DNA of 64,000 bases from Desulfobacterales bacterium (GTDB lineage Bacteria; Desulfobacterota; Desulfobacteria; Desulfobacterales; SURF-7), in contig JBGSLR010000038.1 of assembly GCA_041740615.1 (NCBI GenBank), positions 98,169 to 162,168 on the forward strand, in the 5' to 3' direction. Both the position numbers and the translations under genes were made by a program. This document shows positions 1 to 64,000 of this stretch, piece after piece. Under the pieces are notes generated by a model. The model had not been told where the DNA came from, searched no databases, and saw only the letters and a program-made list of their open reading frames with translations. How positions within the stretch are numbered: position 1 is the stretch's first letter; each line of letters opens with the position of its first letter.

Positions 1-960
1 CCATTTTCGGTGGGTGAGGTGCGCCGCATCGGCGGTCCTGGCCGACGGGATATCGGCCACGGCGCGCTTGCGACGCGGGCGATTGAAAAAATTCTGCCTG
101 CGCGGGACGGTTTCGATTATACCATCCGTTTGGTATCTGAAGTGCTGGAATCCAACGGTTCGTCTTCCATGGGAACGGTCTGCGCCGGCAGCCTGGCCTT
201 GATGGACGGAGGCGTTCCGATCACGGCGCCGGTTTCCGGCATCGCCATGGGTCTGATCAAGGACGGCGACAACGTGGTTGTCTTGTCCGATATCCTGGGT
301 GATGAGGATCATTTCGGTGACATGGATTTTAAAGTCGCTGGGACGAGTAACGGTGTAACCGCTCTGCAGATGGATATCAAAATCAGGGAATTGTCTAAGG
401 ATATCATGGAAAAAGCCCTTGCCCAGGCGCGTAACGGACGACTCCATATCCTGGAAAAGATGGCGGAGGCCCTGAACGAATCGCGCAAGGATCTTTCTCC
501 CTACGCACCCAAGAATGTTACGATTAATATTAATCCTGACAAAATCCGAGATATTATCGGACCGGGTGGCAAGATGATCCGGGCCATTCAAAGCGAAACC
601 AACACCCGTATCGATATCGACGATTCCGGCGCCGTTAAAGTCAGTGCAACCTCTCAGGAAGACAGCGACGCGGCGATCCGAAAGATCAAGGAAATCGTCA
701 TGGAGCCGGAAGTCGGCGCCATATACGAAGGCCTGGTGGTAAAGATTACGGATTTCGGGGCATTCGTTCAACTCGCTCCGGGTACCGACGGGCTCGTTCA
801 TATTTCACAGCTCTCCACCCATCATGTGAAGAAGGTTTCGGATTTTGTGAAAGAGGGAGAAAAACTGAAGGTCAAAGTGCTGGAAGTTTCGCCGGAAGGA
901 AAGATCCGTTTGAGCCACAAGGCGATCCTGGAAGACAAAGATGAATCCACACGTCAATAA
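1..960 (+). CDS. pnp: polyribonucleotide nucleotidyltransferase (PNPase), C-terminal part; 5' end outside window
   Basis: Frame-1 ORF open to the window edge. Second RNase PH-like core ([35 protein letters not shown]), then KH ([13 protein letters not shown]) and S1 ([13 protein letters not shown]...VHISQL) domains. Confidence 0.95.
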
Positions 961-2209
961 AACGGTTGTCGACAATGGTGTCCGGATCCTGACCAAAACA
1001 TTCCCCCATGTCCATTCCGTATCCATGGGGGTGTGGGTCAATGTCGGTGCGCGGGATGAAAGCGCTGAAGAGAGCGGACTCTCCCATCTGATAGAACACA
1101 TGATTTTCAAGGGAACCGCAAAGCGAACCGCTTACCAGATCGCCAAGGAATTCGACGCCATCGGCGGACAAACCAATGCCTTTACCTCGATGGAACTTAC
1201 CTGCTACCATGCCCGGGTGCTGGATTCGCACCTGGCGACCATGGTGGATATCCTTTCCGATATTTTCCTTAATTCCCTGTTCGATCCAAAAGAGGTCAAT
1301 CGGGAGCGTGCCGTCATTCTTCAAGAAATCGGAATGGTCGAAGATACGCCCGAGGAATATGTACACACGCTGCTCGGCAATTCATTTTGGGGGGACAATC
1401 CCCTTGGGCGTTCCATTCTGGGCACCCGCGAGAATATCCGGGGTTTTTCCGCGGAAACCATTAAGGGTTTTTTTCACCAATACTATCAACCGGACCGGAT
1501 CGTCATTTCCGCGGCGGGCAATGTGACCCATGATCATTTTGTGGACCTGGTGGGCAAGGCCTTTGAGTCTGTCAATCCCGGCAACGGGTTTCCGGAAAGA
1601 CGCACACCGAAGCCGAAGGCGGCAATGACCATTCATCAACGGGAGTTGGAGCAGGTGCATCTCTGTTTGGGAACCCCCGGATTGAGCACCACCGATCCCC
1701 GGCGTTATGCGCTATCCTTGTTGAATACGATTATGGGTGGCAACATGAGTTCCCGATTGTTTCAGGAGATCCGTGAGCAACGGGGATTGGCCTATGCCGT
1801 TTATTCCTATGTCTGTTCCCATGTGGATACCGGAATGTTCGGAGTATATGCCGGCGTCGCCCCACAAAACGCCCAAGCCACTGTCGGGCTGATCCTGGAG
1901 GCAATTGAAAGGTTGCGCCGGGAGCCGGTGGGGCAAGCGGAACTGCAGGATGCAAAAGAGTACACCAAAGGCGGCGTGCTGCTTTCCGCCGAGAGCATGG
2001 ACAATCAGATGGTGCGGATCGCCCAGAATGAAATCAATTTCGGGCGGGATATTCCCTTGCCGGAACTGATCGACAAGGTCACATCCGTGACGGTGGATGA
2101 TATCCACCAAACCGCGCAGCAACTGCTGGAAAGAGGGGGCATCGCCTTGACGATGCTCGGCCCTGTCCCGGAAGAGGATTCCTTCGATGAATTGATGGCC
2201 GGGTCTTGA
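941..2209 (+). CDS. M16 family zinc metallopeptidase (insulinase-like)
   Basis: 422 aa ORF with inverted zincin motif HxxEH ([11 protein letters not shown]) near the N-terminus. Start overlaps the pnp stop; a peptidase commonly follows pnp. Confidence 0.85.
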
Positions 2210-2670
2210 TGGCAGCCGAAACGCTGGAAATCAACATCCGCCGTTTGCGTCCCGAAAGGGACGCGGACATCCCGTTGCCCCGCTACATGACGCCGGCCTC
2301 TTCCGGAATGGACCTTTGTGCCGCTCTCGAACGACCGATCACTTTGGATTGCGGCAACATTGCCCTGGTTCCCACCGGTTTTGCCGTTGCCCTTCCCCAT
2401 GGTTACGAAGCCCAGATACGTCCCCGCAGCGGGTTGGCGGTGAAATACGGCATCGGCTTGGTCAATTCACCCGGAACCATCGATGCGGATTATCGTGGAG
2501 AGATAAAAGTTCCTCTGATCAACTGGGGAAAGGAACCCTATACGATTCAGCGTGGCGATCGCATCGCCCAGATGGTGATTCAGCAAGTGATTCAAGCCGT
2601 ACTATTGCCGGTAATGGTGTTGGATGAGACCGTCCGAAACGGCGGCGGATTCGGCCATACGGGTGTATGA
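2206..2670 (+). CDS. dut: dUTP diphosphatase
   Basis: 154 aa with dUTPase motifs [31 protein letters not shown] and C-terminal [14 protein letters not shown] overlap with the upstream stop. Confidence 0.93.
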
Positions 2671-3493
2671 AGAAATGTCGGGAGACGAGTCCCATACGCC
2701 GAAGTCGTCAACCAACCGATCCGGGCTTTCCATTTGTATCCTGGCAAGTGGGAGCAAAGGGAACGCCATCTATGTGAATGACGGGCACACGGCCATCCTG
2801 ATCGATGCCGGACTTACCGGGGTTCAAATGGAAGGACGGTTACAATCAAGGGGCTTTTCCCCCCGTGATCTGACCGCCATCCTGGTGTCCCATGAACACG
2901 GCGATCATGTGAAAGGCGTCGGCGTGCTGTCGCGACGCTATGGATTGCCGGTATATGTCAATCCGGGGACGCTTGCAAAGGCCGCCGGTCAGATCGGCAG
3001 CCTTCATTCCACCTGCCTTTTCGAATGCGGCCGGGAATTCACCATCGGAACGCTAAAGATTCATCCCTTTTCCATTTCTCATGACGCCGAAGATCCTTCC
3101 GGTTTTACGGTTGCGGGCAATGGATGTAAAATCGGCATCGCAACCGATCTGGGAGTGGCCACTGCACTGGTGCGGGAGCATTTACGGGAATGCCGGTTGC
3201 TGGTTCTGGAGGCCAATCATGATCCGGATATGCTGCAAAACGGTCCGTATCCCTGGCATCTCAAGCAACGCATCAAAAGTCGGACCGGCCATCTTTCCAA
3301 TGAGGACGCCATGGCGCTTGTGGCGGAATTACAGCATGAAACGCTCGAGCACATCATCTTGGCGCACCTGAGCGCCGAAAACAATTCCCCTGAAAAAGCA
3401 CACAGAAAAGTCGGGGAAGCTATCCGGCGCTCGGGAATCCACTTGAGTGTCGCCGGCCAGGACCACTGCAGCCGCATATTCCGGCTGGAATAA
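2624..3493 (+). CDS. MBL-fold metallo-hydrolase (YycJ/VicX-like)
   Basis: HxHxDH motif ([10 protein letters not shown]) and the typical N-terminal [19 protein letters not shown]. The true start may be ATG 2675 (MSGDES), just after the dut stop. Confidence 0.85.
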
Positions 3494-3496
3494 CAA

Positions 3497-3535
3497 CCCG
3501 GTCCCGGACAAATCCGGTCGGGCAGCTTTATTTTT
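3497..3535 (+). terminator. candidate intrinsic terminator after the MBL gene
   Basis: Interrupted GC stem (cccg..ccgga caaa tccgg..cggg) followed by ctttattttt. Lies between convergent genes. Confidence 0.35.
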
Positions 3536-3878
3536 GCAGATTGATGAAGGTTTCCAGCTGTCTGATCTGCTGCGCGGAAAGAATGCCGAACTTGACACCC
3601 CGGCGCCTCAGTGGAATCTGCTGGATGGGATTTTCGTAGATGATCTCGAAGTCCGTGACGGTCTTTACCTGTATGTTTTCCAGCTGAGCGGTTCGTCCCT
3701 CCTGCCTGACACTCAATTTGAGGATATCGTCTAGCTGGGTTGAATGGCCGATGTAATGGAACGCCATTCCTCCATTACCGATATCAACCACCTGGCCGAT
3801 TGAGCTGTTGCCGTTACCATGAACCACCAGCGAATCGTCTTTGACCCGCAACCGTTCCATCCTTCTGCGCTCCACCAT
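3528..3878 (-). CDS. PilZ domain protein (putative c-di-GMP receptor)
   Basis: PilZ signature RRxxxR (ERRRMERLR) and D-x-G/S-x-GG (VDIGNGGMAF). ATG at 3878 is preferred over the longer ORF-track start at 3908. Confidence 0.8.
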   Translation of the reverse strand: MVERRRMERLRVKDDSLVVHGNGNSSIGQVVDIGNGGMAFHYIGHSTQLDDILKLSVRQEGRTAQLENIQVKTVTDFEIIYENPIQQIPLRRRGVKFGILSAQQIRQLETFINLQK

Positions 3879-4052
3879 GTTCACTTCGCCCCCCCCGGGT
3901 TTTGACAACGCATGTTGAAGTTACCACATTTTTCATAACAGAATTCTGAGAAATTGACAATTGTTTTTGCGGTCTAACAAAGCTCGTTAAATTATAATAT
4001 CGGCAGGTTATTCCGTTTCCTTAGTGATATTTGTTGCAATGGGCTAGCGGGC

Positions 4053-5174
4053 TCAGCTTTTTGTCGGAATCGCAACCAATTCGTACGCCCGAGAGCCGAG
4101 GCCCAGGCTTTCGGCGTAAGCCAGCTGATGGGGCCAGTCCACATAGGGATAAATGCCTTTGAACTTGTCTTCGCCCGCGGCGGTGTTGTTTTTCAGAGCC
4201 GAACCCGGCAGGGCGTTCTCCTGGTTGACCAGATCGGCGGAGGCTTGATCAATGGCCACCGGATCCTTGGATGCCAGAATGCCGATATCCCGGACGATGG
4301 GTGTGTCGTTGTGGCTGTAGCAATCACAGGCCGGCGAGATATTCGTCAGGAAGTTGATGAAAAGGGTCCTTCCGGTTTTCCCTTTTAATACCCCCATGGT
4401 ATATTCCACCATGTTTTCCAGAAAAACAGGCACCGACTGGTTCCATTGTATCTGGATCGCCTCGTTGGGGCAGATGAGAATGCATTCGCCGCATCCGATG
4501 CATTTTTCCGAATCAAGAACGGCTTTTTTTTCGACGAGCGCCAGGGCCTGTTGGGAGCAATGGGGGACACAGTCGCCGCATCCGACGCATTTTTTGGTTT
4601 TGACTGCCGGGCTCACGGTGGAATGCTGGGCCAGTTTCCCTTTGCGCGAGGCGCAGCCCATCCCTAAGTTTTTAATGGTACCGCCAAATCCGGACAACTC
4701 ATGGCCTTTGAAATGCGCCACCGAGATGAGTGCGTCCGCCTGAACGATTTCGGAGCCGATATAGACTTCCTTGAAATTCTTCTGATCGATCCGCACAACG
4801 GTTTCGGTTTTCCCGCGCAATCCGTCGGCGATGATCAGGGGGGCTTGCACCACGGAATAGGCAAAACCGTTGGCTGTGGCCGTTCGTAGATGATTCACCG
4901 AGTCGCTGCGGGTCCCGGCATAGAGAGTGTTGGCGTCTGTGAGAAATGGCTCTCCCCCTGAATTTCTGATATCCTCGACAATTTTTCGCAAATACACCGG
5001 CCGGATAAAAGCCGTGTTGCCCAGTTCGCCAAAATGGAGTTTCACCGCCACCAGATCCCGCTTGTGAAAGGTTTCTTTCAGACCAGCGGTGTCCATGAGT
5101 CTCCCGAGTTTTGCGATCAGGTTTTCCTTGGGCGTTGCCTTGAGATCGATGAAATAGACGGTGCTTTTTTTCAT
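4053..5174 (-). CDS. DUF362 domain protein with 2x[4Fe-4S] ferredoxin insert
   Basis: 373 aa with two CxxCxxCxxxCP motifs (CVGCGDCVPHC, CIGCGECILICP) inside a DUF362-like scaffold, recognised by overall pattern. Confidence 0.75.
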   Translation of the reverse strand: MKKSTVYFIDLKATPKENLIAKLGRLMDTAGLKETFHKRDLVAVKLHFGELGNTAFIRPVYLRKIVEDIRNSGGEPFLTDANTLYAGTRSDSVNHLRTATANGFAYSVVQAPLIIADGLRGKTETVVRIDQKNFKEVYIGSEIVQADALISVAHFKGHELSGFGGTIKNLGMGCASRKGKLAQHSTVSPAVKTKKCVGCGDCVPHCSQQALALVEKKAVLDSEKCIGCGECILICPNEAIQIQWNQSVPVFLENMVEYTMGVLKGKTGRTLFINFLTNISPACDCYSHNDTPIVRDIGILASKDPVAIDQASADLVNQENALPGSALKNNTAAGEDKFKGIYPYVDWPHQLAYAESLGLGSRAYELVAIPTKS

Positions 5175-5429
5175 GGTGTTCTCCCGTTGGGGGTTCCGTT
5201 AGGCTGTTTTCCCGTCGGCCCGTTTTTCAATAAAGAGTCCAAATCCACAATTCGTAATTGTTTTTCCCTATCATTTTCTTTGAAAAAAATAAATTGGGAA
5301 AGTATCTGTTTATGACTTGTTCTAAAAAGGGTACCCTGCATGGCAATATTCTTGACAGGTGATTCTCCGACGGCATACAGCAAATAATTACGCAACCGGG
5401 AAATTCGGCTGGGAAAGGTTCAGATTCGC

Positions 5430-7514
5430 GTGAAGCATCAAACAAACGAAGTGACACCATCGACGAGCCGGTTATCGGCCATGGATGGCCTTTTCGTTAT
5501 ACTTCCCTTGTCGGTCTATGGGTATACCTGCGCACCGGGAGTCGGGTTCGGGGATACGGCCATTCTGATCGACAATATTCAGCGGCTCCTGCTGAATTCA
5601 CAGGTCAACACCCATCCCATGACCATTTTACTGGGGTATCTATTTTCGAAATTACCAATGGAGAGCCTGGCCTATAAGGCCAATCTGCTTTCCGTCTGTT
5701 GCGGCGCCCTATCTGTTTTTTTTCTGTACATCGCCGTATTGGCGGCGCTTGGGAATCGATTCATCGCCGTTGTCACCGGGCTTTGTTTTCTGTTCAGTTA
5801 CAGCATGTGGTGGCACGGGACCATTATTGAAAACTACGCCGTGGGCAGTGCATTTGTCGGCTTGGCCCTGATTGCCTTTGTCCGATTGTGGCGGACCGGA
5901 AAATCCTACTGGCTGATGGCGGTCTTTTTCTGGGCCGGCTTGGGGTTGTTCAATCACGTGCAATTGGGATTTCTTTCTGCCGGCGCGGCCCTGGCCCTTT
6001 TGTTGACGCTGAGGACCGCGCCGCGAAAAGGGCGGCTTCTGTTGACTTGCATCTTTTCGTCGCTGGTGGGGCTGCTGCCCTGGCTGGTCTTGGTGGGCCT
6101 GGATTGGCGGCGTTCGGGGGATTTTCTCCTGACCTTGAAAAACGCTTTTTTCGGTCCCTTCGGCAACATCTTTTTCTCTGCCGGGGTTTGGGCCGGATTA
6201 TGGGAAACCGCGGTGGTGTATTTTTTTCAATTTCCCAATTTTTTCCTGCCGTTCCCACTCATCGGGATTGTCATCGCCGCCCGCACCATGAAATGGAGTC
6301 CGTCGTTCTGGGGCATTTTTCTGTTTTTCGCACTGAATACGCTTGTTTTTACGTTTTATGAAACCTGGGACCGCTTCGCCTTTTTGTTGCCCTCCTTTAT
6401 GGTGCTTTGCTTCTTCGGTGCTTTCGCGTTACAGCTTTTTTGGGAATACTTGAAAACGAGGCGCAGTCCAGCGTTGCGGTATTCCCTGCTGCTGCTTGGT
6501 CTGTTGTCGTTGGTTTGGACCACCCAGTTTTTTGATTATATCTGGCAAATGGGAAGAGACACCGGCAGTATCTGGCATCGGAACTATCACAACAATTATT
6601 CCAAAAATCTATATGACCATGCCCGCTTCATAATCGTTCCCAACAAGCGGAATTATCGGGAACTGGACACCTTTGCCGAATTGTTGTTTGCAAAACTGCC
6701 GCAAAACGCTGTCTATGTAGATGACGACTCCAGAAGTTATTACACTATCGCTGATTATTTCCAGAAATATTACGGAAAAAGACCGGATCTGAAGGTGTTG
6801 CTGATCAATTCCTGGGGAATCGCGGGGTGGGGTTATTCCGCCGGGAATCTGACAAACTTCATGCGCGCGGCTTATCATTCGGGCAAGCCGTTTTTCCTGG
6901 CGTCCCTGATGCAGCCCTATAGCGACGTGCTGCGTCAGCTGTCGCCGGACCTGGGAATTCACTTCGAACGGTTTCCGCTTTCGGAAAACCGGTGGATCTA
7001 TCGGATGGTGACCCGAACCGAGCAGAAAAGGGGGAAGAGCCCGGATCCCACCTGTATCCGGGGAGATGCGGGATATGTGGATTTCCATCTGCTGCGGGTG
7101 ACCCATAAGTACCATGCAAGCGTAACCCAGCAGATCATGGCCGCTTTTCCCGGCGACTGGAAAGGGGATGACCAGTTGTTTGTGGATTTCACCGCACCGG
7201 AAGGTGAAATCACCCTGGCGATTCCTTCCGACCGGGAGGGTTGGGCAATGTTGCGGCTGTTTTACACCCGGGCCGCTGATTTTGGAGCGGTGACAATCGA
7301 TATCAATAACGGAAATTTATCGACTTTGGATTTATATGGCCCTAAAGTGTCGCGAACCGTAATCGATTTTCCGCAAAGGATTTGGCTTGTCAAAGGAACC
7401 AATACGGTCCGTTTTTCATCAGTAGCCGGGAAATCGCTCTTTAAGGGGACCAGGGCGGGTTTTGACGGGATGGAGTATGGGTTTATCAGCAAGGTGGAAG
7501 ACGAACGAATGTAA
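5430..7514 (+). CDS. polytopic membrane protein, DUF2723/TMEM260-like (GT-C-type glycosyltransferase-like)
   Basis: 694 aa. About 11 hydrophobic segments in the first ~370 aa. N-terminal loop motif APGVGFGDTAILI...THPMTILLGYLF resembles the DUF2723 family signature. Soluble C-terminal ~300 aa. GTG start. Confidence 0.6.
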   Translation: MKHQTNEVTPSTSRLSAMDGLFVILPLSVYGYTCAPGVGFGDTAILIDNIQRLLLNSQVNTHPMTILLGYLFSKLPMESLAYKANLLSVCCGALSVFFLYIAVLAALGNRFIAVVTGLCFLFSYSMWWHGTIIENYAVGSAFVGLALIAFVRLWRTGKSYWLMAVFFWAGLGLFNHVQLGFLSAGAALALLLTLRTAPRKGRLLLTCIFSSLVGLLPWLVLVGLDWRRSGDFLLTLKNAFFGPFGNIFFSAGVWAGLWETAVVYFFQFPNFFLPFPLIGIVIAARTMKWSPSFWGIFLFFALNTLVFTFYETWDRFAFLLPSFMVLCFFGAFALQLFWEYLKTRRSPALRYSLLLLGLLSLVWTTQFFDYIWQMGRDTGSIWHRNYHNNYSKNLYDHARFIIVPNKRNYRELDTFAELLFAKLPQNAVYVDDDSRSYYTIADYFQKYYGKRPDLKVLLINSWGIAGWGYSAGNLTNFMRAAYHSGKPFFLASLMQPYSDVLRQLSPDLGIHFERFPLSENRWIYRMVTRTEQKRGKSPDPTCIRGDAGYVDFHLLRVTHKYHASVTQQIMAAFPGDWKGDDQLFVDFTAPEGEITLAIPSDREGWAMLRLFYTRAADFGAVTIDINNGNLSTLDLYGPKVSRTVIDFPQRIWLVKGTNTVRFSSVAGKSLFKGTRAGFDGMEYGFISKVEDERM

Positions 7515-7871
7515 AATGAGATTGCCGACAACCACAGGACGAGAAAAAATACGCTGATTATGATTGGCCTTTTCGGCAATCGCTTCGCGCTCCGCCGCAC
7601 CAGGGGTCAACAATACATCCCATTCCCTATTTCGGAATGGTTATTATTCGCCTTCGGGTAAGATCTATATTAAGCATATGTTATATATGATTCTCTACGG
7701 GGGTGACTTCCATAATTGCATACGAATAATCATTAATTATATGAAATTATATGGAATTGGAATTGAATTACATACAATTAATTCCAACGGTTTTGGGCAT
7801 CCGGCGACTGGAATTTAGTGTCTTTTCCCAAAGGTTTCTCTTTGTCATTTATTGTCCAACCTGTTTTTTTC

Positions 7872-7898
7872 TTGACAGAAAAAGCCTGGCGGTATAAT
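7872..7898 (+). promoter_or_regulatory. candidate sigma-70 promoter upstream of the Ig-like lipoprotein gene
   Basis: Perfect TTGACA (7872-7877) and perfect TATAAT (7893-7898), but only a 15-nt spacer. Sits ~180 nt upstream of ATG 8075. Confidence 0.4.
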
Positions 7899-8074
7899 CA
7901 TAACTAGGTAAAATCACGTCTTTCAATATGGAGCCTCCGAATCAGTTTTACGGAAAAAAATGACCGAACGCAGCAGACGACGGGTATGCTTGCCTCACAG
8001 CAGATTATGCTGCCGGGATGTTTTTTCCCTGCGATGATGCGGGGGCTTTGCTGCCTAATAAGGAGCCGCTAAAC

Positions 8075-9469
8075 ATGAAGCTGAAATCATCGATACTCTT
8101 CGCCCTCATTTGCAGTTGTTTGATCCTTTTCGGATGCACCAGCTCGGACAATTCCGGCAGCATCAATGATGGTGCCCCTGGCACAGGCACAGGCACAGGC
8201 ACCGGCACCGGCACCGGCACAGGCACCGGTACGGGTACCGGTACCGCAGGCCAAGGCGTGTCGATCCAATACATATCCGCTACATATACGACGATTGCAT
8301 TGAAGGGGACTGGTGGTGAAAACCGGCCCGAATTTACCAAACTGACTTTCAAGGTGGTTGATGAAAACGAACAGCCATTAGGCGGCGTTGGTGTCAGTTT
8401 CGCACTAACGGCTACTACCGGTGGATTGGCTTTGGATTATGACAGCGGCACCACCAGTGGTGACGGCACAGTTATTGTAACTGTTACATCCGGAGAGGTC
8501 GCAACTTCTTTCAGTGTGCGGGCGACCATTATTGGAACCAATACTTCCACTAACTCTGCCAACCTGGTAGTCAGCACCGGTCTCCCTGATCAGAATAGTT
8601 TCTCCCTGAGTCTGAGCGATCACCGGCCGGAGGCATGGGGTCATGACGGTGTAACCCTTACAGCCACAATACACGCGGCAGATCATTTCAATAACCCAAT
8701 ACCGGATGGAACACTGGTTTATTTCACGACAAACGGCGGTAGCATTCAACCTCAATGTGCGATTGCCAATGGTACCTGTTCTGTGACATGGACTAGTCAA
8801 AATCCTCGACCGTTTTCAAATAATTCAGGTAATTACTTTGATCGAAACGGAATTTTTACTATTTTGGCGGTGGCGGTTGGCGAAGAAAGTTTTGTAGATG
8901 CTGACGGAGATGGTCGCTACGCATCCATGGAGGATAAAATCACCTGGGATGATTTGGTCTCCAGAGGCTATTTGGAGGATCTCCCTGAAGCCCACTTGGA
9001 TATTGATCAGGATGGAATTTATGATGACGGTTCTATAGCCGGGGTTCGCGAAGAATTTCGTAACATTAACAATAAAAACGGATGGGATAATGCCAATAAT
9101 CTTTACAATGGCTCGCTGTGCAGTGAAGTTATGGAGTCTCAAGGATACTGCAGCCGCGAAATGGTTGATGTGCGTGAAACCCAAATGGTGACAATGTGTG
9201 GTAGCGGCGCTACAATAGTAGCTGAGGCCTATTGTGTTACTGCGATGGATGTTAATGGTAATACAATGCCTTCAGGCACCACGATTGCAATCACAGGCGT
9301 TTCTGGGGTGACGATAAAACCGAATTCTTTTACACTGCCCGATGGTGGTCCTGATCCTGGTGCTTATTGTTTCAGCAACTCGGATTCTGACGGGAATCCC
9401 GGGTCATATGATGTGGTTGTTACAACACCAAAAGGATTGATATCTCGAGGAGGGTATAACGCTCCTTGA
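8075..9469 (+). CDS. lipoprotein with (Gly-Thr) repeat linker and bacterial Ig-like (Big_1/invasin-type) domains
   Basis: AAGGAG RBS 8 nt upstream of ATG 8075. Signal peptide plus lipobox (LILFGC). GT x11 linker. Repeated Ig-like segments (VSFALTATTGGLALDYDSGTTSGDGTVIVTVTSG..., GVTLTATIHAADHFNNPIPDGTLVYFTTNGGSI). Confidence 0.8.
   Translation: MKLKSSILFALICSCLILFGCTSSDNSGSINDGAPGTGTGTGTGTGTGTGTGTGTGTAGQGVSIQYISATYTTIALKGTGGENRPEFTKLTFKVVDENEQPLGGVGVSFALTATTGGLALDYDSGTTSGDGTVIVTVTSGEVATSFSVRATIIGTNTSTNSANLVVSTGLPDQNSFSLSLSDHRPEAWGHDGVTLTATIHAADHFNNPIPDGTLVYFTTNGGSIQPQCAIANGTCSVTWTSQNPRPFSNNSGNYFDRNGIFTILAVAVGEESFVDADGDGRYASMEDKITWDDLVSRGYLEDLPEAHLDIDQDGIYDDGSIAGVREEFRNINNKNGWDNANNLYNGSLCSEVMESQGYCSREMVDVRETQMVTMCGSGATIVAEAYCVTAMDVNGNTMPSGTTIAITGVSGVTIKPNSFTLPDGGPDPGAYCFSNSDSDGNPGSYDVVVTTPKGLISRGGYNAP
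8180..8245 (+). repeat. 11 tandem hexanucleotide units (GGYACN) encoding (Gly-Thr)11
   Basis: Read directly: ggcaca x3, ggcacc x3, ggcaca, ggcacc, ggtacg, ggtacc x2. In frame with the lipoprotein CDS. Confidence 0.95.
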
Positions 9470-9603
9470 TCATCCTTGGTCGGAGGCCCCATATAAGTGC
9501 GCAATCTTAACGGTATCGAATATGCGAGCATTGATGAATATAGAGGCATTTCCCGGAAAGTAGGATCGGGTTGCTGATTTAGTAGATGATACGGAGGAAA
9601 ACT

Positions 9604-10317
9604 ATGGGATGCAGGAAGCTGGGAATCGCAATGGTGATCGTGCTTTGGGTTATAGGCGGAGCAGCATGGGCGGATGAGTATACTGGTCATTTGGAAAAAA
9701 AGGGTAGTTTGGCGCTTAAATTCGGCACCCAGATCTTTCCCAAAAGTGATTTGACGGATTTTTGGGATTTTTCTCCGGAGGTAACTTTCTATCCCGTTGA
9801 AATCGCCTATGAACACAAACTCGGGAAGGCACTCGGTCTGGAGTTGTCCTTTTGTTACAACCAGATGACGGATGACAGAGACTATACTTCCCGCCGATCC
9901 GGCGAGTTAGATGTGAAAAACATCTCATTCTCTCCGAGTCTCAAATACAATCTGGCATTGAACAATTCCATGGTGTTGTTTTTCGGTCTTGGCCCGGATA
10001 TCATACAGAGCCGGGGTAAGCTGACGTATGCAATATTAAACCGCACGTATGAAGACGATGTTTCCGAAATCGCTTACGGCGGCCATGGCTTGGTTGGGCT
10101 TGAGTATTATCTGATCAAGCAGCCGGCCCAGGGGAATTTTTTTGACTGGCCCCTGAGCATCGGCCTCGAATATAAATATACTTTTGCGGAAATCAACGAT
10201 TATGATGAGGAGCTGATCAAGAAGGTAAACGCCGGAGAAGGTACAACCCATGCGTCCCATAAATTACAGGTGGGTGGTCACACGGCCGCTTTTACGATTA
10301 AGTGGCATTTCTTTTAG
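9604..10317 (+). CDS. outer-membrane beta-barrel protein (OmpW/porin-like)
   Basis: GGAGG RBS before ATG 9604. Signal peptide ending AWA. Alternating amphipathic strands and a C-terminal beta-signal ending in F (TIKWHFF). Confidence 0.7.
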   Translation: MGCRKLGIAMVIVLWVIGGAAWADEYTGHLEKKGSLALKFGTQIFPKSDLTDFWDFSPEVTFYPVEIAYEHKLGKALGLELSFCYNQMTDDRDYTSRRSGELDVKNISFSPSLKYNLALNNSMVLFFGLGPDIIQSRGKLTYAILNRTYEDDVSEIAYGGHGLVGLEYYLIKQPAQGNFFDWPLSIGLEYKYTFAEINDYDEELIKKVNAGEGTTHASHKLQVGGHTAAFTIKWHFF

Positions 10318-10369
10318 ATCTCAAAGCGTATTTGTTCACTCCCTGCCCGCATCTCGTTTTTAAGGAGAC

Positions 10370-10410
10370 ATACCGGTTTTGGCGGCTGCCGCCAGAACCG
10401 GTATTTTTTT
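10370..10410 (+). terminator. rho-independent terminator of the OMP gene
   Basis: 16-bp stem (ataccggttttggcgg / ccgccagaaccggtat, one G-U pair) with a 3-nt loop, followed by T7. Confidence 0.85.
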
Positions 10411-10498
10411 CCCGCAAGATCAAAATCCGCTCGCAACATGACCACTCAAAATTTGTTGTCGCTTTTCTGGAAAGGGTAGAGAGAAGATTCCCGACTTC

Positions 10499-10534
10499 AA
10501 AAAAGCAACCGGCAGAGCGGTATGCCCTGCCGGT
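10499..10534 (-). terminator. rho-independent terminator, PEP-CTERM copy 1
   Basis: On the minus strand, stem accggcagggc/gctctgccggt (1 mismatch) followed by T6. Homologous to the terminators of copies 2 and 3. Confidence 0.65.
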
Positions 10535-10565
10535 GCTTGGTTTATCGCTGAGAATTGAGGAGGGC

Positions 10566-11054
10566 TCAGCTTTTGAGGGTCTTGCGTCGAATACCGACAA
10601 AACAAATCAATGCGGAACCGAGAAGCCAGGCGCTCTCCGGAATCGGCACGGCCGAGGTGATCGGTCCGTAAACGGAGCTTGCGAGCTTGCCTTTGGCGTC
10701 GAAGGTCATGGTTCCGCTCTGGTTGATGGCGCCATCCAGCACATTGGCCCATTCTATGACAAAGGCGGCCTTATCGGAAAATCGGATCCGGAAATCGCCG
10801 CTGCCGGCACTCAGCTCATTGCCGCTGAAGACCAGGCGATTGGATTCAAAGGTATCCATGGTCCATGACGGCTCCAATTGTTTTTCATCCACGTCCATAA
10901 AGGTAACACTGCCGCTGGTGATGAAGAAATAAACGGCATCTGTAGCATACTCGTTCTGGAAATTCCTCCAAATGGGAGCCGCCGCTGCTGGGGCGGCGAA
11001 CATGATGAGCATCAGCATTGCGCCGATGGTGATATATTTCATTTCTCGTTTCAT
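10566..11054 (-). CDS. PEP-CTERM sorting-domain secreted protein, paralog 1
   Basis: 162 aa. Signal peptide (MLMLIMFAAPAAAAP). C-terminal PEP-CTERM motif VPIPES + TM (AWLLGSALICFVGI) + RRK. Confidence 0.9.
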   Translation of the reverse strand: MKREMKYITIGAMLMLIMFAAPAAAAPIWRNFQNEYATDAVYFFITSGSVTFMDVDEKQLEPSWTMDTFESNRLVFSGNELSAGSGDFRIRFSDKAAFVIEWANVLDGAINQSGTMTFDAKGKLASSVYGPITSAVPIPESAWLLGSALICFVGIRRKTLKS

Positions 11055-11114
11055 TTCGATTTCCTCAAAAGCCGTTTAACGTTGTTGTGGACCTCTCCTC
11101 GCTATAATGATGCA

Positions 11115-11130
11115 GCATTAAACATGCCAG
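11115..11130 (-). promoter_or_regulatory. sigma-54 (-24/-12) promoter, PEP-CTERM copy 1
   Basis: Minus-strand reading is CTGGCAT-GTTTA-ATGCT, versus consensus TGGCAC-N5-TTGCW. About 60 nt upstream of the start codon. Confidence 0.7.
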
Positions 11131-11235
11131 TGATTGCCTCGCAGGATTGTATTGTGCATATAATATGTTATTGGAAGGAAGGCCTTTAGCAAGCAGTCAC
11201 CGTCGCCGTGATTTGTCCGGTTCTCATGACAAAAA

Positions 11236-11252
11236 ATGTCATTCATCGTTCA
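11236..11252. promoter_or_regulatory. conserved palindrome ATGACA-N5-TGTCAT (candidate enhancer-binding-protein UAS), copy 1
   Basis: atgacaaaaaatgtcat lies within a ~38-bp block conserved upstream of all three PEP-CTERM genes, ~115 bp upstream of the -24 element. Confidence 0.6.
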
Positions 11253-11363
11253 TCTGTGAATACCGGAAACCGGTCAATGGCTTCATGGAAGGTATTATGG
11301 TTCGGGGAATGCCGAGAAGGCAATTCTTCCCCTTTTCTATACTCTCACTCCGTCCACCCCCCC

Positions 11364-11400
11364 AAAAAAGCAGCCGGCAGGGCAACATGCCCTGCCGGCT
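11364..11400 (-). terminator. rho-independent terminator, PEP-CTERM copy 2
   Basis: Perfect 12-bp stem agccggcagggc/gccctgccggct with a 5-nt loop, then T6 on the minus strand. Confidence 0.85.
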
Positions 11401-11429
11401 TGGCGTAAAGCTGAAGGATTGAGGAGGGC

Positions 11430-11918
11430 TCAGCTTTTGAGGGTCTTGCGTCGAATACCGACAAAACAGATTAAGGCGGAACCGAGGAGCCAGATGCTTT
11501 CCGGAATCGGCACGGCCGAGGTGATGGGACCGTTCACGGCGCCGATGACCTGACCATTGGTACCGAAGGTAATGGTTCCGCTTTGGCTGATGGCGCTATT
11601 CAGCACTTCCGCCCATTCCATGACAAAGGAATCCTGGTCGGAAAACTGGATTCGGAATTGGCCTCCGTAAGGACTTAAGTCATTCCCGCTGAAGATCAGT
11701 CGGGTCGGCTCGAATGTAGTGGTTGACCAAGTCGGCGCCAAGCTGGTTGCATCTACGTTGTTAAAGGTGACACTGCCGCTGGTTATGAATAAATAGACGG
11801 AATCCGTATTGTATTCGTTCCAGAAATTCATCCAGTAGGGCGCCGCCGAAGCGGAAGCGGCAAACATGGCGAGCATCAGCGCGGTGATGATGGCGATGTT
11901 TTTCATTTTTCGTTTCAT
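11430..11918 (-). CDS. PEP-CTERM sorting-domain secreted protein, paralog 2
   Basis: 162 aa, colinear with paralogs 1 and 3. C-terminus GPITSAVPIPESIWLLGSALICFVGIRRKTLKS. Confidence 0.9.
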   Translation of the reverse strand: MKRKMKNIAIITALMLAMFAASASAAPYWMNFWNEYNTDSVYLFITSGSVTFNNVDATSLAPTWSTTTFEPTRLIFSGNDLSPYGGQFRIQFSDQDSFVMEWAEVLNSAISQSGTITFGTNGQVIGAVNGPITSAVPIPESIWLLGSALICFVGIRRKTLKS

Positions 11919-11979
11919 CTATATTCTCCTCAAAGGCAGTTCAACGTTGCTGTGGATCTCTCCTCACCATATTGATGAA

Positions 11980-11995
11980 GCATCAAATGTGCCAG
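11980..11995 (-). promoter_or_regulatory. sigma-54 (-24/-12) promoter, PEP-CTERM copy 2
   Basis: Minus-strand reading is CTGGCAC-ATTTG-ATGCT, ~60 nt upstream of the start codon. Confidence 0.75.
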
Positions 11996-12091
11996 TGGTC
12001 GCATCGGTATTATTGTGTAATGTATATAATATGTTGTTATAAAAAGGAAGGGCGGCGAGCGATCGTTTTCGCCGTGATTTGTCCGGTTTTC

Positions 12092-12108
12092 ATGACAAAA
12101 ATTGTCAT
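12092..12108. promoter_or_regulatory. conserved palindrome ATGACA-N5-TGTCAT (candidate UAS), copy 2
   Basis: atgacaaaaattgtcat, ~107 bp upstream of the -24 GG. Flanks are conserved (ccgtgatttgtccggtt.tc). Confidence 0.6.
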
Positions 12109-12170
12109 TCAGCTTGCAAGGATCGAGCTGTTGAGACCAATGCATTTCGGGGTGAAAAGCTCAGCTCCCC

Positions 12171-12206
12171 AAAAAGCAGCCGGCAGGGCGACATGCCCTG
12201 CCGGCT
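12171..12206 (-). terminator. rho-independent terminator, PEP-CTERM copy 3
   Basis: Perfect 12-bp stem agccggcagggc/gccctgccggct, then T5 on the minus strand. Confidence 0.85.
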
Positions 12207-12235
12207 TGGCGTAAAGCTGAAGGATTGAGGAGGGT

Positions 12236-12724
12236 TCAGCTTTTGAGGGTCTTGCGTCGAATACCGACGAAACAGATCAAAGCGGAGCCTAAGAGCCAGA
12301 TGCTTTCCGGAATCGGCACGGCCGAGGTGATCGGTCCGTATACGGAGTTTGTAATCTGGCCGTTGGTGCCGAAGGTCAGGGTGCCGCTCTGGTTGATGGC
12401 GCCGCCTAACACTTCCGCCCATTCCATGACAAAGGAATCCCGATCGGAGAACCGGATTCGGAATTCGCCGCTGCCGGGGCTAAGCGTATTGCCGCTGAAA
12501 ACCAGACGATTGGGTTCAAAGATGTCTGTCGACCATGTTGGGGCCAATCGGCTTTCATTCACGTCGTTAAACGTAACGCTGCCGCTGGTGATGAATAAAT
12601 AAACGGAATCCGTAGTGAATTCGTTAAAGAAAGTCATCCAGTAGGGCGCCGCCGAAGCGGAAGCGGTAAATATGGTGAGTATCAATGTGGTCATGATGGC
12701 GATGTTTTTCATTTTTCGTTTCAT
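12236..12724 (-). CDS. PEP-CTERM sorting-domain secreted protein, paralog 3
   Basis: Start placed at ATG 12724 (MKRKMKNIAIMTT), by alignment with paralogs and a GAGGAG RBS. The 231-aa track ORF is an upstream read-through artefact. Confidence 0.88.
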   Translation of the reverse strand: MKRKMKNIAIMTTLILTIFTASASAAPYWMTFFNEFTTDSVYLFITSGSVTFNDVNESRLAPTWSTDIFEPNRLVFSGNTLSPGSGEFRIRFSDRDSFVMEWAEVLGGAINQSGTLTFGTNGQITNSVYGPITSAVPIPESIWLLGSALICFVGIRRKTLKS

Positions 12725-12784
12725 TCTGGTTCTCCTCAAAAGCGATTCAATTCGCTGTGGATTGCTTTTTGACATAAATACAAA

Positions 12785-12800
12785 GCAACAAATATGCCAG
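12785..12800 (-). promoter_or_regulatory. sigma-54 (-24/-12) promoter, PEP-CTERM copy 3
   Basis: Minus-strand reading is CTGGCAT-ATTTG-TTGCT, the best match of the three. About 60 nt upstream of ATG 12724. Confidence 0.8.
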
Positions 12801-12895
12801 AAGTGGGACGTCGCAATTATGTAATATATAAAGCAGGTTATTTGAAAACAAATTGTCGTCGGTCGGCTGTTGCTGCCGTGGATTGTCCGGTTTTT

Positions 12896-12912
12896 ATGAC
12901 AAAAATTGTCAT
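12896..12912. promoter_or_regulatory. conserved palindrome ATGACA-N5-TGTCAT (candidate UAS), copy 3
   Basis: atgacaaaaattgtcat, ~106 bp upstream of the -24 GG. Confidence 0.6.
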
Positions 12913-13000
12913 CGACCTCGCAACATTTCAAGATATTGAAATCACTTGAGGCGTTGCGGCTTGTCTGCTATGGTGCCCGGGATGATGGGCAGAAATTCCA

Positions 13001-14182
13001 ATGCGAGGTAGTCGCTTGTTTTTTTCAGATACCCGAGTCGAAATAGACCTGAGAAGGATTGCCAGCAATGTCATGCTGCTGCGAAAAATCATCCTGCCCC
13101 AGACAAGACTGATGGCGGTTGTCAAAGCTGATGCCTACGGCCATGGGGCGACTGCCGTGGCCAGGTGCGCCCTCGAAAACGGGGCCGATACCTTGGGGGT
13201 CGCCAGACTCCAGGAGGCCATGGTACTTCGGGAAGCGGGGGTGACTGCGCCGATTCTGATATTTGGACATACTTCGCCCGAGGTTGTTGAAAAATTGATC
13301 CACTGCGAGTTGATCCAGACCGTTTTTGATATCCGCGATGCGTTTGCATATGATCGTGCCGCTCGTTTGCTGGGAAAAAAGCTGCCGATTCATCTCAAGA
13401 TCGATACCGGCATGGGCCGCCTGGGATTTGGGGGCGTTTTCTCCCGGGATGAAATCAACAGAGAGGTGCCCGAATGCGCGCTTCTTTCCGCAATTGAGAC
13501 CGTTATTCGTCTTCCGAATTTGGCCGTCGACGGGATTTATACCCATTTTGCGGCCGCTGATGAGGCGGACAAGTCCGGGGCCCGATGTCAATTGGAACGT
13601 TTTGTATTGTTGATCCAACGGTTGGCAAGCCGGGGAATTGAATTTCCCGTCAAGCACGCCGCCAACAGCGCCGCCATTATTGATTTGCCGGATAGTCATC
13701 TGGATATGGTACGGGCGGGAATCGCATTATACGGCCTGTATCCTTCCGACCAGGTGGATAAGCGGGTCATATCGCTCTTGCCGGCCATGACGTTCCGATC
13801 CCGGATTATTCAAACCAAGAATGTTCCCGCCGGATTCCGGGTCAGCTATGGGGGAGATTATGTCGCCCCCGCAGCCACCCAAATCGCTACGGTGCCGGTG
13901 GGTTATGCGGATGGTTTAAACAGGAGGCTTTCCTCGCGCGGTCGTATGTTGGTGCATGGTCAACGGGCGCCCATCGCCGGACGGGTCTGTATGGATCTGA
14001 CCATGCTCGATGTGGGGCACATTCCGGATGTGAGTCCTGGAGATGACGTGGTCATTTTCGGCAGCCAGGGTGACGTGACCATCACAGCGGATGAGGTGGC
14101 GACGTCCCTGGATACAATCAACTACGAAATCGTTTCCACCATCGCTCATCGGGTTCCGCGTGTTTATTTGCGCATGGAATAA
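13001..14182 (+). CDS. alr: alanine racemase
   Basis: PLP-lysine motif AVVKADAYGHG. Mid-region YTHFA and C-terminal ...GYADG...VCMD...NYEI pattern. 393 aa. Confidence 0.93.
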   Translation: MRGSRLFFSDTRVEIDLRRIASNVMLLRKIILPQTRLMAVVKADAYGHGATAVARCALENGADTLGVARLQEAMVLREAGVTAPILIFGHTSPEVVEKLIHCELIQTVFDIRDAFAYDRAARLLGKKLPIHLKIDTGMGRLGFGGVFSRDEINREVPECALLSAIETVIRLPNLAVDGIYTHFAAADEADKSGARCQLERFVLLIQRLASRGIEFPVKHAANSAAIIDLPDSHLDMVRAGIALYGLYPSDQVDKRVISLLPAMTFRSRIIQTKNVPAGFRVSYGGDYVAPAATQIATVPVGYADGLNRRLSSRGRMLVHGQRAPIAGRVCMDLTMLDVGHIPDVSPGDDVVIFGSQGDVTITADEVATSLDTINYEIVSTIAHRVPRVYLRME

Positions 14183-14880
14183 TATTGGTTTTTTATTTTC
14201 TGAAAATACGGTTTTATGATTTTGATCAAGTCGCCTAACTCGGGCAACAACCTTCCCGTGTAGTCATAACAATTAAAAAATAGAAAATAAGTAGGGACGG
14301 CGGCAACAACTGCGATCCCTTTCCAACTGGAAAAACCGTAATCTGTATATAGATCGTACGCAACCACCGCTGTCAAGGCCGGACCCCAGAGCAAGAGTTT
14401 GCCCATAAATCCTCGGGATAGATATAGATAGCGGTTTATATGAAAAAAACGGCCGATAGCGCCCAGCGATAGGCAGATAAAAAAAGCCGAAAGCGTCGCA
14501 TCACCGGCGAGATAGTAAGCTTCATAGTCAAAAATTTCGTTTATAATGTCAACTCGCTGAGGGAAATATTCGACATATTTCTGACCCGTAAGGGTATGAA
14601 TATACAGCTCCCACAGTACATAAGCGACATACAACAGCAGGGTGCTGAAAAGCCAGACGGTTATCGCTAACATCGCCGCTTCGGCGGCCATACTGGTGAA
14701 TCTGCGAAAATAAATAATCGCGTTATGGTTTATTGAAAAAAACTGCCTGGCACCCAAGAACCGATCCACCCTGATTTCAATATTCAATAGTCGCCGAATC
14801 CCTTCCAACATGGCCTCAAGATCCGATTTCGGCTTTCGCATATATTTTCTATTATAATCCGGCGGCACACTTCTCACCAT
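14164..14880 (-). CDS. hypothetical polytopic membrane protein (no recognisable family)
   Basis: 238 aa with ~5 hydrophobic segments, rich in Y/F/I. Visibly more AT-rich than its flanks. Its 3' end overlaps the alr 3' end by 19 nt. Confidence 0.55.
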   Translation of the reverse strand: MVRSVPPDYNRKYMRKPKSDLEAMLEGIRRLLNIEIRVDRFLGARQFFSINHNAIIYFRRFTSMAAEAAMLAITVWLFSTLLLYVAYVLWELYIHTLTGQKYVEYFPQRVDIINEIFDYEAYYLAGDATLSAFFICLSLGAIGRFFHINRYLYLSRGFMGKLLLWGPALTAVVAYDLYTDYGFSSWKGIAVVAAVPTYFLFFNCYDYTGRLLPELGDLIKIIKPYFQKIKNQYYSMRK

Positions 14881-15018
14881 TTATGAGTTGTTCAAAATTT
14901 AAAACGGAAGGAAATAAACAACGAAAACGAACAGCTGTCGTTCAGGAAAGTGGACGAAACATATAAGTACAACTACCTCGGTGAGTCAAGATAAATTCAT
15001 AGCGGGGCGGCAGTGCCG

Positions 15019-15858
15019 TTAGTCTTCCGTCTTCAACTTGTTATTCTCTAATGGTGTGATCGTTACATACTCCGAAAATTCCGTTCGAATGACCTCATAC
15101 AATTCCTCGCCGATGGATAATCCGGTGTCGATGAATTGGGGACCGTATATTTTCCCGGTTTCCGTTCGGAAGGTGTTTTTGATGTTGGCCAGCCCTTTTA
15201 TACCTTTGGGGTACAGGCTGAAGAACGCGGGGAGGGGGGTTTTGGAGATCATCAGCATGTCCCAGACCGTATGGGTGAAATTGTCCGGTCCCCAGCGGAA
15301 TTTGTCGGCGTCGTAAAGACAATCGGAAATCAACGCCCCTTGGGGGGTGTTGATTTCCACCGGGCACTTGAAGGCTTCATGGTTGCAAATGGCGTTGGCG
15401 ATGTCATCGATTTCATCCATCCTGAAAAAGGAATAGGTCTTCAAGGTTTCTCTGGCGAGTAGGGCCCCTTTTTCCGCATGGGACGGCTGGTCTCGTTTGA
15501 TATCATGAAGCAATCCGGAACACTGAGCCAGCAACACCCTTCGGTTGATTTCCTGTTTCGAGGACCCGTTCCGTTCCCCTTCGATAATCACCAGTGAACC
15601 GGCGTCAAGGGTTACCTTAACGGCGTGATCCAGCCCGTGTCCCAGGTTTTCGCCGATACTGCCGGCAACAAAGTCCTTTATTTCAAGGATAATCGGGTTG
15701 GTCTGAAAAATATGATGGGATTGTTCCACCGCCAGCGGGAAATCGGTGTAGAACGGTTGCGCCGGAAAGCGGGCCACAATTTGTCGGGCACGGTCGCGAA
15801 TCAGTCTGTAAATTTCGTTCATGCTCTTAAAAATATCATGGGGTGAGCCGGGAGACAA
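15019..15858 (-). CDS. HD-domain phosphohydrolase family protein
   Basis: H...HD...D pattern (GHGLDHAVKV, GLLHDIKRD, CNHEA, YDADKF). 279 aa. Confidence 0.7.
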   Translation of the reverse strand: MSPGSPHDIFKSMNEIYRLIRDRARQIVARFPAQPFYTDFPLAVEQSHHIFQTNPIILEIKDFVAGSIGENLGHGLDHAVKVTLDAGSLVIIEGERNGSSKQEINRRVLLAQCSGLLHDIKRDQPSHAEKGALLARETLKTYSFFRMDEIDDIANAICNHEAFKCPVEINTPQGALISDCLYDADKFRWGPDNFTHTVWDMLMISKTPLPAFFSLYPKGIKGLANIKNTFRTETGKIYGPQFIDTGLSIGEELYEVIRTEFSEYVTITPLENNKLKTED

Positions 15859-15941
15859 GTACTATTCAGACCGGTCAGATGGTGAAACGGAAGGCGAAAG
15901 CGGGACAGGAACAACATGCAGGCGTCATCGTGATAACCGTT

Positions 15942-17237
15942 TTACTCCAGTCGCGCTTGAATCAATTTCAGGTTGGCCTCCAGCAGCTGCATGGTTTTAT
16001 TCATGAGAAATTCTTTCAGGAATTTCACTTGGATGGTATCCCCGGCCTGCTTCAATACGTTTGCGTTCAGGGCCATTACGACACAGTCGGTTTCGGCTTT
16101 CAGTCTGGCCTTGCGTGGCATGCTGTGGATGATAGCGGATTCACCGAAACAGTCTCCTGCTTTGAGAAGCTTTTTTTCGTCGTTCAGATGGATGCTCGCC
16201 TTTCCCAGTATTAGAATATAGATGTTGCGATCATTTTCCGTTTCTTCGACAATCCAGGATTGTTCCGGATAAAATCCCCAGGAAGATATCCGGAGCACTT
16301 CCTGGAGATCGGCGGCCTGAAAATGCCGGAACAGCAACAGACGTTTCAAATAGGTAATTTTTTTTTGATCCTGTCGGTCCAGAATGATGGAGTCCCGGCC
16401 TTTGATAAAGGGCAGCAGGGCTTCGGCAAAGGCTTTTGCCGTAGGAAAGCGTTCGTTCGGTTCCTTTTTCAGGGCTTTGCGGATTACGCCGTCCAGGTCT
16501 GGTGAAATATCCGGCACAATGGTTCCCAATGCCGGCGGTTCTTGGTGCATGATCTGGTACAGAATTTGAAAAGCGCCTTCCCCTTCAAACGGCCGATGAC
16601 CGCTGAGCAACTGATAGGCCGCCACCCCCAGGGAGAAGATATCCGATCGGCAGGACAAGTCCGCGCCCGGGATGGTCTGCTCCGGCGACATGTAATACAG
16701 GGAGCCGGAAACGGACTCGCTGTCCGGTGCCCCTTCTTTCAATAGCCGGGAAATACCGAAATCCATGAGCTTCACATCACCCGTATGGGTGATCATGATG
16801 TTCGAAGGTTTGATGTCAAGATGGACGTACCCCTTTGAATGGATGTATTCCAGCGCATAACAGGTGCTGTATAAGGCCTCGAGTACCTGAAGCCGGGGGA
16901 GCAGTTCCCCCGGCCGAACATGTGCATGTAATCCCGCGCCTTCAATGCATTCCATGGCCATGTAAAAAAGGTCGTTTTCAAAGCCCGCGTCATAGGTGAT
17001 GGCGATATTCGGATGGACAAACTGCGCCGCCAGTCGCGCTTCCTTGAGGCATTTGCCGCGCTGATCGTCATCCTTGCCCTCGATCCCCATCGCCTTCGGC
17101 TTGATCACCTTCAAGGCAACCTGCCGCTCCAATACCGGATCAAAGGCCTTGTAAACCGTTCCGAAGCCTCCTTTCCCCAGTGATGCGACAAGCTGGTACC
17201 GGCCAATGGTTTTCGGGGGTTGTCCTTTGTCGATCAT
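15942..17237 (-). CDS. Ser/Thr protein kinase fused to a C-terminal cyclic-nucleotide-binding (cNMP) domain
   Basis: Hanks kinase motifs GKGGFGTVYKA, ALK, HLDIKPSNIM, DFG, SPE. C-terminal ~120 aa has a cNMP-binding pattern (IYILILGKASIHL...KAGDCFGESAII...RKARLKA). Confidence 0.85.
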   Translation of the reverse strand: MIDKGQPPKTIGRYQLVASLGKGGFGTVYKAFDPVLERQVALKVIKPKAMGIEGKDDDQRGKCLKEARLAAQFVHPNIAITYDAGFENDLFYMAMECIEGAGLHAHVRPGELLPRLQVLEALYSTCYALEYIHSKGYVHLDIKPSNIMITHTGDVKLMDFGISRLLKEGAPDSESVSGSLYYMSPEQTIPGADLSCRSDIFSLGVAAYQLLSGHRPFEGEGAFQILYQIMHQEPPALGTIVPDISPDLDGVIRKALKKEPNERFPTAKAFAEALLPFIKGRDSIILDRQDQKKITYLKRLLLFRHFQAADLQEVLRISSWGFYPEQSWIVEETENDRNIYILILGKASIHLNDEKKLLKAGDCFGESAIIHSMPRKARLKAETDCVVMALNANVLKQAGDTIQVKFLKEFLMNKTMQLLEANLKLIQARLE

Positions 17238-17316
17238 TGTTCTTTTTCCGGATTTTTTCTGGTGTCCTTGATCGCCATTATCAGGAAACCGTTCTTTGCT
17301 GCCGCGAAAAGATAAA

Positions 17317-18729
17317 TCAGAAATGATATCCGACGGTCATGCCGAAGCCCCAGATGCTTCCACCGGCTTTCAATGCGACCGGGGAGCCGCCATAGGACTC
17401 GTTCAAGGATTCGCTTTCGCCGCCCAGAATCCGGTCTTTTTCCGTTACCGTATATTGGACCGCTCCATCCAATGTCCAGTTTTTCAGACGCAGTCCGGCG
17501 CCAACGGAATAGGTCTTCTTATCCGCATCCGCCCAAAGGGTGTCGAAGGTGTCGTCGGGCACCGGTGTCGGATCATAGAAATATCCGCAACGCAGGCTCA
17601 GCATGTCGGTGGTTTGCCATTCCAGACCCATTCTCAGCTGGGTGGTGTCGTGCCAGGAACGCTTTTTCTCGGCGCTGGATTGGCCGAGGAAAAGTTTATC
17701 GAAATACGTCGTTTCATGTTCCACGATACTCCAGTTGGTCCAGACCACATCCAGTTCGTAGGACACTTTTTCCGTCAGCATATATCGGACGCCGAGCTGA
17801 ATCTGATCCGGTGCATCCAGATCTTTCACGGTGCCGGTAGCAGTGCTTTGAATTCCCAGTGGCGCTAAGGCTGTCAGGGCAGCCATCTGGGTGGCGTTTC
17901 CCTTGTATTCCACATCCCCTTCCAGGTCGGTGGTGGCCTTACTGCGGTAGGTCAGTCCGAGGGTCAAGTCGTCAACCGGCCGGTACATTACGCCCAAGTT
18001 TACGGAATAGTTGAAATCATCCTTCAGATCCGCTTCGATGGAACCATCGGCCAGTGCTTGAGCGGCTCCCATGGCTGCCGCAATTGTGGCGGGTGGGGCT
18101 CCTATCATCGTCAGCTTTTGGCCGATCCCGGCGGCAAGCATATTGGCATTGGCCTGGGACAGTTTGTACTTGGCGCCCACAGCCGATTGCCCCAAGGCCA
18201 CTCCGAGGCCCACCGATAATCTGTCATTGACTTGATAGGCAACCGTTGGTGTGGCCGCGATTCTGGCATACCAGGATTCATAGGAATCATAGGCCCCGGG
18301 ATTTCGATCCGTGTCTTGGGGCCACTCCAGTTTAAGTCCGAAGGGGGTGTAAATCGCAGCTCCCAGTACGAATTTCCCGGCAATGGGCACGGCAAACCCC
18401 GCGTGCGGGTCAAACAGAACCGGCGCATCATCCGATATGTTCGCGGGTCCCAACTGCCCTGTTCCCAAGGTCGGATTGGCGGACACAGTGTATCCACGCG
18501 CCGTCAATTTGGGATCGATGGCAGTTATCCCCGCCGATATGGAGGCCCCCTTCAGCTGCATCAACCCGGCGGGATTGTAATGGACGGCGAATACGTTGTC
18601 GGCGGTTGCGGCAAAGGCTCCGCCCAAGGCCGTGGCTTTTGCTCCGATACCGTAGGTATCCACATTGCCGGCGTATCCATTGCCAACCATCATGACCGAA
18701 AACAACAGGAAAATGATCGCCTTTTTCAT
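17317..18729 (-). CDS. outer-membrane transport protein, OMPP1/FadL/TodX family
   Basis: AGGAGG RBS before ATG 18729. Signal peptide (..GNGYA). N-terminal G.GA.A.ALGGAF.A.ADN..A..YNPAGL FadL-type hatch motif. C-terminal F. Confidence 0.8.
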   Translation of the reverse strand: MKKAIIFLLFSVMMVGNGYAGNVDTYGIGAKATALGGAFAATADNVFAVHYNPAGLMQLKGASISAGITAIDPKLTARGYTVSANPTLGTGQLGPANISDDAPVLFDPHAGFAVPIAGKFVLGAAIYTPFGLKLEWPQDTDRNPGAYDSYESWYARIAATPTVAYQVNDRLSVGLGVALGQSAVGAKYKLSQANANMLAAGIGQKLTMIGAPPATIAAAMGAAQALADGSIEADLKDDFNYSVNLGVMYRPVDDLTLGLTYRSKATTDLEGDVEYKGNATQMAALTALAPLGIQSTATGTVKDLDAPDQIQLGVRYMLTEKVSYELDVVWTNWSIVEHETTYFDKLFLGQSSAEKKRSWHDTTQLRMGLEWQTTDMLSLRCGYFYDPTPVPDDTFDTLWADADKKTYSVGAGLRLKNWTLDGAVQYTVTEKDRILGGESESLNESYGGSPVALKAGGSIWGFGMTVGYHF

Positions 18730-18932
18730 AATGATCCTCCTTTTTGGAAAATGCATGACGATGAGAATGACCGAAGACTGATGGTGTTGGGGGTCAATGT
18801 AAAATGGAACAACAAGGAAATTTCCGGTCAAAAAGGAAGTGAGAAAGGACTACAAACTGGTTTCCTTCCGGATCCGGAATATAGATGGACATTACTATAA
18901 CGCAACTGCGGATCGATATCAATATTTATTGT

Positions 18933-20123
18933 TCATGCCCTTGTGAGTTCGATGAGGGTGATTTCCGAGGGAGAGCCCAGGCGAACGGGCGGACCCCAGT
19001 ACCCGGTTCCGCCGCTGACATAGATCCGGGTGTTCTCATGCCGGTGCAGTCCGGTGACATAGGGTTGGGTGAGAAACACGACGTAGTTCCATGGGAAAAA
19101 CTGACCGCCGTGGGTATGGCCGGATATCTGCAGATCGAATCCGGCTTTGGCGGCGTCGTAGATGCTTTTGGGCTGATGGGCCAGTAGAATTCTGAAATCC
19201 GCCGGCGGAGATTTCGCCATGGCCTGAAAGGGATCGGATCGATGGCGGGGATCGAACCGTCCGCCGCGATAATCGGTGACGCCGGCAAGCAGCAGCCGCC
19301 CTTCGCCGTGCTGGATCAAGCGATGTTCATTCAGCAACACCGTAAAGCCAAGGGAGCGGACCTTTTCGATCCAGGCCTCGGCCCCCGAGTAATATTCATG
19401 GTTGCCGGTAACAAAAAATTTGCCGTATGTCGCCTGTAACTCAGCTATGGGCGCCACATCATCGGATAGATGCGCTACCGAACCATCCACCAGATCACCG
19501 GTGACGGCGACGATATCCGCTTTAAGTGCGTTGGCCGCCTTTACGACTCCGGCCACAAAAGGTCTTTTAATTGTAGGACTGACGTGGATATCCGTGAGTT
19601 GCACGATGCGGAAGCCATCCAGGTCGGTCGGAAGGTTGGCAATGGGAATCCGGACGGTTTTTATTTGCGGTATCTGCCTGGCCTCGGCGATTCCGCAGCC
19701 GGTCATGACGCCGGCGCCGGTCAATATCGCCGTATTCAGGCTGTTGAGCAGGAAGCGTCTTCGTTCGGTATCCGTCGACTGGTTTGCGGAAGGCCTGGGA
19801 TTTTTGAGCAACCGGATGGGTTGAATCATTTTGGAAAGGAGAAGCAGGAAGTCCCGTATCAGCAGCAAGGTGAATACGAAACTCATGAAGCCGAGGCCGA
19901 TGTATCCACATAAGGCCGCCATGTCCACGATGGGGTTCTCGATTCCGGAGCTTCTGGAGATAATCGTCATGGGTGTCGCGAGCACGATGGCTACGATGAT
20001 CCCCATGACCGCAAGGTTCTTGTTGCGGCCGAGCCTCGCCGGTCCCAGCAGTCGCCAAGTGATGTAGGCGGCGAATAGACCGACTACCAGAATGAAGGAT
20101 ATGGCAAAAATGGTGAATTTCAT
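18933..20123 (-). CDS. membrane-anchored metallophosphoesterase (YkuE-like)
   Basis: N-terminal TM helices, then calcineurin-like motifs DIHVSP, GDLVDG, GNHEY, GHTHGGQ. Confidence 0.85.
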   Translation of the reverse strand: MKFTIFAISFILVVGLFAAYITWRLLGPARLGRNKNLAVMGIIVAIVLATPMTIISRSSGIENPIVDMAALCGYIGLGFMSFVFTLLLIRDFLLLLSKMIQPIRLLKNPRPSANQSTDTERRRFLLNSLNTAILTGAGVMTGCGIAEARQIPQIKTVRIPIANLPTDLDGFRIVQLTDIHVSPTIKRPFVAGVVKAANALKADIVAVTGDLVDGSVAHLSDDVAPIAELQATYGKFFVTGNHEYYSGAEAWIEKVRSLGFTVLLNEHRLIQHGEGRLLLAGVTDYRGGRFDPRHRSDPFQAMAKSPPADFRILLAHQPKSIYDAAKAGFDLQISGHTHGGQFFPWNYVVFLTQPYVTGLHRHENTRIYVSGGTGYWGPPVRLGSPSEITLIELTRA

Positions 20124-20186
20124 TTTTCGCTTATAGAAGTCCCCTCAGAAAGCGGCCAAACCGGCAAAAACGATCCTGTCGGCGGA

Positions 20187-20570
20187 TTAATCGTCGTTTT
20201 CGCCTGCGCCTACCAGGGGGAGTTCTTTATCGACTTTGAAAATCATTAAAAACCGATTTTGGGCGTCATCACCCTTGTATTCGCGCCGGCTGAGGGATTT
20301 GATCCGCTGGCTGTTTTTTTCCTCTCGAATTTTACATAAAAATAGACGTTTACCTTTGAAACCGGCTGCGTCTTCCATGAAAAGATAGACAGCAAAAGGA
20401 TTGGTCTGCAAATTGGAGTGGGTCAACCGATCCCGCATGATGAACGCCAGTGAGCCGTCCTCCAGAATATGGGGACGCGAGTAAATGGCCGCATCCACCC
20501 GGCCGTGATTGTCTGCGGTGGCGAGAACACCCGTTCCTTTGGTCTGTTCGAAATATTCCTTGTAGGACAT
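20187..20570 (-). CDS. pyridoxamine 5'-phosphate oxidase-family (FMN-binding split-barrel) protein
   Basis: 127 aa. The GVLATADNHGRVDAAIYSRP...LAFIM pattern is typical of small PNPOx-like proteins. Confidence 0.6.
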   Translation of the reverse strand: MSYKEYFEQTKGTGVLATADNHGRVDAAIYSRPHILEDGSLAFIMRDRLTHSNLQTNPFAVYLFMEDAAGFKGKRLFLCKIREEKNSQRIKSLSRREYKGDDAQNRFLMIFKVDKELPLVGAGENDD

Positions 20571-20796
20571 GTCATCCTCCTTCCGTGATTACGGCGCATC
20601 TTGCGTTTCAAGCATCCATTATCCATACGGACAATGCGCTTCCGGGATACGATATGGCATAACATAATGCACTTATTCCAGATTGCAACGCCGGTATTCC
20701 ACAGTGAAAACAAATGCTGTACAGCCAAAAATCTTCGGACAAGAGGCCTCGGGAAGTTTCCGCGTGAAGGACGCCGTGATGCCCGATACCTTCAAG

Positions 20797-22107
20797 TTAC
20801 TGCCGAACCGAATCGTTTTCCGGGATGGAACCCGGGCCGTCCTTACGGTTTGCGTCGCGACCGAACGCCAAAGATGCCAGGGCTCGATTGCGCGGTTGGT
20901 AGGTATTGTCGGCCATCTCCTTGCGAACCACTTTTTGAAGGAGCTTAAACATTTTGAGTTCCTGGGACTCGTTCTGATAGAAGGCATCCCATGAATACTG
21001 GAGGAGTTCCTCCAGCCGTGCCGGCGTCAGATGCTTTGGGTGATAGACGACTTTGTCGGCGGAATAATCGTTCCAGTCAAAGGAGAAGATCCGGTTCTGG
21101 CTGTTCAAATCGTCAAAGGCTTTGGTATGGGGGAAAGGCGTCAGGACGGTAAATTCGGCCAGATCCAGTTCGATTTCAAGCAGAAAATCGATAAGCCGTT
21201 TGATATACTCTTCCGTATGGTGGTCAAGACCCAGGAGTACGGTGGCTTCGACGCCAATACCGGCGTCATGATATCTCTGGATACGGGATTTGATGTAGTC
21301 CGACGTATCAAAAACCGCCTGGTAAACGTACCAGGCTCCGGCTTGGGCAGCCAGATCCAGAACTTCCGGGTGGTCATCGATGGGATGACAGCACCACTTT
21401 TTTTTCAGCGGAATCATTTCCCGAAAGAGATCCGTTTCCCATTGTCGATCCTGGGACAGGGAATTGTCCACCATAAAAAGGCGGTTGTTTTGAATGCCGG
21501 CCATCTCCTCGATCACCTTGTCGATGGGCCGCGGCCTGAATTTTTTCCCGCCGAGATAAGCGACCGCGCATGGGTAGCAATGAAAGCGGCAACCGCGTGA
21601 GGCATGGATCAGGTCCACCATTTGAACGCCGCGGTAGTTATACAATTCGCGCCGTAGAATATCCCGACGGGCAGGGCCGACAATCTCAATGGGGGGAGGA
21701 TCCGACAGGTGGTTGTAAATTTTTTGGAGACGTCCGGCCCGGAAATCGGAGAAAACCTGCTCCATGCGTCCCTCGGCCTCGCCCAAAAAGACCGCATCCG
21801 CATGCAGCGTCGTCTCTTCCGCGTGGAGGGTCGTCGCGATTCCACCGCAGATCACCGGGATGCCTTTCCGTCGATAGATGTCGGCGATTTCCCAACCGCG
21901 CTTCACCTGGACGGTCAGCATCATGGAAATTCCGATAAAATCCACCGGGTCGTCAAAATCAATGGACTCCAGATTTTCGTCAACAAAAACAATGTCCACA
22001 TAAGAAGGCAAGGCGGCCGCAAAAACCACGGGGCCGTGTGGAGGCAAATGGAATTCATTCTGCCGCTCAAGGCGGCGCCATTTGGGATAGATCAGTTTGA
22101 ATCTCAT
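20797..22107 (-). CDS. B12-binding-domain radical SAM enzyme (class B rSAM)
   Basis: N-terminal Rossmann/B12-like region (DFIGISMMLT...GIPVICGG), then CxxxCxxC (SRGCRFHCYPC). 436 aa. Confidence 0.85.
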   Translation of the reverse strand: MRFKLIYPKWRRLERQNEFHLPPHGPVVFAAALPSYVDIVFVDENLESIDFDDPVDFIGISMMLTVQVKRGWEIADIYRRKGIPVICGGIATTLHAEETTLHADAVFLGEAEGRMEQVFSDFRAGRLQKIYNHLSDPPPIEIVGPARRDILRRELYNYRGVQMVDLIHASRGCRFHCYPCAVAYLGGKKFRPRPIDKVIEEMAGIQNNRLFMVDNSLSQDRQWETDLFREMIPLKKKWCCHPIDDHPEVLDLAAQAGAWYVYQAVFDTSDYIKSRIQRYHDAGIGVEATVLLGLDHHTEEYIKRLIDFLLEIELDLAEFTVLTPFPHTKAFDDLNSQNRIFSFDWNDYSADKVVYHPKHLTPARLEELLQYSWDAFYQNESQELKMFKLLQKVVRKEMADNTYQPRNRALASLAFGRDANRKDGPGSIPENDSVRQ

Positions 22108-22141
22108 GGAGTCTGTTTACCTGTTTTTTGTGGTTTTGCGC

Positions 22142-22822
22142 TCATTTCCCCAACGGCAGGGCTTCGAGCAGATGCATTGTCAATTCGTATCCAAAGAGAC
22201 CGTGGGCCGTCAGCTTCAGCGTTTTCGGTAAAAGCACCGACTTTTGAAATGAATCGGTCATATCCGTGGCCGTTACCGTGCGTATAATGGTCCTATCATC
22301 GTCATAACGTTTTATTTCCCAGGAGCTGTCCCCATGTATGGTCATGTCCAGTAGGGAGTCGTCGGCCATGTAATAGCGGCAGATCTCTTCACCGTTTTGA
22401 GACCTGCCGAATTCGCACCGGGTTGCCTCGGGTGGAAAGAATATGAGTCGGATGTCATCCATCATCCCATTCGCCAGAGCCGGAGAGTCGAAAGGGGCAA
22501 TGGCGCGGGTGATGACCAGGTTGCCTTCTTCAGCCGAGGCCTCGAAAAGCACAAAGCCTTCAATGGTCATCAGGGCGCAATGGAGACGTTGCGGTTCGCT
22601 GGAGAGGACCGTGGCGCCCATCAACAATGCCTGGTGACCGTCCGGAGCCGTGGCTTCAATGGAGTGGAGCAGTTGCCATTCTCCAGTGGGGAACAGATTC
22701 CGGCATTTCAGGGCCATGGCCTGTTTCGCGGCGGAATTCTCCATGGGGTCTATTCTGGGAACCGAGGAAGCGCAGGCGCAAAGCAACAGACATATGCAAA
22801 GAAGCGTTGGAACGGGTTTCAT
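22142..22822 (-). CDS. putative lipoprotein (occupies the position taken by DUF3261 in aryl-polyene-type clusters)
   Basis: Signal peptide plus lipobox (LLLCACASS). 4-nt overlap with the upstream LolA-like gene. Family assignment is not verifiable by eye. Confidence 0.6.
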   Translation of the reverse strand: MKPVPTLLCICLLLCACASSVPRIDPMENSAAKQAMALKCRNLFPTGEWQLLHSIEATAPDGHQALLMGATVLSSEPQRLHCALMTIEGFVLFEASAEEGNLVITRAIAPFDSPALANGMMDDIRLIFFPPEATRCEFGRSQNGEEICRYYMADDSLLDMTIHGDSSWEIKRYDDDRTIIRTVTATDMTDSFQKSVLLPKTLKLTAHGLFGYELTMHLLEALPLGK

Positions 22823-23436
22823 TGAACATCCCTGAAGATCTTCGTGGGGATTTTTTCATTGGGAATCACGTTTTGAAAAACAAGCTTGGTGTAGGAATCG
22901 CTGTTTTCATAGATGAGGACGGTGTCGATGATGCCGACTCGATCGGAGAGGCACAGTTCGATCTTTTCAATGAACGCGGCAAAGGCCTTTTCTTTCGGTC
23001 TCAGTATGATTTTACGGTCCGGCTCCAGGACGGCATTGAAAGCCGGATTGTCATCAAAACGGCCGTTCAGCCAGCCGCTGATTTCCTGAAGAACGATCTG
23101 CATCGATTGAAGCGGCATGCCGGTATCTTCCACCAGCTCGTTATTTTGTTGAATGAAATGCTTCATGCGATCCTCGTCCACCATCAAGATGCTGCGGATG
23201 GGTTTTTCGTATTCCCACCGAAGGGATCCGGGGGCCTGGTAGTAAAAACGGCCTTTGGAGATCAGCGGATGAGAGAGAATCGCCATGTGTTTTTCCTGAA
23301 TGAATTCGGCCTGGATCGATGTAAGCTGGCCGGCCGATTGTCGGATCGCGTCCCATGTCTGGGCCCAGCCTATGCATAAACCTGCCGACAGCAGCAGCAG
23401 GATGCTGCAGGCTGATGTAGAAGTATTTGTTTTCAT
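22819..23436 (-). CDS. LolA-like outer-membrane lipoprotein carrier family protein
   Basis: 205 aa with a signal peptide. F.Q.K......L.S.G.FYYQ.PGSLRWEY..P pattern characteristic of the LolA fold family. Confidence 0.7.
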   Translation of the reverse strand: MKTNTSTSACSILLLLSAGLCIGWAQTWDAIRQSAGQLTSIQAEFIQEKHMAILSHPLISKGRFYYQAPGSLRWEYEKPIRSILMVDEDRMKHFIQQNNELVEDTGMPLQSMQIVLQEISGWLNGRFDDNPAFNAVLEPDRKIILRPKEKAFAAFIEKIELCLSDRVGIIDTVLIYENSDSYTKLVFQNVIPNEKIPTKIFRDVQ

Positions 23437-23453
23437 TTATATTGTCCGATTGG

Positions 23454-24242
23454 TCAAAACATGCCGCCGTTGACGGAAATCACCTGGCCGGTGATATAGG
23501 ATGCGTCTTCGGAGCAGAGGAAACGAACGGTTCGGGCTACTTCCTCCGGCTTGCCGATCCGCGCCATGGGGATCATGGCCTTGATGTTGTCGATGGGAAC
23601 ATTCTTGGTCATATCGGTTTCGATGAGTCCCGGTGCCACGACATTGATTCGGATCCCCAAACGAGCCACTTCGGCGGCCACGGATCGGCTGGCTCCGATC
23701 AAGCCGGCTTTGGCTGCGGAATAATTGGCTTGGCCGCGGTTGGGTACAAGGGCGGAAATGGAGGCGATGGAGACGACCGAGCCTCGTTTTTGGCGGATCA
23801 TTTTTTCAAGTACCGGTTTGGTCATATTGTAAAAACCGTTCAAGCTGGTCTGGATCACCGCATCCCATTTCGCTCGGGCCATCATGACAAACAATCCGTC
23901 GGCGGTGATTCCGGCATTGTTGACCAGAATATCAATGGTCTTCATTCGTCCGGCGATATCGGTAACCGCCTGTTTGGCGGCATCCATATCACCGACATCG
24001 AATGCCATGGTTTCCCCTTCTCCACCCGCTTCCCGGATCAGCTCCAACGTCTTCTCCGCCCCTTGGGTATCGGATTTATAGGTGATGACCACGTAAGATC
24101 CGTTGCGGGCCAGTTCGATACCGACAGCCCTTCCGATGCCTTTGCTGCCTCCGGTGACAATCGCAACCGGTCTGGTTCTTTCCGATTTGGTATGATTCTG
24201 TTCCAAGGCTTGTAATCCCTTCCATTCCCTTTGGGCTTCCAT
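23454..24242 (-). CDS. fabG: 3-oxoacyl-ACP reductase (SDR, FabG-type ketoreductase)
   Basis: TGGSKGIGRA cofactor motif, NNAG, and catalytic S...YSAAK. Confidence 0.9.
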   Translation of the reverse strand: MEAQREWKGLQALEQNHTKSERTRPVAIVTGGSKGIGRAVGIELARNGSYVVITYKSDTQGAEKTLELIREAGGEGETMAFDVGDMDAAKQAVTDIAGRMKTIDILVNNAGITADGLFVMMARAKWDAVIQTSLNGFYNMTKPVLEKMIRQKRGSVVSIASISALVPNRGQANYSAAKAGLIGASRSVAAEVARLGIRINVVAPGLIETDMTKNVPIDNIKAMIPMARIGKPEEVARTVRFLCSEDASYITGQVISVNGGMF

Positions 24243-24248
24243 CGGTTC

Positions 24249-24710
24249 TCAATCCGGTTGAAACAATTGCAGGGTCGCTTCCGCCGCAACCACGCCTTCG
24301 ATGTCTGCCTTGCCGTGCACCTCCCGGAAGTTGTCAAACTCGAAATGATTTTCGGCCCAGGTAATGACCACTGCATGTAACGGAATTCGGTCCATGAAAA
24401 AGCGCGCTTTCTTGATTCCCACCAGCCAACCTTTTTTTTCCGAATCGATGCCGTTTTTCCGGATTCGGGTCCAACCGTTTGTAATGCCGGCAGTTTGCGC
24501 CAAGAGTTCGACCAGAATTAGTGCGCTTACACTTTTTCCATCAAAAAAGGGCCAAGTGGCGGATACGATCGATCGTGTTTTGGAGCGGCCTTCATCCAAT
24601 TCCAGTATTTCATGGATCAGCTTCATTCTGCCGCGATGGGGCAACAGGTCGTCGATGCTGATATCTCCCCAATTCATATTCCCTCTTCTCCGGTTTTCGG
24701 AAAAAAACAT
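24249..24710 (-). CDS. hot-dog fold 3-hydroxyacyl-ACP dehydratase (ApeI/ApeP-like)
   Basis: LLPHRGRMKLI motif and hot-dog length. The start may be the internal ATG at 24677 (MNWGDI). Confidence 0.7.
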   Translation of the reverse strand: MFFSENRRRGNMNWGDISIDDLLPHRGRMKLIHEILELDEGRSKTRSIVSATWPFFDGKSVSALILVELLAQTAGITNGWTRIRKNGIDSEKKGWLVGIKKARFFMDRIPLHAVVITWAENHFEFDNFREVHGKADIEGVVAAEATLQLFQPD

Positions 24711-24767
24711 TGAAAATAAAACGACAAATCTTTAGTATCAACCGGATATCAGTAAGGCCCTCCGAAA

Positions 24768-24777
24768 CCTTCGAAGG
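24768..24777. promoter_or_regulatory. perfect 10-bp palindrome CCTTCGAAGG in the divergent promoter region (candidate operator)
   Basis: Read directly. Lies in the 132-bp gap between the divergent dehydratase and ACP operons. The extended imperfect inverted repeat is ccctccgaa/ttcgaaggg. Confidence 0.3.
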
Positions 24778-24842
24778 GATGCTACAACAATTTAACCCTG
24801 CTGTAAAGCAACAAGCCGAAACGGTTAGGAGCGGACGTTAGA

Positions 24843-25109
24843 ATGGAAGCGTTACTCAAGGAACTGAAAAATAAGATTATCGAAGTGCTGAACCTGACGG
24901 ATGTCACGCCGGCGGATTTTAAGGCGGAGGAACAGCTGGTGGGTGGGGCTCTCGGGATCGATTCAATCGATGTGCTGGAGATGGTGATGATGATTGAAAA
25001 AGAGTATGGCGTCATCATTGATAATAAAGAGCTCGGTGAAAAGGTGTTCGCGACCTTGGGCACCCTGGCGGCGTATATCTATGAGAATTCTTCCCGGTTG
25101 CACAATTGA
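24843..25109 (+). CDS. acyl carrier protein (ACP 1)
   Basis: 88 aa with phosphopantetheine attachment motif LGIDSIDVLEMV. Confidence 0.9.
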   Translation: MEALLKELKNKIIEVLNLTDVTPADFKAEEQLVGGALGIDSIDVLEMVMMIEKEYGVIIDNKELGEKVFATLGTLAAYIYENSSRLHN

Positions 25110-27277
25110 AACAAATCAGGGCCTATATTCATGGTATGGGAGTGGTGAGTCCCTTTGGCCTTGGCATCGACGCCACCCGGACGGCACTTGTTGAGGGGCG
25201 CCGGTGTCTTCGACCCCTCAGCTTGTTTCCGGTTGCAAAGGGACCTCCTCTGCCGGTGGGCGAAATAACCATTTCGATGGAAAACGAAGCCTTGCCTCGC
25301 ACGCACCAATTGGCGAGAATTGCTGCGGCCCAAGCGATGGCAGGCAGCCCCAAACCGCCGGATGCGATTGTCATGGGAGTGACCACCGGCGGCATGTCGA
25401 CAACGGAAATACACCTGAAAACAGTTGCCCGTAATCCGGATCTTTTTAGCCATCACGGGGTCGGTTCGGTTGCCGAGGATATCGCGGCCATCTACCATTG
25501 CAAGGGACCGGTGATCACGGTGTCAACCGCTTGTTCTTCGGGCGGTGCGGCTCTCAAGATCGCCCTGGAAATGATGCGTGCCCGCAAGGCCGGGCGGATA
25601 CTGGTGGGCGGCGCCGATTCTCTGTGCCGATTGACCTATTATGGATTTCTGTCCCTGCAACTGATCGACCCCAAAGGCGCCAGGCCCTTCGATGAGGGTC
25701 GGCGGGGAATGTCCATAGCCGAAGGGGCCGCTATGCTGCTGCTGGTAGCGGACCAACCCGGGCAGGCGGTCGGTGAAATTCTGGGAGGCGGCCTGTCATG
25801 CGACGCTTACCATCCCACGGCGCCTCATCCGGAGGGTTCCGGCGCGCTTGTAGCTATGCGGGAAGCGATTGCGGATGCCGGAATCGATCCCGGGGATATC
25901 GACTATATCAATCTGCATGGAACCGGAACGATCGATAACGATCGTTCCGAAGCCAAGGCGATTCGAACTCTTTTCGGTCCAGCCCCTCCGTTGTTGTCAT
26001 CCATCAAAGGCGCCTGTGGTCATTCCCTTGCGGCCGCCGGTGCGGTTGAGGCCGTGGTGGCGGCGATCGCCATTGCTGCAGACCTTGTTCCCGCCAGCAC
26101 CGGTTGTGGATCCCCGGATCCTGATTTGGGAATCGTTCCCGTACAGAAGCCGCTGCAAAGGCCCATGGAAACGGTTTTGTCCAACTCCTTCGGTTTTGGT
26201 GGAAACAATGCCTCCGTGGTCATCGGAAGACCGGGAAGAGCGAGCCGTTTTATGGACTCCTCACCCCGGACGCGAACGATGTCAATAATCGGCAGTGCCT
26301 GCATTACGGGCCAGGGCGGAACGGAGATGACCATGGCCGCCCTGGGCCGAGGGACTGCCTGCAATGGCAGGAGCTCACTGGAAACACTGGCTCTCCAGCT
26401 TCCGCCTTCGGAAATACGGCGTTTGAAGCGTCTTCCCCGATTGGCGATGTCCCTGGCCCTCGAGGCGCATAGAGATTCGGATCAATCCCGACGTCCCCTG
26501 TCGGTGTTTTTCGGCACGGGCTGGGGTGCTCTTTCCGAGACCCATGATTTTTTGACGCGACTGAACGAAACCGGAGAGCAATTCCCAAGTCCCACTGATT
26601 TTGTGGGGTCGGTCCATAACGCTCCTGCCGGTCGGATCGCCATGTGGTTTAAGGCCCAAGGCCCCAGCATTACAACGACCGGAGGGAATTATTCCTTTGA
26701 ACAATCCTTGCTGGCCGCCGATTTGTGTGCTTCCGAAGGAAATGATTGTTTTTTGGTCATCGGCGCGGATGAGGCGCATCCGGAGCTTTCTCCCCTGTTT
26801 GATCGGTCCGTAATCCCCGGGCATGTGCTGTCGGACGGCGGTGGCGCACTCCTGATCCGCAGGGCCGAGTTGGCCTCGGCGTTTCGGGTGCAATTGTTGT
26901 TCTATGAAAACGTCCGGGAAAATCCCGAAGTGATCCCAGCGCTGCTGGACGCTTTGGGTGGCAGGAATCATATGCGGGAGCGGTACGGATTCATCCTGGC
27001 GGGGATTCCCGCAGCAGAAAGGACGGTGGGGGAGCGGCAATTGGGCGACCTGCTTTCCCGGTCGGCTTTTCCCAATTCCGTTTTGGACTACCGCAAATGG
27101 ACCGGCGAATTCGCATCGGCATCCGCCGTGGCTGTTGTCATGGCGGTGAAATTTTTAGAAGCGGGCCTGTTCCCGGGAGTTCTGTGCGCGGGTGCGGATG
27201 TGGATCTTCGCCGCAAAGGCGGTTTGGTAATCGGATTGGGACGGTTTGTCACCGCCATGGAGATCATGCCCGGATGA
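25106..27277 (+). CDS. fused beta-ketoacyl synthase + chain-length-factor-like domain (KS-CLF)
   Basis: The N-terminal half has the Cys-His-His triad (TACSSGG, NLHGTGT, GACGHSLAAAG). The C-terminal half (~aa 390-723) is KS-like without the active Cys (RRLKRLPRLAMSLALEA...TTTGGNYSFEQS), as in Ketoacyl-synt_2/CLF proteins. Confidence 0.8.
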   Translation: MKQIRAYIHGMGVVSPFGLGIDATRTALVEGRRCLRPLSLFPVAKGPPLPVGEITISMENEALPRTHQLARIAAAQAMAGSPKPPDAIVMGVTTGGMSTTEIHLKTVARNPDLFSHHGVGSVAEDIAAIYHCKGPVITVSTACSSGGAALKIALEMMRARKAGRILVGGADSLCRLTYYGFLSLQLIDPKGARPFDEGRRGMSIAEGAAMLLLVADQPGQAVGEILGGGLSCDAYHPTAPHPEGSGALVAMREAIADAGIDPGDIDYINLHGTGTIDNDRSEAKAIRTLFGPAPPLLSSIKGACGHSLAAAGAVEAVVAAIAIAADLVPASTGCGSPDPDLGIVPVQKPLQRPMETVLSNSFGFGGNNASVVIGRPGRASRFMDSSPRTRTMSIIGSACITGQGGTEMTMAALGRGTACNGRSSLETLALQLPPSEIRRLKRLPRLAMSLALEAHRDSDQSRRPLSVFFGTGWGALSETHDFLTRLNETGEQFPSPTDFVGSVHNAPAGRIAMWFKAQGPSITTTGGNYSFEQSLLAADLCASEGNDCFLVIGADEAHPELSPLFDRSVIPGHVLSDGGGALLIRRAELASAFRVQLLFYENVRENPEVIPALLDALGGRNHMRERYGFILAGIPAAERTVGERQLGDLLSRSAFPNSVLDYRKWTGEFASASAVAVVMAVKFLEAGLFPGVLCAGADVDLRRKGGLVIGLGRFVTAMEIMPG

Positions 27278-28623
27278 ATGTCCTGCTGCTTTCCGCCAAT
27301 ATGCTGACCGAACCCTATCCGGTTTATCCCATTGGACTGGATTATGTCGCCGCGGCGTTGGCCCCGCGGCATCGGGTTCGGATAGCGGATATGAACGTGA
27401 TCCGGGATTCGTCATCCCTGATTCGAGAGATCCGAAAAGATCCGCCGGAAGTGATCGGCGTCTCCTTACGGAACGTGGACAATACGGACGCGACCGAACC
27501 GAAAACTTTTATGAAGGAGTACCGGCAACTCATTGCCGCCATCCGGAATCATTCCGATGCCATGATCGTCCTGGGCGGCAGCGGGTTCACGATTTTTCCG
27601 GAACAATTCATGGATATCCTGGAGGCCGATTACGGAATTGTCGGCGAAGGAGAGCGATTGGCGTCCTTGTTGGAGGTCATTGAAGGCCATGGGGACACAA
27701 CGCGGATCCCGGGAGTCATCGGTCGGCGGAATCGGCAGCGAACGTTCGGCCCCTTGGAGCGACCTTTTGAAAGGGGTTTCGACAGCCGAGGGGAACATCT
27801 CGGGTTTTACCTGAAAAACGGCGGGATGTTGAATGTCCAAACCAAAAGAGGCTGTCATTTCAACTGCGTTTATTGCACCTATCCGCAAGTGGAAGGACAT
27901 TCCCTGCGGTTGATAGCGCCTGCAGATGTGGCTCGCACAGCGCTTGAACTGCAGTCCGCGGGAGCCAAGTATCTTTTTATTACAGATTCGGCGTTCAATG
28001 TCGATATTGATCACAGTATGGCCGTGGCCCGGGCTTTCAAAGATGCCGGCCTGGCGATTCCCTGGGGTGCGTTTTTCGCGCCCGTCAAGTTGCCGGATGA
28101 TTATTTCCGAATCATGGCCGACGCCGGCTTGACGCATGTGGAGTTCGGTACGGAGTCTCTTTCGGATCCTGTTCTTTCCGCGTATCGCAAACCGTTTCGG
28201 AAAGCGGAAGTATTTCAGGCTCATCAGGCGGCCGTTGCGGCCGGACTATACGTGGCGCATTATTTCCTGCTGGGGGGGCCGGGCGAAGATGCGGACACCA
28301 TTACCGAGACGCTCTCAGATGTTGACAAGCTGAAACGAACTGTTTTATTTTTTTTCTGCGGGATGCGTATTTATCCCGATACGGCGTTGTATCACCTGGC
28401 TGTCCGGGAGGGTCTGCTCGAGTCCGACAACGACATCCTCGCCCCGGTATTTTATCGCGGCAACGCTCTGGAAGGGAGTGAAATTATCGGGCGGGTTCTG
28501 CAGGCTGCCCGAAATCGACCCAATTGGGTGGTCGGCTCAGGGGGGGGGGATACCGCTCGCATTATTGCCAGATTGTATGATCGCGGGTACGCAGGGCCGC
28601 TTTGGGAGCATCTGATTCGATAA
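27274..28623 (+). CDS. B12-binding-domain radical SAM enzyme (class B rSAM)
   Basis: ATG 27274 overlaps the KS-CLF stop (ATGA). N-terminal B12-like domain (VLLLSANM...VIGVSLRN...MIVLGGSG). CxxxCxxC (KRGCHFNCVYC). Confidence 0.85.
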   Translation: MNVLLLSANMLTEPYPVYPIGLDYVAAALAPRHRVRIADMNVIRDSSSLIREIRKDPPEVIGVSLRNVDNTDATEPKTFMKEYRQLIAAIRNHSDAMIVLGGSGFTIFPEQFMDILEADYGIVGEGERLASLLEVIEGHGDTTRIPGVIGRRNRQRTFGPLERPFERGFDSRGEHLGFYLKNGGMLNVQTKRGCHFNCVYCTYPQVEGHSLRLIAPADVARTALELQSAGAKYLFITDSAFNVDIDHSMAVARAFKDAGLAIPWGAFFAPVKLPDDYFRIMADAGLTHVEFGTESLSDPVLSAYRKPFRKAEVFQAHQAAVAAGLYVAHYFLLGGPGEDADTITETLSDVDKLKRTVLFFFCGMRIYPDTALYHLAVREGLLESDNDILAPVFYRGNALEGSEIIGRVLQAARNRPNWVVGSGGGDTARIIARLYDRGYAGPLWEHLIR

Positions 28624-28632
28624 ACTGTAAAT

Positions 28633-28989
28633 ATGTGGCATAAAGTCAATCATATCTCCCGATCGGAGACGACGGAAAGCTTGTCCGAAGTGGAAATCGG
28701 TCCCGATTCCCCATGGTTTTCAGGTCATTTCCCCGGTGATCCCATCGTGCCGGGAGTGGCTCAGCTGGGACTGGTGTTGGAGGCTCTCCAGCAAACCCGT
28801 GAACATCCCATAACCATAACGGAAATAAGTCGTATCCGTTTCCGACGTATTATCCGGCCGAACGAACCGATCCGTATTTTTATCGCGCCGGTCAACGGCC
28901 GGGTTGATACGGTCGCTTTTCGTATCTTGGTCGAAGAGGAGACGGTCTGCAACGGTTTGATGGTGGTGAAGGAAGCGCTTCCCGGATAG
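28633..28989 (+). CDS. FabZ-like hot-dog 3-hydroxyacyl-ACP dehydratase
   Basis: 118 aa with the canonical FabZ active-site motif HFPGDPIVPGV. Confidence 0.8.
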   Translation: MWHKVNHISRSETTESLSEVEIGPDSPWFSGHFPGDPIVPGVAQLGLVLEALQQTREHPITITEISRIRFRRIIRPNEPIRIFIAPVNGRVDTVAFRILVEEETVCNGLMVVKEALPG

Positions 28990-29140
28990 CGGCGGGGAAC
29001 CTGGCAAGCCAGGCAGCGCGCCATTGAATAACGGTTCGTGATGCGTTTTTCTTGCTCTAAATCCATATCGTTCCCCTTTCGGCATGTTCATTGCCGATTG
29101 GGACTTGATATACAGTTGCCGGAAGAAGCCGGCGGCGAAC

Positions 29141-29169
29141 TTGACCTTGCGCAAAAATAAACGTATATA
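29141..29169 (+). promoter_or_regulatory. candidate internal sigma-70 promoter ahead of ACP 2
   Basis: TTGACC (29141-46), 17-nt spacer, TATATA (29164-69). Lies within the 226-bp gap, ~47 nt upstream of ATG 29216. Confidence 0.55.
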
Positions 29170-29215
29170 GATAAATTTTCACAATTGCATAAATGCATAA
29201 AGGAGAATCAAACGG

Positions 29216-29482
29216 ATGTCGACGGCAAGCGATATTGAAAAAATTATGTTGCGGGTTGCGGAGATCATGATTGATGAACTCAAATTAGAGGATGTCACGC
29301 CGCAAACCTTCAATCCGGACATCGATCTGGTGGATGAAGTGGGCATCGACAGTATGGATCTGGCAACTGTGGCCCTTGTTCTTCGAGATGAATACGGGAT
29401 CCGGATCGATGAGGATGATTACCCCAAGCTCACCACCATTCGGTTGATTTCCGCGTATATAAAGAACAAATTATCGGCCTGA
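29216..29482 (+). CDS. acyl carrier protein (ACP 2)
   Basis: 88 aa with VGIDSMDLATV attachment motif. AAGGAG RBS. Confidence 0.9.
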   Translation: MSTASDIEKIMLRVAEIMIDELKLEDVTPQTFNPDIDLVDEVGIDSMDLATVALVLRDEYGIRIDEDDYPKLTTIRLISAYIKNKLSA

Positions 29483-29519
29483 TCAGGGTCGGAACGGATC
29501 CAATAATCGGAGAAAACAA

Positions 29520-30608
29520 GTGCGTGCCGTCAACATTGAACCAATTGGCGTAAGCGGTCATTCGTATAAAAAGGAATGGAAATTTTCCGACATTATCGCA
29601 GATCCGCTTGTGCGGGATCGCTGGGAAAAAGTCCGCAATTATTTTTTTCTGCGGGAGTCCACCTATGATATGACCAACCGCTGCAACATCCGCTGCGATG
29701 GTTGCTATTATTATGAAGGCGAAAAGCAGTTCGCCACGGAAAATGGGGATGTTGAAGCGTGGCGCAGGTTGATGCAGGCGGAAAAGAAGCGCGGTATAAC
29801 CTTCGTAGTGCTGGCCGGGGCCGAGCCGTCTCTGGTTCCGGAACTGTGTGAAATCTGTTATGGGGAAATCCCGCTCGGCGCCATTGCCACCAACGGACTG
29901 AAGCAAATACCGAAGACGGTGAATTATAAAATCCATATTTCGGTCTGGGGTGATGATGAGACCAGTTTGAAAACCCGCAAAGCAAAGGACATGCTGCTCC
30001 GGCAGATCGATAATTATCGGGATGATCCAAGGGCCGTATTCATTTATACCTTCACGAGGGAAAATATTCAGCAGGCCGAACACGTACTGGAAATACTCGA
30101 ACGGAACAATTGCGTGGCAAGCTTCAACATGTTTTCAGCGCCGGTGGGATACACGGGCGGCCTTCGTCACACACCCGAATCCCTTTCGAATACGCGTAGC
30201 ATGATGATCCGCCTGCTGGATCGGTATCCGCGCAATGTATCGTTTTCCTATTACAATGCCGTTGCACATACGCATCCGAACAGTCTGCATGACCTTTACG
30301 GTTGCCTGTACCCGCGCATGAACCCTACTGCCGGTATGGGACTCGGTCGTTCTTTTCGGCAATACCGCACGGATTTAAGCTGGGATAAACGTTTGGCTTG
30401 TTGCGTTCCGGATACGGACTGCGCCGATTGTCGCCATTACGCTGCGGGTAGTGCGGTTGTGACGGCCAAGCTGTATCGTCACGCCGGAAATCCGGAAACG
30501 TTCAGGGCCTGGTTGGATTATGCGGATACGTATTTGAGTGTTTGGGTGGTCGGATATGAAAAAGGAAGGAACCTATGCAATTATGTGATTTCACCACCTG
30601 ATAAATGA
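29520..30608 (+). CDS. radical SAM enzyme with C-terminal Cys cluster (paralog A)
   Basis: GTG start after a GGAGA RBS. CxxxCxxC (NRCNIRCDGCYYY). C-terminal CC-x6-C-x2-C (ACCVPDTDCADCRHY). No B12 domain. Confidence 0.8.
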   Translation: MRAVNIEPIGVSGHSYKKEWKFSDIIADPLVRDRWEKVRNYFFLRESTYDMTNRCNIRCDGCYYYEGEKQFATENGDVEAWRRLMQAEKKRGITFVVLAGAEPSLVPELCEICYGEIPLGAIATNGLKQIPKTVNYKIHISVWGDDETSLKTRKAKDMLLRQIDNYRDDPRAVFIYTFTRENIQQAEHVLEILERNNCVASFNMFSAPVGYTGGLRHTPESLSNTRSMMIRLLDRYPRNVSFSYYNAVAHTHPNSLHDLYGCLYPRMNPTAGMGLGRSFRQYRTDLSWDKRLACCVPDTDCADCRHYAAGSAVVTAKLYRHAGNPETFRAWLDYADTYLSVWVVGYEKGRNLCNYVISPPDK

Positions 30609-30627
30609 TGGATCAAGGAGCCGGTTG

Positions 30628-31626
30628 ATGAAAACGGTCAGTTCACTGTTGGACAAGGAATGGCATGAACGCTATACTCGCATTTCGAAACTGAATATCC
30701 GCAGCTCGATTTATGATGTAACCAATCGTTGTAATCTTCGCTGTAAGGGATGTTTCTTTTTTTCTTCCGGCGAGCATGAGGCCGCAATAGAGGAAAACGA
30801 TATCACAAAATGGGTAGCCTTTATCGAAAAGGAAAAGGGACGGGGGGTGAACCTGGCCATTCTGATCGGAGGAGAGCCGACCCTTTGCCTGGATCGCGTT
30901 GAGGCTTTTTATAAGCGCCTGCCGACATTCTGTGCCACAAACGGTTTGATCAAGGTGCCGCGGGATCGATTCCCCGATATGATGGTCGGAATTTCCGTTT
31001 GGGGTGATGAAAAAGATGAGCAAACCCTTCGAGGGAAGGATACCTTTTCCGTATCCCGCAAGAACTATGCAGGTGATCCCTATACATATTATCTGTATAC
31101 GATCACGCCCAAACAGATCGGAAAAACCGAGCAGGTGATTCGAAAAATAAGGGATGTCGGCCTGAAAGTTCATATGCAGCTCCTGTCCAATGACGAAGGC
31201 GTCAACGGTTTTTCCTGGTCGGTGCAGGAACTTTCGGATATCCGTATGGAAATGGACACGATGCTCGACACCTATCCCGACACGGTCATTTCTTCCAAAT
31301 ACTATCATGAGATTATCACCGGCGGGAAAATGATGGATCGGAATTTCGGATGGCTGGAATGTCCATCCGTGACCGATGCGCTGGATAACCGGGAGCCGCG
31401 CCCCAGGAGGTTGACGAATTTCATTCGCTGGGCCTCTGACCTGAAAACCATGCACCGCTGCTGTACTTCTGAAACCCGTGACTGTGCAACCTGCAAAGAC
31501 GGCGCCGCACACATGAGCTGGGTTATGGTCAACAAGCGCGCGCACATGCGTTCCACACAGGATCTTCAGAATTGGATAGAAGTGTACGAAATGTTTGCTA
31601 AATTGTATCAATTTATTCCCTGGTAA
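30628..31626 (+). CDS. radical SAM enzyme with C-terminal Cys cluster (paralog B)
   Basis: AAGGAG RBS. NRCNLRCKGCFFF. C-terminal CC-x6-C-x2-C (RCCTSETRDCATCKDG). Colinear with paralog A (ATNGL, ISVWGDE). Confidence 0.8.
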   Translation: MKTVSSLLDKEWHERYTRISKLNIRSSIYDVTNRCNLRCKGCFFFSSGEHEAAIEENDITKWVAFIEKEKGRGVNLAILIGGEPTLCLDRVEAFYKRLPTFCATNGLIKVPRDRFPDMMVGISVWGDEKDEQTLRGKDTFSVSRKNYAGDPYTYYLYTITPKQIGKTEQVIRKIRDVGLKVHMQLLSNDEGVNGFSWSVQELSDIRMEMDTMLDTYPDTVISSKYYHEIITGGKMMDRNFGWLECPSVTDALDNREPRPRRLTNFIRWASDLKTMHRCCTSETRDCATCKDGAAHMSWVMVNKRAHMRSTQDLQNWIEVYEMFAKLYQFIPW

Positions 31627-31631
31627 GGGGT

Positions 31632-32882
31632 ATGGGATCAACAACAGCGGTCATTGTCGGATATGACGCGGTTTCCCCTCTGGGAATTGAATTGGAGGAA
31701 CAGTGGGCGCGGGCCGTACGGGGCGAGAGTGGTATCGGGCCGTTGACGCGGTTTACCTTCGGAGAGGATTTCCCGGTCCGAATCGCCGGTCAGGTGCCGG
31801 ATATCGATCACTTGATCTATCCGTTTTTAAGACCCCGGGAACAGGCCTGTTGGCGTTCACCGATTTTTAAATATGCGCTTCTGACGGTTCAGCGTGCCCT
31901 TGAAAAAAGCGGCATAGAGATCACGGCGGACATGGCCCGGCGAGTTGCGGTAACCTACAGTTCCGCCATCGGCGGTATCGATGCCGTATTACATGCCGAT
32001 CGTTTGATGATTTCGGATGGGAAATGGCCCCATCCGTATACCAATCCGAATGCCTGTATCAACATGGTCGGTGGGAAGATATCCATGTTGACCGGTGCCA
32101 CCGGTCCCATCACCGCCACGATTACCGCTTGTGCCACCGGCGTGACGTCCATGATTATCGGCGCCATGCTTCTGGCCGGAGGTCAGGCGGATGTGGCCAT
32201 CTGCGGCGCCGTGGATTTCGCATTGGTGGAACCGATCGTCGCCGGTTTTGCATCCATGAACGGGGCCTATGTCCCAAAAGAAGGGCAACCTTTTGAATCT
32301 CCTGCAAAGGCCAGTCGACCTTTTTCGGCTCACCGAAGAGGTTTTGTCATTTCCGAGGGGGCTGGGGCGATTATTCTCGCCACCAAAGAATTTGCCCGTG
32401 CGAACGGGTTGGCGCATGCGATCGAAATCGCTGGCTGGGGTATGACGTCGGATGCGCACCATTTTGTCGCTCCCCATGTTGAAACCGTTCGAAACTGCAT
32501 GAACGACAGTCTGGTTCATGCGGGAATCCAAGCGCAAGATGTTCAGGCGGTCAATGCCCATGCAACTTCCACACGGGTCGGCGACAAGGTGGAAGTTGAC
32601 GCGTTGCGGGAGGTGTTTTGCGGCCGAATTCCACCGGTGACGGCGAATAAATCCCTTTTTGGACATGCGATGGGCGCTTCCAGCGCCATAGAATCCATCT
32701 TCGCGATCAAGGGGATGTTGACGGACACCCTCCCGCCGACAATCAATTACCGGCCTGATCCGGAACTGGATCTGGATTGTGTGCCGGACCATCGACGGGT
32801 GTTGCGCCAGGAACATGTGCTCAAAAACGCTTTTGGATTTGGCGGTTGTAACTCGTGTATCGTTTTCCGCAGGATTGAGTAA
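31632..32882 (+). CDS. beta-ketoacyl-ACP synthase (FabB/F-like KS)
   Basis: Cys-His-His triad: ITACATG, NAHATSTRVGD, LFGHAMGASSAIE. Confidence 0.88.
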   Translation: MGSTTAVIVGYDAVSPLGIELEEQWARAVRGESGIGPLTRFTFGEDFPVRIAGQVPDIDHLIYPFLRPREQACWRSPIFKYALLTVQRALEKSGIEITADMARRVAVTYSSAIGGIDAVLHADRLMISDGKWPHPYTNPNACINMVGGKISMLTGATGPITATITACATGVTSMIIGAMLLAGGQADVAICGAVDFALVEPIVAGFASMNGAYVPKEGQPFESPAKASRPFSAHRRGFVISEGAGAIILATKEFARANGLAHAIEIAGWGMTSDAHHFVAPHVETVRNCMNDSLVHAGIQAQDVQAVNAHATSTRVGDKVEVDALREVFCGRIPPVTANKSLFGHAMGASSAIESIFAIKGMLTDTLPPTINYRPDPELDLDCVPDHRRVLRQEHVLKNAFGFGGCNSCIVFRRIE

Positions 32883-32895
32883 GGATTAAATTAAA

Positions 32896-34161
32896 ATGAG
32901 ATCGCCGAAGAACAGGCGCGTTTTTATCGTTGGATACGGTGCGGCTACGCCTCTTGGCAGGACATTTGCGAAAACCTGGGAACGGGCGGTCAATGGTGAT
33001 GCCGGATTCCGCAAAATAACCCGTTGTGAGGTCAAAACCAGGAGTAACGTGGTGGGGGAAATCCCGGATTGGGATCCCCTCTCGATGGACTTCATTGATC
33101 GCAAGGAAGCTCACAACTGGGATGCGGATTTCGTTCTGCTGACCATGGCAGTGTGCCGGGAGGCCTTGGTCCATTCCGGACTGGAGATGAACGCAGAGAC
33201 GGCCCCCCGAACAGCCTGTCTGATCGGATCGGCTTTGAATGGCACCGATGCCTTTCGTATCGCCATGGAAAATTATGCCACCAAAGGCCCGTATAAGGTC
33301 AGTCCATACCTGTTGCCGAATCTCTGCGCCAACTTGCCGGCCGGAAAGGCTGGTATGTTGTTGGGTTTCACCGGACCGATTTTCTCACCCCAGGGTGCTT
33401 GTGCCTCGGGTAATCACGCCATCGGTATCGGCGCGCGGATGATCCGGGACGGAGATTGTGATTTTGTGTTGGCGGGGGGAGTCGACACCTGCCTGGTGCC
33501 GGAAATCATTCAGGGGTTCGCCAATATGATGGCCACGATCAAGATCAATCCAGATGATCGGGCCTTTTTGGATCCCACCCAGGCTTCCCGTCCCTTCAGT
33601 ATCGACCGGAAAGGGATCGTACTTTCCGAGGGCGGCGGTGTCGTAGTGCTGGCCGCCGATGATGCCTTGCGATCCTGGGGGCTGACGCCCAGAGCCGAGG
33701 TAATGGGGGTGGGGTGGACGTCGGACGCCTATCATTTTACGCGACCCAACGCGGCGACCATTGTGCGGGCCATTCGCAGCGCCATAGAGGACGCCGAACT
33801 GCAACCCGAAGATATCCAGTACGTCAATGCCCACGGCACTTCGACCATGAAAGGGGATACTACGGAAGTCGAATGCCTGCGGACTGTTTTCGGTGGGCTG
33901 CTTGAACAAATTCCCGTCTCTTCCAATAAAAGCCAGATTGGTCATACGCTGGGGGCGTCCGCCGCCATCGAGGCGGCTCTCGGTATCGAAGCCATGCAGC
34001 AAGGGCTGATTTTACCGACCGTGAACCATATCCCGGATCCGAGTCTGGCCGACATCGATGTGGTCCCCAACGCCGTGCGGCGTCAGCGCTATGAGTTTTT
34101 TCTCTCCAATGCATTTGGATTCGGCGGAACCAATTGTTGCGTCGTTTTTCGGGGGGTATGA
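32896..34161 (+). CDS. beta-ketoacyl-ACP synthase II-like (FabF-like KS)
   Basis: PQGACASGNHAIG, NAHGTSTMKGD, QIGHTLGASAAIE, C-terminal FGFGGTNCCVVF. Confidence 0.88.
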   Translation: MRSPKNRRVFIVGYGAATPLGRTFAKTWERAVNGDAGFRKITRCEVKTRSNVVGEIPDWDPLSMDFIDRKEAHNWDADFVLLTMAVCREALVHSGLEMNAETAPRTACLIGSALNGTDAFRIAMENYATKGPYKVSPYLLPNLCANLPAGKAGMLLGFTGPIFSPQGACASGNHAIGIGARMIRDGDCDFVLAGGVDTCLVPEIIQGFANMMATIKINPDDRAFLDPTQASRPFSIDRKGIVLSEGGGVVVLAADDALRSWGLTPRAEVMGVGWTSDAYHFTRPNAATIVRAIRSAIEDAELQPEDIQYVNAHGTSTMKGDTTEVECLRTVFGGLLEQIPVSSNKSQIGHTLGASAAIEAALGIEAMQQGLILPTVNHIPDPSLADIDVVPNAVRRQRYEFFLSNAFGFGGTNCCVVFRGV

Positions 34162-34162
34162 C

Positions 34163-34642
34163 ATGCGGCCGAAACCGTTTCTCGCAAAAATGATCGATGG
34201 TGATGAGCGCTATGTCAGAAATCAAAACGACGGGCATGTCTGGCATCGGTGCATGCACCGGACGTTGTATGCGGATACGGATCGCTCCCAAGTTGTCTAT
34301 CACGCCAACTATTTGCGTTATTTCGAATACGGTCGGGCCTCTCTGATGCGTGATGCCGCCTATCCGTATCGGGAAATCGAAGAAAACGGATATATCTATC
34401 CCATTATTGAAATCGGGATCACTTATCACAGTCCCCTATATTATGATGACGCCATGTGGATTCACACCCGGCCTTCGGAAATGGAACGAGTGCGGTTGCG
34501 TTTCGACTATATCATTGTGAACGAAAAAACCGGCGAGATCGTCTGTAAAGGATTCACACGGCATTGCGCCACCAACCGAACGGGCATTCCCGTAGAGGTG
34601 GATAAAAAAACGGTTCATTTATGGGAGATCTTTCCAAAATAG
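34163..34642 (+). CDS. 4HBT/YbgC-type acyl thioesterase
   Basis: Start taken at ATG 34163, directly after the KS stop. Motif VYHANYLRYFEYGR typical of the YbgC/4HBT hot-dog family. Confidence 0.75.
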   Translation: MRPKPFLAKMIDGDERYVRNQNDGHVWHRCMHRTLYADTDRSQVVYHANYLRYFEYGRASLMRDAAYPYREIEENGYIYPIIEIGITYHSPLYYDDAMWIHTRPSEMERVRLRFDYIIVNEKTGEIVCKGFTRHCATNRTGIPVEVDKKTVHLWEIFPK

Positions 34643-35523
34643 TTACAGAAATCCGCCGTCCGATTACGATTTCCGTTCCTTCCTACCTGATGGATCATCG
34701 TTTTGAAGGAGCGACCGTCATGCCGGCGGTGGAGGCCATGCAGGTGTTGGCCGCATCCGTCCGGGAGGCGTTCCCCGGGACCCGGATCCGGATAATAAAG
34801 GATGCAAATTTTGAAAAATTCCTATATATTGAACCCGGTACCAAGTCGTTTTCGGCGTTCACCGATTTGTGTCGGTTCGAAAACGGCGATATTGTCGCCC
34901 GGTTGCTGACGAGATCCCAAAGCGGCAGGGCGGCCATTACCCGGGTGAAGGAACATGCGGTCGTTCGTTTTTCAACTCATCCGGACAAAAAAACACCAGG
35001 CAGCACCGGTTGCCGGGTGGAATCGGGGACCGGCGGAATGACGATCGCACCGGAGAGGATTTATCGCGAACTGGTTCCTTTCGGTTCCTCGTATCACAAC
35101 ATTACCGATGCGGTGGAGCTCTTCAAATCAGGGGCGATCGCCAGGGTGCGTGCCGCCGATATCGAAGGCGCTGGAACGCTTCCGAATTTTTTGGGGTCGC
35201 CGTTCCCATTGGATGCGGCATTTCATATCGCCTGTGTCTGGGGGCAGCGTTTTTATGGGATCGTCGCTTTCCCAGTGGGTTTTGCGTGTAGAGAGATTAT
35301 CCATCCGACCCAACCGGGTAATCTGTATCTTGCGACTGTCACGCCACTGCCGGAAGCGGGAAAGGGTTGTTTGCTGTTCGATCTTCGGATCGAGACGCTT
35401 TCCGGAGACCTCTGTGAAGGGGTTCGAAGTGTCTGTATGCGTGATGTGAGCGCCGGACGGATCAAGCCACCTCGCTGGATTGTTGAAGACCGTGAGGCAA
35501 CGCATGAAAGTGTTTTTCCATAG
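34621..35523 (+). CDS. polyketide-synthase-type dehydratase (double hot-dog, PS-DH-like)
   Basis: 300 aa. N-terminal HxxxGxxxxP motif (MDHRFEGATVMPAVEAM) diagnostic of PKS DH domains. 22-nt overlap with the thioesterase gene. Confidence 0.65.
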   Translation: MGDLSKIVTEIRRPITISVPSYLMDHRFEGATVMPAVEAMQVLAASVREAFPGTRIRIIKDANFEKFLYIEPGTKSFSAFTDLCRFENGDIVARLLTRSQSGRAAITRVKEHAVVRFSTHPDKKTPGSTGCRVESGTGGMTIAPERIYRELVPFGSSYHNITDAVELFKSGAIARVRAADIEGAGTLPNFLGSPFPLDAAFHIACVWGQRFYGIVAFPVGFACREIIHPTQPGNLYLATVTPLPEAGKGCLLFDLRIETLSGDLCEGVRSVCMRDVSAGRIKPPRWIVEDREATHESVFP

Positions 35524-36256
35524 CGATTTTTTTAAGGTGTATACAGCGGATCCGGCAGCGGATAGCGGCAGAATGGAAGCGATTGTGCGCATCATCGAGC
35601 CGGAAGTCACCCTGATGGACATCGTGGCCGCCCAAGAGGCCGACATCGCTGCCGTGCACACCACCGATCATATTCGTTCGGTCAAAGACGAAGGTTTATA
35701 TGACATTGCCGCTCTTGCGGCGGGTGGCGCCGTTCAGGCGGCTCTGGCCGGGCTTTCCGAACCTGCTTTCGGATTAATTCGTCCTCCCGGGCACCATGCT
35801 TCCGTCGGTTCGGCTTGGGGCTTTTGTTTTTTTAACAATATGGCCATTGCCATCGATAAATTGAAACGGGAAGGCCGGATACAACGAGCCTTTGTTCTGG
35901 ATATCGACATGCACCATGGAGATGGAACCGAAAACATTCTCGGGAATTCCTCCTGGGTGACGGTTCATAACGTGTCGACGCGCAATCGCAATGCATATCT
36001 TTCCGAGGTCCGTCAGGCCATGGCGGATTGCAAAGCGGATATCATCGGTATTTCCGCCGGCTTTGACAACCATCTGGAGGATTGGGGCGGCGTTTTATCG
36101 ACGGATGATTATGGCGCCATTGGTTGTTTGGTTCGGGAGGCCGCCGATCGAAACAGGGGCGGTTGCTTCGGTATTCTGGAAGGCGGGTATAACCATGATG
36201 TGTTGGGGCGTAATGTTCTGGCGCTGATACAAGGACTTTCCAAGCAGACGGAATAA
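35504..36256 (+). CDS. histone deacetylase-family (arginase-fold) Zn hydrolase, compact form
   Basis: RPPGHHA, DIDMHHGDGT, SAGFDNHLED, EGGYN: all catalytic and zinc motifs are present in ~250 aa. Start ATG 35504 overlaps the DH gene. Confidence 0.8.
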   Translation: MKVFFHSDFFKVYTADPAADSGRMEAIVRIIEPEVTLMDIVAAQEADIAAVHTTDHIRSVKDEGLYDIAALAAGGAVQAALAGLSEPAFGLIRPPGHHASVGSAWGFCFFNNMAIAIDKLKREGRIQRAFVLDIDMHHGDGTENILGNSSWVTVHNVSTRNRNAYLSEVRQAMADCKADIIGISAGFDNHLEDWGGVLSTDDYGAIGCLVREAADRNRGGCFGILEGGYNHDVLGRNVLALIQGLSKQTE

Positions 36257-36348
36257 ATGGTATGGTAATATCTGGTCACTGTTGAGCGTTCGGAGTGTCG
36301 GCAGCCGGTTATGGAATTGTAACCATCCACCACGAGAAAGGACCAACC

Positions 36349-36753
36349 ATGGAGGGTAATGCGGAGAAACGTATATTCAGGCGCTTGATGTTTCCCCCAG
36401 AAGAAATCATCGGTGCCACCTTCAGCCTATCATCCTATTCGGAAGGGATTATCAAGGCGACGATTTTGAATATAAGCGAAGGCGGGTTGGGTCTGAAATT
36501 TAACATGAGAGAATCGGGCGTTCTCCATGAAGGAAATCATCTGATACTGGAGACGATCATCGGAATGGACCCGTTGAAAGTGTTGGAAAGCGTTGAAGCC
36601 GAAATCAGATGGGTGCTTCATTATAAGCCGGTACGGGGCGTCCGGGCCGGCTGTCGGTTTATCAATCTGGCCGAATCGAAACGGGAAAAAATTCGGACTT
36701 ACATCAATGCGATGATGGAACAGAAAATCCGTAAACAGGATGAGGACTTTTGA
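36349..36753 (+). CDS. PilZ domain protein
   Basis: RxxxR-type motif (KRIFRRLMF) and NISEGGLGL (D/N-x-S-x-x-G). Start at ATG 36349. Confidence 0.7.
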   Translation: MEGNAEKRIFRRLMFPPEEIIGATFSLSSYSEGIIKATILNISEGGLGLKFNMRESGVLHEGNHLILETIIGMDPLKVLESVEAEIRWVLHYKPVRGVRAGCRFINLAESKREKIRTYINAMMEQKIRKQDEDF

Positions 36754-36842
36754 TTCGGGATCGTATGGGTTGAAATGATCCGACTGAAATGATAAGGAGT
36801 ATTTGAAACCACGGCTGATGTTTCCTGTAATGGAGCGGCCGG

Positions 36843-37199
36843 ATGAACCATTTCAAGATTTGGATAGGTAACATGACGCTAAAAGAGATTTTCGACCGCT
36901 GCCGCAAACTTCAAATACATGAGATCAGAAGTGAAAACGAAGAGTATTATGAGATTGTGGTTTATAACGCTGAAATTGAAGAGTGGAATAAACTCCTCAC
37001 AAGTCTCTTAGGACCGGCGCGAAAGCCGAAAGGGGTCGAGCCGACCGATGCGGATTTGTCCTTGACCAGAGCATCGGGCGGAATTCGTGTGAACCAGACA
37101 TTATTCGAAAGTGAATTCAATAACGGGACGGTGGTTGCCAAATTCTGGCCTTGGGAAGATAACATCCATACCACCCTGAAAATGGCGCTTTTGGTCTGA
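36843..37199 (+). CDS. hypothetical protein
   Basis: 118-aa ORF with no recognisable motif (alternative start ATG 36873). Coding-like composition. Confidence 0.4.
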   Translation: MNHFKIWIGNMTLKEIFDRCRKLQIHEIRSENEEYYEIVVYNAEIEEWNKLLTSLLGPARKPKGVEPTDADLSLTRASGGIRVNQTLFESEFNNGTVVAKFWPWEDNIHTTLKMALLV

Positions 37200-37345
37200 C
37201 AGGCTGCTATCGACGGGCCCTTTCACTCGAAAACCATCTTCATTGTCATTGTCCTACAGCCGCCGGGAATCCGTTTCAGCGTCCACAGATAATACCGGTT
37301 TCTTCCATAGAATTCTAATCATCGTCAGAGAACAGGCATGCGGGC

Positions 37346-38062
37346 TCACCGCACGATACATTCGTGTACCCGCATGGCGGCGATCGTTCCGAGTCGCTCC
37401 ATCCATTCCTCCGTGCCGTCTTCCCGGGTTGCCGTGAAAAAATCGGGCTGCAGAACGTCCGCGGGGTTGAAACGCTGAAGACAATAGCGCTTCGCGCCTT
37501 CGATGTGATCGAGTATGGAATCGAGTACCGATGAGGAGATAAATGGTTTGGCGCAAGTCGTTCTGAATTCATAGTCCGGGGCATTTGTCATGATCAGCCG
37601 GATGCTTTCGAGAATATTGTCCGGATGATAATGATCCACCAGATAGGGGGCATATTCACGCGGATCGGTCTTGATATCCATGGCGATATAATCCACCAGG
37701 TCACGCTTCAACAGTTTCCCGATGATATCCGGGCGACTGCCGTTGGTATCTAATTTTACGAAAAATCCTGATTGCTTCAGTTGTTCACAAAAGTATTCCA
37801 GGTCGGACTGCAGGGTGGGCTCGCCGCCGCTAATGACGACACCTTCCAGAAACTCCTTACGTATCTGCAGAAAATCCGTAAGCCAACGTTGATCCAAAAA
37901 GGGCGGGATGGGCTGGTCACCCCTGACCAGCCCGGGATTATGACAATACGGGCAATGAAAATTACATCCGCATAAGAAGACAACGCAGCTGATTTTCCCC
38001 GGATAATCGATCAGGGAATGTTTCAAGACACCACCGAGGCGCATCTTGCATATATCGATCAA
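37346..38062 (-). CDS. nrdG: anaerobic ribonucleoside-triphosphate reductase activating protein (radical SAM)
   Basis: CGCNFHCPYCHNP cluster motif and GVVISGGEP. 4-nt overlap with nrdD. Confidence 0.9.
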   Translation of the reverse strand: MIDICKMRLGGVLKHSLIDYPGKISCVVFLCGCNFHCPYCHNPGLVRGDQPIPPFLDQRWLTDFLQIRKEFLEGVVISGGEPTLQSDLEYFCEQLKQSGFFVKLDTNGSRPDIIGKLLKRDLVDYIAMDIKTDPREYAPYLVDHYHPDNILESIRLIMTNAPDYEFRTTCAKPFISSSVLDSILDHIEGAKRYCLQRFNPADVLQPDFFTATREDGTEEWMERLGTIAAMRVHECIVR

Positions 38063-40254
38063 GACATTCCGCCGGCCTTTGTTTCCGGCATGGTCGGCAG
38101 GGGGGGCGGTTGTTCGGTCCGTCTCCCGGTCGACAATCGCGGTTGGGTGTGAGCGCTTTCCAAGCGAAAGGTTTTCCGGAGGTCATATTCCGCTTGTTTG
38201 CCGTTGTTCCATTGTTTTACCGGCCTCAGATATCCGACGACGCGTGAATAGATCTCGGTTTCCTGATTACAGGTGGAGCAGGTCTCCTGCTCGCCGGTCA
38301 GATAGCCGTGGGATGGGCAGATACTGAAGGTGGGCGTCAGTGTGAAGTACGGCAATTTGAAATTGTTCGCCACCTTGCGGATAAGGGATTTGACGGTTTC
38401 GGTATCATTGACCTGTTCACCCAGAAACAGATGGAGAACTGTACCGCCGGTATATTTGGTCTGTAGATCATCCTGAAGCATCAGCATTTCGAAAATATCG
38501 TCCGTATAATTCACCGGCAGCTGCGTGGAATTGGTATAAAAAGGCGGGGCATTTTCCCGGTATCCGGCTTCGTTGAAGCAGAGAATCTCGGGGTAGCGCT
38601 CTTTGTCCAGCATGGCCAGTCGATAGGATGTACCTTCCGCCGGCGTGGCTTCCAGATTGTAAATGTCCCCGGTCGCGTCCTGGATTTCGGCGATCTGATC
38701 CCGCAAAAAATCCATCACCCGTAAGGAAAAATCCAGACCGGCCTCACTTGCGATACCTTCTCCGAGAAAATTGAGGCAGGCTTCATTCATTCCGACGATG
38801 CCGATAGTGGAGAAGTGGTTTTTCCAGTATTTGCCGGAACCGTTTTTGATTTCACGTAAATAATATTTTGAATATGGGTAAAGATTTTTATCCGTGAAGT
38901 TTTCCAGTATTTTCCTTTTGATAGACAGGCTTTCTTTGGCAATCTGGACCATTTTGTTCAAGCGGACAAAAAATTCCGTTTCACTGCTGGAAAGAAATCC
39001 GATACGTGGCAGATTGATGGTGACGACCCCGATGGAGCCGGTCAGGGGGTTGGCTCCGAACAGGCCTCCGCCCCTTTTCATCAATTCGCGGTTGTCCAGC
39101 CGCAGCCGGCAGCACATGGATCGGGCATCTTCCGGAGACATATCCGAATTGATGAAATTGGAGAAATAGGGAATCCCGTATTTCCCCGTCATTTTCCAAA
39201 TCATTTCCAGATTTGGATTATCCCAGTCAAAGTCTGCGGTTATATTATATGTTGGAATCGGAAATGTGAAGACTCGTCCTTTTGCGTCTCCGGCCATCAT
39301 CACTTCGGCGAAGGCTTTGTTGAGCATATCCATTTCCGGTTGAAAACCGGAGTAGGTTTCTTCTCTTTCCATCCCACCGATGATCACCGGAACATCCTTC
39401 AGGATCGACGGAACGCATAAATCCATGGTGATATTGGTAAAGGGCGTCTGGAAACCGACCCGCGTGGGGATGTTGATGTTGAAGACAAATTCCTGGATCG
39501 CCTGTTTGACTTTATCATAACCCAGGTTGTCGTATCGGATAAAAGGGGCCAGCAGCGTGTCGAAATTGGAAATGGCCTGGGCGCCCGCAGCTTCGCCTTG
39601 CAGCGTATAAAAGAAGTTGACAATCTGCCCCAGGGCGGAACGAAGGTGTTTCGGGGGGGCACTTTCCACCTTGCCGACAACTCCTTTGAATCCCTGCACC
39701 AAAAGGTCCTTTAAATCCCAGCCGACACAATAAACCGACAGCAGGCTCAGATCATGGACATGGATGTCGCCGTTTTTATGGGCTTGCCGGATTTCCGGCG
39801 GATAGATACGGTTCAGCCAGTATTCGGAGGTGACGTCGGAGGAGATATAGTTGTTCAGGCCCTGCAAGGAATAGCTCATATTGCTGTTTTCCTTGATTTT
39901 CCAATCCATCTTCTGAATATAGTTGTCCACCAGGTTGACACTCGCCTTGGTGGTCAGGCTACGTATCTGGTTGTGTTGCTCACGGTAGAGAATGTAGGCC
40001 TTGGCGGTTTTATAATACGGTGAATCCAGCAACACCCGTTCGACGATGTCTTGGATTTCTTCAACCTCCGGCAGTGGGCCGAGTCTCATTTCATGGGCCA
40101 GGGTCAATACTTTCAGGGTGAGTTTTCGGGCCTCCCGTTCACCGAATTCACTGCTCGCCTCCCCGGCTTTGGCGATCGCTTTTGTGATATTGGATGAATC
40201 GAATTCAACAACCCGGCCGTCACGCTTCTTAATCGTCTCGAACATTCGCACCAC
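38059..40254 (-). CDS. nrdD: anaerobic ribonucleoside-triphosphate reductase (class III)
   Basis: N-terminal ATP-cone (KRDGRVVEFD..KI). C-terminal Zn site CPSHG...CSTC and glycyl-radical motif SRVVGYLRP. Confidence 0.95.
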   Translation of the reverse strand: MVRMFETIKKRDGRVVEFDSSNITKAIAKAGEASSEFGEREARKLTLKVLTLAHEMRLGPLPEVEEIQDIVERVLLDSPYYKTAKAYILYREQHNQIRSLTTKASVNLVDNYIQKMDWKIKENSNMSYSLQGLNNYISSDVTSEYWLNRIYPPEIRQAHKNGDIHVHDLSLLSVYCVGWDLKDLLVQGFKGVVGKVESAPPKHLRSALGQIVNFFYTLQGEAAGAQAISNFDTLLAPFIRYDNLGYDKVKQAIQEFVFNINIPTRVGFQTPFTNITMDLCVPSILKDVPVIIGGMEREETYSGFQPEMDMLNKAFAEVMMAGDAKGRVFTFPIPTYNITADFDWDNPNLEMIWKMTGKYGIPYFSNFINSDMSPEDARSMCCRLRLDNRELMKRGGGLFGANPLTGSIGVVTINLPRIGFLSSSETEFFVRLNKMVQIAKESLSIKRKILENFTDKNLYPYSKYYLREIKNGSGKYWKNHFSTIGIVGMNEACLNFLGEGIASEAGLDFSLRVMDFLRDQIAEIQDATGDIYNLEATPAEGTSYRLAMLDKERYPEILCFNEAGYRENAPPFYTNSTQLPVNYTDDIFEMLMLQDDLQTKYTGGTVLHLFLGEQVNDTETVKSLIRKVANNFKLPYFTLTPTFSICPSHGYLTGEQETCSTCNQETEIYSRVVGYLRPVKQWNNGKQAEYDLRKTFRLESAHTQPRLSTGRRTEQPPPLPTMPETKAGGMS

Positions 40255-40394
40255 CCTTTTGAAATTTGGACTTTGTTAGTAGTAAAATCCGGTCAAACCG
40301 AAAAACATGAAGTTGCGCTGAAAAAAACAGGTTGACGGAAGTAACCCTTTTCCCCATGTGCAAGGTGTTTTTCCAAGTAAACGCCGTTAAATCC

Positions 40395-40442
40395 AAAAAA
40401 ATAACCCTACCGGCCGTTGTGATGGCAACGCAGTACGGTAAG
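40395..40442 (-). terminator. terminator-like hairpin inside the nrdD 5' leader (candidate attenuator)
   Basis: Minus strand reads cuuaccg-uacug-cguug-ccauca-caacg-gc-cgguagg, followed by guuaUUUUUUU. About 140 nt upstream of the nrdD start. Confidence 0.4.
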
Positions 40443-40494
40443 CGCCGGTTGTGGAATTCCTTCGGTAACGCCGTGTTCGTTGAATGGACCGGTA

Positions 40495-40522
40495 GTTATC
40501 ACAATATATTGTTATGTGTCAA
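40495..40522 (-). promoter_or_regulatory. candidate nrdDG promoter with embedded NrdR-box-like palindrome
   Basis: Minus strand reads TTGACA (40522-40517), 16-nt spacer, GATAAC. The spacer contains the perfect 12-bp palindrome ACAATATATTGT (40501-40512), which resembles the NrdR box core. Confidence 0.5.
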
Positions 40523-40793
40523 CGGGAAAATTCAATATGTGGGGTATACGGATGTTAAATCAATTGTTTGTGCTGGTTTTCCCCAAGTTGGTGATCCGCC
40601 GGAGTCGGTGTGGGTTTCAAATAAAATATCCGCAGTGCGCGCGGGGTATCTTGATTTTCTTTGATTGAAATGAAATAAGAGAAAGGAGGAGCGGTCTGCC
40701 TTTTGCCCTGCCCGGTTTGATGGTATGGACGACAGGCTTCGTTCCGCCAAAGCCGGGCGGTTTTTCAAGTATCTCATATTGTAAGGATGACAA

Positions 40794-41072
40794 GTGATCG
40801 GTAATCCCCAGCAAACGGTCGTGCATCGCAAAGTATTCGCTCCCTGGTATGATACCGAGACGGCCTGTTTCATCACGATTGCGGTTTTGGCGCTGGTGTT
40901 GCTGTTCTCTGTTGCCGGCATTTTTACGGCTTATGAAAATACAGCCTTTCATCCCTATGTTTGGGTACCCATTTTGCTTTCCATCATGTGTCTATGGGTT
41001 CTGCTCTCCATTGCCATCCGTCTGGTGAAGCGCTATATCGTCCGAATGAACAGCAGGTATCTGAAGGGCTGA
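40794..41072 (+). CDS. small two-TM membrane protein (hypothetical)
   Basis: 92-aa ORF with a GTG start after an AAGGA RBS. Two clear hydrophobic helices, then a basic tail. Confidence 0.45.
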   Translation: MIGNPQQTVVHRKVFAPWYDTETACFITIAVLALVLLFSVAGIFTAYENTAFHPYVWVPILLSIMCLWVLLSIAIRLVKRYIVRMNSRYLKG

Positions 41073-41093
41073 AAAGAGTATCGTATCCGGTTT

Positions 41094-41573
41094 TCATTCC
41101 GGGGGATTTTCCAGGAAAGTCTTCAAGGACATGGTCTTGTAGCTGTTCGTGGAAATGTATTTCAGGAAAGACATCATGTCCTTGGCGGGGATAAATCCCG
41201 GTCGGTTGCCGATTTTTTCACCATTCTGGGATAGAAACCAAGTGGTGGGAAGTCCGGATACGTGATATTCACGCGCCCGCTCCTTATCCTGATCGGAATT
41301 GATTTTGATGGAGATAAAATGCTCATTCAGATATCGGATCACCGCCGGATCAGCGAAGGTCTCTTTTTGCATGTTTTTGCAGTATCGACACCAATCCGCG
41401 TAGAAATGAAGAAATACTTTTTTGTCTTCTTGTTTGCTGGCGGCGATGCCTTTTTCAAAAGGCAGCCAATTGATCGCCTGGTCCGAAGCGATTCCGTCTC
41501 CGATATTCAACACAAAAACCATGGCGAATAAGCATATCAGCAAATAGCGATGGGTGGAATGGTTCTGTTTCAT
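41094..41573 (-). CDS. periplasmic thioredoxin-fold thiol:disulfide oxidoreductase
   Basis: Signal peptide. CxxC (DWCRYC) in thioredoxin context (VFLHFYADWCRYCKNM). Adjacent to ccdA. Confidence 0.8.
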   Translation of the reverse strand: MKQNHSTHRYLLICLFAMVFVLNIGDGIASDQAINWLPFEKGIAASKQEDKKVFLHFYADWCRYCKNMQKETFADPAVIRYLNEHFISIKINSDQDKERAREYHVSGLPTTWFLSQNGEKIGNRPGFIPAKDMMSFLKYISTNSYKTMSLKTFLENPPE

Positions 41574-41583
41574 TTGTTCCTTT

Positions 41584-42285
41584 CTAAGGTCCTGCGAATT
41601 GATAGAATCGATCGGTCAACAGCAGCAGACCGATCACAATCAATAACAAGCCGGCCGCCGTGTTGATATATTTTACAACGCGCACAGCTTTCCGAATAAA
41701 AGACAATAAAAATGTAATAAACAACGAGATGAAAATGAATGGAAGCGCCATCCCGCAAGAGTACATGACCAACAAGCCCACTCCCTGTCCAATGGTCTCC
41801 TGACTGGAGGCCATGATCAAAATGGATCCAAGCAATGGTCCGATGCAGGGGCTCCATCCTGCTCCAAAAGCCATTCCAATAACAAACGTTCCGAGCAAGC
41901 GGTATGGCTTTTTTCGAATTTGAATCCGTTTCTCGAAATCAAGTCCCCGCAGGCGAATGATGCCCGATAAATGAATTCCGAATAATATTATCATTACGCC
42001 GCCGATTTTAACAAGCATTTCCTTATATTCGGCAATCAGATTCCCCAAGAGAGATGCCGAAGCGCCCAATAGAATAAAAACGACGGAAAATCCGCAAACA
42101 TATGAAATGGTTGATAGCACCACCTTTATCCGCAGCTCAGATCCGGGCGAGGTTGTTAATTCCTCGAGGGAAGAACCGGTGATAAAAGTGAAATAGGCCG
42201 GTATCAGCGGAAGGACGCAGGGAGAAAAAAAGGATGTCAGTCCGGCAATAAAGGCCAAATGATAGGGCACTGATTCAATAAACAT
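41584..42285 (-). CDS. ccdA: cytochrome c biogenesis / thiol-reductant transporter CcdA (DsbD family)
   Basis: 233 aa and 6 TM, with conserved FSPCVLPLIP and GWSPCIGPLLG motifs. Confidence 0.9.
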   Translation of the reverse strand: MFIESVPYHLAFIAGLTSFFSPCVLPLIPAYFTFITGSSLEELTTSPGSELRIKVVLSTISYVCGFSVVFILLGASASLLGNLIAEYKEMLVKIGGVMIILFGIHLSGIIRLRGLDFEKRIQIRKKPYRLLGTFVIGMAFGAGWSPCIGPLLGSILIMASSQETIGQGVGLLVMYSCGMALPFIFISLFITFLLSFIRKAVRVVKYINTAAGLLLIVIGLLLLTDRFYQFAGP

Positions 42286-42308
42286 GTTGTCATAACCTAC
42301 TTCGAATC

Positions 42309-43163
42309 TTATCGGCTCAGTTCTTTGGACCGTTCCGCAGCGGCAAAAACGGCATGGACGATGGTTTGCTTGACATCGTTGTTCATCAGGACTTTCAAAG
42401 CCGCTTCGGTCGTTCCTCCGGGAGAGGTGACTTTTCGACGTAAATCGGCAGGGGATTCCCGGCGTTCTTTCAACAGCCGTAACGCGCCTTCAAAAGTCTT
42501 GGTCGTCAGCAACATCGCTGTTTCCGGATCGAACCCAAGGGCGATGCCCGCCTCGATGACGGCTTCCACGAAATAAAAAACATAAGCGGGCCCCGAACCG
42601 GAAAGCGCGGTAACGGCATCCATTACATCTTCTTTCACCTCAATAACTTCTCCCATCGATGACAGGATGGTGCGTGTCAGAGCAAGATCCGTACCATCGG
42701 CATATCGGTTGCCGCTCAATGCGCTCATGCCGGCAAGCACCAGAGCCGGTGTGTTCGGCATCACCCGGATGATCGGGAGATTCCGCCGTGCAGATTCCGG
42801 GAGAGGGGTATACAGAATTTCCTCCAGTTTTCGAATTCGGATACCGGCGGCGATGGAGATGATCAGTTTGCGTTGTTGCAATGCGGACAAATCGGTCGAT
42901 CTCCCAAGGGATGACACGATATCCGGTAATTGTTGGGGTTTGACGGCCAGTATGACGATGTCGCTTTCCGAGAATACCTGCTGATTGTCATGGGCCGGGA
43001 TAATGCCGTAGGTTTCCTGGAGTGCGGAAACGCGGGTGCTGGAAATATCATGGATAAAAATATGCTCCGGCGCACTCATGTTTGAGTGAACAAGGGCGCC
43101 GACAAAGGCTTCGCCCATATTGCCGGCGCCGATGATGCCGATCTTTTTTTTATATGTTATCAA
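42309..43163 (-). CDS. proC: pyrroline-5-carboxylate reductase
   Basis: IGIIGAGNMG NADP motif. C-terminal VTSPGGTTEAAL signature. TTG start. Confidence 0.92.
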   Translation of the reverse strand: MITYKKKIGIIGAGNMGEAFVGALVHSNMSAPEHIFIHDISSTRVSALQETYGIIPAHDNQQVFSESDIVILAVKPQQLPDIVSSLGRSTDLSALQQRKLIISIAAGIRIRKLEEILYTPLPESARRNLPIIRVMPNTPALVLAGMSALSGNRYADGTDLALTRTILSSMGEVIEVKEDVMDAVTALSGSGPAYVFYFVEAVIEAGIALGFDPETAMLLTTKTFEGALRLLKERRESPADLRRKVTSPGGTTEAALKVLMNNDVKQTIVHAVFAAAERSKELSR

Positions 43164-43268
43164 TCTGTTTTCTCCATGAATAAATCCGTTATACGAAAAT
43201 CGCGGTAATCAAGATAGCGATTCAGTCCTTGAAATGTCAATGGTTTTAATGTTGTCGGATAAAATTGC

Positions 43269-43297
43269 TTGACTTATATCTGATATAACACTAATTT
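43269..43297 (+). promoter_or_regulatory. candidate sigma-70 promoter for the divIVA-like gene
   Basis: TTGACT, 17-nt spacer, TAATTT. The spacer contains the inverted repeat ATATC-T-GATAT. Confidence 0.4.
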
Positions 43298-43349
43298 TCC
43301 ATATAATTACACAATTCAAAAGCGTAAATGAATATTGGGCGGGTGAGTC

Positions 43350-43853
43350 ATGAAAAAAATCACGGCGGATGAGATCCAGCATCAGCAGTTCAAAGTCAGG
43401 TTTCGCGGTTTCGATGTCCGCGAAGTGGATGCGTATCTCGAAAAGCTGGCCAATATTTTTGAGTCGTTATTAAATGAAAACACGAAGCAACGTGAAAAAA
43501 TCGATCGGCTGAATTTAGAGAGTCAAGGGTATAAAAAACGGGAGGAAGTTTTCAAACGCGCCATCTTGAATTCTCAGAAGGTGTTGGAACAGATGAAGTT
43601 GAACGCCCAGAAATCAGCTGAATTGATTGTCGCCGAAGCCGAAGTGAATGCAGAAAAAATTCTCAATCAGGCACATAACCGTCTGGCGCAGTTACACAAG
43701 GACATTGCCGAGATGAAGCGGCAGCGTACACAAATCGAGGTTCAAATCCGAGCCATTATCGAATCACATACGAAACTGCTCGATATGGAAAAAGAGGATG
43801 CCAAAAAAAGTGATGAGGCCGACGATAAAGTGAAATTATTCAATCGCCACTAG
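43350..43853 (+). CDS. DivIVA domain protein
   Basis: N-terminal DivIVA motif (I..Q.F....RGFDVREVDAYLEKLA), then a coiled coil. Confidence 0.85.
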   Translation: MKKITADEIQHQQFKVRFRGFDVREVDAYLEKLANIFESLLNENTKQREKIDRLNLESQGYKKREEVFKRAILNSQKVLEQMKLNAQKSAELIVAEAEVNAEKILNQAHNRLAQLHKDIAEMKRQRTQIEVQIRAIIESHTKLLDMEKEDAKKSDEADDKVKLFNRH

Positions 43854-43933
43854 CCCACACAGACCGGTCGCGTTTTCCAATTACTCCAGTAAAATAAGCA
43901 TGCCGATTCATCGGCGGTGACAGGGAACAACCA

Positions 43934-45016
43934 ATGGCAAAAATTGATGCGTTTTTTAAATTAATGCATGAACAAGGGGCTTCCGATCTTCATCTCGTGG
44001 CCGGACAGCAGCCGGTGCTCCGGGTCCGTGGTGAAATTGAACGGGTAAAATATAATCTGCTGACAAATGACGAACTTCGGAGCATGTTGTACGAAATTAC
44101 GCCGGAAGATAAGGTGAAGCTGTTTGAAGAAACCGGCGATGTCGATTTCGGCTACGAGATTCTCGGACTGGCGCGATACCGGGCCAATTATTTCATGCAC
44201 CGCAATGGTGTCGGGGCGGTTTTCCGGGAGATTCCGAGCATCATTGCCACCGTGGAACAGCTCGGTCTTCCTCCGGTCGTGGCCAAGCTGGCCTCGCTTC
44301 CCCGTGGGCTGGTGGTGATCACCGGCCCCACCGGCAGTGGAAAGTCGACCACGCTGGCCGCCATCATCGATGTGGCGAATCGGGCGCGCAAGGATCATAT
44401 TATCACGATCGAAGATCCCATCGAATTCGTCCATCAGAGTCAAAGCTGCATCGTCAATCATCGGGAAGTCGGCATGCACACGAAATCATTTTCAGCTGCT
44501 CTTCGAGGGGCATTGCGTGAGGATCCGGATATCATTCTGGTGGGCGAAATGCGGGATCTTGAAACCATCTCCCTTGCCATTGAGGCAGCTTCCACCGGGC
44601 ATTTGGTTTTCGCCACCCTCCATACGACCAGTGCGGCCAAAACCGTCGACCGGATTATCGAGGTGTTCCCCGGACCCCAACAGGCGCAGATTCGTTCGAC
44701 ATTGGCGGATGGTATCCGAGCGGTCATCGCCCAGGTTCTGTTCAAGCGTGTGGATAAAAAAGGGCGCTGCGTTGCGCCGGAGATCCTCATCGCCACGCCC
44801 GCCGTACGCAATCTGATCCGCGAGGGCAAGACCCACCAGCTGCCTTCCATGATGCAGACCGGAAGAAAATACGGTATGCAATTATTGGATGACGCCATCA
44901 TGAATTTGTATCAGAAAGGCTGGATTGGAGCGGACGAGGCCTATGCAAAGGCAAATGATAAAGACGCGTTCAGGCCGTTTTTGAAGAATCCTCCGACTGA
45001 TTTTACCGAGGCGTGA
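43934..45016 (+). CDS. pilT: type IV pilus twitching-motility ATPase PilT
   Basis: GASDLHL, Walker A GPTGSGKST, Asp box, Walker B ILVGEMRD, His box ATLHT. Confidence 0.92.
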   Translation: MAKIDAFFKLMHEQGASDLHLVAGQQPVLRVRGEIERVKYNLLTNDELRSMLYEITPEDKVKLFEETGDVDFGYEILGLARYRANYFMHRNGVGAVFREIPSIIATVEQLGLPPVVAKLASLPRGLVVITGPTGSGKSTTLAAIIDVANRARKDHIITIEDPIEFVHQSQSCIVNHREVGMHTKSFSAALRGALREDPDIILVGEMRDLETISLAIEAASTGHLVFATLHTTSAAKTVDRIIEVFPGPQQAQIRSTLADGIRAVIAQVLFKRVDKKGRCVAPEILIATPAVRNLIREGKTHQLPSMMQTGRKYGMQLLDDAIMNLYQKGWIGADEAYAKANDKDAFRPFLKNPPTDFTEA

Positions 45017-45052
45017 TTACGGACCCAATCCATCATGCCCAGAGAGTGACCC

Positions 45053-46219
45053 ATGAAAAAACATGAAGTGGACCATATCCTTGCCAGAATGTTGGATGCC
45101 TATGAAAATGTTTCCGATCTGAATCTGACCGTCGGCCGGCCATTGCAGGTGGAAAGTTCAGGAGAATTGCTTCCTGTTGAGATGCGTCCTTATTTCAACG
45201 AGTTGACTCCATTTCAAACAGAAACCATCGCATTCAATCTCATCAGCCATGATCGGCGGTTGACGGAAAAGCTGGTTAGCGAGGGATCGTGCGATTTGTC
45301 GTATAGTCTCCCCGGCAAGGCGCGTTTCAGGGTGAATATTTTTTCACAGGGCGGCAATTATTCCATCATCCTCAGGCGTCTGGAGTCGACCGTTCCAACG
45401 ATTCCCAGTCTGGGCTTGCCGAAAGTGTTTTACAGGATTGCGGAAGAAAAGAACGGAATCGTCCTCGTTACCGGCGCCACCGGAACCGGGAAATCCACTT
45501 CACTCGCGGCAATACTCGAACATATCAATGAAACCCGATCGGTTCATGTGGTGACGCTGGAAGACCCTATCGAATATCAGCACCCCCATAAGAAGGCAAC
45601 GTATAATCAGCGTGAACTGGGAAGAGATTTCGATAATTTCGCCAATGGACTGCGGGCGGCTCTCCGGCAGGCGCCGAAAGTGATTCTTGTGGGCGAGATG
45701 CGGGACCGCGAGACGGTGGAAATCGGCTTGCGCGCGGCTGAAACAGGCCATCTTGTTCTGACGACCCTGCATACCGTCGACGCTGGAAAAACCATCAACC
45801 GGATTCTCGGCATGTTCAGTTCCGATGAAGAGAGTCAGATTCGAATCCGCGTTGCCGAGACCTTGAAATGGGTCGTTTGTCAACGACTTCTTCCCAAGAT
45901 CATCGGAGGCCGGGTGGCGGCTTTTGAAATTTTGGGAACCAACCTGCGCGTAAAAGACGCTGTTCTTCATGGGGAGTCCGAAGGTAAGACATTCTACGAC
46001 ATCATGGAAAAAAACCATGCATTCGGGATGTCCACATTCGATGACAGCATCATCGCATTATACCAACAAGGGTACATCTCCGAAGAGACCGCCATTGCAT
46101 ATTCTTCCAGACGCGGGATCGTGAAACGCGGTATCGATATGGTTAAGAGCTCACGGGGAGAAGCGACAACCGACATCGACAACCTGGAAATCGATCGTGG
46201 TTATGGAAAATTTCGGTAA
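45053..46219 (+). CDS. PilT/PilU-family type IV pilus retraction ATPase (second paralog)
   Basis: GATGTGKST, ILVGEMRD and TTLHT motifs. 388 aa with a longer C-terminus than PilT. Confidence 0.88.
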   Translation: MKKHEVDHILARMLDAYENVSDLNLTVGRPLQVESSGELLPVEMRPYFNELTPFQTETIAFNLISHDRRLTEKLVSEGSCDLSYSLPGKARFRVNIFSQGGNYSIILRRLESTVPTIPSLGLPKVFYRIAEEKNGIVLVTGATGTGKSTSLAAILEHINETRSVHVVTLEDPIEYQHPHKKATYNQRELGRDFDNFANGLRAALRQAPKVILVGEMRDRETVEIGLRAAETGHLVLTTLHTVDAGKTINRILGMFSSDEESQIRIRVAETLKWVVCQRLLPKIIGGRVAAFEILGTNLRVKDAVLHGESEGKTFYDIMEKNHAFGMSTFDDSIIALYQQGYISEETAIAYSSRRGIVKRGIDMVKSSRGEATTDIDNLEIDRGYGKFR

Positions 46220-46237
46220 AGGAGGCGGCTGAGCGAT

Positions 46238-46912
46238 ATGGAAATCACCTGTAGCAGTTGTCAAGGAAAATTCAAGATCGCGGATGAAAAAATTCCTCCG
46301 GGACGCACCGTCAATCTTACCTGTCCGAAATGTAAAAACAAGATCGCCGTCGATGGCGCGCCAGTAGTCGTCGAAGAGGAAGTCACTGAAGAACCGGCAG
46401 TCAAGGACGGGTTTGATTTCGATTACGATTATTCCGAAAAATATGAGAATCCCGACAGCGCCTTTGATTTTGCGGAAGAAGAAGGGAAAACCGCATTGAT
46501 TTGCGAGACCGACCCGGAAATCATTCAGCCGATCGTAAAGGTGCTCGATTTTATGGAGTACCATATCAGCATGACGGAAAGCGCACGAGAGGCCATCAAG
46601 AAAATGCGGTACCACAATTATGACCTCCTCATTGTGAACGAAAGCTTTGATTCAAGAAATCCGGATGCGAACGGTATCCTGATTTATCTGGCTCGCTTGC
46701 ATATGTCTTTTCGGCGTGACATTTTTGTCACCATGTTGAGCCGGCGGTTTCGCACCATGGATTATATGATGGCGCTGAATAAAAGTGTGAATCTGATCAT
46801 CAACGTCGAAAATATCAACCAATTCGAAAATATTTTAAAACGCGGGTTGTCGGACCAAGACATCTTTTACCGGATTTTTCATGAGACCCGGAAAACGTTG
46901 GGAGTCGCCTAA
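46238..46912 (+). CDS. MJ0042-type zinc-ribbon protein fused to a degenerate receiver (pseudo-REC) domain
   Basis: N-terminal CSSC...CPKC zinc ribbon. The C-terminal ~120 aa aligns by eye to CheY-like receivers, but Asn replaces the phospho-acceptor position (DLLIVNESF). Confidence 0.65.
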   Translation: MEITCSSCQGKFKIADEKIPPGRTVNLTCPKCKNKIAVDGAPVVVEEEVTEEPAVKDGFDFDYDYSEKYENPDSAFDFAEEEGKTALICETDPEIIQPIVKVLDFMEYHISMTESAREAIKKMRYHNYDLLIVNESFDSRNPDANGILIYLARLHMSFRRDIFVTMLSRRFRTMDYMMALNKSVNLIINVENINQFENILKRGLSDQDIFYRIFHETRKTLGVA

Positions 46913-46932
46913 CGGTGAGGGGAAATCGGCAA

Positions 46933-47091
46933 ATGGGAGAAGCACAGAATGTATATACCTGTAAGGACTATCGGGCGGAAATGATGCTTCTCGGGCTGAA
47001 CCGACGTCTTGCGGAAGAGAATCTTTCCGAAAGCGAAAAGGAAAAGATCCGGAAAGACATTCTCAAGCTGGAAAAAGTCATGGGAATGTGA
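46933..47091 (+). CDS. small conserved-looking hypothetical protein (52 aa), absent from the ORF track
   Basis: ATG 46933 after a GAGGGGA RBS. Translates to MGEAQNVYTCKDYRAEMMLLGLNRRLAEENLSESEKEKIRKDILKLEKVMGM. Its stop overlaps the next gene's start (TGATG), suggesting translational coupling. Confidence 0.45.
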   Translation: MGEAQNVYTCKDYRAEMMLLGLNRRLAEENLSESEKEKIRKDILKLEKVMGM

Positions 47092-48032
47092 TGAGCCCCC
47101 CCTCCATTTCACAGCCAGCTCCGCAGATCATGGAGCTGGGAGATCGCCTTTTTCAAATCACTTTTTTCTCGGCTTTCCCCGGATTTGATGATTTCATCGG
47201 TGTATATCTTCATGCGGGATCTCCGGCTTTTTTGGTCGATGTGGGACCGTCCGTCACGGTTGCTCAGTTGTTCCGGGCGATGGATCGGTTATCGGTGCGT
47301 CGACTCGATTATATCCTCCTTACCCATATCCATTTGGATCATGCAGGAGCCGTTGGTGAGGTGTCGGCACGTTTCCCGATGGCCAAGGTCGTCTGCCATC
47401 CTTCCGCTTTTCCCCATCTCCTTGATCCGACCCGGTTATTGCGCGGGACCGTCAAGACCCTTGGTGACATTGGGAAGGCCTACGGCCCTATCCAGCCTCT
47501 GGACGAAAAACGTCTGGCGGACGCCATTCAATTCGATGCCCACCCGCTATGTGCGATACCAACGCCGGGTCATGCACCGCATCATGTGAGTTATCTGTTC
47601 GGATCGACCCTTTTTGCCGGAGAAGCCGGCGGCGTCTGCCTGCCGTTTGCTTCCACCGCGCCATACTTGCGCCCGGCCACTCCTCCCCGATTTTTTCTGA
47701 AAACCACTATCGACAGTATCGATGCTTTGATCGCCGCCGATCCTTCCCACATCTGTTACGGGCATATCGGGCGCCGGGAGGACGCCCGGGGGATGCTCGA
47801 GGCCCATCGTCGCCAACTACTGTTATGGTCTCGGATTGTCGACGAGGAAAGCCGTCGAATGGAAAACGAAGAGTTGCCCAAGAGGTTGCTGAAGCGCTTG
47901 CTGACTGCAGATTCTTTTCTGTCGAAATTTTTCGACTTGCCGCCCGATGTCCGCAAAAGAGAAACGTTTTTTTTGATGAACAGCATTTCAGGTTTTGTGG
48001 AGGCCCTGGAGACGTTCGCTGATAATCCGTAG
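47088..48032 (+). CDS. MBL-fold metallo-hydrolase
   Basis: HxHxDH motif (THIHLDHAGA), with downstream TPGHAPHH. ATG 47091 is the likely start. Confidence 0.85.
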   Translation: MMSPPSISQPAPQIMELGDRLFQITFFSAFPGFDDFIGVYLHAGSPAFLVDVGPSVTVAQLFRAMDRLSVRRLDYILLTHIHLDHAGAVGEVSARFPMAKVVCHPSAFPHLLDPTRLLRGTVKTLGDIGKAYGPIQPLDEKRLADAIQFDAHPLCAIPTPGHAPHHVSYLFGSTLFAGEAGGVCLPFASTAPYLRPATPPRFFLKTTIDSIDALIAADPSHICYGHIGRREDARGMLEAHRRQLLLWSRIVDEESRRMENEELPKRLLKRLLTADSFLSKFFDLPPDVRKRETFFLMNSISGFVEALETFADNP

Positions 48033-48770
48033 CCCTTCCAAAGTCAGATCGGGCTCGACGCTTTCAATGGTTTCGGATACACAGTGAATGAGTCGGGCAA
48101 GGCCACCTGTGGCAATAACCTTCGGTGTGGTTCCCATCTCTTTGGTCATCCGTTTCACCATCCCGTCTACCAAACCGGCATACCCGTATATGATACCGGA
48201 CTTAATGCTGCTTGCCGTATCACGGCCGATGACGACCGCAGGGGTGGTCAATAAATCCACTCGCGGCAGTTTGGAGGCATTCATGAAAAGCGCCTCCGAG
48301 GAAATCATGACACCGGGAGCGATGGCGCCTCCGATGTATTCCCCTTTCTCCGAAATGACGTCGAACGTAGTGGCGGTTCCGAAATCGATAACGATCAGAC
48401 AGGTACGATATTGCTCATAGGCGGCCACGGCGTTCACGATCCGGTCCGCTCCGACTTCGGCCGGATTGTTATAAAGGATCGGCATTCCCGCCATTGATCC
48501 GGCGTCGACCCAGTTTGGCGTATGGTTGAGATATTTACGACAAAAAGTGTCGTACAACCTTACGACGGGTGGAACCACGCAGGAGATAATGGTTCTGTCG
48601 ATATCCCGAAACAGGATGTCGTTTGCGTTGAATAGATTGTTCAGGAGGACGCAGAGTTCGTCTTCGGTAGCGTTCCGTTCCGTGCGGATGCGCCAGTTTC
48701 GAATCAACTGGCGTCCTTCGTAGATACCGACGACCGTGTTTGTATTTCCGATATCGATGACCAGCAGCAT
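47988..48770 (-). CDS. coaX: type III pantothenate kinase
   Basis: LLVIDIGNTNTV N-terminus, DFGTATTFD, ATGGLA motifs. Confidence 0.92.
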   Translation of the reverse strand: MLLVIDIGNTNTVVGIYEGRQLIRNWRIRTERNATEDELCVLLNNLFNANDILFRDIDRTIISCVVPPVVRLYDTFCRKYLNHTPNWVDAGSMAGMPILYNNPAEVGADRIVNAVAAYEQYRTCLIVIDFGTATTFDVISEKGEYIGGAIAPGVMISSEALFMNASKLPRVDLLTTPAVVIGRDTASSIKSGIIYGYAGLVDGMVKRMTKEMGTTPKVIATGGLARLIHCVSETIESVEPDLTLEGLRIISERLQGLHKT

Positions 48771-48774
48771 GGCC

Positions 48775-49749
48775 CTATTCCTTTTGCGAAAGTTTATTGA
48801 TAATCGTCACGATAAAATTTTTAGGCCTGACATTCATGAGCATCAGGTGAACGGGCACGACAATCGCCGCCGGGACCGTATACTGCCCGGGAGGCAGGCC
48901 GCTTAGATCGACGGATGCCGAAACGTCCTTCTCCGGTGCTCCTGTCGTCAGATTTCGCTCCGGGCCTTTGATCTCCAGGTCAAGGGTTTCAGGCTCGATT
49001 CGAAATTCATACGGAGAGCCTCTACCCGTAATCGGGATGCCGGTAAAGGTTTTGGTGCATATCTTTTCCGCGATTTCGATTTCGGCAATAAAAATCTTGT
49101 CCGGGGGAATGGAATGAAGTGTTTCTGGCAGGCTGAGGATGGCATTCTTTTTAAAGGATTCCCTTGCGCCCGTCAGTTCAATGGGTTTGGTTGAGACGCT
49201 TTCCATGTCAGCCAAGATACTTTCAGATCCCCGCAGGACAACGGAAGATGGGGTTAAGCTGATTTTTTCGACTCGATAACCGGGCATCGGCTCACCGGCA
49301 GTCGTCACCATTACGGGCAGATCTTTTTTTTCTTCGCGTTCAATTGTTACGGTAACGGAGGAAGGGATCGTTTGTAATACTTCTATCCCTTCCGGGAAGT
49401 CGATTCGATTCGCATCGACGGGGAGGGAAATCACCGCCTCTGTAACACCGGAAAGATCGAACAGATACCTATAATTCCGCCCCTCAATGGAGTGAACAAT
49501 CGATTCCGGCCCCCGGATTTGAAATTCGATACCTTTTGCGGGCAGTCCCATATGGACGAAACCCGCTCGCAAATGATGGATTCCGACTGGTATCATCACC
49601 GTGGTTTCCATGAACACCTTGCAGGGCCAAAAAGCGGCCATGGCACCTGCGGTTATCAGCAGGCCTAAAAACAGCCATGCGTATTTCCCGAGTCGAAAAC
49701 GCATCGCGGCTGAATAGAACCTTTTATGGGTTGAGGGCTTGGGTATCAT
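48775..49749 (-). CDS. YbbR-domain protein (CdaR-like)
   Basis: N-terminal TM plus repeated YbbR-type beta modules (P.GY.V....L.P..V.L.G....L......T.PI.L.G). Confidence 0.75.
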   Translation of the reverse strand: MIPKPSTHKRFYSAAMRFRLGKYAWLFLGLLITAGAMAAFWPCKVFMETTVMIPVGIHHLRAGFVHMGLPAKGIEFQIRGPESIVHSIEGRNYRYLFDLSGVTEAVISLPVDANRIDFPEGIEVLQTIPSSVTVTIEREEKKDLPVMVTTAGEPMPGYRVEKISLTPSSVVLRGSESILADMESVSTKPIELTGARESFKKNAILSLPETLHSIPPDKIFIAEIEIAEKICTKTFTGIPITGRGSPYEFRIEPETLDLEIKGPERNLTTGAPEKDVSASVDLSGLPPGQYTVPAAIVVPVHLMLMNVRPKNFIVTIINKLSQKE

Positions 49750-49805
49750 TGCCAGCGAATTCCGAAATACGAGAAAAAACAGAAGCGGCCGCCGTGCACA
49801 TTTTT

Positions 49806-50687
49806 TCAGACGGCATTCTTGATCCCATCCGCTATTTTTATCGTTGTTCGGGCCAGACGGACATCGTGGCAGCGAACAATATGGGCGCCGTTCAAAACTG
49901 CGGCAGCAACGCTTGCCTGGGTACCGTTTTCGACGACGGCCAGATCCGGTTGTGGCTCCGTTTCATGGGAACCCTTCAAAAGATGCCTGATGAAGGCCTT
50001 GCGGGAGGTCCCGATGAGGATCGGTGCGCAAAGGGGTTCGAAGGCGCGCAAATGCTTCAGGATGCTCAGATTTTGCTCGAACGTTTTGCCGAATCCGATA
50101 CCCGGATCGATGATGATGTTTGATCTTGGGATGCCGTTTTTTTCCGCAAGATCCATGGTCCGTTGGAGGAAATGCGTGATTTCGCCGATGAGATCATGAT
50201 AGATGGGAGCCACCTGCATGTCTTTCGGCGTTCCTTTCATATGCATTACGATCAGCGGTACGCCAAGGTCGGCGACAGCACCCGCCATTTCCGGATCGGA
50301 TTTCAGGGCACTTATGTCATTGACAATGGACGCTCCCGCACGAATCGCCTCACGGGCAACGCGGGCCTTGGTCGTATCAATGGAAATGGGAATGGGAACC
50401 TGCTCGGCGATGGCCTGAATCACCGGCAGCACTCGTCTGATTTCCTCCTCAACCGGGATGGAAACCGAATAAGGCCGTGTGGACTCCCCTCCCACATCGA
50501 TGATATCGGCGCCAGCTTCGACCATTTCTGTGGCGTGTTTCAAGGCGGAATCATATGAAAAAAAACGGCCGCCGTCGGAGAAAGAATCGGGAGTGACATT
50601 GAGAATCCCCATCACCAGCGTTCTTTCACCAAGTTTCAGTCGATGTTTTCCCCATCCAATTTCAAACGTTCGGGTCGGGAGCGTCAT
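49806..50687 (-). CDS. folP: dihydropteroate synthase
   Basis: [32 protein letters not shown] motifs. Confidence 0.93.
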
Positions 50688-52548
50688 GGGGTTTTTCCAC
50701 TTTTTCGTTGTCTGCGACTTCTTCCGGTTCCGATTCCTCCGCCTGCGACAACTCGATTCCGGGGCGCATGGAGCGGATGAGATCGTCCAGCTCCGCGCCC
50801 ATCACCGTTTCTTTTTCCAGCAGCAGTTCGGCCAGTTTATGAAGAATATCCAGGTTTTCTTTCAAGACCTGTTTGGCGCGGTCATAATTATTATGTATCA
50901 GTCTGCTGACCTCTTTGTCGATATTCTTGGCGGTATCTTCTGAATAATCGCTTTTTTGGGCAAAATCCCGTCCGAGAAAGATCTGTTCATCGTTCTGCGC
51001 ATAGGAGAGGGGTCCGAGGAGCTCGCTCATCCCCCAGCTGCGAACCATCTTCTGCGATAATTCGGTTGCCTGTTTGATATCGTTGGAAGCTCCTGTACTG
51101 ATTCGACCGAACACCAGTTCTTCCGCCACGCGTCCGCCGAAAGCCACGCTGAGTTCGCTTTCAAGCTGATCCTTATAACGGAAATCCCTTTCTTCCGGTA
51201 GAAACCAGGTTACACCGGCGGCCCGACCGCGTGGAATGATGGTGATCTTATTGACGGTATCAGTCCCGGGAAGGAAGCGGGCCACCAAGGCATGCCCGCC
51301 TTCGTGATAGGCGGTCGTTTTTCGGTCGTCTTCTTTGATGACCTTGGATTTGCGTTCCAATCCCATGTAGACTTTGTCTTTCGCTTCCTCGAAATCAAGC
51401 ATGTGCAGTTTTTCCTGGTTCTTTTTAGCTGCCAGCAATGCCGCCTCATTTACCATGTTTTCGAGATCCGCGCCCGAGAATCCGGGCGTACCCTTGGCGA
51501 GAACGGTAACATTCACATCGCTTGCGATGGGCGTTCGTTTCATATGAACTTGCAGGATTTCCTTTCTGCCTTTGATGTCGGGAAGGGGCACGACGACTTG
51601 GCGGTCAAATCGACCGGGACGCATCAGCGCCGGGTCAAGAACATCCGGACGGTTTGTTGCGGAGATGAGAATGACGCCTTCGTTGGATTCAAAACCGTCC
51701 ATTTCCACCAGCAATTGGTTCAAGGTCTGTTCGCGTTCATCATGTCCACCTCCCAGTCCGGCGCCGCGATGCCGCCCGACCGCATCGATTTCATCAATGA
51801 AAATAATACAAGGCGCATTTTTTTTCCCTTGAACAAACAGATCCCGAACACGAGAAGCGCCGACACCAACGAACATTTCAACGAAATCCGATCCGCTGAT
51901 ACTGAAAAAGGGCACCCCGGCCTCGCCGGCAATGGCTCGAGCCAGCAGCGTCTTGCCGGTTCCCGGCGATCCCATCAACAGCACGCCTTTGGGTATCCGA
52001 CCGCCCAAGCGGGTGAATTTTTTCGGGTCCTTCAGGAATTCGATGATCTCCGCAAGCTCTTCCTTTGCTTCCTCCACACCGGCCACGTCTTTAAAGGTTA
52101 CCTTCTCCGCTTGATCCGAAAGCAACCGCGCCCGACTTTTTCCAAAGGAAAGCGCTTTACCGCCGCCGCCCTGCATCTGTCGCATGAAAAAAATCCAGAC
52201 TCCGATCAGAACAATCATGGGAAACCAGGAAACCAGAATCGACATGAACCAGGGTGTTTCGGCTGGAGGCTTGGCATTGATTGATACGCCTTTTGATCTC
52301 AAAATACGTATCATATCAGCATCTTCCGGGGCATATACCTTGAAGCGGCCACCGCTTATGTCCGTTACGAGCAACTCCCGATCCTGCATGACGACGTTTG
52401 CGACCCGATCACCTTCCACCATGGCGAGGAATTCCGTGTAACTGATATTTTCATCCGTGCGTTGCTGCTGATTGAAAATATTGAAGAGCATGATCACCAT
52501 CAGAACGATGACGATCCAGAGGGAAAGATTTTTATAGAACGGATTCAA
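50662..52548 (-). CDS. ftsH: ATP-dependent zinc metalloprotease FtsH
   Basis: Two N-terminal TM helices. AAA+ Walker A GSPGTGKT, Walker [18 protein letters not shown] zinc motif. Confidence 0.97.
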
Positions 52549-52728
52549 AAGTTTATACCTCCTCGATTTCCCTGTTACGTATCGCCGGGAATATGGTTTG
52601 TTGTATCAAAAAAACCATATCATATTTTATGACAGGCGAAAAACAGAATTCACTGCAGGTAGCGTCTCGCGCATTCCCCCGCCCAAACCGACATCAAAAG
52701 CAAGAAAACTAAATTTAATCATTTTTTT

Positions 52729-54207
52729 TCAGCCCGCAAGCAGCAATTCCGCTTTGAGGACCTGTCTGGTTTCCCCCGTCAGTTTAACCGCATCGTCGAT
52801 CCGATGCCCCACAATCCAGATCACCCTGCCGCCGCTCTCGAGAACCAGACATTTTTTTCGATCATCGCGCGGGACTTTTTTGTCACTGAAAAATTTGGAC
52901 AATTTCTGCCGGCCGTTCATTCCCAGGGGCTGAAAAAAATCCCCGGATCTCGCGTTTCGCAGAATCATGGGAAAATGCAATCGATCCAGATCGAAATATA
53001 CAATCCGCTGTTCGGGCGGTTTTGAGTTGCTGAATTCCTCCGGCCGGGTGGTTGAAAAACGGATTTGAAGGTCGAACGGTTCGATCCGCAGGGTAAGCGG
53101 TTCAAACCCGTCCTGAAAGAGCGGAAGATGAAAAATGAGATTGCGATTGGTTTCGGCATGCGTTTGCCTGCCGGGACGTTTATCCGATGATCTGCCGAAT
53201 TGAAGATGGTCGCCCAGTCGTTCCACCACAACCCCTCCCGGCAGATTGAGCATCCCATCGCCATCGATGTTTCCGGAAAGTCGTAATACGGCCTCGATGT
53301 GTCCGAAGGTCATCCGCCGTAAATCGCCCGTCAATTTTCGGAGTACCGTCCGAATCAATCTTCTTTTTGCCGCCACATGAATTTTCCCCATTCCGGAAGC
53401 GGAAAGCCGCAACTGCCCATCCGGGGTTTGGGTCAGCAGATCGGCAAGTGTTGCCTCGATGCGTTCATCGGCCCAAGTCTCCTCATCGCCCAGGATCGCG
53501 CCTAAGCGGATTAAGGTTTCCATTATTCTGGGGTTATAATCCGACGCGAGCAACGGCAGCAATTGGTGCCGGACTCTGTTGCGTAAAAAGCGGCGATCAT
53601 CATTGGAAGTATCCGTCACAAAAGGGATTTCGCGCTCTGAGAGGAATGCAAGAATCTCCTGTTTTGAGGAATCGATCAGCGGGCGGACAATATGATGTTC
53701 ACGCGCCGGCGGAATGCCGGTCAAGCCAAGGGGACCACTTCCCCTGATCAGGTTCATCAATATCAACTCCGCATTGTCATCTCGGTGATGACCCAAGGCC
53801 ACTTTTGTGAATCCGGTGGATTGAATGACCTCGGAAAAAAAATCATAGCGGATGTTTCGAGCGACTTCCTCAAGGGATAATCCGCTTCCGGCATGCTGCG
53901 CCCGGATGTCTGTTTTTTTAGAAAAAAAGGGGAGGTCCAATTCCGACGCACGGGAAGCGACAAAAGCTTCGTCCGAATCGGCTGCTTTTTTACGAAGACT
54001 GTGGTTCAGGTGGGCGATACCCAATTGTAATGAAAAGCGGGGTGCCAGTTGCAACAGGGCATGCAGGAGCGCGCTCGAATCCGGCCCGCCCGACATGCCG
54101 ATCAATACCGCGTCCCCTGACGAGAACATCCGGTATTGCGTGATGGTTTGCGTCACCTTTTTAAGAAAAACATTCTGTTTGTGACGATTCAGTATGGTGG
54201 GTGCCAT
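52729..54207 (-). CDS. tilS: tRNA(Ile)-lysidine synthetase
   Basis: PP-loop SGGPDSSAL. Long C-terminal substrate-binding domain ending in the ...RVIWIVGHRID pattern. Confidence 0.9.
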   Translation of the reverse strand: MAPTILNRHKQNVFLKKVTQTITQYRMFSSGDAVLIGMSGGPDSSALLHALLQLAPRFSLQLGIAHLNHSLRKKAADSDEAFVASRASELDLPFFSKKTDIRAQHAGSGLSLEEVARNIRYDFFSEVIQSTGFTKVALGHHRDDNAELILMNLIRGSGPLGLTGIPPAREHHIVRPLIDSSKQEILAFLSEREIPFVTDTSNDDRRFLRNRVRHQLLPLLASDYNPRIMETLIRLGAILGDEETWADERIEATLADLLTQTPDGQLRLSASGMGKIHVAAKRRLIRTVLRKLTGDLRRMTFGHIEAVLRLSGNIDGDGMLNLPGGVVVERLGDHLQFGRSSDKRPGRQTHAETNRNLIFHLPLFQDGFEPLTLRIEPFDLQIRFSTTRPEEFSNSKPPEQRIVYFDLDRLHFPMILRNARSGDFFQPLGMNGRQKLSKFFSDKKVPRDDRKKCLVLESGGRVIWIVGHRIDDAVKLTGETRQVLKAELLLAG

Positions 54208-54374
54208 AGGGAAAGCTCACCGGGAAAACGCGTCTGTTGAAACGAAGTGGTCCAAATTTACCACCAGAACCAAAAATAATAAAACTATGTCAGCCGGTCA
54301 CGATTGTCAATAAATTTAGGAAATAGCGCCAATGGGAGAAAACCCATTGGCCACTTCGGGTTGCATATTAATTC

Positions 54375-54403
54375 TTGCAAAAAAAAAACGTTGTGATTAT
54401 ATA
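54375..54403 (+). promoter_or_regulatory. sigma-70 promoter for the SRP RNA gene
   Basis: TTGCAA (54375-80), exactly 17 nt, TATATA (54398-403). Predicted TSS near 54410. Confidence 0.65.
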
Positions 54404-54457
54404 GACGTCCGCGGCTTGTGGAACCATGCCTGCCAGATAGAGCCGTTTCTCCATGGC

Positions 54458-54611
54458 GGCCCTGTATTAAAAGGCGGATCATTCTGATCGGTCGCCGCGT
54501 AACAGACCCTCACGAACCTCGTCAGGTCCGGAAGGAAGCAGCGATAAGAGATGTGGTCTGTGTCGAGGATCGATCCCGGTCATGTTATGATCCGCCTTTT
54601 AATGTAGGGCC
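54458..54611 (+). ncRNA. ffs: signal recognition particle RNA (4.5S/SRP RNA)
   Basis: Invariant domain IV sequence GUCAGGUCCGGAAGGAAGCAGC (54520-54542) on the + strand. Enclosed by a 25-bp terminal helix (ggccctgtattaaaaggcggatcat / atgatccgccttttaatgtagggcc, two G-U pairs). Followed by a T7 run. Confidence 0.85.
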
Positions 54612-54758
54612 GTGCTTTTTTTCGCGATAGCTCCTGAAAAGCTTTTTAAAACAACACTGTTTTCCCGAGTCGTCAGACCCTTGACATCCCCCTAACCAGT
54701 CTTACTTTTCACTAAATTTCTTTAGTTTAACCAAACGAATTTTGATAACAACTGTCGG

Positions 54759-55478
54759 ATGGTGTCCTCCTGTGGACAATCCGCAAACACTAAAAACAAA
54801 GTTGAGGAAAAATTGGTTACCGATCAAGTCTGCCAGGATGACAAACAGCCCTTTCCACATCAGAACGAAGACCCTGCCGACGACCGAAACGCCGAAATTT
54901 CGAATCCGGATGATGTCATGCAAGCGGAATCGGATCATGAAACGAGAAATGGAGATCCACTCGAAAAATGGAAGGACGAACTGGTCGCCGCAAAGAAGGA
55001 AGCCGAAAATAATTATGATCGGCTGCTGCGAGTGTCCGCTGAGTTTGAGAATTACAAAAAACGGATGTCGCGTGAAATGAGTGACTTGAGAAATTATGCC
55101 AACGAGTCCATTATCAGGGAATTCCTTTCCGTTTTGGACAATCTGGAGCGGGCCCTCCATTCGTCCGGCAACGGGGGCGGGGCAACGGATCAGATAATTG
55201 AAGGCGTTGAAATGACGCTAAAGGAAATTCGGAAAATAATGGAGAAGCACGGCGTTTCGACGGTGGACGCGTTGGAAAAACCGTTCGATCCGGCCTTTCA
55301 CCAAGCCGTCATGCGGGAAGAAACCGATGCGTTTCCCGAAAACACGGTGACCCAAATGCTGCAAAAAGGATATATGCTGCATGAACGACTGATCCGTCCG
55401 GCAATGGTTGTGGTGTCGGCCGCAACAACTGCGGCATCGGGCAAAGACGAGACAATTCAGAACGAAAAAAATAGTTAA
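54759..55478 (+). CDS. grpE: nucleotide exchange factor GrpE
   Basis: Acidic N-terminus, then the coiled-coil motif YDRLLRVSAEFENYKKR and a C-terminal beta domain (FDP..H.A). Start uncertain (ATG 54759 or downstream TTG 54813). Confidence 0.9.
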   Translation: MVSSCGQSANTKNKVEEKLVTDQVCQDDKQPFPHQNEDPADDRNAEISNPDDVMQAESDHETRNGDPLEKWKDELVAAKKEAENNYDRLLRVSAEFENYKKRMSREMSDLRNYANESIIREFLSVLDNLERALHSSGNGGGATDQIIEGVEMTLKEIRKIMEKHGVSTVDALEKPFDPAFHQAVMREETDAFPENTVTQMLQKGYMLHERLIRPAMVVVSAATTAASGKDETIQNEKNS

Positions 55479-55520
55479 TCAGGATACAGGCGAGCATTCT
55501 TTAGATAAGGAGGAATACAG

Positions 55521-57440
55521 ATGGCCAAGGTAATCGGAATCGATTTGGGGACGACCAATTCATGCGTGGCGGTGATGGAGGGAGGAGAAGTAAAAGTGAT
55601 CACGAATCCGGAAGGGGGCAGGACAACTCCTTCAATCGTGGCTATTTCCGAAAGTGGTGAACGGCTGGTGGGTCAGATTGCCAAGCGACAGGCGATTACC
55701 AATCCGGAAAATACGGTATTTGCAGTCAAGAGGCTCATCGGCCGCAAATATTCTTCCTCCGAAGTTCAAAATGACCTGAAGATTCTGCCATATAAGATTG
55801 AACAGGCCTCGAACGGCGATATCCGCATCAATTTGCGAGGAAAACAGCTTAGCCCGGCGGAAATATCGTCGTTTGTGCTCGCCAATATCAAAAAAACAGC
55901 CGAGGAATATCTGGGTGAGAAAGTGACGGACGCCGTCATCACCGTTCCCGCCTATTTTAATGACAGCCAACGTCAGGCCACCAAAGACGCCGGAAAGATA
56001 GCCGGTCTGAATGTCTTGCGAATCATCAACGAGCCGACGGCAGCCTCCCTGGCCTATGGTTTGGACAAGAAGGCCGAAGAAAAGATCGCCGTTTTCGATT
56101 TGGGTGGTGGAACGTTCGATATTTCCATCCTGGAAATCGGTGAGGGGGTGTTTGAAGTCAAGGCGACCAATGGCGATACACATCTGGGAGGGGAGGATTT
56201 CGACCTCCGCATGATCGATTATCTCGCCGATGAATTCAAAAAGGACCAGGGAATTGATTTGCGCCGTGACAAAATGGCACTTCAACGGCTGAAAGAGGCG
56301 GCTGAAAAAGCCAAGATGGAACTGTCCTCCTCCATGGAAACGGACGTCAATCTGCCCTTTATCACCGCCGACGCCAGCGGCCCCAAACATCTGAACATTA
56401 AAATCACGCGGGCGAAGTTGGAATCACTGATTTCCGATTTGCTGGATAAACTGGAAAATCCCTGTCGGACCGCCATGAAAGATGCCGGTCTCAGCAACAG
56501 CGACATTGATGAGGTCGTTCTTGTGGGCGGCATGACGCGCATGCCGGCGGTTCAGGAACGGGTCAAGAAACTTTTCGGTAGAGAGCCCCATAAAGGCGTC
56601 AATCCGGATGAAGTTGTGGCCATCGGCGCCGCCATTCAGGCCGGTGTATTGAAGGGGGAAGTCAAAGATGTATTGTTGTTGGATGTCACTCCCCTGTCCC
56701 TGGGCATTGAAACCCTGGGCGGCATTATGACCAGGCTGATCGAAAAAAACACCACTATCCCGACCAAAAAAAGCCAGGTGTTCTCTACTGCCGCCGACAG
56801 TCAGCCGGCGGTATCCATTCATGTGTTGCAGGGAGAACGGGAGATGGCGGCGGGCAATAAGACTTTGGGACGTTTCGAGTTGGTGGGAATTCCTCCGGCT
56901 CCACGGGGCGTTCCCCAGATCGAGGTTACCTTCGATATCGATGCCAACGGTATTGTCAAGGTTTCCGCCAAGGATATTGCCACCGGAAAAGAACAATCCA
57001 TCCAGATCACGGCTTCTTCCGGTCTTTCCAAGGAAGAAATCGATCGTCTGATAAAAGAAGCGGAAATTCATTCCGATGAAGATAAAAAGAAAAAAGAATT
57101 GGTCGAGGTGCGCAACACGGCGGATTCGCTGATTTATCAGACGGAAAAATCCATCAAGGAACTTGGAGAGAAGGTGGATGCCCAGACCAAAAGCAATGTG
57201 GAGGAGATTACCTCGCGGCTGAAAAAAGCCATGGAGGGGGATGATACCGAACACATCAAGAAGGTGAGCGAAGAATTGACCCAGGCATCCCATAAGCTGG
57301 CGGAAGCCATGTATCAGCAGGCGTCTCAGGCTGGTCAGCAGCAGACGGCCGGTGATGACGCCGGTTCAGGGGGATCGGCAAAGGCGGATGACGATGTCGT
57401 GGATGCCGATTTCGAGGAAGTGAAAGACGATAAGAAATAA
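55521..57440 (+). CDS. dnaK: molecular chaperone DnaK (Hsp70)
   Basis: [27 protein letters not shown] signatures. 639 aa. Confidence 0.98.
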
Positions 57441-57487
57441 CCGACGTTTTTCACTCTTCCACCCATCTATCGGAACGACACTTTCCC

Positions 57488-57522
57488 AAACCCCGTAGTG
57501 TGTGAGACATGCTACGGGGTTT
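57488..57522. terminator. hairpin between convergent dnaK and acyl-CoA ligase genes (possible bidirectional terminator)
   Basis: 11-bp stem aaaccccgtag/ctacggggttt with a 13-nt loop. Only short T tracts on either side. Confidence 0.4.
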
Positions 57523-59095
57523 CTATTGAAAAACTCTCAGCCGTCCCGCCGAACTTCCGGCGCAGGTTGGGTTTTTCAATTTTGCCCGTAGGATTTCGCG
57601 GCACACGGTCGAAAATGATACGACGGGGCCTTTTGTACCTAGGAAGAGCCTTACAGAAAGCATCCACCTCTTCCGATGTCAGTGTCTGCCCTGATTTCAC
57701 CTGGATGATCGCTGTGGCGATTTCTCCCAGTCGCAGGCTGGGCAGCCCGATCACCGCCACATCCTGAATGCTGGGATGGGTCTGCAGAAAATCTTCGATA
57801 TCGACAGGATAAATATTTTCACCACCGGTGATGATGACGTCTTTTTTACGGTCCACCAGCCAGATAAAACCGTCCGGGTCCAGTCGGGCCATGTCGCCGG
57901 TCAGCAGCCAACCGGCCTTTAGGCATTCCTTGGTCGCTTCCGGGTTTTTATAATACTCCTTCATGACCCCCGGGCCTTTGACCATCAGTTCGCCGATGGC
58001 GCCTGCCGCCACCGGTTTCAATTCGCTGTCGACGATTTTGAATTCCCAATCAAAACCGGGCACGCCGATGGCGCCGACTTTGTACATGTTTTCCAGTCCC
58101 AAATGTACACAACCGGGGCCCGTGGTTTCCGTCAGACCGTAATTGGTATCATACTGGTGATTTGGAAAAATCTGCTTCCATTCCTTGATCAGGCTGGGCG
58201 GTACCGGCTGGGCTCCGATGTGCATCAAACGCCATTGGTCAAGCCTGTAATCGCTCAAACGCAGGTCTTTGTTTTCGATTGCAAATAGAATGTCCAAGGC
58301 CCATGGTACAAGCAGCCAGACAACGGTCACGCACTCTTCGGAAATCGCTTCCAATATCCATTGCGGTTCAATCCCTTTTAGAATGACGGCCTTTGCCCCG
58401 ACGATGAAATTGCCGAACCAGTGCATCTTGGCTCCGGTATGGTACAAGGGCGGGATGCACAAAAAATTGTCTTCATGGGATTGCAGATGGTGTCGATTTT
58501 CCGCGTAACAAGCGTATTCCAAATTGCGGTGGGTGAGCAGGGTCGCTTTGGGCGAACCGGTGGTTCCGGATGTGAAGTACAAGGCGGCGTCATCCGAAAT
58601 GTCAAGGGCGACGGGAGGCTCATCAGACCGCTGTTCCGATATTACGGCAGCGAAATTGTCCGCGTAATCCGGTCGCAGGTTTTCCGGTCCAACGAACATA
58701 AAGGATTGTACGATGTTATCAAGATCACTCTTGATGGTGTTTACGTGATCCACGAACTCCGGGCCAAAAATAAAGGCCTTGGCTTCGGCGGTTTCCGTGC
58801 AGCGAAGGATGGTTTTCGCCACGAAACGGAAATTAAGCGGAACAGCCCAGGCGCCTGTACGCAGAATTCCAAAATATACCGGCAACCATTCGAGGCAGTT
58901 CATCATCAAATGCACGACCCGATCTCCCTTTCTGATCCCCCTTTGAATCAGAGCCCAGGCTACCTGGTTCGCTTGACGGTCGAATTCTTTCCAGGAAATT
59001 TCTCTGCGGATTTTTTTTGCCGGCTCTCGTTCCACAAGGGCGGTTTCGTTTCCGTAAAGTCGAGCATTCCTTGCCAATATCTCTGTAATGATCAT
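57512..59095 (-). CDS. AMP-dependent acyl-CoA synthetase/ligase (ANL family)
   Basis: YTSGTTGSPKA AMP-binding motif, YGLTET, TGDMARLDPDGF..VDRKKD. Start set at ATG 59095 (MIITEIL) after an AAAGGA RBS. Confidence 0.88.
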   Translation of the reverse strand: MIITEILARNARLYGNETALVEREPAKKIRREISWKEFDRQANQVAWALIQRGIRKGDRVVHLMMNCLEWLPVYFGILRTGAWAVPLNFRFVAKTILRCTETAEAKAFIFGPEFVDHVNTIKSDLDNIVQSFMFVGPENLRPDYADNFAAVISEQRSDEPPVALDISDDAALYFTSGTTGSPKATLLTHRNLEYACYAENRHHLQSHEDNFLCIPPLYHTGAKMHWFGNFIVGAKAVILKGIEPQWILEAISEECVTVVWLLVPWALDILFAIENKDLRLSDYRLDQWRLMHIGAQPVPPSLIKEWKQIFPNHQYDTNYGLTETTGPGCVHLGLENMYKVGAIGVPGFDWEFKIVDSELKPVAAGAIGELMVKGPGVMKEYYKNPEATKECLKAGWLLTGDMARLDPDGFIWLVDRKKDVIITGGENIYPVDIEDFLQTHPSIQDVAVIGLPSLRLGEIATAIIQVKSGQTLTSEEVDAFCKALPRYKRPRRIIFDRVPRNPTGKIEKPNLRRKFGGTAESFSIETP

Positions 59096-59191
59096 GAGCG
59101 TAATCCTTTCCGTAAGACACGTCTCTCCGTGAATAGCAAACCATCCCGGGAGGGTCAAGGGGGACCTCTGTGGAAAAACCTGACAACGGCG

Positions 59192-60112
59192 TCAGTCGCT
59201 TTTCGGGATTTCCCGGGGCAACAGCCACCATCTCCCCCAGAGTTGGGAAAAGAGCATGCCCGCCAGCATCAGCGCGCACCCAATCATTCCTCGCGTCGTC
59301 ATGGATTCCGTCAGTATGATCCACCCGCCGATGGCGGCGAATACCGCTTCCAAACTCAATAGAATAGCTGCGTGTGCCGGATGGGCGGACTTTTGCGCGA
59401 CGATCTGCAAGGTATACGCAATGCCCACGGAGAGAAAGCCGCCGTAGGCCAATGGCAGGGAAGCCTGAAGGACGGCCTGGACGGTAATCGTTTCCCGGAT
59501 GAAGGCCACGGCAAGACTTAATATGGAACAGATGACGAACTGAATGAAGGCGAGACGCAGAGATGAGGTTTTGGGTGAAAGCCATCCGATCACGATGACA
59601 TGAGCCGCCCACACAAAAGCGCCCATCAGTACCAGAAAATCTCCCCATGCAATATGGAAATCTCCTGTTATACTGAGAAGATACAAACCGATAGCCGCCA
59701 AAAGGGCGCCCATCCATATGCCGAGGTTGGACTTCTGGCCGGTGAAAAGGCCGATAATCGGGACGATCACGACATACAGACCGGTAATGAATCCGGCATT
59801 GCCGGCGGTGGTATGGACCATTCCCACTTGCTGGAAGGAGGCGCCGCCGAAAAGAAAAAGCCCTGCGATTGTCCCACCGATGAAAAAGGAACGGTCGGCA
59901 GTAAAACCCTTTTTACCTCCAGCTGGTTGATTCCGCCGCTGATCCCGAACCAGAAAGGGCAGCAGCACCAGACAACCCAAGGCGAAACGAATACCGTTGA
60001 AGGCGAATGGGCCGAGATACGCCATGCCGACCCGTTGGGCGACAAAGGCAAACCCCCAGATAACCGCCGTTATCAGTAATAACAGATCCGATGTGAACGT
60101 TTTGGGGTCCAT
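59192..60112 (-). CDS. DMT-superfamily (EamA-like) transporter
   Basis: 306 aa and 10 TM, with two EamA-type repeats (LLLITAVIWGFAFVAQR...). Confidence 0.8.
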   Translation of the reverse strand: MDPKTFTSDLLLLITAVIWGFAFVAQRVGMAYLGPFAFNGIRFALGCLVLLPFLVRDQRRNQPAGGKKGFTADRSFFIGGTIAGLFLFGGASFQQVGMVHTTAGNAGFITGLYVVIVPIIGLFTGQKSNLGIWMGALLAAIGLYLLSITGDFHIAWGDFLVLMGAFVWAAHVIVIGWLSPKTSSLRLAFIQFVICSILSLAVAFIRETITVQAVLQASLPLAYGGFLSVGIAYTLQIVAQKSAHPAHAAILLSLEAVFAAIGGWIILTESMTTRGMIGCALMLAGMLFSQLWGRWWLLPREIPKSD

Positions 60113-60299
60113 TTTTCATCGCCTCCGGCTTGTGTTTTACTGAAATGAGAAAATGCGAAACATATCGATCCTGCTCGACGGAGTCAAGAAAATAGCCGCC
60201 GATGCGTTTCGGATTTGACTTTTTCCGGGTTCATGGTATGGAGAGTTGGCTTGGCAGGAGGTGTCGAATATTCATGGAGTGGAACGAAAACGGATAATC

Positions 60300-60794
60300 A
60301 TGGAAAACTTTTCCCATATTGACCGGAACGGCAGTGTACGCATGGTCGATGTAACGGATAAGGAGGCAACCGCACGCAATGCGGTTGCTCAAAGTGTCAT
60401 CACCATGCGACCGGAAACATTCCACCGAATCGTTCACCAAAAAATCGACAAAGGGAATGTATTGGAGACGGCACGGATTGCCGGGATCATGGCGGCGAAA
60501 AAGACTGCGGAGCTGATTCCCATGTGTCATCCGTTGAATCTCACCCACGTTCGAATCGATTTTCGGTTGGATGAAACCAGGCACGCCATTGTCATCCGTT
60601 CCGATGTGCGGTTGAACGGACCCACCGGCGTGGAAATGGAGGCCCTGACGGCGGCCGCCATCACTGCTTTGACCATTTATGATATGTGTAAGGCGGTTGA
60701 TCGGGAGATGCGGATTTCCGATATTGTGCTGCTTGAAAAAGCAGGTGGGAAAAGCGGAACCTTCCTTCGATCGGATCCCTCAGGGTTTGAATGA
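60300..60794 (+). CDS. moaC: cyclic pyranopterin monophosphate synthase accessory protein MoaC
   Basis: SHID..G..RMVDVT.K..T.R.A, PMCHPL, GVEMEALTA motifs. Start at ATG 60300 gives ~164 aa. Confidence 0.92.
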   Translation: MENFSHIDRNGSVRMVDVTDKEATARNAVAQSVITMRPETFHRIVHQKIDKGNVLETARIAGIMAAKKTAELIPMCHPLNLTHVRIDFRLDETRHAIVIRSDVRLNGPTGVEMEALTAAAITALTIYDMCKAVDREMRISDIVLLEKAGGKSGTFLRSDPSGFE

Positions 60795-62065
60795 GCCTTG
60801 CATTCAACAATGATTTCATCACGCCTCGATTTGCCGGGAAAAGTTGCCGTCAAGGCCTCGTCGGCTTATGTCTCCTTTCTTTGATGCTGAATTCCTGCAC
60901 CTTCTTTCGAGCCACCGTTCCGGAGCGGATCGACGGTTCCGCCCTGGAACGTATTCCACGGTCGAAATACCCACGGTTTTCGGATGATATGGGATACGAC
61001 GGTCTTCGTCACGGAATCACCCAGAGTTTAACCTACTTGAAGCGGCTGCCCCCGGAACGAGATTTCTGGTTCGGGCCGGACAAATATCCATGCCGTCATA
61101 TCCAGAAATCACTGTCGTTTTTTTTGTCCATTATTGAGAACAACCCCGCCCCCGACGCGTTGAACCAGATGATCCATTCCTATTTTATCGCCTATAAGTC
61201 CAAAGGTCGGGAAGGACCGGGCAATGTTTTGTTTACGGGGTATTATGAACCCGTGCTGGCAGGGAGTCTGCAGCGCAGTTCCACGTATCCCTATCCGATT
61301 TTTGCCCGGCCGGATGATCTTGTGGTAATTGATTTGACCCTTTTCGGTCTCGATATACCGGGTACAAACAAGATTGTGGGGCGTTTCACCAATGAACAAT
61401 CCGTGGTGCCGTATTATGAACGCCGGGAAATCATTTCCAACCAACTGAATGGCAGGGCTGCGGTCGTTGCCTGGGTTCAGGATCCGATCGATCTGTTTTT
61501 TTTACAGATTCAGGGCTCCGGTAAAGTGTATCTCGACAGCGGGGAAACCGTTCAGGTCACTTATGCCGCAGCCAACGGGCGCCCCTACAGGAGCATCGGC
61601 GCTCTGCTGATCGAGGAGGGCGAGATTGCGCGTGAAGATATGTCCATGCAGCGGATTCGTGAGTATCTCACGTTGCATCCCCAGGAAGTGGATCGGATTC
61701 TGAATTACAACCCGAGTTATGTGTTTTTCCGGGTGGTGGAAGAAGGGCCGATTGGTTGCCTGAATGTGAAAGTCACTCCGGGACGAACCTTGGCGCTCCA
61801 AAACCGAATTTTCCCGGCCGGAGGCCTGGCGTTCATTACTACCACCAAACCGGTGATCGATGGGGAAGGGCGCATTTCAAGCTGGCGGGAATTCAGCCGT
61901 TTCGTACTGAATCAGGATACGGGAGGCGCCATTCGAGGGCCGGGCCGGGCCGACCTTTTCTGGGGAGGGGGGCCCTATGCAGAGGTAGCGGCCGGACATA
62001 TGCAGCAGGAAGGTGATCTCTATTTTCTCGTTCTGGACCCGGTAAAGGCCGACCAACTTCCTTGA
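60791..62065 (+). CDS. mltA: membrane-bound lytic murein transglycosylase A
   Basis: Lipobox (LMLNSC). MltA domain (FTGYYEP, FLQIQGSG). 3D domain (DTGGAIRGPGRADLFWG). Confidence 0.88.
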   Translation: MSLAFNNDFITPRFAGKSCRQGLVGLCLLSLMLNSCTFFRATVPERIDGSALERIPRSKYPRFSDDMGYDGLRHGITQSLTYLKRLPPERDFWFGPDKYPCRHIQKSLSFFLSIIENNPAPDALNQMIHSYFIAYKSKGREGPGNVLFTGYYEPVLAGSLQRSSTYPYPIFARPDDLVVIDLTLFGLDIPGTNKIVGRFTNEQSVVPYYERREIISNQLNGRAAVVAWVQDPIDLFFLQIQGSGKVYLDSGETVQVTYAAANGRPYRSIGALLIEEGEIAREDMSMQRIREYLTLHPQEVDRILNYNPSYVFFRVVEEGPIGCLNVKVTPGRTLALQNRIFPAGGLAFITTTKPVIDGEGRISSWREFSRFVLNQDTGGAIRGPGRADLFWGGGPYAEVAAGHMQQEGDLYFLVLDPVKADQLP

Positions 62066-62158
62066 CAGTTATTCGGAAAAGGCATAGATTTACCCTTCGA
62101 GTTTCGCCTGACCGGGATGACGGGTTCAGGCGCCAGACACACATGAGGAGATGCACTT

Positions 62159-62503
62159 ATGTTCGGAATCGGCATGCCGGAAATGTTGCTGATCCTGGCG
62201 ATCGCCTTGATCGTAATCGGACCGAAAAAACTGCCCGATCTGGCCAAATCGCTGGGACGCGCCTTTGGTGAATTCAGACGAGCCACAACCGAACTGAAGG
62301 AATCTTTCGACATCGACAGTGGGGTCCGTAATATCAAAAACAGTTTTCAAGACGGCACCCAAAATGATCCCGTTGTCCCTGAGTTAAGTCCGGCGGAACG
62401 AACTGAAAACCCAATGGATTCTGTCTCAGACGCCCCATCGGAAATCCCGGCGGATATTCTGGTGAAGCATCCGCCGGCGGAAAAGGGATCGCCGCATGAA
62501 TGA
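62159..62503 (+). CDS. tatB: twin-arginine translocase TatA/TatB-family subunit (TatB-like)
   Basis: [26 protein letters not shown], with Glu8 and the GP..LP hinge. 114 aa with an acidic tail. Confidence 0.8.
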
Positions 62504-63254
62504 AGACGACAAGCTTCCGTTCACCGTCCATCTGGAAGAACTCAGAACGAGACTGATTCGATGTTTTATCGCCGTCGGAATTTGTTTTGTCGGTGCGTAT
62601 TTATATAAGGAAAAGCTGTTCGACGTATTGACCCGGCCCCTGGTGGAAGTCATGGGCAAGGGAGACACCCTGATTTTTACCGGACTGGCGGAAGCCTTTT
62701 TCACCTATTTAAAAACCGCTTTTATCGCCGGCGTCATCCTGGCTTCTCCGGTAATCATTTTTGAGTTCTGGATGTTTGTCGCTCCCGGTCTGTATAAAAA
62801 TGAACGCCGTATTCTGATTCCGGTGGTCATCCTCTCCACCTTTTTTTTCCTTGGCGGCGCGCTGTTCGGTTATTTTTTCGTATTTCCTGTCGGCTTTGAG
62901 TTTTTTCTGGGATTTCAATCGGAAACCATCAAAGCCATGCCGTCCATGCGAGAGTATCTTGGTTTCGCGGCGACCATGCTGTTGGTTTTCGGTCTGGTGT
63001 TCGAGCTGCCGCTGGTGATCACCTGTCTGGCGCGCTTCGGTTTGGTGTCCGTGGATTTTCTGAAGAAAAACAGAAAATATGCCATTCTAGTGATCTTCGT
63101 TGTCGCCGCTATTCTGACCCCACCGGATGTCGTTTCACAAGTCATGATGGCCATTCCGATGATGTTGTTGTATGAAGTCAGCATCCTCGGTGCGCGTATT
63201 TTCGGCAAAAAGCCTGCCGCAGAAGAGGAACAAGAAGCTGAAACAACGGCATGA
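62496..63254 (+). CDS. tatC: twin-arginine translocase subunit TatC
   Basis: 6 TM, with HLEELR.RL N-terminal motif and FE.P conserved loop. Overlaps the tatB end. Confidence 0.93.
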
Positions 63255-63324
63255 ACAGGTTCGCTGTCAGCCTGAACCGGAGCCGCAAGAGACACTTTCC
63301 GGCGCTGGCGTTTTTGAGCGACAT

Positions 63325-63786
63325 GTGGTCCTGGTGGCGCCGCAAGTGCACTGGAATACTGGCAATATCGGCCGGACGTGCATTGCCGTCGATGCCTGTT
63401 TGCACTTGATCAAACCGCTTGGATTTTCCCTGGCAAGTCGTGAAGTGAAGCGCGCAGGTCTGGACTACTGGCCCCAGGTAAATCTGCGGGTGTGGGATTC
63501 GATAACGAATTTCCTGGAGGTCATGAACCCGGATCGGCTGGAAGTGGTTGTGTTCACTAAAAGCGGCCGACGTTCGTTTCGAGAGATGCCCCGGAAGGAG
63601 AAACTTTTTCTGATTTTCGGTTCGGAAACAGCGGGTTTGCCGGAACCGATCCTCCGCATGTTCCCCGAATCCCTTTTTTATATCCCTACTACCCGCGCTG
63701 TTCGAAGCCTCAACCTTTCCACCGCCGCAGGTATTGCGCTTTATGAAAGTTTGCGATCTTTTGATTTGCGGCATGGATGGCGATAG
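63325..63786 (+). CDS. trmL: tRNA (cytidine/uridine-2'-O-)-methyltransferase TrmL (SpoU/TrmH family)
   Basis: NTGNIGRTC, LIFGSETAGLP, IP....RSLNLS motifs. The first in-frame start after the tatC stop is GTG 63325 (the track ORF begins at 63172, inside tatC). Confidence 0.85.
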   Translation: MVLVAPQVHWNTGNIGRTCIAVDACLHLIKPLGFSLASREVKRAGLDYWPQVNLRVWDSITNFLEVMNPDRLEVVVFTKSGRRSFREMPRKEKLFLIFGSETAGLPEPILRMFPESLFYIPTTRAVRSLNLSTAAGIALYESLRSFDLRHGWR

Positions 63787-63984
63787 CCTATCGGTCTCGG
63801 AACAAATTCGCCGATATCCGCTTGCAGATGCGCGTCTATCGTGGTAGAGGATGACAGGCTGCCGAAGCCAGTCAAATTTTTGTGACGGAAGCCCTGCGGG
63901 GCCGCTCGTTGACAACTCTGACGTATACCGCCGGTTCACTCAGCGGCGGTGCATTCACAACAGCATTCCTCAAGGAGAAACATC

Positions 63985-64000
63985 ATGCGGCAAACGACTT
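63985..64000 (+). CDS. start of an unidentified gene running off the window
   Basis: AAGGAGA RBS 7 nt before ATG 63985. Only 5 codons are visible. Confidence 0.25.

Follow-up and report, generated by a model that had tools for sequence, protein, structure and literature searches.

The gene cluster

The window, a stretch of 64,000 nucleotides from a Desulfobacterales MAG, holds a compact 15-kb cluster (20797-35523) with two divergent operons and four radical SAM genes, named here rSAM1 to rSAM4. Relatives of rSAM1 occur in at least 587 GTDB species genomes, and most of the best 80 of these keep the gene order; the counts of loci below refer to related loci. The features of the cluster are the following.

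20797-22107, minus strand: rSAM2, divergent class-B-like (B12-domain) radical SAM, 436 aa, with CRFHCYPC; the outermost conserved gene of the divergent arm
22142-22822, minus strand: DUF3261-like, a putative lipoprotein of a kind known from aryl-polyene clusters (Pfam DUF3261 at 21.6 bits, slightly below threshold; syntenic)
22819-23436, minus strand: LolA-like lipid or lipoprotein carrier (Pfam LolA 42.9 bits; in 30/52 loci)
23454-24242, minus strand: FabG/ApeQ-like ketoreductase (KR) of the SDR type (Pfam adh_short 180 bits, KR 69 bits; in 39/60 loci)
24249-24710, minus strand: ApeP/FabZ-like single-hotdog dehydratase (DH) (Pfam ApeP-like 26.8 for a threshold of 27; NCBIfam FabZ-like; PDB 6qsr_B)
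24711-24842, no strand: divergent intergenic region between both operons (ORF map)
24843-25109, plus strand: ACP1, dedicated acyl carrier protein (Pfam PP-binding 36 bits); the stop codon and the start codon of KS-CLF overlap (TTGA)
25106-27277, plus strand: KS-CLF fusion, 723 aa (Pfam ketoacyl-synt N and C, and Ketoacyl-synt_2)
27274-28623, plus strand: rSAM1, cobalamin-type (class B) radical SAM of TIGR04072 (NCBIfam, Pfam, AF2/Foldseek, invariant motifs)
28633-28989, plus strand: ApeI/FabA-like single-hotdog dehydratase (Pfam FabA 37 bits, ApeI-like 30.2 bits; PDB 3esi, 6qsr_A; in 57/76 loci)
29216-29482, plus strand: ACP2, second acyl carrier protein (Pfam PP-binding 40 bits; mean 74% identity across loci)
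29520-30608, plus strand: rSAM3, non-B12 radical SAM, with CNIRCDGC and a C-terminal CC-x6-C-x2-C (Pfam Radical_SAM 29.8 bits; in 50/65 loci)
30625-31626, plus strand: rSAM4, non-B12 radical SAM, paralogue of rSAM3, with CNLRCKGC and CC-x6-C-x2-C (Pfam Radical_SAM 30.7 bits; in 46/62 loci)
31632-32882, plus strand: KS_a, FabF-like ketosynthase, Cys-His-His (Pfam, and NCBIfam FabF-like below the equivalog cut-off)
32896-34161, plus strand: KS_b, FabF-like ketosynthase, Cys-His-His (Pfam, NCBIfam, motifs)
34058-34642, plus strand: 4HBT-type thioesterase (TE) (Pfam 4HBT_2 47.7 bits; syntenic); the true start is probably past 34161
34621-35523, plus strand: double-hotdog PKS-type dehydratase-like (weak Pfam PKS_DH_N and PS-DH; in 36/51 loci); last conserved gene of the forward operon

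The KS half of the fusion is of the active type (Cys-His-His, with TACSSG, HGTGT and GHSLAAAG) and the CLF half is inactive, its best match being the aryl-polyene CLF 6qsp_B. Promoter-like hexamers occur on either strand of the intergenic region, but no more of them than chance would give. In Pfam, the cluster ORFs that were examined gave no match to enoyl reductases or class-I methyltransferases. The cluster is of the aryl-polyene-like type II PKS/FAS kind, without enoyl reductase, and genome-mining tools label such clusters 'ladderane'. Like the Ape and flexirubin clusters (ApeO:ApeC KS:CLF, ApeQ KR, ApeI:ApeP DH, LolA/DUF3261 export), it has a KS and a CLF of the Ketoacyl-synt_2 type, a single KR, hotdog proteins of both the ApeI-like and the ApeP-like type, and a 4HBT thioesterase. 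It also shares with them the LolA-like and DUF3261-like proteins, the presence of two ACPs and the lack of an enoyl reductase. It differs from them in the fusion of KS and CLF, in the four additional radical SAM genes, and in that the window lacks an ammonia-lyase, an AMP-ligase, a glycosyltransferase, an acyltransferase and an MMPL exporter.

A preliminary description of this DNA had placed one B12-binding radical SAM gene at each end of the KS/ACP core. This stands for rSAM2, which closes the divergent arm, but rSAM1 is internal, being followed in the same operon by a dehydratase, ACP2, rSAM3, rSAM4, two ketosynthases, the thioesterase and another dehydratase. The two further radical SAM genes of the operon, rSAM3 and rSAM4, had been missed, and rSAM4 is the most conserved gene of the cluster (mean identity of 80.5%). 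The order rSAM2-DUF3261-LolA-KR-DH / ACP1-KS-CLF-rSAM1-DH-ACP2-rSAM3-rSAM4-KS-KS-TE-DH is found again in Desulfobacterales, Syntrophales, NaphS2, and Spirochaetota. More distant members of TIGR04072 (30-36% identity) are found in bona fide aryl-polyene or flexirubin-type clusters, with KS-CLF, ACP, or LpxL-type acyltransferase genes as neighbors. There are also fusion proteins in which the partner of the TIGR04072-like domain is an LpxL-type acyltransferase, an rSAM/SPASM domain, or a hotdog domain. While the preliminary description had considered that orthologues might lie predominantly outside lipid or PKS contexts, we found them almost exclusively inside lipid clusters of the type II PKS/FAS-like kind, in lineages that range from Desulfobacterota to a cultured Bacteroidota.

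Two B12-domain radical SAM proteins

The protein rSAM1 passes the Pfam thresholds for B12-binding, with 57.8 bits, and for Radical_SAM, with 63.9 bits, carries the cysteines of the Fe-S cluster in a CxxxCxxC motif (C194/C198/C201), and matches the NCBIfam model TIGR04072 over its full length with 387.2 bits, for a cut-off of 360. This curated family (rSAM_ladder_B12) is described as "lipid biosynthesis B12-binding/radical SAM protein", a name given by NCBI to thousands of homologues. Within it, rSAM1 is a peripheral member, since its 387 bits compare with up to 518 bits in relatives that are only 29-40% identical to it. The start codon at 27274 is backed by 28 homologues of 447-463 aa and by the TIGR04072 alignment (residues 2-449 on model positions 1-443), whereas the alternative, longer in-frame ORF begins at 27097.

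Among solved structures, the best match of rSAM1 in both sequence (107 bits) and fold is TsrM, the tryptophan 2-C-methyltransferase (PDB 6WTE/6WTF), which is the top hit of a Foldseek search with the AF2 model (pLDDT 81; TM 0.81, E 1.5e-23) and is followed by the class-B enzymes MgmA, CysS, OxsB, and TokK. Homologues of rSAM1 have invariant G62-x-S64-x-R66, GG101-102, GEGE124-127 and C194/198/201, the first of which aligns with G65-x-T67-x-R69 of TsrM, where R69 sits under the cobalt (PMC9204698). The two proteins thus have in common G-x-S/T-x-R, with the Arg under the cobalt, GG, GE and CxxxCxxC. However, they are only about 22% identical, and rSAM1 is some 120 residues shorter, has a family-specific C-terminal motif, RG[HYF]xGP[LM]WE, and lies in a lipid/PKS rather than a thiopeptide context. 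They also differ at the position of Glu273, which in TsrM takes the place of SAM as a ligand of the unique iron and so blocks SAM binding. In the rSAM1 family this residue is A, V, T, L or I, never Glu, so that canonical SAM binding is possible.

After TIGR04072, the second-best NCBIfam match of rSAM1 is TIGR04385 (BzaD, a class-B enzyme of B12 lower-ligand biosynthesis; 166 bits over residues 16-401). The protein also matches the TsrM-type family (129 bits), HpnJ (82 bits), HpnR (61 bits) and AprD4 (62 bits). BzaD is also the second-best match of distant TIGR04072 members, but rSAM1 is far below its cut-off of 450 and has no benzimidazole biosynthesis genes nearby. Hence, the kinship with modifiers of lipid tails raised in the preliminary description is not what the scores favor: the closest characterized relatives are the aromatic C-methylases TsrM and BzaD, with HpnJ and HpnR scoring lower. 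In sum, rSAM1 is a real cobalamin-type radical SAM protein of a curated family that is biochemically uncharacterized, and we regard its identity and its lipid/PKS context as highly probable.

The second protein, rSAM2, has its cysteines at C173/C177/C180 and falls just below the Pfam thresholds (B12-binding 30.4 for 32.1, Radical_SAM 25.0 for 29.5). A profile-profile comparison with the rSAM1 family using hhalign nevertheless aligned 336 columns with 94% probability, including the three cobalamin motifs and the Cys motif. All 27 homologues keep the corresponding G59-x-S61-x-M63, GG88-89 and GE109-110, in the first of which Met replaces Arg. Domains and aligned motifs bear out that both genes encode class-B-type proteins with a B12-like N-terminal Rossmann region and CxxxCxxC, and the cobalamin-binding features, whose lack on proper alignment the preliminary description had named as an objection, are conserved. 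Present in 31/47 related loci, rSAM2 adjoins rSAM1 orthologues in distant loci, at 57-59% identity; it is a regular partner of rSAM1, more strongly conserved, even in distant phyla.

It could be that rSAM2 does not use cobalamin, its Rossmann domain being a structural remnant as in AprD4, in which case it would catalyze a cobalamin-independent radical reaction (dehydration or reduction) and the cluster would have a single true B12 enzyme. The sub-threshold Pfam scores are in line with this, as are the lack of NCBIfam models above their cut-offs, the poor AF2 model (pLDDT 58.6), and the fact that AprD4 is the only solved structure reached by the rSAM2 family profile (28 bits). AprD4, whose PDB entry is named radical SAM 1,2-diol dehydratase, is not known to use cobalamin. 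We still find such a loss in rSAM2 less likely than not, because the invariant motifs of rSAM2 align with those of both rSAM1 and TsrM, the residue under the cobalt is hydrophobic in TokK too (Trp76), and most rSAM2 homologues have precomputed B12-binding matches and NCBI names of B12-binding or cobalamin-dependent proteins.

The junction with the KS-CLF gene

The letters at the junction (CCCGG ATG A ATG) confirm that rSAM1 starts inside the stop codon of the KS-CLF gene, its ATG at 27274 overlapping the TGA (27275-27277) to give ATGA. In this closely packed series of ACP1, KS-CLF and rSAM1, rSAM1 comes third. Overlaps of four bases are common in operons, and others occur in this cluster between ACP1 and KS-CLF (TTGA) and between the LolA-like and DUF3261-like genes, so that the one between KS-CLF and rSAM1 alone shows only a co-operonic arrangement. 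The NTGA overlap is kept in 33/80 related loci: KS-CLF lies immediately 5' of rSAM1 in 39 of 66 loci, 33 of them with the four-base overlap. A KS-CLF is absent before rSAM1 in 21/66, which means that coupling to the elongating enzyme is not a conserved requirement, and in 21 loci an ACP is found directly upstream in its place. An ACP lies at most 2.8 kb upstream in 59/66 loci. Coupling with KS-CLF is thus frequent but not obligatory, and the dedicated upstream ACP is the nearly constant partner. From the coupling, the preliminary description had suggested an action on the acyl chain; the cluster context does support an ACP-bound chain, but the coupling itself is common without being universal and the constant partner is the ACP.

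Substrate and reaction

With orthologues almost exclusively in lipid clusters, a carrier-bound acyl chain is the most economical reading, and we consider an ACP-bound chain the probable substrate of rSAM1. The lack of enoyl reductase in an aryl-polyene-like cluster implies that this substrate would be unsaturated, rather than a saturated lipid tail. In the proposed mechanism, KS-CLF, the FabG-like ketoreductase and the ApeI- and ApeP-like dehydratases would build an enoyl or polyenoyl chain on ACP1; rSAM1 would bind SAM at its open unique iron and, with the help of cobalamin, form a new C-C bond on the carrier-bound chain, in the simplest case by methylating an sp2 or allylic carbon. Probably rSAM2 acts on the same intermediate, and the LolA-like protein would take the completed lipid to the outer membrane. 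As a whole, a cobalamin radical SAM enzyme making a C-C bond on a carrier-bound unsaturated chain is the best explanation that we can offer, with about even chances of being right.

That the reaction is a methyl transfer is a plausible but tentative proposal. It is suggested by the nearest characterized families, BzaD and the TsrM-type proteins, which are C-methylases. Methylation of pantetheine-tethered intermediates by cobalamin radical SAM enzymes has precedents in CysS and TokK/ThnK, which have the same overall fold as rSAM1 (TM about 0.65), but only 17-18% identity to it, another residue under the cobalt (Trp in TokK), and a natural-product rather than a lipid context. Class-B enzymes also include some that do not methylate, such as OxsB and BchE, and AprD4, with its B12-like domain, does not either. 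Since rSAM1 shares the Arg under the cobalt with TsrM, which uses a non-radical mechanism on an aromatic nucleophile, its own mechanism could be polar rather than radical. No reaction has been demonstrated for any TIGR04072 member, and the literature searched does not name that accession.

Alternatively, rSAM1, alone or with rSAM2-4, could catalyze a radical C-C cyclization or rearrangement of the unsaturated ACP-bound chain, ladderane-like or otherwise ring-forming. The model name, rSAM_ladder_B12, points in this direction, and ring formation by a radical SAM enzyme is the leading proposal for Cluster I of anammox bacteria, which combines a cobalamin-dependent radical SAM protein with an ACP, a KS/CLF-like heterodimer and a FabZ-like dehydratase. 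Going by the family name, the anammox ladderane protein (Cluster I KustE3603-3608; Kuste2803 in Rattray 2009) belongs to TIGR04072. It has the same two-domain architecture and similar neighbors (dedicated ACP, KS with a CLF-like partner, hotdog dehydratase), whereas the window comes from a Thermodesulfobacteriota MAG, has KS and CLF fused, lacks a PDH-like gene, and adds two non-B12 radical SAM genes and a second B12-type one. According to the anammox literature, the role of the cluster is unproven and the radical SAM protein could not be produced heterologously. A reactive polyene is a plausible substrate given four radical SAM proteins and no enoyl reductase, the unique-iron site is open to the generation of a 5'-dA radical, and some relatives are accompanied by PDH-like flavoproteins. 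Yet we judge ring formation rather improbable here. The ORFs examined in the window gave no amine-oxidase match, and a tblastn search with a PDH-like query was empty. Ladderanes have been reported only from anammox bacteria, and Desulfotalea psychrophila, which carries related clusters, showed none. Besides, the nearest characterized enzymes are methylases, and in Bacteroidota members of the family are found in flexirubin/aryl-polyene-type clusters, a cluster type whose known products are linear polyenes.

Methylation of an aromatic head group, i.e. the aryl starter unit of an aryl-polyene-type lipid, as TsrM does on indole C2 or BzaD on benzimidazole, is improbable as well, and more so. These two families are the closest characterized ones, the TsrM-type Arg under the cobalt is invariant, and distant TIGR04072 members adjoin an aromatic ammonia-lyase and an AMP-ligase in aryl-polyene/flexirubin-type clusters. 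However, these aryl-starter genes are missing from all 80 closest loci and from the cluster in the window, so that the substrate common to all is more likely to be the acyl chain than an aryl ring, and the Flammeovirga cluster also has a class-I methyltransferase domain. What all contexts share is ACP, KS/CLF, hotdog dehydratase and thioesterase, not the aryl starter. Finally, it is very improbable that the overlap reflects operon compaction only, with rSAM1 acting on, for example, a cofactor or a peptide that has nothing to do with the cluster product: the overlaps at other junctions and the 21/66 loci without upstream KS-CLF would fit, but orthologues of several phyla always lie among ACP, KS, DH, and TE genes, some members of the family are fused with a lipid acyltransferase or a hotdog domain, and there are no genes for an alternative substrate nearby.

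The preferred reading thus remains that of a C-C bond made on a carrier-bound unsaturated chain. The family of rSAM1 was already curated, and published work connects it with the unsolved ladderane cluster. Encoded in a cluster that is widespread among relatives of sulfate reducers, rSAM1 is an ordinary representative of this known, uncharacterized and unsolved family.

Family, fold and cofactor motifs of rSAM1

Comparison with curated families, solved structures and related loci established the family membership, fold, motifs and genomic context of rSAM1, the gene at 27274-28623 (+). The protein matches the NCBIfam family TIGR04072 at 387.2 bits (E 8.4e-116), above the curated cut-off of 360 bits that applies to the whole protein from end to end; the alignment joins its residues 2-449 with positions 1-443 of the model. 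This model, rSAM_ladder_B12, bears the description "lipid biosynthesis B12-binding/radical SAM protein". In line with this, Pfam finds an N-terminal B12-binding domain (PF02310, 57.8 bits, residues 12-128) followed by a radical SAM domain (PF04055, 63.9 bits, residues 191-349). The next NCBIfam families are BzaD (166 bits), the TsrM-type tryptophan 2-C-methyltransferase TIGR04428 (129, cut-off 500), PhpK (82), HpnJ (82, cut-off 578) and HpnR (61, cut-off 650), all with scores well under each family's own cut-off. The HpnJ and HpnR scores led us to reject a hopanoid-type lipid radical SAM enzyme, and a tetraether-type (Tes) one was dismissed at less than 30 bits against a cut-off of 450.

The AlphaFold2 model of rSAM1 (pLDDT 81, pTM 0.84) is nearest to TsrM (6WTE/6WTF; TM 0.81, E 1.5e-23), and then to the solved class B enzymes MgmA, AprD4, CysS, OxsB and TokK. 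A phmmer alignment places G62-x-S64-x-R66 of rSAM1 on G65-x-T67-x-R69 of TsrM, the "downstream cobalamin motif" described in a review, whose Arg lies in the loop after strand 3 and blocks the lower face of cobalamin (PMC9204698). The protein also has the GG (G101-G102) and GE (G124-E125-G126-E127) elements and the cluster cysteines C194/C198/C201 (CxxxCxxC). Neither the cobalamin motifs nor these cysteines vary among 28 members of the family with 58-78% identity to the window protein. Conserved cobalamin-binding features, on which the preliminary description had made its reading depend, are thus present, and rSAM1 qualifies as a class B (cobalamin-dependent) radical SAM enzyme predicted to use cobalamin.

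The comparison with TsrM shows one shared feature and one difference. R69 of TsrM corresponds to R66, which is invariant in the rSAM1 family, whereas D271-S272-E273 (D-S-E, the "GGE" motif) corresponds to D238-S239-A240. In TsrM, Glu273 takes the place of SAM as ligand of the unique iron, resulting in a non-radical enzyme (PMC9204698). The rSAM1 family has A, V, T, L or I at this place, and none of its members has Glu. Since the TsrM-type Arg is kept and the equivalent of Glu273 is absent, we predict for rSAM1 a TsrM-like cobalamin site, with Arg under the cobalt, and an Fe-S site free for canonical SAM binding.

Gene start and organisation of the cluster

The genomic context of rSAM1 is a fatty-acid/polyketide-type lipid cluster, and the same holds in related and distant loci. 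The cluster was mapped by Pfam, NCBIfam and PDB comparisons.

Genes of the cluster in the window
20797-22107 (-): rSAM2, the second B12-type radical SAM gene
22142-22822 (-): DUF3261-like protein, just under threshold
22819-23436 (-): LolA-like protein, 42.9 bits
23454-24242 (-): FabG-like ketoreductase (KR)
24249-24710 (-): ApeP/FabZ-like dehydratase, ApeP-like at 26.8 bits against a threshold of 27
24843-25109 (+): ACP1, acyl carrier protein
25106-27277 (+): KS-CLF, ketosynthase/chain-length-factor fusion
27274-28623 (+): rSAM1
28633-28989 (+): ApeI/FabA-like dehydratase, ApeI-like at 30.2 bits against 28.5
29216-29482 (+): ACP2
29520-30608 (+): rSAM3, non-B12 radical SAM gene, paralogue of rSAM4, with a C-terminal CC-x6-C-x2-C
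30625-31626 (+): rSAM4, non-B12 radical SAM gene, paralogue of rSAM3, with a C-terminal CC-x6-C-x2-C
31632-32882 (+): FabF-like ketosynthase (KS), Cys-His-His
32896-34161 (+): FabF-like ketosynthase, Cys-His-His
34058-34642 (+): 4HBT thioesterase
34621-35523 (+): double-hotdog dehydratase-like protein

The ATGA overlap described earlier between the stop codon of KS-CLF and the start of rSAM1 is borne out: in the sequence of 27260-27285, GAGATCATGCCCGGATGAATGTCC, the TGA of the 723-codon KS-CLF frame occupies 27275-27277 and the ATG of rSAM1 begins at 27274. A longer in-frame alternative starts at 27097. However, close homologues of rSAM1 all have 447-463 amino acids and align from residue 1 (MKVLLISAN...), and the TIGR04072 model spans residues 2-449, all of which speaks for a true start at 27274. 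ACP1 likewise overlaps the start of KS-CLF, by TTGA, so that ACP1, KS-CLF and rSAM1 form a single tightly packed string. The N-terminal half of KS-CLF is an active ketosynthase (motifs TACSSG, HGTGT and GHSLAAAG) and the C-terminal half an inactive chain-length-factor-like domain (Pfam Ketoacyl-synt_2), whose top solved-structure match is the aryl-polyene CLF 6qsp_B. PDB entries 9s5h/9s5i match the KS half best and the CLF half weakly; they may be the anammox FabF heterodimer of a 2026 preprint and were not used as evidence.

The two B12-type genes had been described as flanking the KS/ACP core at each end. The map does not agree with this, as rSAM1 lies midway along the forward operon, followed by a dehydratase, ACP2, rSAM3 and rSAM4, the ketosynthases, the thioesterase and the last dehydratase-like gene. 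Both rSAM3 and rSAM4 have a CxxxCxxC near the N-terminus, and their C-terminal cysteines suggest a putative auxiliary cluster; with 80.5% mean identity, rSAM4 is better conserved than any other gene of the cluster. Among the cluster ORFs scanned, there was no match to an enoyl reductase (ER), acyltransferase, class-I methyltransferase, aromatic ammonia-lyase or AMP-ligase. An Rfam scan of the window found no cobalamin riboswitch or other regulatory RNA near the cluster, and promoter and terminator scans gave sites no more numerous than in shuffled sequence.

Outside the cluster, the window encodes housekeeping functions (PNPase, FtsH, FolP, TilS, DnaK, TatC, NrdDG). Downstream of rSAM2, 17317-20570 (-) holds a FadL-type outer-membrane transporter, a metallophosphoesterase and a small PNPOx-like ORF, which are probably not part of the cluster, since the closest relative (L001) is the only one to share them. 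A histone-deacetylase-like ORF (35480-36256), also conserved only there, overlaps the end of the last cluster gene. We also found a Ser/Thr protein kinase fused with a cyclic-nucleotide-binding domain (15942-17237), and the anaerobic ribonucleotide reductase NrdD with its radical SAM activase NrdG (37346-40254), which fits an anaerobic host. The bacterial small SRP RNA (54486-54582; RF00169, 57.8 bits) is the only Rfam match in the window, where no tRNA genes were found.

Conservation of the neighbourhood and of the B12-type pair

The rSAM1 family is widespread. Of the candidates scored in a word-indexed search, 2,669 match at E<=1e-10, and many carry the name "lipid biosynthesis B12-binding/radical SAM protein"; exhaustive searching at the level of 50% clusters retrieved 687 of these at E<=1e-30. 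When one genome was scanned for each GTDB species, relatives turned up in at least 587 genomes, the best 80 of which belong to Desulfobacterales, Syntrophales/Smithella, strain NaphS2, Desulfatiglandales and Spirochaetota/Leptospirales. The nearest locus among the matches listed is from a Thermodesulfobacteriota MAG (78% identity), with the same gene order from FadL to the histone-deacetylase-like gene. We counted features in the best 80 of the at least 587 loci, using for each only those with enough flanking sequence.

Features around rSAM1 in related loci
ACP at most 2.8 kb upstream of rSAM1: 59/66 loci
ACP directly upstream of rSAM1: 21 of those 59
ACP upstream of rSAM1 via a KS-CLF: 38 of those 59
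KS-CLF immediately upstream of rSAM1: 39/66 loci
Same NTGA overlap between the upstream KS-CLF and rSAM1: 33/80 loci
ApeI-like dehydratase downstream of rSAM1: 57/76 loci
rSAM3: 50/65 loci
rSAM4: 46/62 loci
rSAM2 in the divergent arm: 31/47 loci

The coupling of rSAM1 to KS-CLF is therefore frequent but dispensable, and the constant partner is a dedicated ACP. The overlap itself is real and recurrent, but it had been over-read, since a requirement for KS-CLF is not conserved. Nine loci (L002, L008, L011, L025, L027, L029, L023, L024 and L040) encode a further distant class B enzyme, 21-27% identical to rSAM1/rSAM2, which the window lacks; in the last three it is 45-47% identical to a third class B enzyme of distant aryl-polyene-type loci.

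The second B12-type protein, rSAM2, has a CRFHCYPC motif (C173/177/180), but the earlier claim of two B12-type enzymes stands less firmly for it than for rSAM1: its Pfam scores are slightly under threshold (PF02310, 30.4 against 32.1 bits; PF04055, 25.0 against 29.5), and no NCBIfam model reaches its cut-off. Since its AlphaFold2 model is too poor for a fold search (pLDDT 58.6), we used profile comparisons instead. The sole solved protein matched by the family profile is AprD4 (28 bits), and hhalign aligns rSAM2 with the rSAM1 family over 336 columns at 94% probability. Its G59-x-S61-x-M63, G88-G89, G109-E110 and Cys motif align with those of rSAM1 and are invariant in 27 homologues. Given this alignment and these invariant motifs, we accept rSAM2 as class-B-like, with a predicted Met instead of Arg under the cobalt. 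A hydrophobic residue at this place has a precedent in the Trp of TokK (PMC9204698). Real cobalamin use by rSAM2 is uncertain, and we keep a cobalamin-independent rSAM2 as a separate alternative.

The rSAM2 family is the more conserved of the two (74.5% against 58.3% mean identity to the window proteins in 36 close loci). The difference widens in four distant loci taken from a homology search seeded with P0372, the best TIGR04072 scorer. Their rSAM2 orthologues (L081 7742-8950, L082 7752-8960, L083 14821-16041, L084 8745-9962) include, in the aryl-polyene-type ones, a 420-amino-acid protein 57-59% identical to rSAM2, whereas the rSAM1 orthologues of the same loci are 30-34% identical. Hence, the two genes stay associated even between very distant clusters, with a much stronger constraint on rSAM2 than on rSAM1. 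Relatives only 29-40% identical to rSAM1 are still above the TIGR04072 cut-off, some scoring far higher than rSAM1 (up to 518 bits), which makes it a peripheral but valid member.

Three of these four loci share one order: KS, ACP, PlsC-type acyltransferase, AMP-ligase, aromatic ammonia-lyase, ApeP/ApeI dehydratase, thioesterase and KS-CLF fusion, next to which comes the 420-amino-acid B12-domain protein and then, directly, the TIGR04072 protein, followed by a third class B radical SAM protein, GT2/DUF2062 and an LpxL-type acyltransferase. By predicted gene content, this is a full aryl-polyene-type cluster. The fourth has the same kinds of genes in another order; L084 has FCB-like (T9SS) genes nearby. 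The cultured aerobic Bacteroidota Flammeovirga aprica JL-4 (L085, GCA_012844305.1, JABANE010000002.1) has a TIGR04072 member at 10001-11377, whose start overlaps with the end of a gene for an LpxL-type acyltransferase. The surrounding flexirubin/aryl-polyene-type cluster also encodes a halogenase, ammonia-lyase, KR, KSs, ACPs, CLF, LolA, GT2/DUF2062 and an MMPL-acyltransferase-methyltransferase, and this strain is a possible experimental model for the family. Predicted metagenomic fusions of a TIGR04072-like domain with an LpxL-type lipid A acyltransferase (P0246), an rSAM/SPASM protein (P0254) and a hotdog protein (P0273) point to a lipid context too, and some may be gene-calling artefacts. 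A prevalence of orthologues outside such contexts would have spoken against a role in lipids, and we observed the reverse: the TIGR04072 loci examined lie in lipid/PKS-type clusters.

Relation to aryl-polyene and ladderane clusters, and possible function

The window cluster has, judging by its genes, the enzyme set of an aryl-polyene-type type II PKS. It shares with aryl polyene (Ape) clusters KS:CLF, one KR, ApeI:ApeP-type dehydratases, ACPs and the lack of an ER, together with candidate LolA/DUF3261 genes, and differs from them by the absence of aryl-starter genes and by four added radical SAM genes. More precisely, tblastn gave no match to aryl starter activation genes (ammonia-lyase, ApeH-type AMP-ligase) in the window or in 80 close loci. 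Of the genes for lipid attachment and export, the window has the LolA-like one and the sub-threshold DUF3261-like one, and none for an acyltransferase, GT or MMPL protein. Since aryl-starter genes are absent from the 80 closest loci, the feature common to all contexts is the chain machinery and not an aromatic head group. The literature search found no paper naming TIGR04072 or tying aryl polyenes to cobalamin radical SAM enzymes. Polyunsaturated hydrocarbons of Desulfotalea are ascribed to the Pfa/Ole pathway, and we rejected them as the cluster product.

The name of the family leads to the anammox bacteria. Kuenenia has FAS-like clusters with radical SAM genes, to which Desulfotalea, Geobacter and Pelobacter show synteny, and Desulfotalea had no ladderanes (Rattray et al. 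2009). The putative ladderane cluster, anammox Cluster I, encodes amxACP, a cobalamin radical SAM protein, amxFabZ, a phytoene-dehydrogenase-like (PDH-like) enzyme and two FabF, one active and one inactive, which form a KS/CLF-like heterodimer; it is said to be exclusive to ladderane producers, and its radical SAM enzyme is putative, attempts to produce it having failed (Dietl et al. 2023; 2026 preprint). Three speculative radical SAM mechanisms for ladderane formation have been put forward (2026 review), and clusters that antiSMASH calls "ladderane" have been listed for Desulfobacterota and other phyla in metagenomic surveys. The window cluster likewise has ACP, B12-type radical SAM, KS plus CLF and hotdog dehydratases. 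However, no PDH-like flavoprotein was found in the window, its host belongs to Thermodesulfobacteriota and not to the anammox bacteria, and the dehydratase adjoining rSAM1 best matches ApeI/3esi instead of FabZ. Genes of the PDH-like kind (Amino_oxidase/NAD_binding_8, about 484 amino acids) do occur beside some TIGR04072 clusters:

PDH-like flavoprotein genes
L083: 752-2206
L084: 1-287
L056: 8529-9986
L057: 8474-9919
L075: 11415-12854

The P0372-seeded search and name look-ups recovered SAR324, Nitrospinota, KSB1, Brevinematales, Calditrichaceae, Sumerlaeota and Flammeovirga; no anammox genus was among the names from these two or from the 50%-cluster representatives. As no anammox orthologue was recovered, the link of TIGR04072 to anammox bacteria rests on the model name and the literature.

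Without an ER, what the KS-CLF/KR/dehydratase set is expected to leave on ACP1 is a 2-enoyl or conjugated polyenoyl chain, and such a carrier-bound unsaturated chain would be the most likely substrate of rSAM1. Action on an ACP-bound chain is suggested by the position of the gene, between the chain machinery and the next dehydratase and always near a dedicated ACP; rSAM2 probably works on the same intermediate. The earlier general proposal that both are class B enzymes modifying a lipid or polyketide chain is reasonable, in view of their class B motifs and of the lipid/PKS-type clusters around them. Regarding the chemistry, we tentatively favour cobalamin-mediated methyl transfer, because the nearest characterised families, TsrM and BzaD, are C-methylases, the TsrM-type Arg is invariant, and class B methylases acting on pantetheine-bound substrates are known (CysS, TokK). 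Both TsrM and BzaD act on sp2 carbons. A serious rival, about half as probable in our judgement, is non-methylating C-C chemistry of the kind proposed for ladderanes, as the open unique-iron site predicted for rSAM1 would make radical initiation possible.

A broader and quite improbable reading joins these elements: the two B12-type enzymes would be a conserved module that cyclises or iteratively alkylates, by radical C-C chemistry, a conjugated polyenoyl-ACP from an aryl-polyene-like PKS, with anammox Cluster I as a specialised offshoot. The pair ranges over Desulfobacterota, Spirochaetota and the distant genomes, and the literature searched held no description of such a two-enzyme module. 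If this reading were true, anaerobes other than anammox bacteria would make cyclised or heavily branched polyene-derived outer-membrane lipids, and the cultured F. aprica and strain NaphS2 would be the first experimental handle on a ladderane-type radical SAM enzyme.

As a member of a curated, widespread family in a recognised cluster type, rSAM1 adds nothing unique in this window; what matters is the family. The cobalamin-dependent radical SAM enzyme of anammox "ladderane" clusters is assigned to TIGR04072 by the name of the model, and its reaction has long been hard to reach: anammox bacteria do not lend themselves to genetics, and the enzyme has resisted heterologous expression. Our comparison shows that it is a regular part of ER-less aryl-polyene-like clusters in many phyla, usually paired across phyla with a much more conserved, uncurated B12-type radical SAM protein, that a dedicated ACP is its constant neighbour, and that cultured bacteria carry it. 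These observations make the function of TIGR04072 approachable by experiment outside anammox bacteria.
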